Of a DNA stretch of 64,000 nt, positions 1 through 64,000 are shown piece by piece. Source of the stretch: Dendrobates tinctorius (taxonomy: Eukaryota); NCBI RefSeq assembly GCF_039654945.1, contig NW_027361731.1, positions 25,668,001 through 25,732,000 on the forward strand, in the 5' to 3' direction. Made by a program: the position numbers and the translations under genes. The first letter of the stretch is position 1. Each line of letters opens with the position of its first letter. The notes under the pieces were generated by a model that ran no database searches, was not told the origin of the DNA, and was given only the letters and a program-made list of their open reading frames with translations.

Positions 1-3000
1 AATACAGGATGTAACGCAGGATCAGTAATGCATGTACACAGTGACTGCACCAGCAGAATAGTGAGTGCAGCTCTGGAGTATAATACAGGATGTAACTCAG
101 GATCAGTAATGTAATGTATGTACACAGTGACTGCACCAGCAGAATAGTGAGTGCAGCTCTGGAGTATAATACAGGATGTAACTCAGGATCAGTAATGTAT
201 GTACACAGTGACTGCACCAGCAGAATAGTGAGTACAGCTCTGGGGTATAATACAGGATGTAACTCAGGATCAGTAATGTAATGTATGTACACAGTGACTG
301 CCCCAGCAGAAAAGTGAGTGCAGCTCTGGGGTATAATACAGGATGTAGCTCAGGATCAGTAATGTAATGTATGTACACAGTGACTGCACCAGCAGAATAG
401 TGAGTGCAGCTCTGGGGTGTAATACAGGAAATAACTCAGGATCAGTAATGTAATGTATGTACACAGTGACTGCACCAGCAGAATAGTGAGTGCAGCTCTG
501 GAGTATAATACAGGATGTAACTCAGGATCAGTAATGTAATGTATGTACACAGTGACTGCACCAGCAGAATAGTGAGTGCAGCTCTGGAGTATAATACAAG
601 ATGTAACTCAGGATCTGTAATGTAATGTATGTACACAGTGACTGCACCAGCAGAATAGTGAGTGCAGCTCTGGAGTATAATACAGGAGGTAACTCCGGAT
701 CAGTAATGTAATGTATGTACACAGTGACTGCACCAGCAGAATAGTGAGTGCAGCTCTGGAGTATAATACAGGATGTAACTCAGGATTAGTAATGCATGTA
801 CACAGTGACTGCACCAGCAGAATAGTGAGCGCAGCTCTGGGGTATAATACAGGATGTAACGCAGGATCAGTAATGTATGTACACAGGGACTGCACCAGCA
901 GAATAGTGAGTGCAGCTCTGCAGTATAATACAGGATGTAACTCAGGATCAGTAATGTAATGTATGTACAGAGTGACTGCACCAGCAGAATAGTGAGCGCA
1001 GCTCTGGAGTATAATACAGGATGTAACTCAGGATCAGTAATGTATGTACACAGTGACTGCACCAGCAGAATAGTGAGCGCAGCTCTGGGGTATAATACAG
1101 GATGTAACGCAGGATCAGTAATATATGTACACAGTGACTGCACCAGCAGAATAGTGAGTGCAGCTCTGCAGTATAATACAGGATGTAACTCAGGATCAGT
1201 AATGTAATGTATGTACACAGTGACTGCACCAGCAGAATAGTGAGTGCAGCTCTGGGGTATAATACAGGAGGTAACTCAGGATCAGTAATGTAATGTATGT
1301 ACACAGTAACTGCACCAGCAGAATAGTGAGTGCAGCTCTGGAGTATAATACAGGAGGTAACTCAGGATCAGTAATGTAATGTATGTACACAGTAACTGCA
1401 CCAGCAGAATAGTGAGTGCAGCTCTGGCGTATAATACAGGAGGTAACTCAGGATCAGTAATGTAATGTATGTACACAGTGACTGCACCAGCAGAATAGTG
1501 AGTGCAGCTCTGGGGTATAATACAGGATGTAACTCAGGATCAGTAATGTAATGTATGTACACAGTGCCTGCACCAGCAGAATAGTGAGTGCAGCTCTGGA
1601 GTATAATACAGGATGTAACTCAGGATCAGTAATGTAATGTATGTACACAGTGACTGCACCAGCAGAATAGTGAGTGCAGCTCTGGGGTATAATACAGGAT
1701 GTAACTCAGGATCAGTAATGTATTTACACAGTGACTGCGCCAGCAGAATAGTGAGTGCAGCTCTGGGGTATAATACAGGATGTAACTCAGGATCAGTAAT
1801 GTATGTATACAGTGACAGTACCAGCAGAATAGTGAGTGCAGCTCTGGGGTATAATACAAGATGTAACTCAGGATCAGTAATGTAATGTATGTACACAGTG
1901 ACTGCACCAGCAGAATAGTGAGTGCACCTCTGGGGTATAATACAGGATGTAACCCAGGATCAGTAATGTATGTACACAGTGACTGCACCAGCAGAATAGT
2001 GAGTGCAGCTCTGGGGTATAATACAGAATGTAACTCAGGATCAGTAACGTATGTACAAAGTGACTGCACCAGCAGAATAGTGAGTGCAGCTCTGGAGTAT
2101 AATACAGGATGTAACTCAGGATCAGTAATGTATTGTATGTACACAGTGACTGCACCAGCAGAATAGTGAGTGCAGCTCTGGGGTATAATACAGGATGTAA
2201 CTCAGGATCAGTAATGTAATGTATGTACACAGTGACTGCACCAGCAGAATAGTGAGTGCAGCTCTGGGGTATAATACAGGATGTAACTCAGGATCAGTAA
2301 TGTATGTACACAGTGATTGCACCAGCAGAATAGTGAGTGCAGCTCTGGGGTATAATACAGGATGTAACTCAGGATCAGTAATGTAATGTATGTACACAGT
2401 GACTGCACCAGCAGAATAGTGAGTGCAGCTCTGGGGTATAATTCAGGATGTAACTCAGGATCAGTAATGTATGTACACAGTGACTGCACCAGCAGAATAG
2501 TGAGTGCAGCTCTGGAGGATAATACAGGATGTAACTCAGGATCAGTAATGTATGTACACAGTGATTGCACCAGCAGAATAGTGAGTGCAGCTCTGGGGTA
2601 TAATACAGGATGTAACTTAGGATCAGTAATGTAATGTATGTACACAGTGACTGCACCAGCAGAATAGTGAGTGCAGCTCTGGAGTATAATACAGGATGTA
2701 ACTCAGGATCAGTAATGTAATGTATGTACACAGTGACTGCACCAGCAGAATAGTGAGTGCAGCTCTGGGGTATAATACAGGAGGTAACTCAGGATCAGTA
2801 ATGTAATGTATGTACACAGTAACTGCACCAGCAGAATAGTGAGTGCAGCTCTGGAGTATAATACAGGAGGTAACTCAGGATCAGTAATGTAAAGTATGTA
2901 CACAGTAACTGCACCAGCAGAATAGTGAGTGCAGCTCTGGCGTATAATACAGGAGGTAACTCAGGATCAGTAATGTAATGTATGTACACAGTAACTGCAC

Positions 3001-6000
3001 CAGCAGAATAGTGAGTGCAGCTCTGGAGTATAATACAGGATGTAACTCAGGATCAGTAATGTAATGTATGTACACAGTGACTGCACCAGCAGAATAGTGA
3101 GTGCAGCCCTGGAGTATAATACAGGATGTAACTCGGGATCAGTAATGTAATGTATGTACACAGTGACTGCACCAGCAGAATAGTGAGTGCAGCTCTGGAG
3201 TATAATACAGGAGGTAACTCAGGATCAGTAATGTAATGTATGTACACAGTGACTGCACCAGCAGAATAGTGAGTACAGCTCTGGGGTATAATACAGAATA
3301 TAACTCAGGATCAGTAATGCAATGTACGTACACAGTGACTGCACCACCAGAACAGTGAGTGCAGCTCTGGGGTATAAATACAGAATGTAACTCAGGATCA
3401 GTAATGTAATGTATGTACACAGTGACTGCACCAGCAGAATAGTGAGTGCAGCTCTGGGGTATAAATACAGAATGTAACTCAGGATCAGTAATGTCATGTA
3501 TGTACACAGTGACTGCACCAGCAGAATAGTGAGTGCAGCTCTGGAGTATAATACAGGATGTAACTCAGGATCAGTAATGTATGTACACAGTGACTGCACC
3601 AGCAGAATAGTGAGTGCAGCCCTGGAGTATAATACAGGATGTAACTCGGGATCAGTAATGTAATGTATGTACACAGTGACTGCACCAGCAGAATAGTGAG
3701 TGCAGCTCTGGAGTATAATACAGGAGGTAACTCAGGATCAGTAATGTAATGTATGTACACAGTGATTGCACCAGCAGAATAGTGAGTGCAGCTCTGGGGT
3801 ATAATACAGGATGTAACTCAGGATCAGTAATGTAATGTATGTACACAGTGACTGCACCAGCAGAATAGTGAGTGCAGCTCTGGGGTATAATTCAGGATGT
3901 AACTCAGGATCAGTAATGTATGTACACAGTGACTGCACCAGCAGAATAGTGAGTGCAGCTCTGGAGGATAATACAGGATGTAACTCAGGATCAGTAATGT
4001 ATGTACACAGTGATTGCACCAGCAGAATAGTGAGTGCAGCTCTGGGGTATAATACAGGATGTAACTTAGGATCAGTAATGTAATGTATGTACACAGTGAC
4101 TGCACCAGCAGAATAGTGAGTGCAGCTCTGGAGTATAATACAGGATGTAACTCAGGATCAGTAATGTAATGTATGTACACAGTGACTGCACCAGCAGAAT
4201 AGTGAGTGCAGCTCTGGGGTATAAATACAGAATGTAACTCAGGATCAGTAATGTCATGTATGTACACAGTGACTGCACCAGCAGAATAGTGAGTGCAGCT
4301 CTGGAGTATAATACAGGATGTAACTCAGGATCAGTAATGTATGTACACAGTGACTGCACCAGCAGAATAGTGAGTGCAGCCCTGGAGTATAATACAGGAT
4401 GTAACTCGGGATCAGTAATGTAATGTATGTACACAGTGACTGCACCAGCAGAATAGTGAGTGCAGCTCTGGAGTATAATACAGGAGGTAACTCAGGATCA
4501 GTAATGTAATGTATGTACACAGTGATTGCACCAGCAGAATAGTGAGTGCAGCTCTGGGGTATAATACAGGATGTAACTCAGGATCAGTAATGTAATGTAT
4601 GTACACAGTGACTGCACCAGCAGAATAGTGAGTGCAGCTCTGGGGTATAATTCAGGATGTAACTCAGGATCAGTAATGTATGTACACAGTGACTGCACCA
4701 GCAGAATAGTGAGTGCAGCTCTGGAGGATAATACAGGATGTAACTCAGGATCAGTAATGTATGTACACAGTGATTGCACCAGCAGAATAGTGAGTGCAGC
4801 TCTGGGGTATAATACAGGATGTAACTTAGGATCAGTAATGTAATGTATGTACACAGTGACTGCACCAGCAGAATAGTGAGTGCAGCTCTGGAGTATAATA
4901 CAGGATGTAACTCAGGATCAGTAATGTAATGTATGTACACAGTGACTGCACCAGCAGAATAGTGAGTGCAGCTCTTGGGTATAATACAGGAGGTAACTCA
5001 GGATCAGTAATGTAATGTATGTACACAGTAACTGCACCAGCAGAATAGTGAGTGCAGCTCTGGAGTATAATACAGGAGGTAACTCAGGATCAGTAATGTA
5101 ATGTATGTACACAGTAACTGCACCAGCAGAATAGTGAGTGCAGCTCTGGCGTATAATACAGGAGGTAACTCAGGATCAGTAATGTAATGTATGTACACAG
5201 TAACTGCACCAGCAGAATAGTGAGTGCAGCTCTGGAGTATAATACAGGATGTAACTCAGGATCAGTAATGTAATGTATGTACACAGTGACTGCACCAGCA
5301 GAATAGTGAGTGCAGCCCTGGAGTATAATACAGGATGTAACTCGGGATCAGTAATGTAATGTATGTACACAGTGACTGCACCAGCAGAATAGTGAGTGCA
5401 GCTCTGGAGTATAATACAGGAGGTAACTCAGGATCAGTAATGTAATGTATGTACACAGTGACTGCACCAGCAGAATAGTGAGTACAGCTCTGGGGTATAA
5501 TACAGGATATAACTCAGGATCAGTAATGCAATGTACGTACACAGTGACTGCACCACCAGAACAGTGAGTGCAGCTCTGGGGTATAAATACAGAATGTAAC
5601 TCAGGATCAGTAATGTAATGTATTTACACAGTGACTGCACCAGCAGAATAGTGAGTGCAGCTCTGGGGTATAAATACAGAATGTAACTCAGGATCAGTAA
5701 TGTCATGTATGTACACAGTGACTGCACCAGCAGAATAGTGAGTGCAGCTCTGGAGTATAATACAGGATGTAACTCAGGATCAGTAATGTATGTACACAGT
5801 GACTGCACCAGCAGAATAGTGAGTGCAGCCCTGGAGTATAATACAGGATGTAACTCGGGATCAGTAATGTAATGTATGTACACAGTGACTGCACCAGCAG
5901 AATAGTGAGTGCAGCTCTGGAGTATAATACAGGAGGTAACTCAGGATCAGTAATGTAATGTATGTACACAGTAACTGCACCAGGAGAATAGTGAGTGCAG

Positions 6001-9000
6001 CTCTGGAGTAGAATACTGGATGTAACTCAGGATCAGTAATGTAATGTATGTACACAGTGACTGCACCAGCAGAATAGTGAGTGCAGCTCTGGAGTATAAT
6101 ACAGGAGGTAACTCAGGATCAGTAATGTATGTACACAGTAACTGCACCAGCAGAATAGTGAGTGCAGCTCTGGAGTATAATACAGGAGGTAACTCAGGAT
6201 CAGTAATGTAATGTATGTACACAGTAACTGCACCAGCAGAATAGTGAGTGCACCTCTGGGGTATAATACAGAATGTAACTCAGGATCAGTAATGTAATGT
6301 ATGTACACAGTGACTGCACCAGCAGAATAGTGAGTGCAGCTCTGGGGTATAAATACAGAATGTAACTCAGGATCAGTAATGTCATGTATGTACACAGTGA
6401 CTGCACCAGCAGAATAGTGAGTGCAGCTCTGGAGTATAATACAGGATGTAACTCAGGATCAGTAATGTATGTACACAGTGACTGCACCAGCAGAATAGTG
6501 AGTGCAGCTCTGGAGTATAATACAGAATGTAACTCAGGATCAGTAATGTCATGTATGTACACAGTGACTGCTCCAGCAGAATAGTGAGTGCAGCTCTGGG
6601 GTATAATACAGGATGTAACTCAGGATCAGTAATGCATGTACACAGTGACTGCACCAGCAGAATAGTGAGTGCAGCTCTGGGGTATAATACAGGATGTAAC
6701 TCAGGATCTGTAATGTAATGTATGTACACCGTGACTGCACCAGCAGAATAGTGAGTGCAGCTCTGGGGTGTAATACAGGAAATAACTCAGGATCAGTAAT
6801 GTAATGTATGTACACAGTGACTGCACCAGCAGAATAGTGAGTGCAGCTCTGGAGTATAATACAGGATGTAACTCAGGATCAGTAATGTAATGTATGTACA
6901 CAGTGACTGCACCAGCAGAATAGTGAGTGCAGCTCTGGGGTATAATACAGGAAATAACTCAGGATCTGTAATGTAATGTATGTACACAGTGACTGCACCA
7001 GCAGAATAGTGAGTGCAGCTCTGGAGTATAATACAAGATGTAACTCAGGATCTGTAATGTAATGTATGTACACAGTGACTGCACCAGCAGAATAGTGAGT
7101 GCAGCTCTGGAGTATAATACAGGATGTAACTCAGGATCAGTAATGTAATGTATGTACACAGTGACTGCACCAGCAGAATAGTGAGTGCAGCTCTGGGGTA
7201 TAATACAGGAAATAACTCAAGATCTGTAATGTAATGTATGTACACAGTGACTGCACCAGCAGAATAGTGAGTGCAGCTCTGGGGTATAATACAGGATGTA
7301 ACTCAGGATCTGTAATGCAATGTATGTACACAGTGACTGCACCAGCAGAATAGTGAGTGCAGCTCTGGAGTATAATACAGGATGTAACTCAGGATTAGTA
7401 ATGTAATGTATGTACACAGTGACTGCACCAGCAGAATGGTGAGTGCAGCTCTGGGGTATAATACAGGATTTAACTCAGGATCTGTAATGCAATGTATGTA
7501 CACAGTGACTGCACCAGCAGAATAGTGAGTGCAGCTCTGGGGTATAATACAGGATGTAACTCAGGATCAGTAATGTAATGTATGTACACAGAGAATGCAC
7601 CAGCAGAATAGTGAGTGCAGCTCTGGAGTATAATACAGGATGTAACTCAGGATCAGTAATGTATGTACACAGAGACTGCACCAGCAGAATAGTGAGTGCA
7701 GCTCTGGAGTATAATACAGGATGTAACTCAGGATCAGTAATGTAATGTATGTACACAGTGACTGCACCAGCAGAATAGTGAGTGCAGCTCTGGGGTATAA
7801 TACAGGATGTAACTCAGGATCAGTAATGTAATGTATGTACACAGTGACTGCACCAGCAGAATAGTGAGTGCAGCTCTGGGGTATAATACAGGATGTAACT
7901 CAGGATCAGTAATGTAATGTATGTACACAGAGACTGCACCAGCAGAATAGTGAGTGCAGCTCTGGAGTATAATACAGGATGTAACTCAGGATCAGTAATG
8001 TAATGTATGTACAGAGTGACTGCACCAGCAGAATAGTGAGCGCAGCTCTGGAGTATAATACAGGATGTAACTCAGGATCAGTAATGTATGTACACAGTGA
8101 CTGCACCAGCAGAATAGTGAGCGCAGCTCTGGGGTATAATACAGGATGTAACGCAGGATCAGTAATGTATGTACACAGTGACTGCACCAGCAGAATAGTG
8201 AGTGCAGCTCTGCAGTATAATACAGGATGTAACTCAGGATCAGTAATGTAATGTATGTACAGAGTGACTGCACCAGCAGAATAGTGAGCGCAGCTCTGGA
8301 GTATAATACAGGATGTAACTCAGGATCAGTAATGTACATACACAGTGACTTCACCAGCAGAATAGTGAGTGCAGCTCTGGAATATAATACAGGATGTAAC
8401 TCAGGATCAGTAATGTATGTACACAGTGACAGCACCAGCAGAATAGTGAGTGCAGCTCTGGGGTATAATACAGGATGTAACTCAGGATCAGTAATGTACA
8501 TACACAGTGACTTCACCAGCAGAATAGTGAGTGCAGCTCTGGGGTATAATACAGGATGTAACGCAGGATCAGTAATGCATGTACACAGTGACTGCACCAG
8601 CAGAATAGTGAGTGCAGCTCTGGAGTATAATACAGGATGTAACTCAGGATCAGTAATGTAATGTATACACACAGTGACTGCACCAGCAGAATAGTGAGTG
8701 CAGCCCTGGAGTATAATACAGGATGTAACTCAGGATCAGTAATGTAATGTATGTACACAGTGACTGCACCAGCAGAATAATGAGTACAGCTCTGGGGTAT
8801 AATACAGGATGTAACTCAGGATCAGTAATGTAATGTACACAGTGACTGCACCAGCAGAATAGTGAGTGCAGCTCTGAAGTATAATACAGGATGTAACTCA
8901 GGATCAGTAATGTAATGTATGTACACAGTGACTGCACCAGCAGAATAATGAGTACAGCTCTGGGGTATAATACAGGATGTAACTCAGGATCAGTAATGTA

Positions 9001-12000
9001 ATGTATGTACACAGTGACTGCACCAGCAGAATAGTGAGTGCAGCTCTGGAGTATAATACAGGATGTAACTCAGGATCAGTAATGTAATGTATGTACACAG
9101 TGACTGCACCAGCAGAATAGTGAGTGCAGCTCTGGGGTATAATACAGGATGTAACGCAGGATCAGTAATGCATGTACACAGTGACTGCACCAGCAGAATA
9201 GTGAGTGCAGCTCTGGAGTATAATACAGGATGTAACTCAGGATCAGTAATGTAATGTATGTACACAGTGACTGCACCAGCAGAATAGTGAGTGCAGCTCT
9301 GGAGTATAATACAGGATGTAACTCAGGATCAGTAATGTAATGTATGTACACAGTGACTGCACCAGCAGAATAATGAGTACAGCTCTGGGGTATAATACAG
9401 GATGTAACTCAGGATCAGTAATGTAATGTATGTACACAGTGACTGCACCAGCAGAATAGTGAGTGCAGCTCTGGAGTATAATACAGGATGTAACTCAGGA
9501 TCAGTAATGTAATGTATGTACACAGTGACTGCACCAGCAGAATAGTGAGTGCAGCTCTGGGGTATAATACAGGATGTAACCCAGGATCAGTAATGCATGT
9601 ACACAGTGACTGCACCAGCAGAATAGTGAGTGCAGCTCTGGAGTATAATACAGGATGTAACTCAGGATCAGTAATGTAATGTATGTACACAGTGACTGCA
9701 CCAGCAGAATAGTGAGTGCAGCTCTGGAGTATAATACAGGATGTAACTCAGGATCAGTAATGTAATGTATGTACACAGTGACTGCACCAGCAGAATAGTG
9801 AGTGCAGCTCTGGAGTATAATACAGGATGTAACTCAGGATCAGTAATGTATGTACACAGTGACTGCACCAGCAGAATAGTGAGTGCAGCCCTGGAGTATA
9901 ATACAGGATGTAACTCAGGATCAGTAATGTAATGTATGTACACAGTGACTGCACCAGCAGAATAATGAGTACAGCTCTGGGGTATAATACAGGATGTAAC
10001 TCAGGATCAGTAATGTATGTACACAGTGACTGCACCAGCAGAATAGTGAGTGCAGCCCTGGAGTATAATACAGGATGTAACTCAGGATCAGTAATGTAAT
10101 GTATGTACACAGTGACTGCACCAGCAGAATAGTGAGTTGAGCTCTGGATTATAATACAGGATGTAACTCAGGATCAGTAATGTATGTACACAGTGACTGC
10201 ACCAGCAGAATAGTGAGTGCAGCCCTGGAGTATAATACAGGATGTAACTCAGGATCAGTAATGTAATGTATGTACACAGTGACTGCACCAGCAGAATAGT
10301 GAGTGCAGCTCTGGGGTATAATACAGGATGTAACTCAGGATCAGTAATGTAATGTATGTACACAGTGACTGCACCAGCAGAATAGTGAGTGCAGCTCTGG
10401 GGTATAATACAGGAAATAACTCAGGATCTGTAATGTAATGTATGTACACAGTGACTGCACCAGCAGAATAGTGAGTGCAGCTCTGGAGTATAATACAAGA
10501 TGTAACTCAGGATCTGTAATGTAATGTATGTACACAGTGACTGCACCAGCAGAATAGTGAGTGCAGCTCTGGAGTATAATACAGGAGGTAACTCCGGATC
10601 AGTAATGTAATGTATGTACACAGTGACTGCACCAGCAGAATAGTGAGTGCAGCTCTGGAGTATAATACAGGATGTAACTCAGGATTAGTAATGCATGTAC
10701 ACAGTGACTGCACCAGCAGAATAGTGAGCGCAGCTCTGGGGTATAATACAGGATGTAACGCAGGATCAGTAATGTATGTACACAGGGACTGCACCAGCAG
10801 AATAGTGAGTGCAGCTCTGCAGTATAATACAGGATGTAACTCAGGATCAGTAATGTAATGTATGTACAGAGTGACTGCACCAGCAGAATAGTGAGCGCAG
10901 CTCTGGAGTATAATACAGGATGTAACTCAGGATCAGTAAAGTATGTACACAGTGACTGCACCAGCAGAATAGTGAGCGCAGCTCTGGGGTATAATACAGG
11001 ATGTAACGCAGGATCAGTAATGTATGTACACAGTGACTGCACCAGCAGAATAGTGAGTGCAGCTCTGCAGTATAATACAGGATGTAACTCAGGATCAGTA
11101 ATGTAATGTATGTACAGAGTGACTGCACCAGCAGAATAGTGAGCGCAGCTCTGGAGTATAATACAGGATGTAACTCAGGATCAGTAATGTATGTACACAG
11201 TGACTGCACCAGCAGAATAGTGAGTGCAGCTCTGGAGTATAATACAGGATGTAACTCAGGATCAGTAATGTACTTACACAGTGACTTCACCAGCAGAATA
11301 GTGAGTGCAGCTCTGGAATATAATACAGGATGTAACTCAGGATCAGTAATGTATGTACACAGTGACTGCACCAGCAGAATAGTGAGTGCAGCTCTGGAGT
11401 ATAATACAGGATGTAACTCAGGATCAGTAATGTACATACACAGTGACTTCACCAGCAGAATAGTGAGTGCAGCTCTGGAATATAATACAGGATGTAACTC
11501 AGGATCAGTAATGTATGTACACAGTGACTGCACCAGCAGAATAGTGAGTGCAGCTCTGGGGTATAATACAGGATGTAACGCAGGATCAGTAATGCATGTA
11601 CACAGTGACTGCACCAGCAGAATAGTGAGTGCAGCTCTGGAGTATAATACAGGATGTAACTCAGGATCAGTAATGTAATGTATGTACACAGTGACTGCAC
11701 CAGCAGAATAGTGAGTGCAGCTCTGGAGTATAATACAGGATGTAACTCAGGATCAGTAATGTATGTACACACAGTGACTGCACCAGCAGAATAGTGAGTG
11801 CAGCCCTGGAGTATAATACAGGATGTAACTCAGGATCTGTAATGTAATGTATGTACACAGTGACTGCACCAGCAGAATAGTGAGTGCAGCTCTGGGGTAC
11901 AATACAGGATGTAAGTCAGGATCAGTAATGTAATGTATGTACACAGTGACTGCACCAGCAGAATAGTGAGTGCAGCTCTGGAGTATAATACAGGATGTAA

Positions 12001-15000
12001 CTCAGGATCAGTAATGTAATGTATGTACACAGTGACTGCACCAGCAGAATAATGAGTACAGCTCTGGGGTATAATACAGGATGTAACTCAGGATCAGTAA
12101 TGTAATGTATGTACACAGTGACTGCACCAGCAGAATAGTGAGTGCAGATCTGGGGTATAATACAGGATGTAACTCAGGATCAGTAATGTACATACACAGT
12201 GACTGCACCAGCAGAATAGTGAGTGCAGCTCTGGAGTATAATACAGGATGTAACTCAGGATCAGTAATGTAATGTAATGTATGTACACAGTGACTGCACC
12301 AGCAGAATAGTGAGTGCAGCTCTGGAGTATAATACAGGATGTAACTCAGGATCAGTAATGTAATGTATGTACACAGTGACTGCACCAGCAGAATAGTGAG
12401 TGCAGCTCTGGAGTATAATACAGGATGTAACTCAGGATCAGTAATGTAATGTATGTACACAGTGACTGCACCAGCAGAATAGTGAGTGCAGACCTGGAGT
12501 ATAATACAGGATGTAACTCAGGATCAGTAATGTAATGTATGTACACAGTGACTGCACCAGCAGAATAATGAGTACAGCTCTGGGGTATAATACAGGATGT
12601 AACTCAGGATCAGTAATGTATGTACACAGTGACTGCACCAGCAGAATAGTGAGTGCAGCCCTGGAGTATAATACAGGATGTAACTCAGGATCAGTAATGT
12701 AATGTATGTACACAGTGACTGCACCAGCAGAATAGTGAGTGCAGCTCTGGAGTATAATACAGGATGTAACTCAGGATCAGTAATGTATGTACACAGTGAC
12801 TGCACCAGCAGAATAGTGAGTGCAGCTCTGGAGTATAATACAGGATGTAACTCAGGATCAGTAATGTAATGTATGTACACAGTGACTGCACCAGCAGAAT
12901 AGTGAGTGCAGCTCTGGAGTATAATACAGGAGGTAACTCAGGATCAGTAATGTATGTACACAGTAACAGCACCAGCAGAATAGTGAGTGCAGCTCTGGAG
13001 TATAATACAGGAGGTAACTCAGGATCAGTAATGTAATGTATGTACACAGTAACTGCACCAGCAGAATAGTAAGTGCAGCTCTGGGGTATAATACAGAATG
13101 TAACTCAGGATCAGTAATGTAATGTATGTACACAGTGACTGCACCAGCAGAATAGTGAGTGCAGCTCTGGGGTATAAATACAGAATGTAACTCAGGATCA
13201 GTAATGTCATGTATGTACACAGTGACTGCACCAGCAGAATAGTGAGTGCAGCTCTGGAGTATAATACAGGATGTAACTCAGGATCAGTAATGTATGTACA
13301 CAGTGACTGCCCCAGCAGAATAGTGAGTGCAGCTCTGGGGTGTAATACAGGAAATAACTCAGGATCAGTAATGTAATGTATGTACACAGTGACTGCACCA
13401 GCAGAATAGTGAGTGCAGCTCTGGAGTATAATACAGGATGTAACTCAGGATCAGTAATGTAATGTATGTACACAGTGACTGCACCAGCAGAATAGTGAGT
13501 GCAGCTCTGGAGTATAATACAAGATGTAACTCAGGATCTGTAATGTAATGTATGTACACAGTGACTGCACCAGCAGAATAGTGAGTGCAGCTCTGGAGTA
13601 TAATACAGGAGGTAACTCCGGATCAGTAATGTAATGTATGTACACAGTGACTGCACCAGCAGAATAGTGAGTGCAGCTCTGGAGTATAATACAGGATGTA
13701 ACTCAGGATTAGTAATGCATGTACACAGTGACTGCACCAGCAGAATAGTGAGCGCAGCTCTGGGGTATAATACAGGATGTAACGCAGGATCAGTAATGTA
13801 TGTACACAGGGACTGCACCAGCAGAATAGTGAGTGCAGCTCTGCAGTATAATACAGGATGTAACTCAGGATCAGTAATGTAATGTATGTACAGAGTGACT
13901 GCACCAGCAGAATAGTGAGTGCAGCTCTGGAGTATAATACAGGATGTAACTCAGGATCAGTAATGTACATACACAGTGACTTCACCAGCAGAATAGTGAG
14001 TGCAGCTCTGGAATATAATACAGGATGTAACTCAGGATCAGTAATGTATGTACACAGTGACTGCACCAGCAGAATAGTGAGTGCAGCTCTGGAGTATAAT
14101 ACAGGATGTAACTCAGGATCAGTAATGTACATACACAGTGACTTCACCAGCAGAATAGTGAGTGCAGCTCTGGAATATAATACAGGATGTAACTCAGGAT
14201 CAGTAATGTATGTACACAGTGACTGCACCAGCAGAATAGTGAGTGCAGCTCTGGGGTATAATACAGGATGTAACTCAGGATCAGTAATGTACATACACAG
14301 TGACTTCACCAGCAGAATAGTGAGTGCAGCTCTGGGGTATAATACAGGATGTAACGCAGGATCAGTAATGCATGTACACAGTGACTGCACCAGCAGAATA
14401 GTGAGTGCAGCTCTGGAGTATAATACAGGATGTAACTCAGGATCAGTAATGTAATGTATGTACACAGTGACTGCACCAGCAGAATAGTGAGTGCAGCCCT
14501 GGAGTATAATACAGGATGTAACTCAGGATCAGTAATGTAATGTATGTACACAGTGACTGCACCAGCAGAATAATGAGTACAGCTCTGGGGTATAATACAG
14601 GATGTAACTCAGGATCATTAATGTAATGTACACAGTGACTGCACCAGCAGAATAGTGAGTGCAGCTCTGAAGTATAATACAGGATGTAACTCAGGATCAG
14701 TAATGTAATGTATGTACACAGTGACTGCACCAGCAGAATAATGAGTACAGCTCTGGGGTATAATACAGGATGTAACTCAGGATCAGTAATGTAATGTATG
14801 TACACAGTGACTGCACCAGCAGAATAGTGAGTGCAGCTCTGGGGTATAATACAGGATGTAACACAGGATCAGTAATGCATGTACACAGTAACTGCACCAG
14901 CAGAATAGTGAGTGCAGCTCTGGAGTATAATACAGGATGTAACTCAGGATCAGTAATGTAATGTATGTACACAGTGACTGCACCAGCAGAATAGTGAGTG

Positions 15001-18000
15001 CAGCTCTGGAGTATAATACAGGATGTAACTCAGGATCAGTAATGTAATGTATGTACACAGTGACTGCACCAGCAGAATAATGAGTACAGCTCTGGGGTAT
15101 AATACAGGATGTAACTCAGGATCAGTAATGTAATGTATGTACACAGTGACTGCACCAGCAGAATAGTGAGTGCAGCTCTGGGGTATAATACAGGATGTAA
15201 CCCAGGATCAGTAATGCATGTACACAGTGACTGCACCAGCAGAATAGTGAGTGCAGCTCTGGAGTATAATACAGGATGTAACTCAGGATCAGTAATGTAA
15301 TGTATGTACACAGTGACTGCACCAGCAGAATAGTGAGTGCAGCTCTGGAGTATAATACAGGATGTAACTCAGGATCAGTAATGTAATGTATGTACACAGT
15401 GACTGCACCAGCAGAATAGTGAGTGCAGCTCTGGAGTATAATACAGGATGTAACTCAGGATCAGTAATGTATGTACACAGTGACTGCACCAGCAGAATAG
15501 TGAGTGCAGCCCTGGAGTATAATACAGGATGTAACTCAGGATCAGTAATGTAATGTATGTACACAGTGACTGCACCAGCAGAATAATGAGTACAGCTCTG
15601 GGGTATAATACAGGATGTAACTCAGGATCAGTAATGTATGTACACAGTGACTGCACCAGCAGAATAGTGAGTGCAGCCCTGGAGTATAATACAGGATGTA
15701 ACTCAGGATCAGTAATGTAATGTATGTACACAGTGACTGCACCAGCAGAATAGTGAGTGCAGCTCTGGATTATAATACAGGATGTAACTCAGGATCAGTA
15801 ATGTATGTACACAGTGACTGCACCAGCAGAATAGTGAGTGCAGCCCTGGAGTATAATACAGGATGTAACTCAGGATCAGTAATGTAATGTATGTACACAG
15901 TGACTGCACCAGCAGAATAGTGAGTGCAGCTCTGGGGTATAATACAGGATGTAACTCAGGATCAGTAATGTAATGTATGTACACAGTGACTGCACCAGCA
16001 GAATAGTGAGTGCAGCTCTGGGGTATAATACAGGAAATAACTCAGGATCTGTAATGTAATGTATGTACACAGTGACTGCACCAGCAGAATAGTGAGTGCA
16101 GCTCTGGAGTATAATACAAGATGTAACTCAGGATCTGTAATGTAATGTATGTACACAGTGACTGCACCAGCAGAATAGTGAGTGCAGCTCTGGAGTATAA
16201 TACAGGAGGTAACTCCGGATCAGTAATGTAATGTATGTACACAGTGACTGCACCAGCAGAATAGTGAGTGCAGCTCTGGAGTATAATACAGGATGTAACT
16301 CAGGATTAGTAATGCATGTACACAGTGACTGCACCAGCAGAATAGTGAGCGCAGCTCTGGGGTATAATACAGGATGTAACGCAGGATCAGTAATGTATGT
16401 ACACAGGGACTGCACCAGCAGAATAGTGAGTGCAGCTCTGCAGTATAATACAGGATGTAACTCAGGATCAGAAATGTAATGTATGTACAGAGTGACTGCA
16501 CCAGCAGAATAGTGAGCGCAGCTCTGGAGTATAATACAGGATGTAACTCAGGATCAGTAATGTATGTACACAGTGACTGCACCAGCAGAATAGTGAGCGC
16601 AGCTCTGGGGTATAATACAGGATGTAACGCAGGATCAGTAATGTATGTACACAGTGACTGCACCAGCAGAATAGTGAGTGCAGCTCTGCAGTATAATACA
16701 GGATGTAACTCAGGATCAGTAATGTAATGTATGTACAGAGTGACTGCACCAGCAGAATAGTGAGCGCAGCTCTGGAGTATAATACAGGATGTAACTCAGG
16801 ATCAGTAATGTACATACACAGTGACTTCACCAGCAGAATAGTGAGTGCAGCTCTGGAATATAATACAGGATGTAACTCAGGATCAGTAATGTATGTACAC
16901 AGTGACTGCACCAGCAGAATAGTGAGTACAGCTCTGGAGTATAATACAGGATGTAACTCAGGATCAGTAATGTACATACACAGTGACTTCACCAGCAGAA
17001 TAGTGAGTGCAGCTCTGGAATATAATACAGGATGTAACTCAGGATCAGTAATGTATGTACACAGTGACTGCACCAGCAGAATAGTGAGTGCAGCTCTGGG
17101 GTATAATACAGGATGTAACGCAGGATCAGTAATGCATGTACACAGTGACTGCACCAGCAGAATAGTGAGTGCAGCTCTGGAGTATAATACAGGATGTAAC
17201 TCAGGATCAGTAATGTAATGTATGTACACAGTGACTGCACCAGCAGAATAGTGAGTGCAGCTCTGGAGTATAATACAGGATGTAACTCAGGATCAGTAAT
17301 GTATGTACACACAGTGACTGCACCAGCAGAATAGTGAGTGCAGCCCTGGAGTATAATACAGGATGTAACTCAGGATCAGTAATGTAATGTATGTACACAG
17401 TGACTGCACCAGCAGAATAGTGAGTGCAGCTCTGGGGTACAATACAGGATGTAAGTCAGGATCAGTAATGTAATGTATGTACACAGTGACTGCACCAGCA
17501 GAATAGTGAGTGCAGCTCTGGAGTATAATACAGGATGTAACTCAGGATCAGTAATGTAATGTATGTACACAGTGACTGCACCAGCAGAATAATGAGTACA
17601 GCTCTGGGGTATAATACAGGATGTAACTCAGGATCAGTAATGTAATGTATGTACACAGTGACTGCACCAGCAGAATAGTGAGTGCAGCTCTGGGGTATAA
17701 TACAGGATGTAACTCAGGATCAGTAATGTAATGTATGTACACAGTGACTGCACCAGCAGAATAGTGAGTGCAGCTCTGGGGTATAATACAGGATGTAACT
17801 CAGGATCAGTAATGTACATACACAGTGACTGCACCAGCAGAATAGTGAGTGCAGCTCTGGAGTATAATACAGGATGTAACTCAGGATCAGTAATGTAATG
17901 TAATGTATGTACACAGTGACTGCACCAGCAGAATAGTGAGTGCAGCTCTGGAGTATAATACAGGATGTAACTCAGGATCAGTAATGTAATGTATGTACAC

Positions 18001-21000
18001 AGTGACTGCACCAGCAGAATAGTGAGTGCAGCTCTGGAGTATAATACAGGATGTAACTCAGGATCAGTAATGTATGTACACAGTGACTGCACCAGCAGAA
18101 TAGTGAGTGCAGCTCTGGAGTATAATACAGGATGTAACTCAGGATCAGTAATGTAATGTATGTACACAGTGACTGCACCAGCAGAATAATGAGTACAGCT
18201 CTGGGGTATAATACAGGATGTAACTCAGGATCAGTAATGTATGTAAACAGTGACTGCACCAGCAGAATAGTGAGTGCAGCCCTGGAGTATAATACAGGAT
18301 GTAACTCAGGATCAGTAATGTAATGTATGTACACAGTGACTGCACCAGCAGAATAATGAGTACAGCTCTGGGGTATAATACAGGATGTAACTCAGGATCA
18401 GTAATGTATGTACACAGTGACTGCACCAGCAGAATAGTGAGTGCAGCCCTGGAGTATAATACAGGATGTAACTCAGGATCAGTAATGTATGTACACAGTG
18501 ACTGCACCAGCAGAATAGTGAGCGCAGCTCTGGAGTATAATAGAGGATGTAACTCAGGATCAGTAATGTAATGTATGTACACAGTGACTGCACCAGCAGA
18601 ATAGTGAGTGCAGCTCTGGAGTATAATACAGGATGTAACTCAGGATTAGTAATGCATGTACACAGTGACTGCACCAGCAGAATAGTGAGCGCAGCTCTGG
18701 GGTATAATACAGGATGTAACGCAGGATCAGTAATGTATGTACACAGGGACTGCACCAGCAGAATAGTGAGTGCAGCTCTGCAGTATAATACAGGATGTAA
18801 CTCAGGATCAGTAATGTAATGTATGTACAGAGTGACTGCACCAGCAGAATAGTGAGCGCAGCTCTGGAGTATAATACAGGATGTAACTCAGGATCAGTAA
18901 TGTATGTACACAGTGACTGCACCAGCAGAATAGTGAGCGCAGCTCTGGGGTATAATACAGGATGTAACGCAGGATCAGTAATGTATGTACACAGTGACTG
19001 CACCAGCAGAATAGTGAGTGCAGCTCTGCAGTATAATACAGGATGTAACTCAGGATCAGTAATGTAATGTATGTACAGAGTGACTGCACCAGCAGAATAG
19101 TGAGCGCAGCTCTGGAGTATAATACAGGATGTAACTCAGGATCAGTAATGTACATACACAGTGACTTCACCAGCAGAATAGTGAGTGCAGCTCTGGAATA
19201 TAATACAGGATGTAACTCAGGATCAGTAATGTATGTACACAGTGACTGCACCAGCAGAATAGTGAGTGCAGCTCTGGGGTATAATACAGGATGTAACTCA
19301 GGATCAGTAATGTACATACACAGTGACTTCACCAGCAGAATAGTGAGTGCAGCTCTGGGGTATAATACAGGATGTAACGCAGGATCAGTAATGCATGTAC
19401 ACAGTGACTGCACCAGCAGAATAGTGAGTGCAGCTCTGGAGTATAATACAGGATGTAACTCAGGATCAGTAATGTAATGTATGTACACAGTGACTGCACC
19501 AGCAGAATAGTGAGTGCAGCTCTGGAGTATAATACAGGATGTAACTCAGGATCAGTAATGTATGTACACACAGTGACTGCACCAGCAGAATAGTGAGTGC
19601 AGCCCTGGAGTATAATACAGGATGCAACTCAGGATCAGTAATGTAATGTATGTACACAGTGACTGCACCAGCAGAATAGTGAGTGCAGCTCTGGAGTATA
19701 ATACAGGATGTAGCTCAGGATCAGTAATGTAATGTATGTACACAGTGACTGCACCAGCAGAATAGTGAGTGCAGCTCTGGGGTATAATACAGGATGTAAC
19801 TCAGGATCAGTAATGTACATACACAGTGACTGCACCAGCAGAATAGTGAGTGCAGCTCTGGAGTATAATACAGGATGTAACTCAGGATCAGTAATGTAAT
19901 GTAATGTATGTACACAGTGACTGCACCAGCAGAATATTGAGTGCAGCTCTGGAGTATAATACAGGATGTAACTCAGGATCAGTAATGTCATGTATGTACA
20001 CAGTGACTGCACCAGCAGAATAGTGAGTGCAGCTCTGGAGTATAATACAGGATGTAACTCAGGATCAGTAATGTATGTACACAGTGACTGCACCAGCAGA
20101 ATAGTGAGTGCAGCCCTGGAGTATAATACAGGATGTAACTCAGGATCAGTAATGTAATGTATGTACACAGTGACTGCACCAGCAGAATAGTGAGTGCAGC
20201 TCTGGAGTATAATACAGGATGTAACTCAGGATCAGTAATGTATGTACACAGTGACTGCACCAGCAGAATAGTGAGTGCAGCTCTGGAGTATAATACAGGA
20301 TGTAACTCAGGATCAGTAATGTAATGTATGTACACAGTGACTGCACTAGCAGAATAGTGAGTGCAGCTCTGGAGTATAATACAGGATGTAACTCAGGATC
20401 AGTAATGTATGTACACAGTGACTGCACCAGCAGAATAGTGAGTGCAGCCCTGGAGTATAATACAGGATGTAACTCAGGATCAGTAATGTAATGTATGTAC
20501 ACAGTGACTGCACCAGCAGAATAGTGAGTGCAGCTCTGGGGTATAATACAGGATGTAACCCAGGATCAGTAATGTATGTACACAGTGACTGCACCAGCAG
20601 AATAGTGAGTGCAGCTCTGGGGTATAATACAGAATGTAACTCAGGATCAGTAACGTATGTACAAAGTGACTGCACCAGCAGAATAGTGAGTGCAGCTCTG
20701 GAGTATAATACAGGATGTAACTCAGGATCAGTAATGTATTGTATGTACACAGTGACTGCACCAGCAGAATAGTGAGTGCAGCTCTGGGGTATAATACAGG
20801 ATGTAACTCAGGATCAGTAATGTAATGTATGTACACAGTGACTGCACCAGCAGAATAGTGAGTGCAGCTCTGGGGTATAATACAGGATGTAACTCAGGAT
20901 CAGTAATGTATGTACACAGTGATTGCACCAGCAGAATAGTGAGTGCAGCTCTGGGGTATAATACAGGATGTAACTCAGGATCAGTAATGTAATGTATGTA

Positions 21001-24000
21001 CACAGTGACTGCACCAGCAGAATAGTGAGTGCAGCTCTGGGGTATAATTCAGGATGTAACTCAGGATCAGTAATGTATGTACACAGTGACTGCACCAGCA
21101 GAATAGTGAGTGCAGCTCTGGAGGATAATACAGGATGTAACTCAGGATCAGTAATGTATGTACACAGTGATTGCACCAGCAGAATAGTGAGTGCAGCTCT
21201 GGGGTATAATACAGGATGTAACTTAGGATCAGTAATGTAATGTATGTACACAGTGACTGCACCAGCAGAATAGTGAGTGCAGCTCTGGAGTATAATACAG
21301 GATGTAACTCAGGATCAGTAATGTAATGTATGTACACAGTGACTGCACCAGCAGAATAGTGAGTGCAGCTCTGGGGTATAATACAGGAGGTAACTCAGGA
21401 TCAGTAATGCAATGTATGTACACAGTAACTGCACCAGCAGAATAGTGAGTGCAGCTCTGGAGTATAATACAGGAGGTAACTCAGGATCAGTAATGTAATG
21501 TATGTACACAGTAACTGCACCAGCAGAATAGTGAGTGCAGCTCTGGCGTATAATACAGGAGGTAACTCAGGATCAGTAATGTAATGTATGTACACAGTAA
21601 CTGCACCAGCAGAATAGTGAGTGCAGCTCTGGAGTATAATACAGGATGTAACTCAGGATCAGTAATGTAATGTATGTACACAGTGACTGCACCACCAGAA
21701 TAGTGAGTGCAGCCCTGGAGTATAATACAGAATGTAACTCAGGATCAGTAATGTAATGTATGTACACAGTGACTGCACCAGCAGAATAGTGAGTGCAGCT
21801 CTGGGGTATAAATACAGAATGTAACTCAGGATCAGTAATGTCATGTATGTACACAGTGACTGCACCAGCAGAATAGTGAGTGCAGCTCTGGAGTATAATA
21901 CAGGATGTAACTCAGGATCAGTAATGTATGTACACAGTGACTGCACCAGCAGAATAGTGAGTGCAGCCCTGGAGTATAATACAGGATGTAACTCGGGATC
22001 AGTAATGTAATGTATGTACACAGTGACTGCACCAGCAGAATAGTGAGTGCAGCTCTGGAGTATAATACAGGAGGTAACTCAGGATCAGTAATGTAATGTA
22101 TGTACACAGTAACTGCACCAGGAGAATAGTGAGTGCAGCTCTGGAGTATAATACAGGATGTAACTCAGGATCAGTAATGTAATGTATGTACACAGTGACT
22201 GCACCAGCAGAATAGTGAGTGCAGCTCTGGAGTATAATACAGGAGGTAACTCAGGATCAGTAATGTATGTACACAGTAACTGCACCAGCAGAATAGTGAG
22301 TGCAGCTCTGGAGTATAATACAGGAGGTAACTCAGGATCAGTAATGTAATGTATGTACACAGTAACTGCACCAGCAGAATAGTGAGTGCAGCTCTGGGGT
22401 ATAATACAGAATGTAACTCAGGATCAGTAATGTAATGTATGTACACAGTGACTGCACCAGCAGAATAGTGAGTGCAGCTCTGGGGTATAAATACAGAATG
22501 TAACTCAGGATCAGTAATGTCATGTATGTACACAGTGACTGCACCAGCAGAATAGTGAGTGCAGCTCTGGAGTATAATACAGGATGTAACTCAGGATCAG
22601 TAATGTATGTACACAGTGACTGCACCAGCAGAATAGTGAGTGCAGCTCTGGAGTATAATACAGAATGTAACTCAGGATCAGTAATGTCATGTATGTACAC
22701 AGTGACTGCCCCAGCAGAATAGTGAGTGCAGCTCTGGGGTATAATACAGGATGTAACTCAGGATCAGTAATGTATGTACACAGTGACTGCACCAGCAGAA
22801 TAGTGAGTGCAGCTCTAGGGTATAATACAGGATGTAACTCAGGATCTGTAATGTAATGTATGTACACCGTGACTGCACCAGCAGAATTGTGAGTGCAGCT
22901 CTGGGGTGTAATACAGGAAATAACTCAGGATCAGTAATGTAATGTATGTACACAGTGACTGCACCAGCAGAATAGTGAGTGCAGCTCTGGAGTATAATAC
23001 AGGATGTAACTCAGGATCAGTAATGTAATGTATGTACACAGTGACTGCACCAGCAGAATAGTGAGTGCAGCTCTGGGGTATAATACAGGAAATAACTCAG
23101 GATCTGTAATGTAATGTATGTACACAGTGACTGCACCAGCAGAATAGTGAGTGCAGCTCTGGAGTATAATACAAGATGTAACTCAGGATCTGTAATGTAA
23201 TGCATGTACACAGTGACTGCACCAGCAGAATAGTGAGTGCAGCTCTGGGGTATAATACAGGATGTAACTCAGGATCTGTAATGCAATGTATGTACACAGT
23301 GACTGCACCAGCAGAATAGTGAGTGCAGCTCTGGAGTATAATACAGGATGTAACTCAGGATTAGTAATGTAATGTATGTACACAGTGACTGCACCAGCAG
23401 AATGGTGAGTGCAGCTCTGGGGTATAATACAGGATTTAACTCAGGATCTGTAATGCAATGTATGTACACAGTGACTGCACCAGCAGAATAGTGAGTGCAG
23501 CTCTGGGGTATAATACAGGATGTAACTCAGGATCAGTAATGTAATGTATGTACACAGAGACTGCACCAGCAGAATAGTGAGTGCAGCTCTGGAGTATAAT
23601 ACAGGATGTAACTCAGGATCAGTAATGTAATGTATGTACACAGAGACTGCACCAGCAGAATAATGAGTGCAGCTCTGGAGTATAATACAGGATGTAACTC
23701 AGGATCAGTAATGTAATGTATGTACAGAGTGACTGCACCAGCAGAATAGTGAGCGCAGCTCTGGAGTATAATACAGGATGTAACTCAGGATCAGTAATGT
23801 AATGTATGTACACAGTGACTGCACCAGCAGAATAGTGAGTGCAGCTCTGGGGTATAATACAGGATGTAACTCAGGATCAGTAATGTAATGTATGTACACA
23901 GAGACTGCACCAGCAGAATAGTGAGTGCAGCTCTGGAGTATAATACAGGATGTAACTCAGGATCAGTAATGTAATGTATGTACAGAGTGACTGCACCAGC

Positions 24001-27000
24001 AGAATAGTGAGCGCAGCTCTGGAGTATAATACAGGATGTAACTCAGGATCAGTAATGTATGTACACAGTGACTGCACCAGCAGAATAGTGAGCGCAGCTC
24101 TGGGGTATAATACAGGATGTAACGCAGGATCAGTAATGTATGTACACAGTGACTGCACCAGCAGAATAGTGAGTGCAGCTCTGCAGTATAATACAGGATG
24201 TAACTCAGGATCAGTAATGTAATGTATGTACAGAGTGACTGCACCAGCAGAATAGTGAGCGCAGCTCTGGAGTATAATACAGGATGTAACTCAGGATCAG
24301 TAATGTACATACACAGTGACTTCACCAGCAGAATAGTGAGTGCAGCTCTGGAATATAATACAGGATGTAACTCAGGATCAGTAATGTATGTACACAGTGA
24401 CTGCACCAGCAGAATAGTGAGTGCAGCTCTGGGGTATAATACAGGATGTAACTCAGGATCAGTAATGTACATACACAGTGACTTCACCAGCAGAATAGTG
24501 AGTGCAGCTCTGGGGTATAATACAGGATGTAACGCAGGATCAGTAATGCATGTACACAGTGACTGCACCAGCAGAATAGTGAGTGCAGCTCTGGAGTATA
24601 ATACAGGATGTAACTCAGGATCAGTAATGTAATGTATGTACACAGTGACTGCACCAGCAGAATAGTGAGTGCAGCCCTGGAGTATAATACAGGATGTAAC
24701 TCAGGATCAGTAATGTAATGTATGTACACAGTGACTGCACCAGCAGAATAATGAGTACAGCTCTGGGGTATAATACAGGATGTAACTCAGGATCAGTAAT
24801 GTAATGTATGTACACAGTGACTGCACCAGCAGAATAGTGAGTGCAGCTCTGGGGTATAATACAGGATGTAACTCAGGATCAGTAATGCATGTACACAGTG
24901 ACTGCACCAGCAGAATAGTGAGTGCAGCTCTGGAGTATAATACAGGATGTAACTCAGGATCAGTAATGTAATGTATGTACACAGTGACTGCACCAGCAGA
25001 ATAGTGAGTGCAGCTCTGGAGTATAATACAGGATGTAACTCAGGATCAGTAATGTAATGTATGTACACAGTGACTGCACCAGCAGAATAATGAGTACAGC
25101 TCTGGGGTATAATACAGGATGTAACTCAGGATCAGTAATGTAATGTATGTACACAGTGACTGCACCAGCAGAATAGTGAGTGCAGCTCTGGAGTATAACA
25201 CAGGATGTAACTCAGGATCAGTAATGTAATGTATGTACACAGTGACTGCACCAGCAGAATAGTGAGTGCAGTTCTGGGGTATAATACAGGATGTAACCCA
25301 GGATCAGTAATGCATGTACACAGTGACTGCACCAGCAGAATAGTGAGTGCAGCCCTGGAGTATAATACAGGATGTAACTCAGGATCAGTAATGTAATGTA
25401 TGTACACAGTGACTGCACCAGCAGAATAATGAGTACAGCTCTGGGGTATAATACAGGATGTAACTCAGGATCAGTAATGTATGTACACAGTGACTGCACC
25501 AGCAGAATAGTGAGTGCAGCCCTGGAGTATAATACAGGATGTAACTCAGGATCAGTAATGTAATGTATGTACACAGTGACTGCACCAGCAGAATAATGAG
25601 TACAGCTCTGGGGTATAATACAGGATGTAACTCAGGATCAGTAATGTATGTACACAGTGACTGCACCAGCAGAATAGTGAGTGCAGCCCTGGAGTATAAT
25701 ACAGGATGTAACTCAGGATCAGTAATGTAATGTATGTACACAGTGACTGCACCAGCAGAATAGTGAGTGCAGCTCTGGATTATAATACAGGATGTAACTC
25801 AGGATCAGTAATGTATGTACACAGTGACTGCACCAGCAGAATAGTGAGTGCAGCCCTGGAGTATAATACAGGATGTAACTCAGGATCAGTAATGTAATGT
25901 ATGTACACAGTGACTGCACCAGCAGAATAGTGAGTGCAGCTCTGGAGTATAATACAAGATGTAACTCAGGATCTGTAATGTAATGTATGTACACAGTGAC
26001 TGCACCAGCAGAATAGTGAGTGCAGCTCTGGAGTATAATACAGGAGGTAACTCCGGATCAGTAATGTAATGTATGTACACAGTGACTGCACCAGCAGAAT
26101 AGTGAGTGCAGCTCTGGAGTATAATACAGGATGTAACTCAGGATTAGTAATGCATGTACACAGTGACTGCACCAGCAGAATAGTGAGCGCAGCTCTGGGG
26201 TATAATACAGGATGTAACGCAGGATCAGTAATGTATGTACACAGGGACTGCACCAGCAGAATAGTGAGTGCAGCTCTGCAGTATAATACAGGATGTAACT
26301 CAGGATCAGTAATGTAATGTATGTACAGAGTGACTGCACCAGCAGAATAGTGAGCGCAGCTCTGGAGTATAATACAGGATGTAACTCAGGATCAGTAATG
26401 TATGTACACAGTGACTGCACCAGCAGAATAGTGAGCGCAGCTCTGGGGTATAATACAGGATGTAACGCAGGATCAGTAATGTATGTACACAGTGACTGCA
26501 CCAGCAGAATAGTGAGTGCAGCTCTGCAGTATAATACAGGATGTAACTCAGGATCAGTAATGTACATACACAGTGACTTCACCAGCAGAATAGTGAGTGC
26601 AGCTCTGGAATATAATACAGGATGTAACTCAGGATCAGTAATGTATGTACACAGTGACTGCACCAGCAGAATAGTGAGTGCAACTCTGGGGTATAATACA
26701 GGATGTAACTCAGGATCAGTAATGTACATACACAGTGACTTCACCAGCAGAATAGTGAGTGCAGCTCTGGAATATAATACAGGATGTAACTCAGGATCAG
26801 TAATGTATGTACACAGTGACTGCACCAGCAGAATAGTGAGTGCAGCTCTGGAGTATAATACAGGATGTAACTCAGGATCAATAATGTAATGTATGTACAC
26901 AGTGACTGCACCAGCAGAATAGTGAGTGCAGCTCTGGAGTATAATACAGGATGTAACTCAGGATCAGTAATGTATGTACACACAGTGACTGCACCAGCAG

Positions 27001-30000
27001 AATAGTGAGTGCAGCCCTGGAGTATAATACAGGATGTAACTCAGGATCTGTAATGTAATGTATGTACACAGTGACTGCACCAGCAGAATAGTGAGTGCAG
27101 CTCTGGGGTACAATACAGGATGTAAGTCAGGATCAGTAATGTAATGTATGTACACAGTGACTGCACCAGCAGAATAGTGAGTGCAGCTCTGGAGTATAAT
27201 ACAGGATGTAACTCAGGATCAGTAATGTAATGTATGTACACAGTGACTGCACCAGCAGAATAGTGAGTGCAGCTCTGGGGTATAATACAGGATGTAACTC
27301 AGGATCAGTAATGTACATACACAGTGACTGCACCAGCAGAATAGTGAGTGCAGCTCTGGAGTATAATACAGGATGTAACTCAGGATCAGTAATGTAATGT
27401 AATGTTTGTACACAGTGACTGCACCAGCAGAATAGTGAGTGCAGCTCTGGAGTATAATACAGGATGTAACTCAGGATCAGTAATGTAATGTATGTACACA
27501 GTGACTGCACCAGCAGAATAGTGAGTGCAGCTCTGGAGTATAATACAGGATGTAACTCAGGATCAGTAATGTATGTACACAGTGACTGCACCAGCAGAAT
27601 AGTGAGTGCAGCTCTGGAGTATAATACAGGATGTAACTCAGGATCAGTAATGTAATGTATGTAAACAGTGACTGCACCAGCAGAATAGTGAGTGCAGCTC
27701 TGGAGTATAATACAGGAGGTAACTCAGGATCAGTAATGTAATGTATGTACACAGTAACTGCACCAGCAGAATAGTGAGTGCAGCTCTGGAGTATAATACA
27801 GGATGTAACTCAGGATCAGTAATGTAATGTATGTACACAGTGACTGCACCAGCAGAATAGTGAGTGCAGCTCTGGAGTATAATACAGGAGGTAACTCAGG
27901 ATCAGTAATGTATGTACACAGTAACTGCACCAGCAGAATAGTGAGTGCAGCTCTGGAGTATAATACAGGAGGTAACTCAGGATCAGTAATGTAATGTATG
28001 TACACAGTGACTGCACCAGCAGAATAGTGAGTGCAGCTCTGGGGTATAATACAGAATGTAACTCAGGATCAGTAATGTAATGTATGTACACAGTGACTGC
28101 ACCAGCAGAATAGTGAGTGCAGCTCTGGGGTATAAATACAGAATGTAACTCAGGATCAGTAATGTCATGTATGTACACAGTGACTGCACCAGCAGAATAG
28201 TGAGTGCAGCTCTGGAGTATAATACAGGATGTAACTCAGGATCAGTAATGTATGTACACAGTGACTGCCCCAGCAGAATAGTGAGTGCAGCTCTGGGGTA
28301 TAATACAGGATGTAGCTCAGGATCAGTAATGTAATGTATGTACACAGTGACTGCACCAGCAGAATAGTGAGTGCAGCTCTGGGGTATAATACAGGATGTA
28401 ACTCAGGATCTGTAATGTAATGTATGTACACAGTGACTGCACCAGCAGAATAGTGAGTGCAGCTCTGGGGTGTAATACAGGAAATAACTCAGGATCAGTA
28501 ATGTAATGTATGTACACAGTGACTGCACCAGCAGAATAGTGAGTGCAGCTCTGGAGTATAATACAGGATGTAACTCAGGATCAGTAATGTAATGTATGTA
28601 CACAGTGACTGCACCAGCAGAATAGTGAGTGCAGCTCTGGGGTATAATACAGGAAATAACTCAGGATCTGTAATGTAATGTATGTACACAGTGACTGCAC
28701 CAGCAGAATAGTGAGTGCAGCTCTGGAGTATAATACAAGATGTAACTCAGGATCTGTAATGTAATGTATGTACACAGTGACTGCACCAGCAGAATAGTGA
28801 GTGCAGCTCTGGAGTATAATACAGGAGGTAACTCCGGATCAGTAATGTAATGTATGTACACAGTGACTGCACCAGCAGAATAGTGAGTGCAGCTCTGGAG
28901 TATAATACAGGATGTAACTCAGGATTAGTAATGCATGTACACAGGGACTGCACCAGCAGAATAGTGAGTGCAGCTCTGCAGTATAATACAGGATGTAACT
29001 CAGGATCAGTAATGTAATGTATGTACAGAGTGACTGCACCAGCAGAATAGTGAGCGCAGCTCTGGAGTATAATACAGGATGTAACTCAGGATCAGTAATG
29101 TACATACACAGTGACTTCACCAGCAGAATAGTGAGTGCAGCTCTGGAATATAATACAGGATGTAACTCAGGATCAGTAATGTATGTACACAGTGACTGCA
29201 CCAGCAGAATAGTGAGTGCAGCTCTGGAGTATAATACAGGATGTAACTCAGGATCAGTAATGTACATACACAGTGACTTCACCAGCAGAATAGTGAGTGC
29301 AGCTCTGGAATATAATACAGGATGTAACTCAGGATCAGTAATGTATGTACACAGTGACTGCACCAGCAGAATAGTGAGTGCAGCTCTGGGGTATAATACA
29401 GGATGTAACGCAGGATCAGTAATGCATGTACACAGTGACTGCACCAGCAGAATAGTGAGTGCAGCTCTGGAGTATAATACAGGATGTAACTCAGGATCAG
29501 TAATGTAATGTATGTACACAGTGACTGCACCAGCAGAATAGTGAGTGCAGCCCTGGAGTATAATACAGGATGTAACTCAGGATCAGTAATGTAATGTATG
29601 TACACAGTGACTGCACCAGCAGAATAATGAGTACAGCTCTGGGGTATAATACAGGATGTAACTCAGGATCATTAATGTAATGTACACAGTGACTGCACCA
29701 GCAGAATAGTGAGTGCAGCTCTGAAGTATAATACAGGATGTAACTCAGGATCAGTAATGTAATGTATGTACACAGTGACTGCACCAGCAGAATAATGAGT
29801 ACAGCTCTGGGGTATAATACAGGATGTAACTCAGGATCAGTAATGTAATGTATGTACACAGTGACTGCACCAGCAGAATAGTGAGTGCAGCTCTGGAGTA
29901 TAATACAGGATGTAACGCAGGATCAGTAATGCATGTACACAGTGACTGCACCAGCAGAATAGTGAGTGCAGCTCTGGAGTATAATACAGGATGTAACTCA

Positions 30001-33000
30001 GGATCAGTAATGTAATGTATGTACACAGTGACTGCACCAGCAGAATAGTGAGTGCAGCTCTGGAGTATAATACAGGATGTAACTCAGGATCAGTAATGTA
30101 ATGTATGTACACAGTGACTGCACCAGCAGAATAATGAGTACAGCTCTGGGGTATAATACAGGATGTAACTCAGGATCAGTAATGTAATGTATGTACACAG
30201 TGACTGCACCAGCAGAATAGTGAGTGCAGCTCTGGAGTATAATACAGGATGTAACTCAGGATCAGTAATGTAATGTATGTACACAGTGACTGCACCAGCA
30301 GAATAGTGAGTGCAGCTCTGGGGTATAATACAGGATGTAACCCAGGATCAGTAATGCATGTACACAGTGACTGCACCAGCAGAATAGTGAGTGCAGCTCT
30401 GGAGTATAATACAGGATGTAACTCAGGATCAGTAATGTAATGTATGTACACAGTGACTGCACCAGCAGAATAGTGAGTGCAGCTCTGGAGTATAATACAG
30501 GATGTAACTCAGGATCAGTAATGTAATGTATGTACACAGTGACTGCACCAGCAGAATAGTGAGTGCAGCTCTGGAGTATAATACAGGATGTAACTCAGGA
30601 TCAGTAATGTATGTACACAGTGACTGCACCAGCAGAATAGTGAGTGCAGCCCTGGAGTATAATACAGGATGTAACTCAGGATCAGTAATGTAATGTATGT
30701 ACACAGTGACTGCACCAGCAGAATAATGAGTACAGCTCTGGGGTATAATACAGGATGTAACTCAGGATCAGTAATGTATGTACACAGTGACTGCACCAGC
30801 AGAATAGTGAGTGCAGCCCTGGAGTATAATACAGGATGTAACTCAGGATCAGTAATGTAATGTATGTACACAGTGACTGCACCAGCAGAATAGTGAGTGC
30901 AGCTCTGGATTATAATACAGGATGTAACTCAGGATCAGTAATGTATGTACACAGTGACTGCACCAGCAGAATAGTGAGTGCAGCCCTGGAGTATAATACA
31001 GGATGTAACTCAGGATCAGTAATGTAATGTATGTACACAGTGACTGCACCAGCAGAATAGTGAGTGCAGCTCTGGGGTATAATACAGGATGTAACTCAGG
31101 ATCAGTAATGTAATGTATGTACACAGTGACTGCACCAGCAGAATAGTGAGTGCAGCTCTGGGGTATAATACAGGAAATAACTCAGGATCTGTAATGTAAT
31201 GTATGTACACAGTGACTGCACCAGCAGAATAGTGAGTGCAGCTCTGGAGTATAATACAAGATGTAATTCAGGATCTGTAATGTAATGTATGTACACAGTG
31301 ACTGCACCAGCAGAATAGTGAGTGCAGCTCTGGAGTATAATACAGGAGGTAACTCCGGATCAGTAATGTAATGTATGTACACAGTGACTGCACCAGCAGA
31401 ATAGTGAGTGCAGCTCTGGAGTATAATACAGGATGTAACTCAGGATTAGTAATGCATGTACACAGTGACTGCACCAGCAGAATAGTGAGCGCAGCTCTGG
31501 GGTATAATACAGGATGTAACTCAGGATCAGTAATGTACATACACAGTGACTTCACCAGCAGAATAGTGAGTGCAGCTCTGGAATATAATACAGGATGTAA
31601 CTCAGGATCAGTAATGTATGTACACAGTGACTGCACCAGCAGAATAGTGAGTGCAGCTCTGGGGTATAATACAGGATGTAACGCAGGATCAGTAATGCAT
31701 GTACACAGTGACTGCACCAGCAGAATAGTGAGTGCAGCTCTGGAGTATAATACAGGATGTAACTCAGGATCAGTAATGTAATGTATGTACACAGTGACTG
31801 CACCAGCAGAATAGTGAGTGCAGCTCTGGAGTATAATACAGGATGTAACTCAGGATCAGTAATGTATGTACACACAGTGACTGCACCAGCAGAATAGTGA
31901 GTGCAGCCCTGGAGTATAATACAGGATGTAACTCAGGATCAGTAATGTAATGTATGTACACAGTGACTGCACCAGCAGAATAGTGAGTGCAGCTCTGGGG
32001 TACAATACAGGATGTAAGTCAGGATCAGTAATGTAATGTATGTACACAGTGACTGCACCAGCAGAATAGTGAGTGCAGCTCTGGAGTATAATACAGGATG
32101 TAACTCAGGATCAGTAATGTAATGTATGTACACAGTGACTGCACCAGCAGAATAATGAGTACAGCTCTGGGGTATAATACAGGATGTAACTCAGGATCAG
32201 TAATGTAATGTATGTACACAGTGATTGCACCAGCAGAATAGTGAGTGCAGCTCTGGGGTATAATACAGGATGTAACTCAGGATCAGTAATGTACATACAC
32301 AGTGACTGCACCAGCAGAATAGTGAGTGCAGCTCTGGAGTATAATACAGGATATAACTCAGGATCAGTAATGTAATGTAATGTATGTACACAGTGACTGC
32401 ACCAGCAGAATAGTGAGTGCAGCTCTGGAGTATAATACAGGATGTAACTCAGGATCAGTAATGTAATGTATGTACACAGTGACTGCACCAGCAGAATAGT
32501 GAGTGCAGCTCTGGAGTATAATACAGGATGTAACTCAGGATCAGTAATGTATGTACACAGTGACTGCACCAGCAGAATAGTGAGTGCAGACCTGGAGTAT
32601 AATACAGGATGTAACTCAGGATCAGTAATGTAATGTATGTACACAGTGACTGCACCAGCAGAATAATGAGTACAGCTCTGGGGTATAATACAGGATGTAA
32701 CTCAGGATCAGTAATGTATGTACACAGTGACTGCACCAGCAGAATAGTGAGTGCAGCTCTGGAGTATAATACAGGATGTAACTCAGGATCAGTAATGTAA
32801 TGTATGTACACAGTGACTGCACCAGCAGAATAGTGAGTGCAGCTCTGGAGTATAATACAGGATGTAACTCAGGATCAGTAATGTAATGTATGTACACAGT
32901 GACTGCACCAGCAGAATAGTGAGTGCAGCTCTGGGGTATAATACAGGATGTAACTCAGGATCAGTAATGTATGTACACAGTGACTGCACCAGCAGAATAG

Positions 33001-36000
33001 TGAGTGCAGCCCTGGAGTATAATACAGGATGTAACTCAGGATCAGTAATGTATGTACACAGTGACTGCACCAGCAGAATAGTGAGTGCAGCTCTGGAGTA
33101 TAATACAGGATGTAACTCAGGATTAGTAATGCATGTACACAGTGACTGCACCAGCAGAATAGTGAGCGCAGCTCTGGGGTATAATACAGGATGTAACGCA
33201 GGATCAGTAATGTACATACACAGTGACTTCACCAGCAGAATAGTGAGTGCAGCTCTGGAATATAATACAGGATGTAACTCAGGATCAGTAATGTATGTAC
33301 ACAGTGACTGCACCAGCAGAATAGTGAGTGCAGCTCTGGGGTATAATACAGGATGTAACTCAGGATCAGTAATGTACATACACAGTGACTTCACCAGCAG
33401 AATAGTGAGTGCAGCTCTGGGGTATAATACAGGATGTAACGCAGGATCAGTAATGCATGTACACAGTGACTGCACCAGCAGAATAGTGAGTGCAGCTCTG
33501 GAGTATAATACAGGATGTAACTCAGGATCAGTAATGTAATGTATGTACACAGTGACTGCACCAGCAGAATAGTGAGTGCAGCTCTGGAGTATAATACAGG
33601 ATGTAACTCAGGATCAGTAATGTATGTACACACAGTGACTGCACCAGCAGAATAGTGAGTGCAGCCCTGGAGTATAATACAGGATGTAACTCAGGATCAG
33701 TAATGTAATGTATGTACACAGTGACTGCACCAGCAGAATAGTGAGTGCAGCTCTGGAGTATAATACAGGATGTAGCTCAGGATCAGTAATGTAATGTATG
33801 TACACAGTGACTGCACCAGCAGAATAATGAGTACAGCTCTGGGGTATAATACAGGATGTAACTCAGGATCAGTAATGTAATGTATGTACACAGTGACTGC
33901 ACCAGCAGAATAGTGAGTGCAGCTCTGGGGTATAATACAGGATGTAACTCAGGATCAGTAATGTAATGTATGTACACAGTGACTGCACCAGCAGAATAGT
34001 GAGTGCAGCTCTGGGGTATAATACAGGATGTAACTCAGGATCAGTAATGTACATACACAGTGACTGCACCAGCAGAATAGTGAGTGCAGCTCTGGAGTAT
34101 AATACAGGATGTAACTCAGGATCATTAATGTCATGTATGTACACAGTGACTGCACCAGCAGAATAGTGAGTGCAGCTCTGGAGTATAATACAGGATGTAA
34201 CTCAGGATCAGTAATGTAATGTATGTACACAGTGACTGCACCAGCAGAATAGTGAGTGCAGACCTGGAGTATAATACAGGATGTAACTCAGGATCAGTAA
34301 TGTAATGTATGTACACAGTGACTGCACCAGCAGAATAATGAGTACAGCTCTGGGGTATAATACAGGATGTAACTCAGGATCAGTAATGTATGTACACAGT
34401 GACTGCACCAGCAGAATAGTGAGTGCAGCTCTGGAGTATAATACAGGATGTAACTCAGGATCAGTAATGTATGTACACACAGTGACTGCACCAGCAGAAT
34501 AGTGAGTGCAGCCCTGGAGTATAATACAGGATGTAACTCAGGATCAGTAATGTAATGTATGCACACAGTGACTGCACCAGCAGAATAGTGAGTGCAGCTC
34601 TGGAGTATAATACAGGATGTAGCTCAGGATCAGTAATGTAATGTATGTACACAGTGACTGCACCAGCAGAATAATGAGTACAGCTCTGGGGTATAATACA
34701 GGATGTAACTCAGGATCAGTAATGTAATGTATGTACACAGTGACTGCACCAGCAGAATAGTGAGTGCAGCTCTGGGGTATAATACAGGATGTAACTCAGG
34801 ATCAGTAATGTAATGTATGTACACAGTGACTGCACCAGCAGAATAGTGAGTGCAGCTCTGGGGTATAATACAGGATGTAACTCAGGATCAGTAATGTACA
34901 TACACAGTGACTGCACCAGTAGAATAGTGAGTGCAGCTCTGGAGTATAATACAGGATGTAACTCAGGATCAGTAATGTCATGTATGTACACAGTGACTGC
35001 ACCAGCAGAATAGTGAGTGCAGCTCTGGAGTATAATACAGGATGTAACTCAGGATCAGTAATGTAATGTATGTACACAGTGACTGCACCAGCAGAATAGT
35101 GAGTGCAGACCTGGAGTATAATACAGGATGTAACTCAGGATCAGTAATGTAATGTATGTACACAGTGACTGCACCAGCAGAATAATGAGTACAGCTCTGG
35201 GGTATAATACAGGATGTAACTCAGGATCAGTAATGTATGTACACAGTGACTGCACCAGCAGAATAGTGAGTGCAGCTCTGGAGTATAATACAGGATGTAA
35301 CTCAGGATCAGTAATGTAATGTATGTACACAGTGACTGCACCAGCAGAATAGTGAGTGCAGCTCTGGAGTATAATACAGGATGTAACTCAGGATCAGTAA
35401 TGTAATGTATGTACACAGTGACTGCACCAGCAGAATAGTGAGTGCAGCTCTGGAGTATAATACAGGATGTAACTCAGGATCAGTAATGTAATGTATGTAC
35501 ACAATGACTGCACCAGCAGAATAGTGAGTGCAGCTCTGGAGTATAATACAGGATGTAACTCAGGATCAGTAATGTATGTACACAGTGACTGCACCAGCAG
35601 AATAGTGAGTGCAGCCCTGGAGTATAATACAGGATGTAACTCAGGATCAGTAATGTAATGTATGTACACAGTGACTGCACCAGCAGAATAGTGAGTGCAG
35701 CTCTGCAGTATAATACAGGATGTAACTCAGGATCAGTAATGTAATGTATGTACACAGTGACTGCACCAGCAGAATAGTGAGTGCAGCTCTGGAGTATAAT
35801 ACAGGATGTAACTCAGGATCAGTAATGTAATGTATGTACACAGTGACTGCACCAGCAGAATAGTGAGTGCAGCTCTGGAGTATAATACAGGATGTAACTC
35901 AGGATCAGTAATGTATGTACACAGTGACTGCACCAGCAGAATAGTGAGTGCAGCCCTGGAGTATAATACAGGATGTAACTCAGGATCAGTAATGTAATGT

Positions 36001-39000
36001 ATGTACACAGTGACTGCACCAGCAGAATAATGAGTACAGCTCTGGGGTATAATACAGGATGTAACTCAGGATCAGTAATGTATGTACACAGTGACTGCAC
36101 CAGCAGAATAGTGAGTGCAGCCCTGGAGTATAATACAGGATGTAACTCAGGATCAGTAATGTATGTACACAGTGACTGCACCAGCAGAATAGTGAGTGCA
36201 GCTCTGGAGTATAATACAGGATGTAACTCAGGATCAGTAATGTAATGTATATACACAGTGACTGCACCAGCAGAACAGTGAGTGCAGCTCTGGGGTATAA
36301 TACAGGATGTAACTCAGGATCAGTAATGTATGTATGTACACAGTGACTGCACCAGCAGAATAGTGAGCGCAGCTCTGGGGTATAATACAGGATGTAACTC
36401 AGGATCAGTAATGTAATGTATGTACACAGTGACTGCACCAGCAGAATGGTGAGTGCAGCTCTGGGGTATAATACAGGATGTTACTCAGGATCAGTAATGT
36501 AATGTATGTACACAGTGACTGCACCAGCAGAATAGTGAGTGCAGCTCTGGAGTACAATACAGGATGTAACTCAGGATCAGTAATGTAATGTATGTACACA
36601 GTGACTGCACCAGCAGAATAGTGAGTGCAGCTCTGGGGTATAATACAGGATGTAACTCAGGATCAGTAATGTAATGTATGTACACAGTGACTGCACCAGC
36701 AGAATAGTGAGTGCAGCTCTGGAGTATATTACAGGATGTAACTCAGGATCAGTAATGTAATGTATGTACACAGTGACTGCACCAGCAGAATAGTGAGTGC
36801 AGCTCTGGGGTATAATACAGGATGTAACTCAGGATCAGTAATGTAATGTATGTACACAGTGACTGCACCAGCAGAATAGTGAGTGCAGCTCTGGAGTACA
36901 ATACAGGATGTAACTCAGGATCAGTAATGTAATGTATGTACACAGTGACTGCACCAGCAGAATAGTGAGTGCAGCTCTGGAGTACAATACAGGATGTAAC
37001 TCAGGATCAGTAATGTAATGTATGTACACAGTGACTGCACCAGCAGAATAGTGAGTGCAGCTCTGGGGTATAATACAGGATGTAACTCAGGATCAGTAAT
37101 GTAATGTATGTACACAGTGACTGCACCAGCAGAATAGTGAGTGCAGCTCTGGAGTACAATACAGGATGTAACTCAGGATCAGTAATGTAATGTATGTACA
37201 CAGTGACTGCACCAGCAGAATAGTGAGTGCAGCTCTGGGGTATAATACAGGATGTAACTCAGGATCAGTAATGTAATGTATGTACACAGTGACTGCACCA
37301 GCAGAATAGTGAGTGCAGCTCTGGAGTACAATACAGGATGTAACTCAGGATCAGTAATGTAATGTATGTACACAGTGACTGCACCAGCAGAATAGTGAGT
37401 GCAGCTCTGGGGTATAATACAGGATGTAACTCAGGATCAGTAATGTAATGTATGTACACAGTGACTGCACCAGCAGAATAGTGAGTGCAGCTCTAGGGTA
37501 TAATACAGGATGTAACTCAGGATCAGTAATGTAATGTATGTACACAGTGACTGCACCAGCAGAATAGTGAGTGCAGCTCTGGGGTATAATACAGGATGTA
37601 ACTCAGGATCAGTAATGTATGTGCACAGTGACTGCACCAGCAGAATAGTGAGTGCAGCTCTGGGATATAATACAGGATGTAACTCAGGATCAGTAATGTA
37701 TGTATGTACACAGTGACTGCACCAGCAGAATAGTGAGTGCAGCTCTGGAGTATAATACAGGATGTAACTCAGGATCAGTAATGTAATGTATGTACACAGT
37801 GACTGCACCAGCAGAATAGTGAGTGCAGCTCTGGAGTATAATACAGGATGTAACTCAGGATCAGTAATGTAATGTATATACACAGTGACTGCACCAGCAG
37901 AATAGTGAGTGCAGCTCTGGGATATAATACAGGATGTAACTCAGGATCAGTAATGTAATGTATGTACACAGTGACTGCACCAGCAGAATAGTGAGTGCAG
38001 CTCTGGGATATAATACAGGATGTAACTCAGGATCAGTAATGTAATGTATGTGCACAGTGACTGCACCAGCAGAATAGTGAGTGCAGCTCTGGGGTATAAT
38101 ACAGGATGTAACTCAGGATCAGTAATGTAATGTATGTACCCAGCGACTGCACCAGCAGAATAGTGAGTGCAGCTGTGGAGTATAATACAGGATGTAACTC
38201 AGGATCAGTAATGTAATGTATGTACCCAGCGACTGCACCAGCAGAATAGTGATTGCAGCTCTGGAGTATAATACAGGATTTAACCCAGGATCAGTAATGT
38301 AATGTATGTACACCGTGACTGCACCAGCAGAATAGTGAGTGCAGCTCTGGGGTATAATACAGGATGTAACTCAGGATCAGTAATGTAATGTATGTACCCA
38401 GCGACTGCACCAGCAGAATAGTGAGTGCAGCTGTGGAGTATAATACAGGATGTAACTCAGGATCAGTAATGTAATGTATGTACCCAGCGACTGCACCAGC
38501 AGAATAGTGAGTGCAGCTGTGGAGTATAATACAGGATGTAACTCAGGATCAGTAATGTAATGTATGTACCCAGCGACTGCACCAGCAGAATAGTGAGTGC
38601 AGCTCTGGAGTATAATACAGGATGTAACTCAGGATCAGTAATGTAATGTATGTACACAGTGACTGCACCAGCAGAATAGTGAGTGCAGCTCTGGGGTATA
38701 ATACAGGATGTAACTCAGGATCAGTAATGTAATGTATGTACCCAGCGACTGCACCAGCAGAATAGTGAGTGCAGCTCTGGAGTATAATACAGGATGTAAC
38801 CCAGGATCAGTAATGTAATGTATGTACACAGTGACTGCACCAGCAGAATAGTGAGTGCAGCTGTGGGGTATAATACAGGATGTAACTCAGGATCAGTAAT
38901 GTAATGTATGTACCCAGCGACTGCACCAGCAGAATAGTGAGTGCAGCTCTGGAGTATAATACAGGATGTAACCCAGGATCAGTAATGTAATGTATGTACA

Positions 39001-39297
39001 CAGTGACTGCACCAGCAGAATAGTGAGTGCAGCTCTGGGGTATAATACAGGATGTAACTCAGGATCAGTAATGTAATGTATGTACACAGTGACTGCACCA
39101 GCAGAATAGTGAGTGCAGCTCTGGAGTATAATACAGGATGTAACTCAGGATCAGTAATGTAATGTATGTACCCAGCGACTGCACCAGCAGAATAGTGAGT
39201 GCAGCTGTGGAGTATAATACAGGATGTAACTCAGGATCAGTAATGTAATGTATGTACCCAGCGACTGCACCAGCATTATATTGAGCGCAGCTATGGG
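1..39297. repeat. Satellite DNA array, 81/86-bp monomer (roughly 460-470 copies), truncated by window start
   Basis: Consensus GTATGTACACAGTGACTGCACCAGCAGAATAGTGAGTGCAGCTCTGG(A/G)GTATAATACAGGATGTAACTCAGGATCAGTAAT(GTAAT) repeated head-to-tail. The optional 5-bp GTAAT gives 81 vs 86 bp, with rarer other lengths. Ends in a degenerate partial monomer at ~39270-39297. Confidence 0.98.
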
Positions 39298-39504
39298 TAA
39301 ATAAAAAAAACTATAGATAAAACAAGTTGTATAGTGATAATGGAGGGTCAGTGATTCCACTTCTTCACAGTCCGCAGGTCTCCCTCCCCACACCGGAAAT
39401 CCTGCACACCCCTGTGAACACTATCAGTGGTACATCCCGCCCGGTGTCTCCCCAGGAGGCGCGACATGTGGACTAGTCCAGGTAAGAAGACTATAAAGAG
39501 AAGC

Positions 39505-39650
39505 ACTCACCTGGCGGCAGGAGACACAGCACCGGAAGTGACGCCTCAGCTAATAAGCCGCACTGTGATTGGGCACAGCACAGACAGGCCCCACCAAGCC
39601 CTCTCGTGAGTGAAAGGACCAGCGGTGACGTAATGGTCATGTGACCTGAC
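39505..39650 (-). promoter_or_regulatory. Candidate promoter and non-coding first exon ('promoter C') pointing into the satellite
   Basis: ETS/CRE composite CCGGAAGTGACG 39532-39543, inverted CCAAT 39568-39572, TGACGTAA 39626-39633, E-box GTCATGTGAC 39636-39645. Perfect - strand donor CAG|GTGAGT at 39510. 39615-39646 matches 51470-51501 at 26/32 nt. Confidence 0.55.
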
Positions 39651-39810
39651 TAAAGAGGAGGCAGCAGCCACAAGGAGGGAGCGCGGGCGGCAGCAGCAGC
39701 AGCGGGGCCCTTTGTAGGATGCACATTTTATGCTTTCTCTGCCTCCTCCAGACATTGGATTGCTCCTCATATGTCCTGAAAGGGGTTTTCTACTTTCATG
39801 AAAAAATTAA

Positions 39811-40020
39811 AGTGGACCTCTACCAGTTCCTGTAATGTAAGACCTCCCTCCCCCGCTGCTGAGCTCCGCCTCCAGCATGAACATTACACTGATGGCTCCC
39901 ATTACCGCTGCAGCCAGTCACTGAGCTCAGGCACTTGTGTCCTCCACATCAGTGGAGCTTAACCTGAGCTGTGGCTGTGGAGGGTGGTCTGACATTACAG
40001 GAAGTGCTGTGGGGTCCATA
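39811..40020. mobile_element. Degenerate MITE (T2/Kolobok-like, TTAA target)
   Basis: TTAA at 39807-39810 followed by AGTGGACCTCTACCAGTTCCTGTAATGTAAGACCTCCCTC. Imperfect inverted copy GAGGGTGGTCTGACATTACAGGAAGTGCTGTGGGGTCCA at ~39980-40018. The right TTAA has decayed. Confidence 0.55.
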
Positions 40021-40102
40021 TTTTCTTCAAGTGTTAACCCCTTTACCGTCTACAATAACAGTTTCTGCACCGATCTCACCTGTAAGAGGTAGAAAATGCG
40101 TG

Positions 40103-40225
40103 AGGAAGGATGGAAGAAAGAAGGAAGGAAGGGACGGAAGGAGGAAGGGAAGGATGGAGGGAGGGATGAAGGGACGAAAGGATGGAGGGAAGGAGAAGGG
40201 AGGGAAGATGGACGAATGGAGGGAA
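40103..40225. repeat. Purine-rich low-complexity tract (GGAA/GGAG/GGAT)
   Basis: Degenerate tetranucleotide-like run visible directly. Confidence 0.7.
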
Positions 40226-40246
40226 TTTAAATAAAAACAAGCATTC

Positions 40247-41743
40247 GACCCCGGAGAAGGATGTGGCGACGACCCCCGTACCGGTCCCGGAGAAGGATGT
40301 GGCGACGACCCCCGTACCGGCCCCGGAGAAGGATGTGGCGACGACCCCCGTACCGGCCCCGGAGAAGGAGGTGGCGACGACCCCCGTACCGGCCCCGGAG
40401 AAGGAGGTGGCGACGACCCCCGTACCGGCCCCGGAGAAGGAGGTGGCGACGACCCCCGTACCGGCCCCGGAGAAGGAGGTGGCGACGACCCCCGTAGCGG
40501 CCCCGGAGAAGGAGGTGGCGACGACCCCCGTAGCGGCCCCGGAGAAGGAGGTGGCGACGACCCCCGTAGCGGCCCCGGAGAAGGAGGTGGCGACGACCCC
40601 CGTAGCGGCCCCGGAGAAGGAGGTGGCGACGACCCCCGTAGCGGCCCCGGAGAAGGAGGTGGCGACGACCCCCGTAGCGGCCCCGGAGAAGGAGGTGGCG
40701 GCGACCCCCGTAGCGGCCTCGGAGAAGGATGTGATGACTACCTCCGTACCGCCCCTGGAGAAGGATGTGATGACGACCTCCGTACCTGCCCCGGAGAAGG
40801 ATGTGATGACGACCCTTGTACCGGCCCCGGAGAAGGATGTGATGACGACCGCTTTACCGGCCCCGGAGAAGGATGTGATGACGACCGCTTTACCGGCCCC
40901 GGAGAAGGATGTGATGACGACCCCCGTACCGGCCCCGGAGAAGGATGTGATGACGACCCCCTTACCGGCCCCGGAGAAGGATGTGATGACGACCCCCGTA
41001 CCGGCCCCGGAGAAGGATGTGATGACGACCCCCTTACCGGCCCCGGAGAAGGATGTGATGACGACCCCCGTACCGGCCCCGGAGAAGGATGTGATGATGA
41101 CCCCCGTAGCGGCCTCGGAGAAGGATGTGATGACGACCCTTGTACCGGCCCCGGAGAAGGATGTGATGACGACCTCCGTACCGACCTCGGAGAAGGATGT
41201 GATGACGACCTTCGTACCGACCTCGGAGAAAGATGTGATGACGACCTCCGTACCGACCTCGGAGAAGGATGTGATGACGACCTTCGTACCGACCTCGGAG
41301 AAAGATGTGATGACGACCTCCGTACCTACCTCGGAGAAGGATGTGATGACGACCTTCGTACCGACCTCGGAGAAAGATGTGATGACGACCTCTGTACCGG
41401 CCCCGGAGAAGGATGTGATGACGACCTCCGTACCGACCTCGGAGAAGGATGTGATGACGACCTCCGTACCGGCCCCGGAGAAGGATGTGGTGACGACCCC
41501 TGTACCGGCCCCGGAGAAGGATGTGATGACGACCCCTGTACCGGCCCCGGAGAAGGATGTGATGACGACCCCTGTACCGGCCCCGGAGAAGGATGTGATG
41601 ACGACCCCTGTACCGGCCCCGGAGAAGGATGTGATGACGACCCCTGTACCGGCCCCGGAGAAGGATGTGATGACGACCCCTGTACCGGCCCCGGAGAAGG
41701 ATGTGATGACGACCCCTGTACCGGCCCCGGAGAAGGATGTGAT
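40247..41743. repeat. 36-bp GC-rich minisatellite (~41 copies), interrupted by the CR1; last ~1.3 units resume at 46035-46080
   Basis: Unit CCCGGAGAAGGATGTGATGACGACCCCCGTACCGGC. The same unit reappears immediately after the CR1 5' end. Confidence 0.95.
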
Positions 41744-41821
41744 CATAGAATCATAGAATCGTAGAGTTGGAAGGGACCTCCTGGGCCATCTGGTCCAACC
41801 CCCTGCTCAAAGCAGGATTCG

Positions 41822-44554
41822 CTAAATCATCCCAGTTAGATGTCTGTCCAGCCTCTGTTTGAAGACTTCCATTGAAGGAGAACTCACCACTTCTCGTGGC
41901 AGCCTGTTCCACTCATTGATCACTCTAACTGTCAAAAAGTTTTTTCTAATATCTAATCTGTGTCTCCTCCCATTCAGCTTCATCCCATTGCTTCTAGTCT
42001 TTCCTTGTGCAAATGAGAATAAAGTTGATCCTTCTACAATGTGACAGCCCTTTAGATATTTGTAGACAGCTATTAAGTCTCCTCTCAGTCTTCTCTTTTG
42101 CAAACTAAACATTCCCAAATCCTGCAACCTTTCCTCATAAGACAGGGTTTGCAGACCGGTCACCATTGTGGTCGCTCTTTTCTGAACTTGCTCCAGTTTG
42201 TTGATGTCTTTTTTAAAATGTGGTGCCCAAAATTGGACACAATATTCCAGATGAGGTCTGACCAAAGAGGAGTAGAGGGCAATAATGACTTCACGTGATC
42301 TAGACTGTATGCTTCTGTTAATACATCCTAGAATTGCATTTGCCTTTTTTGCTGCTGCATCACACTGTTGACTCATATTCAGTCTGTGATCTATTAGTAT
42401 ACCCAAGTCTTTTTCACATGTGCTGTCACTTAGCCCTATTCCTCCCATTCTATATATGCTTTTTTCATTTTTATTGCCCAGATGTAGTACTTTGCATTTC
42501 TCCCTGTTAAAAACCATTCTGTTAGTTGCTGCCCACTTCTCCAGTTTATTTAAATCTTTTTGAATCCTCTCTCTCTCTTCTCTAGTATTAGCTATCCCTC
42601 CTAGCTTTGTGTCATCAGCAAATTTAATCAGTTTACCCTCAATTCCTTCATCTAAATCGTTGATAAAGATGTTGAACAATACAGGGCCCAGGACAGAGCC
42701 CTGTGGTACACCACTTGAGACATTCTTCCAACTGGATGTGCAGCCATTTACGACCACTCTTTGGGTCCGATCACTAAGCCAGTTATGAATCCACCTAACA
42801 GTTGCCTTGTCCATTCCATACTTAGTCATTTTTTCAATAAGGATTGTATGAGAGACTTTGTCAAATGCTTTGCTGAAGTCAAGATATACTATATCTACAG
42901 CATTTCCTTGATCCACCCAATCAGTAATACCATCATAGAAGGAAATTAAATTAGTCTGACATGACTTATCAGTTACAAACCCATGCTGACTCTGTTTAAT
43001 CACTTCATTCTTATCCAGGTATTGACATACATGTTGTTTAATAATTTGTTCAAAGATCTTTCCTGGTATAGAAGTCAGACTCACCGGCCTATAGTTGCCT
43101 GGGTCCACCTTCTTCCCCTTTTTGAAGATAGGAACAACATTTGCTCTTCTCCAGTCTTCTGGCACTTCTCCTGTTCTCCAAGAATTTTCAAAGATTATGG
43201 AGAGGGGTTCAAAAATTTCTTCTGCTATCTCCTTCAGTACTCTGGGGTGTAATTCATCTGGACCTGGAGACTTGAATACATTTAGGTTAGCTAAGTGTTT
43301 CCTCACTATCTTTCTGTTTATAGATATCCTGGATTCTTCTATTCCCTTAATAGGACAGTGAATAACAGTTGATGTTACATTTCCTTTCTGAGAGAAAACA
43401 GATGCAAAATAGGAATTTAAAAGTTCAGCCTTCTCAACATCCTGTCTTACCATTTCATCATTTTCATCCTGTAAAAATCCTATAGCATCTTTGACTTTTC
43501 TTTTACTTTTGACATATCCCCAAAATCCTTTATTATTGCTTTTGACATCTCTTGCAAGCCTCAATTCATTTTCAGCTTTAGATAATCTGATTTGTGCCTT
43601 GCAGGTTCTGCAGACAGCATTATATTCTTCTTTAGATATGCCTCCTTCTTTCCATTTTATAAACATTTTTTGCTTCCTTTTTAGCATGTGCTTAAGTTCT
43701 GTGTTCATCCATCCTGGTTTCCTTAAATGCTTCCTATTCTTCCCTCTTTTCGGAATTGTTAACAACTGTGCTTTGAGAATTTCATTTTTCAAGATTTCCC
43801 ATCCTTCCTGGACATTTTTGTCTTTAAGGATATCCAGCCATTGGATCCCTCCAATTCTCTTTCTGAATCCCTGAAAATCTGCCTTTCTGAAATCTAACCT
43901 TGACGTCTGAGTCTTCACAGGTCTTCCGCCTCTAGTTATCCAAAATTCTAAAATAGCATGGTCGCTACCTCCTAGGGTCCCAGCCACTTTTACCTCCTCA
44001 ACCATTTCCTCCCTGTTTATAAGGATTAGATCCAAGGTAGCAGTTCCCCTTGTTTTCTCCTTTACCTTTTGGAAGATAAAGTTGTCAGCAAGAGAGGATA
44101 AGAATTTCCTTGACCTGTTAGTTTTGCCTGAGAGAGATTCCCAACAAATGTCTGGATAGTTGAAATCTCCCATGACAACTATGTCATATTTTTTGGAGAA
44201 CTTGGCCATCTGATGCATAAAGAGTTCATCCATATCTTCAGCTTGCACAGGCGGCCTGTAGTAAATGCCTACAATGGTGTCCTTTCCATTGTTCTGTCCT
44301 TGTATTCTTACCCAAACAGTTTCCACAGAACTCCCAGTCTCTGAAGCTTCAATCTCTGTGCAGATATACGCATTTCTAACATACAATGCGACACCCCCTC
44401 CTCGTTTATCAAGTCTGTTTCTTGCAAATAAGTTGTATCCTTCTAGTCTTGTATTCCAATCATGTGTATTGTCCCACCAAGTTTCAGTGATTCCAATGAC
44501 ATCATATTTCTTTTCCTGTGTTAGTAGTTCCAATTCTCCTTGTTTGTTGCCCAT
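41822..44554 (-). CDS. CR1 ORF2: apurinic-like endonuclease + reverse transcriptase (910 aa from first ATG; frame is open 61 codons further upstream)
   Basis: APE motifs GITETW, VMGDFN, GSDH. RT motifs NYRPVSL, DFSKAFD, GVPQGSVLGP, FADD. CR1-type C-terminus (LVRPHLEYC, RRLRGDL). No stops or frameshifts. Confidence 0.95.
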   Translation of the reverse strand: MGNKQGELELLTQEKKYDVIGITETWWDNTHDWNTRLEGYNLFARNRLDKRGGGVALYVRNAYICTEIEASETGSSVETVWVRIQGQNNGKDTIVGIYYRPPVQAEDMDELFMHQMAKFSKKYDIVVMGDFNYPDICWESLSGKTNRSRKFLSSLADNFIFQKVKEKTRGTATLDLILINREEMVEEVKVAGTLGGSDHAILEFWITRGGRPVKTQTSRLDFRKADFQGFRKRIGGIQWLDILKDKNVQEGWEILKNEILKAQLLTIPKRGKNRKHLRKPGWMNTELKHMLKRKQKMFIKWKEGGISKEEYNAVCRTCKAQIRLSKAENELRLARDVKSNNKGFWGYVKSKRKVKDAIGFLQDENDEMVRQDVEKAELLNSYFASVFSQKGNVTSTVIHCPIKGIEESRISINRKIVRKHLANLNVFKSPGPDELHPRVLKEIAEEIFEPLSIIFENSWRTGEVPEDWRRANVVPIFKKGKKVDPGNYRPVSLTSIPGKIFEQIIKQHVCQYLDKNEVIKQSQHGFVTDKSCQTNLISFYDGITDWVDQGNAVDIVYLDFSKAFDKVSHTILIEKMTKYGMDKATVRWIHNWLSDRTQRVVVNGCTSSWKNVSSGVPQGSVLGPVLFNIFINDLDEGIEGKLIKFADDTKLGGIANTREERERIQKDLNKLEKWAATNRMVFNREKCKVLHLGNKNEKSIYRMGGIGLSDSTCEKDLGILIDHRLNMSQQCDAAAKKANAILGCINRSIQSRSREVIIALYSSLVRPHLEYCVQFWAPHFKKDINKLEQVQKRATTMVTGLQTLSYEERLQDLGMFSLQKRRLRGDLIAVYKYLKGCHIVEGSTLFSFAQGKTRSNGMKLNGRRHRLDIRKNFLTVRVINEWNRLPREVVSSPSMEVFKQRLDRHLTGMI

Positions 44555-44733
44555 GCTTTGTGCATTAGTATAGAAACATTTTAGTTTGTGATTGGTTTCT
44601 CCTTCTCCAATATTTTTTTTAATTAGATTCTTTCGTCTTTGTTCTTCCTTTCCACTTCTAATAGCAGAGTTCTCAGTAGCATTTGTCAGGTGTATGGCTT
44701 TTTCTGGTCTTTTGCTTCCCTTCCCATGTTGTT

Positions 44734-45696
44734 CTAGTTTAAAGCTCTCCTTACAAGTGTAGCAAGGCGACTTCCAAATACCTGCTTTCCAGTCTTCGTA
44801 AGGTGCACCCCATCTCTAGCAAGTAGTCCATCGTATAAGTAGTTCACTCCGTGATCCAGAAATCCAAATCGTTGCTGACGGCACCATCGACGTAGCCAGT
44901 TGTTCACCTGCAGAATCTTATTCCACCTCCTTGTTCCATGGCCATCCACTGGGAGGATGGAAGAGAAGACCACCTGCGCTCCCAGTTCTTTCACTTTCTT
45001 GCCTAAGTCTTCAAAGTCTCTGCAGATGGTTTCCAGGTCGTTTCTTGCGGTGTCATTTGTCCCCACATGTAGTAGCAGGAATGGGTAGTCATCTGTAGGT
45101 CTGAAGAGTCCTGATATCCTGTCAGACACATCTTTAATTTTTGCACCTGGAAGACAGCACATTTCTCTTGAAGTTATATCCGGTCTGCAGATAGCGGCCT
45201 CTGTTCCTCTCAACAGGGAATCCCCCATGACCACCACTCTCCGTTTCTTCTTCACAACATTTTTCTTTCTCCATCCAGGAGGACTCTGAAGGCGTACAAG
45301 GTTGCTGTTTGTTGGCAGAGTCTTATCCTGATGTATTTCTTCATCGTTTTCCTGCGTGAGAGCCTGGTACTGGTTCCTGAGCAGTATGGGTGCTGACTGC
45401 CTCCTGATCCTCCTGCTTCTCTGGGTCACATGTCTCCATTCCTCTGTTTCTTCAGGTGCACTTCGAATTTCTTCTCTTTCTGTAACATGAAGAGATAATT
45501 CTGCTCTGTCCAAGAACTCTTCACCTTCCTTAATGATCTTCAACGTAGCTAACCTCTCTTCGAGATTTTGCAACTTTTCCTCCAACAGGGTCACAAGCTT
45601 GCATTTGTGGCATGTGAAGTTTGGCTTTTCCACTGGTAAATCTGTGAACATGTAGCAAGAAATGCAGCTCACCAAATGGCTCCTGGCCTCTTCCAT
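44734..45696 (-). CDS. CR1 ORF1: N-terminal CxxC...CxxC zinc finger, coiled coil, SGNH/GDSL esterase (320 aa from ATG 45696)
   Basis: CISC...CHKC, heptad-like LEEKLQNLEERL, and SGNH blocks VMGDSLLRG, LHVGTND, DGVH. Ends RRALN*. Confidence 0.92.
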   Translation of the reverse strand: MEEARSHLVSCISCYMFTDLPVEKPNFTCHKCKLVTLLEEKLQNLEERLATLKIIKEGEEFLDRAELSLHVTEREEIRSAPEETEEWRHVTQRSRRIRRQSAPILLRNQYQALTQENDEEIHQDKTLPTNSNLVRLQSPPGWRKKNVVKKKRRVVVMGDSLLRGTEAAICRPDITSREMCCLPGAKIKDVSDRISGLFRPTDDYPFLLLHVGTNDTARNDLETICRDFEDLGKKVKELGAQVVFSSILPVDGHGTRRWNKILQVNNWLRRWCRQQRFGFLDHGVNYLYDGLLARDGVHLTKTGKQVFGSRLATLVRRALN

Positions 45697-45736
45697 CTTG
45701 AGATTTCTTAAAAAGATGAAAGATGAGCCAAAATTC

Positions 45737-46034
45737 GGCACTTGGAATATGCAAATGATCTCCTCAAGACTCTTCCCCTGGTTTCTCCGATTTCCTCTTT
45801 TCAGCTGCAACGGCCAAAACCCAGTGATCGTTGAGCTCGCGGAGACTCTTCACTTATCCCAGAAGGCACTTGGAATATGCAAATGATCTCCTCAAGACTC
45901 TTCCCCTGGTTTCTCCGATTTCCTCTTTTCAGCTGCAACGGCCAAAACCCAGTGATCGTTGAGCTCGCGGAGACTCTTCACTTATCCCAGAAGGCACTTG
46001 GAATATGCAAATGATCTCCTCAAGACTCTTCCCC
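45737..46034 (-). repeat. CR1 5'UTR: 2.3 tandem copies of a 128-bp monomer, each with an octamer ATGCAAAT
   Basis: GGCACTTGGAATATGCAAATGATCTCC starts at 45737, 45865 and 45993 (period 128). Confidence 0.9.
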
Positions 46035-46302
46035 TGATGACGACCTCCGTACCGGCCCCGGAGAAGGATGTGGTGACAACTAGGTGCGTATCTGTTGTGT
46101 TAATGGAATCAGGATCTTCTTTGCACTTGTCCACTCCCTTAGGATCCACATCGCCGCCCAGACCACATTACAGATGGCGCCAACTACAGGACAAAGATTT
46201 ACTCCTAACAGAAAACCACAAATCTCGCACTTTATGACATCACGATACAAGATTTACAACAACAAAACCAAGGTGACGTTTCCATTAAAAAATACAAATA
46301 AT

Positions 46303-46632
46303 CCCCTCCCTGTAGCGTCCGCCCTCGGGTCTCATCCCCTCCCGGTAGCGTCCGCCCTCGGGTCTCATCCCCTCCCGGTAGCGTCCGCCCTCGGGTCTCA
46401 TCCCCTCCCGGTAGCGTCCGCCCTCGGGTCTCATCCCCTCCCGGTAGCGTCCGCCCTCGGGTCTCATCCCCTCCCGGTAGCGTCCGCCCTCGGGTCTCAT
46501 CCCCTCCCGGTAGCGTCCGCCCTCGGGTCTCATCCCCTCCCGGTAGCGTCCGCCCTCGGGTCTCATCCCCTCCCGGTAGCGTCCGCCCTCGGGTCTCATC
46601 CCCTCCCGGTAGCGTCCGCCCTCGGGTCTCAT
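46303..46632. repeat. 33-bp minisatellite (~10 copies) in the probable 3' UTR/flank of gene B
   Basis: Unit CCCCTCCCGGTAGCGTCCGCCCTCGGGTCTCAT. Single-copy homolog at ~55877-55903. Confidence 0.95.
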
Positions 46633-47024
46633 CTCCACTAGTCACTTCCTGCAAACTAACAAAACATAAAAAAAATAGAAAAGTGGGTCCTGAAGGAAGA
46701 AAAAGGCAATGGTGGCCCGGGTGGGATGGGAGCAGAGGGCGGTGGTCCGGGAAGAGGGGAGCCCAGGGTGGTGGCAGCCTGGGTAGATGAGAGAAGAGTA
46801 CGGTGGCCCAATGAGAGGGAAGCCGAGGGCAGTGGTGGTGGCCCGGGAAACGGGGCCGAGAGCGGCGGCAGCCTAGAAAAGAGGGGGCCCAGAGCGGCGG
46901 CAGCAGCATCCTGGGAAAGGGGGGCCGAGGTCAGTGGCGGCCCGGGGAGCATTAGGCGACTCTACTTGTAGGAGTCATCTCCAGATGAGACGCTCCATCC
47001 ACGAGTGCTCATCAGTCACAGCGC

Positions 47025-47496
47025 ATAGCAGGCTGCCACCATGATTAGCGCTGCCCGGTGACTGCCGGTCCCACATGATCGGTTCCTCCCAGCATGCCAT
47101 GGGGCAGGTGTCGCTCAGCAGCCATGTTTTCTTTTCCTGTGTGCTCTCAGTCCGGCGGCGGACTGGAAGGCTCTCCCGCACTCCTCGCACTCGTGCAGCG
47201 TCTTGTCCAGGTGCTGCGCCTGGTGACTCTCCAGATCGGTTTCTGTGGTGAAGCAGGTGCCGCAGATCTCGCAGCAGAGCATTACCTCCATGTGACGCTC
47301 TGCAGATCCCAGCTCGCGGTTACAGTTCAGCTTTTCTTTCCGCCTTATTCTTTTTGTCGTCTTCCTTGTGAGCGTGGAAACATCAGGGAGCACAAGAGTC
47401 ATGGAGGCTTCGTCCTCCCCCCCTGCAGCGAGGCCGTCGCAGTCTGCACCACGGACCGTACCTGACAAAGAGAGCGAGATCATCAGGATCCTGCAG
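47025..47496. repeat. 472-bp direct duplicate, apparently identical to 56835-57306 (zinc-finger exon plus short flanks)
   Basis: Line-by-line match at offset 9810 from ATAGCAGGCTGCCACC to CAGGATCCTGCAG, with abrupt divergence outside. Confidence 0.93.
47115..47461 (-). CDS. Gene B terminal coding exon: basic patch + two C2H2 zinc fingers
   Basis: Acceptor CTCTCTTTGTCAG| at 47462. CEICGTCFTTETDLESHQAQH (C-x2-C-x12-H-x3-H) and CEECGRAFQSAAGLRAHRKRKH (C-x2-C-x12-H-x4-H). RKTTKRIRRK is NLS-like. Confidence 0.85.
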
Positions 47497-49600
47497 CTTG
47501 AGGCGCGACTAGAGGACACAACGCTCAACCGCAGCTCTATATGGACTGGAGTATATATGTGCGTCCACGGCTCTAGAAGTGACCGGAGCATATGTCGTAC
47601 CCACAGCAATAAATGTGACCACTTATTGACACTCTATAGAGGTCTCTCCCTTCCCCGAGGCTGCACTGTACCATACACCGCCAATGTCACCGACGACACG
47701 GAGGCATCCGCACCTCTCGCTGCTGGTTCGGTGGCTGCAGAGCATTATGGGATATCAGCCAAGCTGCTGGCAGTGAAAGCAGACATATGAGTGCAGCTAT
47801 GGCTGTGACTAGAGTGGAAGATGATATAACAGATATTATACATATGATGATATATGATGACTAGTACCTGTGATGGGGGTGGTCTCTTCCCCCTCAGAGC
47901 CCCCGCTGACCCCTCCGCCAGATTCGGGTACTTCATTCTCATCTAGATATAAAGATAAATGTGGGATGAAGCACCAATATAGCTCTGTATGTGACGAGCA
48001 GCAGAAGTGTGAGCGCAGCTGGGTATGTGACGAGCAGCAGAAGTGTGAGCGCAGCTGGGTATGTGACGAGCAGCAGAAGTGTGAGCGCAGCTGGGTATGT
48101 GACGAGCAGCAGAAGTGTGAGCGCAGCTGGGTATGTGACGAGCAGCAGAAGTGTGAGCGCAGCTGGGTATGTGACGAGCAGCAGAAGTGTGAGCGCAGCT
48201 GGGTATGTGACGAGCAGCAGAAGTGTGAGCGCAGCTGGGTATGTGACGAGCAGCAGAAGTGTGAGCGCAGCTGGGTATGTGACGAGCAGCAGAAGTGTGA
48301 GCGCAGCTGGGTATGTGACGAGCAGCAGAAGTGTGAGCGCAGCTGGGTATGTGACGAGCAGCAGAAGTGTGAGCGCAGCTGGGTATGTGACGAGCAGCAG
48401 AAGTGTGAGCGCAGCTCGGTATGTGACGAGCAGCAGAAGTGTGAGCGCAGCTCGGTATGTGACGAGCAGCAGAAGTGTGAGCGCAGCTCTGTATGTGACG
48501 AGCAGCAGAAGTGTGAGCGCAGCTGGGTATGTGACGAGCAGCAGAAGTGTGAGCGCAGCTGGGTATGTGACGAGCAGCAGAAGTGTGAGCGCAGCTGGGT
48601 ATGTGACGAGCAGCAGAAGTGTGAGCGCAGCTCGGTATGTGACGAGCAGCAGAAGTGTGAGCGCAGCTCGGTATGTGACGAGCAGCAGAAGTGTGAGCGC
48701 AGCTCGGTATGTGACGAGCAGCAGAAGTGTGAGCGCAGCTCGGTATGTGACGAGCAGCAGAAGTGTGAGCGCAGCTGGGTATGTGACGAGCAGCAGAATC
48801 GTGGAATGTTAGAAGGGACATCCAGGGTAATCGTGTCTCACCCCCTGCCCAATGTAGGAGTCACTAAACCCTCTCAGATGTCTGTCCAGCTTCTGAAGAC
48901 TTCCACTGAAGAACGGCCCAGACCTGAACCTAAGGGACAATCTGTGGTGACCTGAAGGGGGCGCTGTACACAGGAGATGCCCACGCAAATCAGATAGATG
49001 TGGAGCTGCTGCAAGGAGGCGGCCGCAATCATTGCCAATTCTCGATGTGCCGTGCTGATAGACACCGACCCAAAAACACTGAACACTGCCAGAAACTCAC
49101 AAGGGACTGTAACACAGCATTAGTATAAGGGTGTGGAGATTTATGCAACTGCATCATGTTAATCTACTTTTTCCACCCAAAGAGATTTCACTTCAATTTT
49201 CATTGCATTTGTACAGATTATGGGCAACACTAAAGGTGGGAAAAGTTCTGAAATCATTGTTCTTGGTGGGATTTTTTTTTAATCAGGGGTGTGTAGACTT
49301 TTCCTATCCACTGTAGGGATAGTCAGTGATGTGTGTGGCGGATCAGCGGCCATCATCCAATTGCTGTGACTCGTTACCTCTTCTCCGGACCGTGCAGAGG
49401 ATGCTGGCGATCTTAGTGGGGCGCCCGCTCCGGGGACGGGAGGAGACGGTATTGAAAGTCTTCCACTTGTAGATGATCTGCCGGACGGTGGACCGGTGCA
49501 GGTCACACACTTTGCTGATGGTCTTATAACCCTTCCCGGCCTCGTGGGCCTCCACCACCTTCCTCCGCACCTCGTCAGAGATCTCCTTGGATCGGGGCAT
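47115..49600 (-). CDS. Gene B: spliced Tc1-transposase HTH - acidic linker - 2x C2H2 zinc-finger fusion protein, predicted 214 aa; join(49600-49378, 47942-47868, 47461-47115)
   Basis: Exon lengths 223+75+347=645 nt, all junctions phase 1 with GT-AG, no stops until TGA 47117-47115. Paralog A has the same architecture. Caveat: a competing acceptor at 49311 would truncate the product. Confidence 0.72.
47868..47942 (-). CDS. Gene B linker exon (75 nt, DENEVPESGGGVSGGSEGEETTPIT)
   Basis: Acceptor TTTATCTTTATATCTAG| at 47943, donor CAG|GTACTA at 47867. Symmetric phase 1, resembles gene A exon ENE...EGEE. Confidence 0.65.
47981..48798. repeat. 36-bp minisatellite (~23 copies), intronic in gene B
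   Basis: Unit GTATGTGACGAGCAGCAGAAGTGTGAGCGCAGCT(G/C)G. Shares CAGCAGAAnnGTGAGYGCAGCT with the large satellite. Confidence 0.95.
48797..48912 (-). mobile_element. Decayed CR1 3'-end fragment
   Basis: AGATGTCTGTCCAGC..GAAGACTTCCA.TGAAG and AGAATCGT..GAAGGGAC align to the intact CR1 3' end at 41755-41880. Confidence 0.75.
48915..49313 (+). mobile_element. Decayed Tc1-like transposon, 3' end (transposase C-terminus + right TIR, TA at 49314-49315)
   Basis: Frameshifted remnant of SPDLNPIENLW-DLK-AVHRRCP...CKE...SRCAVLID (48916-49123). Terminus GGGGTGTGTAGACTTTTCCTATCCACTG-TA has the Tc1 CAGTG/CACTG end. Confidence 0.8.
49378..49600 (-). CDS. Gene B coding exon 1: Tc1/mariner transposase N-terminal paired-like HTH (PAI) + RSGRPTK linker
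   Basis: MPRSKEISDEVRRKVVEAHEAGKGYKTISKVCDLHRSTVRQIIYKWKTFNTVSSRPRSGRPTK. Acceptor TGCAG|CCAGGAACCATG at 49610, donor AGAG|GTAACG at 49377. Confidence 0.82.
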
Positions 49601-49704
49601 GGTTCCTGGCTGCAAAGCACCTGGAGGGGAGTGCTGGATGGGGGAACGACTGCACCCGGGAAATCAGAGCAACTGTCCTCACAATTCCATGACCTGTGGA
49701 GACA

Positions 49705-51226
49705 CAACGATAAGAAAAACTAAGTACACCCTTACTGCTTCTGTAGGAATGAAGAGGGCAGGAAGCAGCGGGGTACTGCCAATCACATCCCTGATCAACT
49801 GTCCATCAGTCAGTGTGAGCACTGCTATAAAAGCAGAAGTTCTGGCAGTTTGCTGGCCTGGAGCATTCAGGCGAGTATTACCACAATGTCAATGGGGACA
49901 GACATCAGCCCTGACCTCAGAGAAGCCATTTATAGACAAGCTGGAGTCCACAGTGAGAAACATTCAATATGGCTGACAATCTTTCATCCTCCTAAAGTAG
50001 TAGTGGACGTTCCAGCAAATTCAACCTGAGATCAGCCGTGCAATGCTCAGAGAAAGTGCAATAAGCCCAAGAGCTATAGCTCAGTCTCTAAAGGCCTGTT
50101 AAATAATTATGTTATGGCTGTGATGGAAGGGTCGGAGGAGAAAGCCTCTTCTTTCGATAAATAATCTGGCTAGTTTGGAAGCTACAAGATTTCTGGATTG
50201 CTGCACTTTGGAGAGACAAGTAGGTGCGCGCGGGGCCGCAAGAGAGCGGAGCGGGAAGGTGCGCGCGGGGCCGCAAGAGAGCGGAGCGGGAAGGTGAGCG
50301 CGGGGCCGCAAGAGAGCGGAGCGGGAAGGTGAGCGCGGGGCCGCAAGAGAGCGGAGCGGGAAGGTGAGCGCGGGGCCGCAAGAGAGCGGAGCGGGAAGGT
50401 GAGCGCGGGGCCGCAAGAGAGCGGAGCGGGAAGGTGAGCGCGGGGCCGCAAGAGAGCGGAGCGGGAAGGTGAGCGCGGGGCCGCAAGAGAGCGGAGCGGG
50501 AAGGTGAGCGCGGGGCCGCAAGAGAGCGGAGCGGGAAGGTGAGCGCGGGGCCGCAAGAGAGCGGAGCGGGAAGGTGAGCGCGGGGCCGCAAGAGAGAGGA
50601 GCGGGAAGGTGAGCGCGGGGCCGCAAGAGAGCGGAGCGGGAAGGTGAGCGCGGGGCCGCAAGAGAGCGGAGCGGGAAGGTGAGCGCGGGGCCGCAAGAGA
50701 GCGGAGCGGGAAGGTGAGCGCGGGGCCGCAAGAGAGCGGAGCGGGAAGGTGAGCGCGGGGCCGCAAGAGAGCGGAGCGGGAAGGTGAGCGCGGGGCCGCA
50801 AGAGAGCGGAGCGGGAAGGTGAGCGCGGGGCCGCAAGAGAGCGGAGCGGGAAGGTGAGCGCGGGGCCGCAAGAGAGCGGAGCGGGAAGGTGAGCGCGGGG
50901 CCGCAAGAGAGCGGAGCGGGAAGGTGAGCGCGGGGCCACAAGAGAGCGGCATAGTAAGTGCACGGAAAAATATAACCAATAACAGCTGCAGTCCATCCAG
51001 GAGCGGGGGGCGGACAGGCGTCCAGAAAAGCATCACAGCAGATATCGCTGCCACAGGAGGCGCTAGAGCTCCAGGTCAGGGGTGTACTCACTTCTCACTC
51101 TGCAGCCTCTGCACATAATCCCTGGCGTGACCCGTCCTGCGCTTCATCTGGTGATAACTATAACGACCAGAGATTTATTCCATTCTGATACCTCAGAGGG
51201 TGTACTCACTTCTTCTCATAACTGCA
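49705..51226 (+). mobile_element. Decayed, internally deleted IR/DR-type Tc1 transposon in intron 1 of gene B
   Basis: Left inner repeat AAAAACTAAGTACACCCT 49715-49732, TATAAAAGCAGAAG promoter, degenerate transposase 5' part (..DISPDLREAI.., SGRSSKF...AMLRE...PRA, RRKPLL) ~49886-50220, right repeats GGGTGTACTCACTTCT at 51080-51095 and 51198-51213, ending ..ATAACTG-CA. Confidence 0.72.
50223..50949. repeat. 35-bp GC-rich minisatellite (~21 near-identical copies) inside the Tc1 relic
   Basis: Unit GGGAAGGTGAGCGCGGGGCCGCAAGAGAGCGGAGC. Confidence 0.96.
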
Positions 51227-51399
51227 CACTGATCACATGACGTGTGTGTATATAGCTATGTGATCACATTACAGAGCATGGCCCCCACAGCTGTCACTCC
51301 CACACACAATCACCCTCCTCCTCACAGACCTGTAGACCGGAGGCGGCAGCATCTGTGGAGACGAGTCCGGGGCTTCTACTCTGCAGGAGGCGGCCGCGG

Positions 51400-51520
51400 A
51401 GGCTGCTGGGAGATGTAGTGCTCACCGCGCACCCACAGCAGCCGCCGCTCATTAGTGCTGCTGTAAGATAGGACCTACGGTGACGTCACGGCCACGTGAC
51501 CCTTGTGTGGGCGGGGCTAT
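51400..51520 (-). promoter_or_regulatory. Candidate CpG-island promoter and non-coding exon 1 of gene B
   Basis: Full CRE TGACGTCA 51481-51488, E-box CACGTG 51493-51498, GC box 51509-51516, ZNF143-like ACTACATCTCCCAGCAGCC (- strand, 51419-51401), donor GCG|GTGAGC at 51425. Confidence 0.62.
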
Positions 51521-51833
51521 TACTATAGCATTCCATGCAGAGATGCGGCCGCCGGCCACACTGAGAGGCGGCAGAGAGGCCGGCGGCTGTGTACGGACGC
51601 CGGGTGAGGCGGGGGGGCCGCCTCTGCTCTGTTTCTCAGCGCCTGTAGTTTGGCTCAACCGTGGTCTCCGGTGCGCGGCGGGTTATAATACACCGCCGGT
51701 TACACAGAGCCCGATGTTAGGGTCCGTTATTCTTTTCTATCCTGTTGGGTTTAGGCTGCTGTGTACACAACCGGCCGCGTCCCGTGCTGGAAGTGCTCTG
51801 CTAATATATGATCGGTCTGCCGCTGTCACCCTC

Positions 51834-53120
51834 TCCCCGCTCCCACCTGCCCTCTGCCTCGTGACCTGCCCGCTCCCACCTGCCCTGCCCCCTCCTGACC
51901 TGCCCTCTGCCTCCTGACCTGCCGGCTCACACCTGCCCTCTGCCTCCTGACCTGCCGGCTCACACCTGCCCTCTGCCTCCTGACCTGCACGCTCCCACCT
52001 GCCCTCTGCCTCCTGACCTGCACGCTCCCACCTGCCCTGCCCCCTCCTGACCTGCCCTCTGCCTCCTGACCTGCCGGCTCACACCTGCCCTCTGCCTCCT
52101 GACCTGCCGGCTCACACCTGCCCTCTGCCTCCTGACCTGCCGGCTCACACCTGCCCTCTGCCTCCTGACCTGCACGCTCCCACCTGCCCTGCCCCCTCCT
52201 GACCTGCCCTCTGCCTCCTGACCTGCACGCTCCCACCTGCCCTCTGCCTCCTGACCTGCCCGCTCCCACCTGCCCTGCCCCCTCCTGACCTGCCCTCTGC
52301 CTCCTGACCTGCCGGCTCACACCTGCCCTCTGCCTCCTGACCTGCCGGCTCACACCTGCCCTCTGCCTCCTGACCTGCCCGCTCCCACCTGCCCTCTGCC
52401 TCCTGACCTGCCCGCTCCCACCTGCCCTGCCCCCTCCTGACCTGCCCTCTGCCTCCTGACCTGCCGGCTCCCACCTGCCCTCTGCCTCCTGACCTGCCCG
52501 CTCCCAACTGCCCTGCCCCCTGACCTGCCCTCTGCCTCCTGACCTGCCCGCTCCCACCTGCCCTCTGCCTCCTGACCTGCCTGCTCCCACCTGCCCTGCC
52601 CCCTGACCTGCCCGCTCCCTCCTGACCTGCCCTCTGCCTCCTGACCTGCCTGCTCCCACCTGCCCTGCCCCCTGCCTCACGACCTGCCCGCTCCCACCTG
52701 CCCTCTGCCTCCCGACCTGCCCTCTGCCTCCTGACCTGCCCGCTCCCACCTGCCCTGCCCCCTGACCTGCCCGCTCCCACCTGCGCTCTGCCTCCCGACC
52801 TGCCCGCACCCTCCTGACCTGCCCTCTGCCTCCTGACCTGCCCGCTCCCACCTGTGCTCTGCCTCCCGACCTGCCCTCTGCCTCCTGACCTGCCTGCTCC
52901 CACCTGCCCTCTGCCTCCTGACCTGCCCGCTCCCACCTGCGCTCTGCCTCCCGACCTGCCCGCTCCCTCCCGACCTGCCCGCTCCCACCTGCCCTCTGCC
53001 TCCAGACCTGCCCGCTCCCACCTTCCCTCTGCCTCCCGACCTGCCCGCTCCCACCTGCGCTCTGCCTCCCGACCTGCCCGCTCCCACCTGCGCTCTGCCT
53101 CCCGACCTGCCCTCTGCCTC
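51834..53120. repeat. Compound pyrimidine-rich minisatellite of shuffled ~14-19-bp ACCTGCCC modules
   Basis: Modules CCTGCCCTCTGCCTCCTGA, CCTGCCCGCTCCCA and CCTGCCGGCTCACA in irregular order. Confidence 0.9.
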
Positions 53121-53219
53121 CAATGTGCCTGAACCCTCCTGACACAGAGGGTCTGGGTCCAATGCAGAGAAGACATCACCTGCTCTACAGAAGAAAGCCA
53201 CATCCTGTATGTGGGAGCA

Positions 53220-54948
53220 TGATACTGTGTGTGGGGGAATGTTCTGTTGGGACATCATACTGTGTGTGAGGGGGAATGTACTGTGGGGACATCATACTGT
53301 GTGTGTGGGGGAATGTACTGAGGGGATATCATACTGTGTGTGTGTGGGAATGTACTGAGGGGACATCATACTGTGTGGGAATGTACTGAGGGGACATCAT
53401 ACTGTGTGTGTGTGGGAATGTACTGAGGGGACATCATACTGTGTGTGTGTGGGAATGTACTGAGGGGACATCATACTGTGTGTGTGGGGGAATGTACTGA
53501 GGGGACATCATACTGTGTGTGTGGGGGAATGTACTGAGGGGACATCATACTGTGTGTGTGGGGGAATGTACTGAGGGGACATCATACTGTGTGTGGGGGG
53601 AATGTACTGAGGGGACATCATACTGTGTGTGGGGGGAATGTACTGAGGGGACATCATACTGTGTGTGGGGGGGAATGTACTGAGGGGACATCATACTGTG
53701 TGTGGGGGGGAATGTACTGAGGGGACATCATACTGTGTGTGTGGGGGAATGTACTGAGGGGACATCATACTGTGTGTGGGGGAATGTACTGAGGGGACAT
53801 CATACTGTGTGTGGGGGAATGTACTGAGGGGACATCATACTGTGTGTGGGGGGGAATGTACTGAGGGGACATCATACTGTGTGTGGGGGGGAATGTACTG
53901 AGGGGACATCATACTGTGTGTGGGGGGGAATGTACTGAGGGGACATCATACTGTGTGTGGGGGGGAATGTACTGAGGGGACATCATACTGTGTGTGGGGG
54001 AATGTACTGAGGGGACATCATACTGTGTGTGGGGGAATGTACTGAGGGGACATCATACTGTGTGTGGGGGGGAATGTACTGTCAGGACATCATACTGTGT
54101 GTGGGGGAATGTACTGTGGGGACATCATACTGTGTGTGTGTGGGAATGTACTGAGGGGACATCATACTGTGTGTGTGTGGGAATGTACTGAGGGGACATC
54201 ATACTGTGTGTGTGGGGGAATGTACTGAGGGGACATCATACTGTGTGTGTGGGGGAATGTACTGAGGGGACATCATACTGTGTGTGTGGGGGAATGTACT
54301 GAGGGGACATCATACTGTGTGTGTGGGGGAATGTACTGAGGGGACATCATACTGTGTGTGTGGGGGAATGTACTGAGGGGACATCATACTGTGTGTGTGG
54401 GGGAATGTACTGAGGGGACATCATACTGTGTGTGTGGGGGAATGTACTGAGGGGACATCATACTGTGTGTGTGGGGGAATGTACTGAGGGGACATCATAC
54501 TGTGTGTGTGGGGGAATGTACTGAGGGGACATCATACTGTGTGTGTGGGGGAATGTACTGAGGGGACATCATACTGTGTGTGTGGGGGAATGTACTGAGG
54601 GGACATCATACTGTGTGTGTGGGGGAATGTACTGAGGGGACATCATACTGTGTGTGGGGGAATGTACTGAGGGGACATCATACTGTGTGTGGGGGAATGT
54701 ACTGAGGGGACATCATACTGTGTGTGGGGGGGAATGTACTGAGGGGACATCATACTGTGTGTGGGGGGGAATGTACTGAGGGGACATCATACTGTGTGTG
54801 GGGGAATGTACTGAGGGGACATCATACTGTGTGTGGGGGAATGTACTGAGGGGACATCATACTGTGTGTGGGGGGGAATGTACTGTCAGGACATCATACT
54901 GTGTGTGGGGGAATGTACTGTGGGGACATCATACTGTGTGTGGGGAAT
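53220..54948. repeat. 35-37-bp minisatellite (~47 copies) with variable (TG)n/Gn tract
   Basis: Unit AATGTACTGAGGGGACATCATACTGTGTGT(GT)GGGGG. Confidence 0.95.
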
Positions 54949-55984
54949 TGTGGTAGCAGGGAACCATGTGGAAGAACATTATGCAGTGGAGGCCATGAGG
55001 ACAGTAAGGGGCTTCAGTAGGGTGTAATAACTGAGTGCTGCAGTATACGTCACACTCATCATCTTTGGACGTTGCTAGGTCTGTCTGGGAGGACTGCGCC
55101 TATGTGCAGTGATAGACTTTTGGGGTCCTGTGATTTCTAGGACTCCCCTGCTCAGGAACATTCCTCTGTAGGGACACTGGTCTCATGTGCGGGGGCACTA
55201 GTCATAGTGGTATATGCTTTGGGTAGAGGTGGGGAAGGTGATGAACCGGCGGCTAAGTCAGAAGCCAAGTATCTGTGTGCTACATCTTGCAGGGACTGGG
55301 AGTGCGATCAGTCAGAATGTCACCGGTGAGGACCTGCACAGTGCACACAGAGCACGGCTGCAGACCTGGTACTGTCACCATATTGTGGTAACATCAGTAC
55401 TAATGATCAGCATGGCGGTATTATCACTACTGTACATGATGGTTAGAGTCCGGCAGTTATATTGCGGTATTACTGGAAATATCAGTCTTGTAGTAAATGC
55501 TGATTTCTTGCAGGCAGGGTAATATTAGTAACAGACCCCAGATGGGGAACATGACGGAGCCGGCGTGGGCCTGTGTGCTGGCAAATTCCCGGACTGAAAG
55601 TTGGCCCCAGTCCAGCTCCAGCTGGAAATCTATCATTGGCCACATTGGGTACAGCGGTTGTGTGGGGGTCCGCTAAGTAACTCACTGTTACGCAGGAGGC
55701 GCCGGTCCGGTGATGCGTCTCTGCACCCACTCAGAATTCTCACGGCAGCGCATACACTGCACAGATGGTGCCCCCTACAGAACAAATATAGGCTCAAGTG
55801 CAAAGTTTTGTGTGTTTTTATAACATCAATTTCTACAAGATAACAAAATTCATACGATAGTTTGGTTAAAAAAAATTCCCTCCTGTAGTGTCCGCCCTCG
55901 GGTAGTGTTCCCACTAGGGTTACTTACTGCAAAAAGAAAAATGGGTAAATAGAAAAGAAGATCCTGAATGGAGAAGCGAAGATG

Positions 55985-56750
55985 AGGGCTGCGGCCAGGA
56001 AAGGAGCAGAGAAGAGCTGCGGCCAGGAGAGGAGCAGAGAAGAGCTGCGGCCAGGAGAGGAGCAGAGAAGAGCTGCGGCCAGGAGAGGAGCAGAGAAGAG
56101 CTGCGGCCAGGAGAGGAGCAGAGAAGAGCTGCGGCCAGGAGAGGAGCAGAGAAGAGCTGCGGCCAGGAGAGGAGCAGAGAAGAGCTGCGGCCAGGAGAGG
56201 AGCAGAGAAGAGCTGCGGCCAGGAGAGGAGCAGAGAAGAGCTGCGGCCAGGAGAGGAGCAGAGAAGAGCTGCGGCCAGGAGAGGAGCAGAGAAGAGCTGC
56301 GGCCAGGAGAGGAGCAGAGAAGAGCTGCGGCCAGGAGAGGAGCAGAGAAGAGCTGCGGCCAGGAGAGGAGCAGAGAAGAGCTGCGGCCAGGAGAGGAGCA
56401 GAGAAGAGCTGCGGCCAGGAGAGGAGCAGAGAAGAGCTGCGGCCAGGAGAGGAGCAGAGGGCTGCGGCCAGGAGAGGAGCAGAGGGCTGCGGCCAGGGGA
56501 GGAGAGCCGAGAGCTGCAGTCAGAACTGCAGCGAGGAAAGGAGCCAAGGGCTGTGGCCAGGAGAGAAGAGCTGCAGCCAGAACTGCAGCGAGGAAAGGAG
56601 CCAAGGGCTGTGGCCAGGAGAGAAGAGCTGCAGCCAGGGGAGGAGAGCCGAGAGCTGCAGTCAGAACTGCAGCGAGGAAAGGAGCCAAGGGCTGTGGCCA
56701 GGAGAGAAGAGCTGCAGCCAGGAAAGGATTAGAGGGCTGCGGACAGGAGA
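55985..56750. repeat. 28-bp minisatellite (~18 clean copies to ~56495, then degenerate) in the probable 3' UTR of gene A
   Basis: Unit AGAGCTGCGGCCAGGAGAGGAGCAGAGA. Confidence 0.92.
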
Positions 56751-56924
56751 GAATAAGGACACCCTTAGCACAGGGGTCATCTACCAAATGTACACAAGTG
56801 TCCCCTACATCCATTAGGGATTACCAGACAGCATATAGCAGGCTGCCACCATGATTAGCGCTGCCCGGTGACTGCCGGTCCCACATGATCGGTTCCTCCC
56901 AGCATGCCATGGGGCAGGTGTCGC

Positions 56925-57271
56925 TCAGCAGCCATGTTTTCTTTTCCTGTGTGCTCTCAGTCCGGCGGCGGACTGGAAGGCTCTCCCGCACTCCTCGCAC
57001 TCGTGCAGCGTCTTGTCCAGGTGCTGCGCCTGGTGACTCTCCAGATCGGTTTCTGTGGTGAAGCAGGTGCCGCAGATCTCGCAGCAGAGCATTACCTCCA
57101 TGTGACGCTCTGCAGATCCCAGCTCGCGGTTACAGTTCAGCTTTTCTTTCCGCCTTATTCTTTTTGTCGTCTTCCTTGTGAGCGTGGAAACATCAGGGAG
57201 CACAAGAGTCATGGAGGCTTCGTCCTCCCCCCCTGCAGCGAGGCCGTCGCAGTCTGCACCACGGACCGTAC
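56925..57271 (-). CDS. Gene A terminal coding exon: two C2H2 zinc fingers (identical to gene B exon)
   Basis: Acceptor at 57272. Same translation as 47461-47115. Confidence 0.85.
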
Positions 57272-59222
57272 CTGACAAAGAGAGCGAGATCATCAGGATC
57301 CTGCAGTTTCAGGCGCAACCGGAGAAGCCAGGCAAGACCCACAATTAAAGGGGCACAAAGAAAAATACATTTTAGTCAGCAAAAATCCTCAAAAGCGTTA
57401 ATGTGCTGAGAGTCTTTGCTGTGTCCCATGTCACCCGCCGTCCCCAGCCATGTAGAGATGCTGCAGGGTCGTATACTCCACTTCTGGTGAAAAGTGACGA
57501 CAATATACAGGTGACACGGGCGGGGACCCTCCAGCTGATCGCCAGGAGCGGAGTAAGCGACCATGAGCTGCAGCATCTGCACATGCCGGGCGCAGAGCAG
57601 CACACAGGGAATGTCAGCAGCAGCTTCGTCTATTGATAAATGGTCCCTTTGTGTGTGGGAACCACACTAACATTCTGCAGAAATGACTTACCTGAGACTC
57701 GCGAGTCCTCCTCGCCCTCCGCACTGACGCTCTCCTCTTCTATCTTTAGGGTCTCGTTTTCTGGACAAAAAAGGACACAAATAATGAAACAGAACAGGCG
57801 AAACTCCAGGAGGGCAGCCGAGAATTAATGCAAAACAAACACTCTCTACACCTGAACACTATCCGCTCTCCTACCTGACACCTGCGCGTTGTCCACTCTC
57901 GTACCTGACACCTAAGCGATCTCCACTCTCGTATTTGACACTTGAATGCTCTCATACATAACACCCGAGCGCTCCCTGTTCTTGTACCTGACACCCGAGC
58001 GCTCTGCTCCCGTACCTGACACCTGAACGCTCTCTGCTCTCGTACCTGACACCTGAACGCTCTCTGCTCTCGTACCTGACACCTGAACGCTCTCTGCTCT
58101 CGTACCTGACACCTGAACGCTCTCCACTCTTGTATTTGACACTTGAGTGCTCTCATACATAACACTCGAGCGCTCCCTGTTCTTGTACCTGACACCCGAG
58201 CGCTCTCTGCTCCCTTACCTGACACCTGAACGCTCTCCGCTCTCGTACCCGACACCCGCGCGCTCTCCGCTCTCGTACCCGACACCCGCGCGCTCTCCGC
58301 TCTCGTACCCGACACCCGCGCGCTCTCCGCTCTCGTACCCGACACCCGCGCGCTCTCCGCTCTCGTACCCGACACCCGCGCGCTCTCCGTTCTCGTACCT
58401 GACACCTGCGCGTTGTCCACTCTCGTACCTGACACCTAAGCGATCTCCACTCTCGTATTTGACACTTGAATGCTCTCATACATAACACCCGAGCGCTCCC
58501 TGTTCTTGTACCTGACACCCGAGCGCTCTGCTCCCGTACCTGACACCTGAACGCTCTCTGCTCTCGTACCTGACACCTGAACGCTCTCTGCTCTCGTACC
58601 TGACACCTGAACGCTCTCTGCTCTCGTACCTGACACCTGAACGCTCTCCACTCTTGTATTTGACACTTGAGTGCTCTCATACATAACACTCGAGCGCTCC
58701 CTGTTCTTGCACCTGACACCCGAGCGCTCTCTGCTCCCTTACCTGACACCTGAACGCTCTCCGCTCTCGTACCCGACACCCGCGCGCTCTCCGCTCTCGT
58801 ACCCGACACCCGCGCGCTCTCCGTTCTCGTACCTGACACCTGCGCGCTCTCCGTTCTCGTACCTGACACCTGCGCGCTCTCCTCCCCGTTGGCTCTGTCA
58901 CCTTCTGTTGTGATTTTCCGACTCTGACAACCTGTGGGTAGAAGGACAGTGATGTAAGTGGCCGATCAGCTACCGCCCCGGAGCAGCGGCCGGTCTCGTT
59001 ACCTCTCCGCAGCTGGCGCAGGACGGTGGCCATCTTGGTGGGGCGGCCGCTCCGGGGAAGTGTGGAGATAGTGTTGAAGGTCTTCCACTTGTAGATGATC
59101 TTCCTCACTGTGGAGTGGTGCAGCTCACACATCTTACTGATGGTTTTGTAGCCTTTCCCAGCCTCGTGAGCCTCCACCACCCTCCTCCGCACGTCCTCCG
59201 AGAAGTCCTTGGACCGGGGCAT
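56925..59222 (-). CDS. Gene A: spliced Tc1-transposase HTH - acidic linker - 2x C2H2 zinc-finger fusion protein, predicted 234 aa (274 aa with donor 58742); join(59222-59003, 58931-58863, 57760-57692, 57271-56925)
   Basis: Exon lengths 220+69+69+347=705 nt. All junctions phase 1, GT-AG with pyrimidine tracts, open to TGA 56927-56925. Confidence 0.8.
57692..57760 (-). CDS. Gene A acidic linker exon (ENETLKIEEESVSAEGEEDSRVS)
   Basis: Strong acceptor TCCTTTTTTGTCCAG| at 57761 and perfect donor CAG|GTAAGT at 57691. 69 nt, symmetric phase 1. Confidence 0.82.
57845..58880. repeat. 30-bp minisatellite with a 524-bp higher-order duplication, overlapping the exon/intron junction of gene A
   Basis: Unit CTCGTACCTGACACCTGAACGCTCTCTGCT and variants. 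The variant pattern at 57912 repeats at 58436. Confidence 0.92.
58863..58931 (-). CDS. Gene A linker exon (GCQSRKITTEGDRANGEESAQVS); 3' boundary uncertain (donors every 30 nt down to 58742)
   Basis: Acceptor TCCTTCTACCCACAG| at 58932 (71-nt intron). Donor TCAG|GTACGA at 58862 or TCAG|GTAAGG at 58742. Confidence 0.6.
59003..59222 (-). CDS. Gene A coding exon 1: Tc1/mariner transposase N-terminal paired-like HTH + RSGRPTK linker
   Basis: MPRSKDFSEDVRRRVVEAHEAGKGYKTISKMCELHHSTVRKIIYKWKTFNTISTLPRSGRPTK. Acceptor-like CTCTCTTCGGTGCAG|CCGGGAACCATG at 59232, donor AGAG|GTAACG at 59002. Confidence 0.85.
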
Positions 59223-59319
59223 GGTTCCCGGCTGCACCGAAGAGAGCAGAACAGAAGGCGTCACCGGGACCTCACCGAGTCCACGGCGTGCAGCGGACAG
59301 CCACAACAACATCAAAGCT

Positions 59320-59575
59320 CAGCAGTCACGTGACCTGCGCAGGACGCTCTGCGCACACAACTGGGACGATCAGCAGTCACATGACCGGCGTGCACAGGCT
59401 CAGAAAAGATTCACCAATCAGCGTCGTTACGTCACCGGACGGTCAACCAATAGACGGAAACGAAAAGCGCTAGTAAGTATTGTCTCACACCCGGCAGTAG
59501 TGTCCCCAACTTGGCGGCCATCTTATTGTAGCCGGGACCACAGGCTGGGCTCCGTCTGTTGCTATGGCAGCTGAG
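59320..59575. promoter_or_regulatory. Candidate CpG-rich, possibly bidirectional promoter of gene A
   Basis: GTCACGTGAC 59325-59334, GTCACATGAC 59376-59385, CCAAT 59414 and 59447, TTACGTCA 59427-59434, YY1-like GGCGGCCATCTT 59513-59524, X-box-like GTTGCTATGGCAGC 59558-59571. Confidence 0.62.
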
Positions 59576-59626
59576 CGTTGCCCACATTCTGCGGGGTGAT
59601 CCACAGAGCTCTGGACTGGAGCTGCC

Positions 59627-60655
59627 GCAGGCTGTGCACATACTGTAGATAGAACCGCAGGGTGTGCACGGAGATAGAACCGCAGGGTGTGCACATACTG
59701 TAGATAGAACCGCAGGGTGTGCACGGAGATAGAACCGCAGGGTGTGCACATACTGTAGATAGAACCGCAGGGTGTGCACGGAGATAGAACCGCAGGGTGT
59801 GCACATACTGTAGATAGAACCGCAGGGTGTGCACGGAGATAGAACCGCAGGGTGTGCACATACTGTAGATAGAACCGCAGGGTGTGCACGGAGATAGAAC
59901 CGCAGGGTGTGCACATACTGTAGATAGAACTGCAGGGTGTGCACGGAGATAGAACCGCAGGGTGTGCACATACTGTAGATAGAACCGCAGGGTGTGCACG
60001 GAGATAGAACCGCAGGGTGTGCACATACTGTAGATAGAACTGCAGGGTGTGCACATACTGTAGATAGAACCGCAGGGTGTGCACATACTGTAGATAGAAC
60101 CGCAGGGTGTGCACATACTGTAGATAGAACTGCAGGGTGTGCACGGAGATAGAACCGCAGGGTGTGCACATACTGTAGATAGAACCGCAGGGTGTGCACA
60201 TACTGTAGATAGAACCGCAGGGTGTGCACATACTGTAGATAGAACCGCAGGGTGTGCACATACTGTAGATAGAACTGCAGGGTGTGCACGGAGATAGAAC
60301 CGCAGGGTGTGCACATACTGTAGATAGAACTGCAGGGTGTGCACGGAGATAGAACCGCAGGGTGTGCACATACTGTAGATAGAACTGCAGGGTGTGCACG
60401 GAGATAGAACCGCAGGGTGTGCACATACTGTAGATAGAACCGCAGGCTGTGCACATACTGTAGATAGAACCGCAGGGTGTGCACATACTGTAGATAGAAC
60501 TGCAGGGTGTGCACGGAGATAGAACCGCAGGGTGTGCACATACTGTAGATAGAACTGCAGGGTGTGCACGGAGATAGAACCGCAGGGTGTGCACATACTG
60601 TAGATAGAACCGCAGGCTGTGCACATACTGTAGATAGAACCGCAGGCTGTGCACA
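59627..60655. repeat. Minisatellite of interspersed 25-bp and 30-bp units
   Basis: GATAGAACCGCAGGGTGTGCAC followed by either GGA or ATACTGTA. Confidence 0.95.
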
Positions 60656-60926
60656 GAGCTGCCACAATCTTACACACTGATTCACTCAATACACTGACCG
60701 GAAAGTGTTAGTTATGAAGATGATGGAACCTCTTTGCCATGAGAATGGATAGCTCAAGAGAAAGTGTGAACGAGGACAAGGCAGCTGATGTCTCTGTGTC
60801 CTGTGACTGCATTATTAGAGAAGGCTGGCTGCTGAATACTGGGGGCTGTGATCACTGTCTTCTTCTGTCATCCATTGTTATCTCCAAGAAAACTCGTGCA
60901 GACATCATTGGTTTACAGGCCAGGCG

Positions 60927-63900
60927 ATCCATGGAGGGGTCACTCACAATGTGTGGGGGCTTCTCATCCCTGGAGGGGATCACTCACAATGTGTGGGGGC
61001 TTCTCATCCATGGAGGGCATCACTCACAATGTGCGGGGGCTTCTCATCCATGGAGGGGATCACTCACAATGTGTGGGGGCTTCTCATCCATGGAGGGGAT
61101 CACTCACAATGTGTGGGGGCTTCTCATCCTTGGAGGGGGTCACTCACAATGTGCGGGGGCTTCTCATCCATGGAGGGGATCACTCACAATGTGTGGGGGC
61201 TTCTCATCCATGGAGGGGTAACTCTCAATGTGTGGGGGATTCTCCTCCCTGGAGGGGTCACTCACAATGTGTGGGGGCTTCTCATCCATGGAGGGGTCAC
61301 TCACAATGTGCGGGGGCTTCTCATCCCTGGAGGGGTCACTCACAATGTGCGGGGGCTTCTCATCCATGGAGGGGTCACTAACAATGTGCGGGGGCTTCTC
61401 ATCCATGGAGGGGGTCACTCACAATGTGCAGGGGCTTCTCATCCATGGAGGGGGTCACTCACAATGTGTGGGGGCTTCTCATCCATGGAGGGATCACTCA
61501 CAATGTGTGGGGGCTTCTCATCCATGGAGGGGGTCACTAACAATGTGCGGGGGCTTCTCATCCATGGAGGGGGTCACTCACAATGTGCAGGGGCTTCTCA
61601 TCCATGGAGGGGGTCACTCACAATGTGTGGGGGCTTCTCATCCATGAAGGGATCACTCACAATGTGTGGGGGCTTCTCATCCATGGAGGGGATCACTCAC
61701 AATGTGCGGGGGCTTCTCATCCATGGAGGGGATCACTCACAATGTGTGGGGGCTTCTCATCCTTGGAGGGGGTCACTCACAATGTGCGGGGGCTTCTCAT
61801 CCATGGAGGGGATCACTCACAATGAGCGGGGGCTTCTCATCCATGGAGGGGGTCACTCACAATGTGCGGGGGCTTCTCATCCATAGAGGGGATCACTCAC
61901 AATGTGTGGGGGCTTCTCATCCATGGAGGGGTCACTCACAATGTGCGGGGGGCTTCTCATCCATGGAGGGGGTCACTCACAATGTGTGGGGGCTTCTCAT
62001 CCATGGAGGGGTCACTCACAATGTGCAGGGGCTTCTCATCCATGGAGGGGGTCACTCACAATGTGTGGGGGCTTCTCATCCATGAAGGGATCACTCACAA
62101 TGTGTGGGGGCTTCTCATACATGGAGGAGGGGTCACTCACAATGTGCGGGGGCTTCTCATCCATGGAGGGGTAACTCACAATGTGTGGGGGCTTCTCATC
62201 CCTGGAGGGGTCACTCACAATGTGTGGGGGCTTCTCATCCATGGAGGGGTCACTCACAATGTGCAGGGGCTTCTCAACCATGGAGGTGATCACTCACAAT
62301 GTGTGGGGGCTTCTCATCCATGGAGGGGTAACTCACAATGTGTGGGGGCTTCTCATCCCTGGAGGGGTCACTCACAATGTGTGGGTGCTTCTCATCCATG
62401 GAGGGGTCACTCACAATGTGCGGGGGCTTCTCATCCCTGGAGGGGTCTCTCACAATGTGTGGGGGCTTCTCATCCATGGAGGGGTCACTCACAATGTGCG
62501 GGGGCTTCTCATCCATGGAGGGGGTCACTCACAATGTGTGGGGGCTTCTCATCCATGAAGGGATCACTCACAATGTGTGGGGGCTTCTCATCCCTGGAGG
62601 GGTCACTCACAATGTGCTGAGGCTTCTCATCCATGGAGGGGTCACTCCCAATGTGCTGAGGCTTCTCATCCATGGAGGGGGTCACTCACAATATGTGGGG
62701 GCTTCTCATCCATGGATGGGGTCACACACAATATGTGGGGGCTTCTCATCCATGGAGGGGGTCACTCACAATATGTGGGGGCTTCTCATCCATGGAGAGA
62801 TCACTCACAATGTGTGGGCGCTTCTCAACTATGGAGGGAGGTCACTCACAATGTGTGGGGGCTTCTCATCCATGGAGGGGGGTCACTCACAATATGTGTA
62901 GTCTTCTCATCCATGGAGGGGGATCACTCAAAATGTGCGGGGGCTTCTCATCCATGGAGGGGATCACTCACAATGTGCGGGGGCTTCTCATCCATGGAGG
63001 GGGTCACTCACAATGTGCGGGGGCTTCTCATCCATGGAGAGATCACTCACAATGTGTGGGCGCTTCTCATCTATGGAAGGGGGTCACTCACAATGTGTGG
63101 GGGCTTCTCATCCATGGAGGGGTAACTCACAATGTGTGGGGGCTTCTCCTCCCTGGAGGGGTCACTCACAATGTGTGGGGGCTTCTCATCCATGGAGGGG
63201 TCACTCACAATGTGCGGGGGCTTCTCATCCCTGGAGGGGTCACTCACAATGTGCGGGGGCTTCTCATCCATGGAGGGGTCACTAACAATGTGCGGGGGGC
63301 TTCTCATCCATGGAGGGGGTCACTCACAATGTGCGGGGGCTTCTCATCCATGGAGGGGGTCACTCACAATGTGCAGGGGCTTCTCATCCATGGAGGGGGT
63401 CACTCACAATGTGTGGGGGCTTCTCATCCATGAAGGGATCACTCACAATGTGCGGGGGCTTCTCATCCATGGAGGGGATCACTCACAATGTGTGGGGGCT
63501 TCTCATCCTTGGAGGGGGTCACTCACAATGTGCGGGGGCTTCTCATCCATGGAGGGGATCACTCACAATGTGCGGGGGCTTCTCATCCATGGAGGGGGTC
63601 ACTCACAATGTGCGGGGGCTTCTCATCCATGGAGGGGATCACTCACAATGTGTGGGGGCTTCTCATCCATGGAGGGGTCACTCACAATGTGCGGGGGGCT
63701 TCTCATCCATGGAGGGGGTCACTCACAATGTGTGGGGGCTTCTCATCCATGGAGGGGTCACTCACAATGTGCAGGGGCTTCTCATCCATGGAGGGGGTCA
63801 CTCACAATGTGTGGGGGCTTCTCATCCATGAAAGGATCACTCACAATGTGTGGGGGCTTCTCATACATGGAGGAGGGGGTCACTCACAATGTGTGGGGGC

Positions 63901-64000
63901 TTCTCATCCATGGAGGGGTCACTCACAATGTGCGGGGGGCTTCTCATCCATGGAGGGGGTCACTCACAATGTGTGGGGGCTTCTCATCCATGGAGGGGTC
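60927..64000. repeat. ~40-bp minisatellite (39-42 bp, ~77 copies), runs off window end
   Basis: Unit TCCATGGAGGGG(A/G)TCACTCACAATGTG(T/C)GGGGGCTTCTCA. Confidence 0.96.

What the first reader, a model, noticed from the sequence alone, without database searches (positions are those of the whole stretch)
47115..59222. Tandem pair of spliced Tc1-transposase-HTH / C2H2 zinc-finger fusion genes (candidate domesticated transcription-factor family)
Seen: two - strand loci each start with a 73-74-codon exon encoding only the N-terminal HTH and RSGRPTK linker of a Tc1 transposase. Both have the same context (TGCAG|CCRGGAACCATG upstream, AGAG|GTAACG donor), followed by short acidic symmetric phase-1 exons and a 347-nt exon with two C2H2 fingers. 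Splicing gives uninterrupted 234-aa (A) and 214-aa (B) ORFs, each with a CpG-rich promoter upstream. No second HTH subdomain, DDE domain or TIR belongs to these exons. The ORF track shows only the fragments. Established: host-transposase fusions made by splicing exist (SETMAR, KRAB-transposase fusions), and the Pax paired domain is related to Tc1 DNA-binding domains. Inference: this is a co-opted bipartite DNA-binding protein family (transposase HTH + zinc fingers) that could regulate host genes or Tc1 copies. I do not recognise it as a named gene; novelty needs a search.
Basis: partly seen in the sequence, partly recalled or inferred. Interest (0 to 1): 0.92.

Follow-up and report, generated by a model that had tools for sequence, protein, structure and literature searches.

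The report
Frog transposase-HTH / zinc-finger fusion genes
Two neighbouring poison-frog genes really do splice the first DNA-binding helix bundle of an old Tc1 "jumping gene" enzyme onto two zinc fingers; the gene is transcribed, conserved across many hyloid frog families and under purifying selection, so it is a genuine but so far undescribed example of a known process (transposase capture by a host gene).

Summary
The window is Dendrobates tinctorius. On the minus strand, gene A (4 coding exons, 234 aa) and gene B (3 exons, 214 aa) each begin with a Tc1/Sleeping-Beauty PAI-type HTH exon and end in an identical 347-nt exon with two C2H2 fingers.

- **Splicing:** RNA contigs from D. tinctorius and from a related species carry all three gene-A junctions.
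- **Conservation:** the same architecture occurs in at least 11 other frog genera (Hyloidea, plus Pseudophryne in Myobatrachoidea). It was not found in ranoid frogs or Xenopus.
- **Selection:** exon-1 dN/dS between A and B is 0.14-0.18 at dS 0.69. HTH exons group by paralogue and terminal exons by species, which indicates recurrent gene conversion.
- **Loss of transposon parts:** no RED subdomain, DDE domain or TIR remains.

This is a domesticated host-transposase fusion family, most likely a small nuclear DNA-binding regulator; that function is inferred. It is a new member of a known kind: automatically annotated as "uncharacterized", and I found no paper describing it. One sub-claim fails: only gene A has a CpG-island promoter directly upstream. 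Other notes of this scan (s1-366902, s1-366945) cover the same stretch, not other DNA.

The parts
59335..59600 (-). Gene A promoter region (CpG island, TATA-less; CCAAT-type and CACGTG-type motifs seen by eye)
   Evidence: CpG o/e 0.91 and GC 0.58 over 59223-59600. RNA contigs reach 59334 but not beyond. Sequence read.
59223..59334 (-). Gene A 5' UTR. It contains an in-frame upstream ATG at 59312 that NCBI uses for a 264-aa model.
   Evidence: Contig X1 record 2 is continuous from 59001 to 59334. P0002 equals a 30-aa extension plus the 234-aa ORF.
59003..59222 (-). Gene A exon 1: Tc1/Sleeping-Beauty PAI-type HTH, RSGRPTK linker and 10 further residues (73 codons + 1 nt)
   Evidence: Pfam HTH_SB E 3.9e-19. 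Donor junction 59003>58931 in RNA contigs.
58863..58931 (-). Gene A exon 2 (69 nt, phase 1-1)
   Evidence: Both junctions in RNA contigs X1, X4 and X5. Homologous residues are present in Bufo, Hyla, Leptodactylus and Rhinoderma proteins.
57848..58882 (-). 30-nt minisatellite (about 35 units) that begins inside exon 2 and fills intron 2. Each unit repeats the exon-2 donor; the read-through frame is open for 258 codons.
   Evidence: TRF. In-phase donors at +30, +120 and +150 nt. The longest NCBI product of gene A is 274 aa, i.e. 264 + 10. Ranitomeya imitator isoform P0005 carries three extra 10-aa units.
57692..57760 (-). Gene A exon 3 (69 nt, acidic, phase 1-1)
   Evidence: Junctions 58863>57760 and 57692>57271 in RNA contigs.
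56925..57271 (-). Gene A terminal coding exon: disordered segment, basic KRIRRKEK patch, two C2H2 fingers, stop codon
   Evidence: Pfam zf-C2H2 E 7.7e-10 with 2 stretches. RNA contig covers 56800-57274. AF2 fingers have pLDDT 79-89.
49378..49600 (-). Gene B exon 1: PAI-type HTH and linker (74 codons + 1 nt)
   Evidence: Pfam HTH_SB E 5.2e-20. 82% nt identity to A exon 1. RNA runs hold 0.82 of the words of 49330-49650.
47987..48798 (-). 36-nt minisatellite inside gene B intron 1
   Evidence: TRF: 22.6 copies, 99% matches.
47868..47942 (-). Gene B exon 2 (75 nt, acidic, phase 1-1). It corresponds to exon 3 of gene A.
   Evidence: Spliced ORF equals P0001. Phyllobates isoform P0008 lacks exactly these 25 residues. 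Alignment.
47115..47461 (-). Gene B terminal coding exon, identical to that of gene A
   Evidence: 0 differences in 347 nt.
47025..47496 (.). Gene-conversion tract, copy B (472 nt, 100% identical to 56835-57306)
   Evidence: Mismatch map. blastn finds homology between the two loci only here and at exon 1.
56835..57306 (.). Gene-conversion tract, copy A
   Evidence: Terminal exons group by species in three dendrobatid genera.

Best explanation
These are two tandem paralogues of a domesticated host-transposase fusion gene of hyloid frogs.

**Origin (inferred).** An ancestral Tc1 (Sleeping-Beauty-like) element contributed only its start codon, the first three-helix PAI subdomain and the RSGRPTK minor-groove linker. 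A splice donor just after the linker joins this exon to short acidic exons and to a terminal exon with a basic patch and two C2H2 fingers.

**Shown here.**
- The gene-A mRNA is spliced in this way.
- The architecture is conserved across many frog families.
- The HTH exon is under purifying selection.
- The RED subdomain, DDE domain and TIRs are gone.
- The paralogues' terminal exons are homogenised by gene conversion.

**Function (inferred).** The product is a small nuclear protein of 214-234 aa that binds DNA through the HTH plus AT-hook-like linker, possibly helped by the fingers. The acidic disordered middle would act as an effector or spacer. It would therefore be a lineage-specific transcription regulator whose original targets were probably relics of the cognate Tc1 terminal repeats.
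For: **Anatomy and splicing**
- ORFs and splice sites were verified.
- RNA contigs from three runs of two species carry all three gene-A junctions.
- Gene-B and gene-A ORFs equal NCBI models P0001 and P0002.

**Domains and fold**
- Pfam HTH_SB at E 1e-19 to 1e-20, and zf-C2H2.
- PDB Sleeping Beauty PAI subdomain 2m8e, E 3.7e-7, over residues 1-52.
- AF2 model: helices 9-20, 25-32 and 36-51 at pLDDT above 90; residues 74-156 disordered; two beta-beta-alpha fingers at 160-214.

**Distribution**
- The same HTH_SB + C2H2 architecture is present in Ranitomeya, Phyllobates, Anomaloglossus, Leptodactylus, Engystomops, Bufo (2 species), Hyla, Eleutherodactylus, Rhinoderma and Pseudophryne.
- Pseudophryne's first two fingers are 54% identical to those of Bufo, against 31-36% for its other fingers.

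**Conservation and selection**
- Invariant positions include the recognition helix (S37, T38, V39, I42, Y44, K45, W46, F49), the linker PRSGRP-K, and all zinc ligands.
- dN/dS is 0.14 for the HTH and 0.18 for the whole exon, at dS about 0.69.
- Against the related species' ortholog, the HTH exon has only synonymous changes.
- The family HTH forms one clade with support 97/90, and the nearest transposases are only 55-70% identical.

**Loss of transposon parts**
- No RED or DDE remnant was found, and no TIR.

**Concerted evolution**
- The HTH exon groups by paralogue (support 99/97), while the terminal exon groups by species.
Against: - No DNA-binding, localisation or regulatory data exist.
- A PAI subdomain alone is only half of the transposase's bipartite DNA-binding domain.
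- The predicted base-contact positions of the fingers are unusual for DNA-reading fingers: T/T/D/S with acidic neighbours in finger 1, and S/A/G/A in finger 2. This is read using the standard -1/2/3/6 rule, and it means the fingers may bind protein or RNA instead.
- Gene-B junctions and its 5' end were not checked with reads, and its immediate upstream DNA is CpG-poor.
- Exon structure and synteny in other species could not be examined because frog genome DNA was not retrievable.
- A single origin that includes Pseudophryne is unresolved on the HTH tree.
Confidence: 0.66

Rival explanations
1. Transposon-control protein. The PAI-only product works mainly against Tc1 elements. It would occupy their terminal repeats, or form mixed oligomers with transposase through the PAI subdomain, and so damp transposition in a Tc1-rich genome. 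This resembles truncated DNA-binding-only repressors of other DNA transposons.
For: - The retained part is exactly the TIR-recognising and oligomerising N-terminus of Sleeping-Beauty-type transposases (the role of PAI is from established SB literature, not tested here).
- First-stage notes report many Tc1 copies in this genome, some called intact (unchecked).
- Bufo isoforms splice a second, unrelated Tc1 DNA-binding domain onto the same downstream exons.
Against: - The family HTH is only 55-70% identical to the nearest transposases found.
- It has been conserved across frog families while the donor element has left no trace at the locus. This fits a host function better than an arms race.
- The slow, purifying evolution shows no sign of the positive selection expected in conflict.
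- No cognate Tc1 of D. tinctorius could be compared.
Confidence: 0.2
2. Non-DNA-binding adaptor. The HTH and the two atypical fingers serve protein-protein or RNA contacts, and the protein is not a sequence-specific transcription factor.
For: - Finger contact positions are small or acidic and invariant.
- There are only two fingers and only half a paired-like domain.
- Foldseek gives no significant match for the whole model: E is above 1e-3, and the listed hits are zinc-finger DNA-binding structures.
Against: - The recognition helix and the GRP-type linker are invariant.
- The fingers match DNA-bound tandem C2H2 structures by sequence, for example ZNF568 at E 3e-24 and Aart at E 2e-18.
- A basic patch next to the fingers is conserved.
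Confidence: 0.12
3. No gene at all. Decayed Tc1 5' fragments happen to lie upstream of a zinc-finger exon, and the ORFs are a reading artefact or annotation chimeras.
For: - The region is packed with minisatellites and repeats.
- Tc1 fragments are common in this genome.
Against: - Spliced RNA contigs occur in two species.
- Intact orthologous ORFs exist in at least 12 genera.
- dN/dS is 0.14-0.18.
- Between the two loci only the exons remain alignable.
Confidence: 0.02

Closest known systems
Host-transposase fusion (HTF) genes of tetrapods, e.g. KRABINER (Cosby et al., bioRxiv 10.1101/2020.05.07.082677; Science 2021)
   Same: - A transposase DNA-binding domain sits on its own exon and is joined to other exons by splicing.
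- The element is of the Tc1/mariner superfamily.
- The gene is kept under purifying selection. Their Table S3 lists dN/dS of 0.1-0.4; here it is 0.14-0.18.
- The family later expanded by segmental duplication.
- An acceptor-like TGCAG lies just upstream of the transposase ATG, the position they found used in 8 of 9 cases. The Rhinoderma protein with a duplicated HTH exon appears to use it.
   Different: - Here the transposase piece is the first coding exon and supplies the start codon. It is linked by a donor just after the HTH linker, not by an acceptor.
- Only the PAI half of the DNA-binding domain is kept.
- The partner is two C2H2 fingers and an acidic linker, with no KRAB, SCAN or SET effector.
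- Their survey used Xenopus and Nanorana as the only frogs, and my term searches of their Table S3 found no such entry.
Sleeping Beauty transposase PAI subdomain (PDB 2m8e, 6urs)
   Same: Residues 1-52 align end to end at E 3.7e-7, and the predicted three-helix bundle has pLDDT above 90.
   Different: The RED subdomain, the catalytic DDE domain and the terminal repeats are all absent.
Pax paired domain and Drosophila DNA-binding-module domestications of Tc1/mariner (toy, cag, CG4570; PMC13548663)
   Same: A Tc1/mariner DNA-binding module is retained without the catalytic domain, and in Pax/toy it is fused to a second DNA-binding domain.
   Different: - Pax keeps both PAI and RED and is pan-metazoan, and its partner is a homeodomain.
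- Pfam PAX is only a weak sub-threshold hit here (E 0.034, 14.5 bits against a cutoff of 22).
- This family is confined to one frog clade.
SETMAR
   Same: It is a spliced fusion of a host exon set with a Tc1/mariner-superfamily transposase part (established knowledge, also cited).
   Different: - SETMAR keeps the whole mariner transposase at the C-terminus.
- Its host part is a SET methyltransferase domain.
- It is specific to primates.
Ranoid acidic-N-terminus + PAI + RED proteins (P0022, P0025, P0271, P0300, P0249, P0261)
   Same: They carry a closely related Tc1 HTH (about 64-70% identical), have no DDE domain, and are conserved among several ranoid genera.
   Different: - They keep the RED subdomain and have no zinc fingers.
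- The HTH is internal or C-terminal.
- On the HTH tree they lie with Tc1 transposases in a branch separate from the family studied here.

Membership tests
Host-transposase fusion gene (HTF, sensu Cosby et al.) | Contains a domain derived from a DNA-transposon transposase | tested here: met
   Pfam HTH_SB at E 3.9e-19 and 5.2e-20. SB PAI structure 2m8e at E 3.7e-7. tblastn with the Tc1 transposase queries gives 53-70% identity.
Host-transposase fusion gene (HTF, sensu Cosby et al.) | Transposase-derived and non-transposase domains lie on separate exons joined in one mRNA | tested here: met
   For gene A, three GT..AG junctions occur in single RNA contigs of X1, X4 and X5. Gene B is supported only by identity to the NCBI model and by RNA word share.
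Host-transposase fusion gene (HTF, sensu Cosby et al.) | Orthologues in several species with the transposase part under purifying selection | tested here: met
   At least 12 genera carry the architecture. Paralogue dN/dS is 0.14-0.18. Against the related species the HTH exon has 2 synonymous and 0 non-synonymous changes. A cross-species codon test was not possible because no frog DNA could be retrieved.
Host-transposase fusion gene (HTF, sensu Cosby et al.) | A pre-existing host gene that received the transposon (parental gene identifiable) | tested here: inconclusive
   No HTH-less orthologue was identified. The zinc-finger-only profile search was swamped by poly-zinc-finger proteins. Pseudophryne's longer finger array hints at a multi-finger parent.
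Host-transposase fusion gene (HTF, sensu Cosby et al.) | The locus is immobile: no TIRs and no catalytic domain needed for mobility | tested here: met
   No DDE or RED remnant at E <= 0.01. No flanking inverted repeats longer than 17 nt.
Autonomous or decayed Tc1 element | HTH continuous with RED and DDE coding sequence, flanked by TIRs; copies resemble other genomic copies more than orthologous loci | tested here: not met
   The family HTH is 73-95% identical between frog families but at most 70% identical to any transposase found.
Pax / paired-domain proteins | Complete paired domain (PAI + RED) scoring above the Pfam PAX threshold | tested here: not met
   PAX scores E 0.034 and 14.5 bits against a cutoff of 22, and only for the PAI part.
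KRAB/SCAN zinc-finger proteins (names given by automatic annotation to some orthologues) | KRAB or SCAN domain present | tested here: not met
   No KRAB or SCAN hit appears in the Pfam scans of the exons or in the precomputed Pfam lists of the family proteins.

The most novel reading that the evidence does not exclude
The family is a host-encoded, PAI-only 'decoy' that polices Tc1 elements in hyloid frogs. It would bind the inner or outer direct repeats of Tc1 ends, or poison transposase oligomers. The same locus would keep recruiting new transposase DNA-binding exons, as the second Tc1 DNA-binding domain spliced onto the same exons in Bufo suggests. On this reading the locus is a renewable, exon-swapping anti-transposon gene rather than a fixed transcription factor.
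Probability: 0.15. Interest if true: 0.75.

Novelty: new member of a known kind. Interest (0 to 1): 0.45.

Why it matters
- **A new architecture for transposase capture.** This adds a clean, RNA-supported, multi-family-conserved case from a vertebrate group (hyloid frogs) that was absent from the published tetrapod survey. The transposon supplies the start codon and only half of its DNA-binding domain, and the partner is a second DNA-binding module rather than a repressor domain.
- **A compact test system.** The protein is only 214-234 aa, which makes it a convenient system for asking what a lone PAI subdomain can recognise and whether HTH and fingers read DNA jointly.
- **Natural contrasts for evolutionary study.** The two paralogues have diverged HTH exons and gene-converted finger exons. 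The Bufo isoforms use a different Tc1 DNA-binding domain. Both offer natural contrasts for studying how such fusions evolve.

Tried and rejected
1. **Zinc-finger-only profile search.** I searched the 63-residue zinc-finger profile (A2) against 1.84 billion representatives to find HTH-less ancestors. All 150 listed hits were long poly-zinc-finger proteins scoring by summed repeats. The result was uninformative and used the only job of that kind.
2. **Frog genomic DNA.** I tried to fetch it for exon-structure, synteny and cross-species dN/dS work. Every frog locus came back 'no DNA: file too large', and P0002 was not on record. Only gene lists were obtained. In Ranitomeya variabilis and Phyllobates the two paralogues are on one sequence record but not within 10 kb of each other, so the tight tandem spacing seen here is not shown elsewhere.
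3. **Foldseek of the whole AF2 model against the PDB.** The listed hits were all zinc-finger DNA-binding structures with E above 1e-3. The sequence search of the PDB was more useful.
4. **Origin of the exon-1 donor.** I tried to trace it to the transposase ORF using a metagenomic Tc1 element (L001) and a linker alignment. The transposase has GAG|GTC at its '(G/K)EV' codons, and the family sequence after RSGRPTK may be a shortened 'TIL..V' of RED helix 1. MAFFT did not support a specific gap placement, so this is inconclusive.
5. **Chance arrangement of a Tc1 fragment, or an annotation chimera.** Rejected.
6. **High-copy repeat origin of the HTH exons.** No D. tinctorius protein other than P0001 and P0002 was returned, and the nearest transposases are at most 70% identical. 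The genome itself could not be searched.
7. **Literature.** Two full-text searches and Cosby et al.'s Table S3 gave no description of this family. The published Science version was not held.
Full report
**1. What is in the sequence**

I read the minus strand at 56900-59600 and 47000-50100 and assembled the proposed exons by script.

- Gene A consists of 59222-59003, 58931-58863, 57760-57692 and 57271-56925. It gives an uninterrupted 705-nt CDS of 234 aa.
- Gene B consists of 49600-49378, 47942-47868 and 47461-47115. It gives 645 nt, or 214 aa.
- Every intron is GT..AG with a pyrimidine-rich acceptor, and all internal exons are phase 1-1.
- The two first exons share TGCAG|CCRGGAACC-ATG upstream and AGAG|GTAACG at the donor.
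- Pfam assigns both first exons to HTH_SB, the Sleeping Beauty transposase HTH (E 3.9e-19 and 5.2e-20; match to 52 of 53 model positions). It assigns the terminal exon to zf-C2H2, with two fingers.

**2. Transcription and splicing**

RNA-type runs hold 0.38-0.39 of the sampled words of 56800-59500. That is roughly the exonic share.

- **Gene A:** in two D. tinctorius runs (X1, X4) and one run of a related species (X5; pieces 95-99% alike) a single contig carries all three joints, with CT..AC ends on the plus strand. The joints are 57271|57692, 57760|58863 and 58931|59003, and the contig reaches 59334. A separate contig covers the terminal exon and 3' UTR (56800-57274 and beyond). The break is expected, because that exon is shared with gene B.
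- **Gene B:** only one read-laying run was allowed, so I did not lay reads on it. Three observations support it. Four organism-A RNA runs hold 0.82 of the words of 49330-49650, which fits exon 1 plus its upstream 50 nt without the intron. The spliced ORF is identical to NCBI protein P0001, and A's ORF equals P0002 after a 30-aa upstream-ATG extension. The CDS spans on record, 2486 and 2388 nt, equal 49600-47115 and 59312-56925.

**3. Organism and relatives**

I searched with the terminal-exon residues, using the length of the containing ORF so that full-length proteins were eligible.

- That search returned Dendrobates tinctorius 'uncharacterized protein' at 100% identity. It also returned the same HTH_SB + C2H2 architecture in Ranitomeya variabilis, R. 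imitator, Phyllobates terribilis, Anomaloglossus, Leptodactylus, Bufo bufo, B. gargarizans and Hyla sarda.
- HTH-region and profile searches added Rhinoderma (HTH exon duplicated), Eleutherodactylus, Engystomops and Pseudophryne corroboree.
- NCBI taxonomy places Pseudophryne in Myobatrachoidea and Dendrobates in Hyloidea.
- Pseudophryne has further fingers, but its first two are 54% identical to those of Bufo, against 31-36% for its others.
- Ranoid frogs, Xenopus and Ascaphus gave only Tc1 transposases or HTH+RED proteins without these fingers. This is 'not found' within a length-limited search, not proof of absence.
- By published anuran timetrees (my knowledge, not tested here) this distribution implies an age of several tens of millions of years, and more if Pseudophryne shares the capture.

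**4. Selection and history**

- Between the two loci, blastn finds homology only at exon 1 (82% over 245 nt) and at the terminal-exon tract. Introns and promoters have diverged beyond recognition.
- Nei-Gojobori on exon 1 gives dS 0.69 and dN 0.13, so dN/dS is 0.18. For the 63 HTH codons dN/dS is 0.14.
- Against the related species' transcript, the HTH exon has two synonymous and no non-synonymous differences. The disordered part of the terminal exon has several replacements plus a 12-nt in-frame length difference.
- In a tree of 56 HTH sequences, the 16 nobleobatrachian family members form one clade (UFboot/SH-aLRT 97/90). Pseudophryne is unresolved, and the ranoid proteins lie with Tc1 transposases in a separate branch (88/73).
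- Within dendrobatids the HTH exon groups by paralogue (A-type clade 99/97). The terminal exon groups by species: A versus B is 100% identical in Dendrobates, 98% in Phyllobates and 95% in Ranitomeya. In this window the identical tract is 472 nt.
- The duplication therefore predates the split of these genera, and the 3' exon has been homogenised repeatedly by gene conversion.

**5. What is missing**

- tblastn with seven queries (Tc1 transposases and relatives) finds no match beyond about residue 79 of the transposase part anywhere in the 64 kb.
- No inverted repeats of TIR size flank either HTH exon.
- After RSGRPTK the family sequence no longer aligns convincingly with transposases.

**6. 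Protein anatomy**

- The 12-sequence alignment shows an invariant recognition helix (S37, T38, V39, I42, Y44, K45, W46, F49), an invariant PRSGRP-K linker, invariant zinc ligands and a conserved KRIR basic patch.
- AlphaFold2 with this alignment predicts a confident three-helix bundle at residues 9-51 (pLDDT 92-94). It predicts a disordered stretch at 74-156 that begins acidic and includes the basic patch, and two beta-beta-alpha fingers at 160-214.
- By sequence, residues 1-52 match the solved SB PAI subdomain (2m8e, E 3.7e-7). Residues 161-212 match DNA-bound tandem fingers.
- Applying the usual -1/2/3/6 rule, finger 1 offers T/T/D/S and finger 2 S/A/G/A. These are conserved but atypical for base reading. 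Joint HTH-finger DNA recognition is therefore plausible but unproven.

**7. Interpretation**

The locus meets the criteria used for host-transposase fusion genes (Cosby et al.): a transposase-derived domain on its own exon, a spliced fusion transcript, conservation and constraint. It departs from the common pattern in four ways.

- The transposase part is N-terminal and supplies the ATG.
- It is joined through a donor rather than an acceptor.
- Only the PAI half is kept.
- The partner is a pair of fingers, with no KRAB, SCAN or SET domain.

I consider a lineage-specific nuclear DNA-binding regulator the most likely function. An anti-Tc1 decoy and a non-DNA adaptor remain as rivals.

**8.

- Only gene A has a CpG island directly upstream (o/e 0.91). 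Gene B's proximal 500 nt have o/e 0.23.
- Gene A also has an in-frame upstream ATG at 59312 inside the transcribed 5' region.

**9. Novelty**

The genes are in RefSeq as automatic models without a meaningful name. Two full-text searches and the HTF catalogue, whose frogs were Xenopus and Nanorana only, gave no description of them. I rate the finding a new member of a known kind. It is solid and of moderate interest.

Noticed in passing
window 57848-58882: The 30-nt minisatellite in gene A intron 2 starts inside exon 2, and every unit repeats the exon-2 splice donor. The read-through frame stays open for 258 codons, with in-phase donors at +30, +120 and +150 nt. The longest NCBI product on record for gene A (274 aa) and a Ranitomeya imitator isoform (+30 aa) appear to use later donors. 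The array can therefore add 10-aa units to the protein.
   Followed up: partly
proteins P0246, P0247, P0248 (Bufo gargarizans, B. bufo): Alternative isoforms of the toad orthologue replace the usual HTH exon with a different Tc1-family DNA-binding domain (PAI + RED) and keep the same downstream exons. This may be a second, independent transposase capture at the same locus, conserved between two Bufo species.
   Followed up: partly
proteins P0022, P0025, P0271, P0300, P0249, P0261 (ranoid frogs): Ranoid frogs (Lithobates, Aquarana, Pyxicephalus, Hyperolius, Rana) share proteins with an acidic, serine-rich N-terminus followed by Tc1 PAI + RED. These proteins have no DDE domain and end in a common motif. 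They look like a separate domesticated Tc1 DNA-binding family.
   Followed up: partly
protein P0250 (Esox lucius): A pike protein joins a Tc1 HTH (with part of RED) to a long C2H2 array. It is either an independent fish fusion of the same kind or an annotation chimera.
   Followed up: no
window 1-39303: An 86-bp satellite runs for at least 457 units at 92% matches and fills the first 39 kb of the window. The gene pair therefore sits at the edge of a large satellite block.
   Followed up: partly
window 41822-45810 (minus strand): A non-LTR retrotransposon has two long open frames: a 358-aa ORF1 with a GDSL-lipase/esterase-type domain and a 910-aa ORF2 with endonuclease and reverse-transcriptase-like sequence. 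It lies 1.3 kb downstream of gene B, and NCBI annotates ORF1 as a gene.
   Followed up: partly
window 40249-41743, 46301-46633, 50222-50949, 51836-53121, 53226-54942, 55988-56753, 59625-60655, 60927-63998: Distinct GC-rich minisatellites with periods of 28-55 nt are unusually dense around and between the two genes. Several create long spurious ORFs, and one is annotated as a 524-aa protein.
   Followed up: no
window 49300-49377 versus 58932-59002: By eye, the first 67 nt or so of gene B intron 1 resemble the whole 71-nt intron 1 of gene A, including a CCCTACAG acceptor. Gene B may therefore carry a decayed copy of A's exon 2.
   Followed up: no
window 57109 (and 47299): Both D. tinctorius copies lack 12 nt (4 codons) that are present in the related species' transcript and in the Ranitomeya and Phyllobates proteins. 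This is a lineage-specific in-frame deletion, apparently spread to both paralogues by gene conversion.
   Followed up: partly
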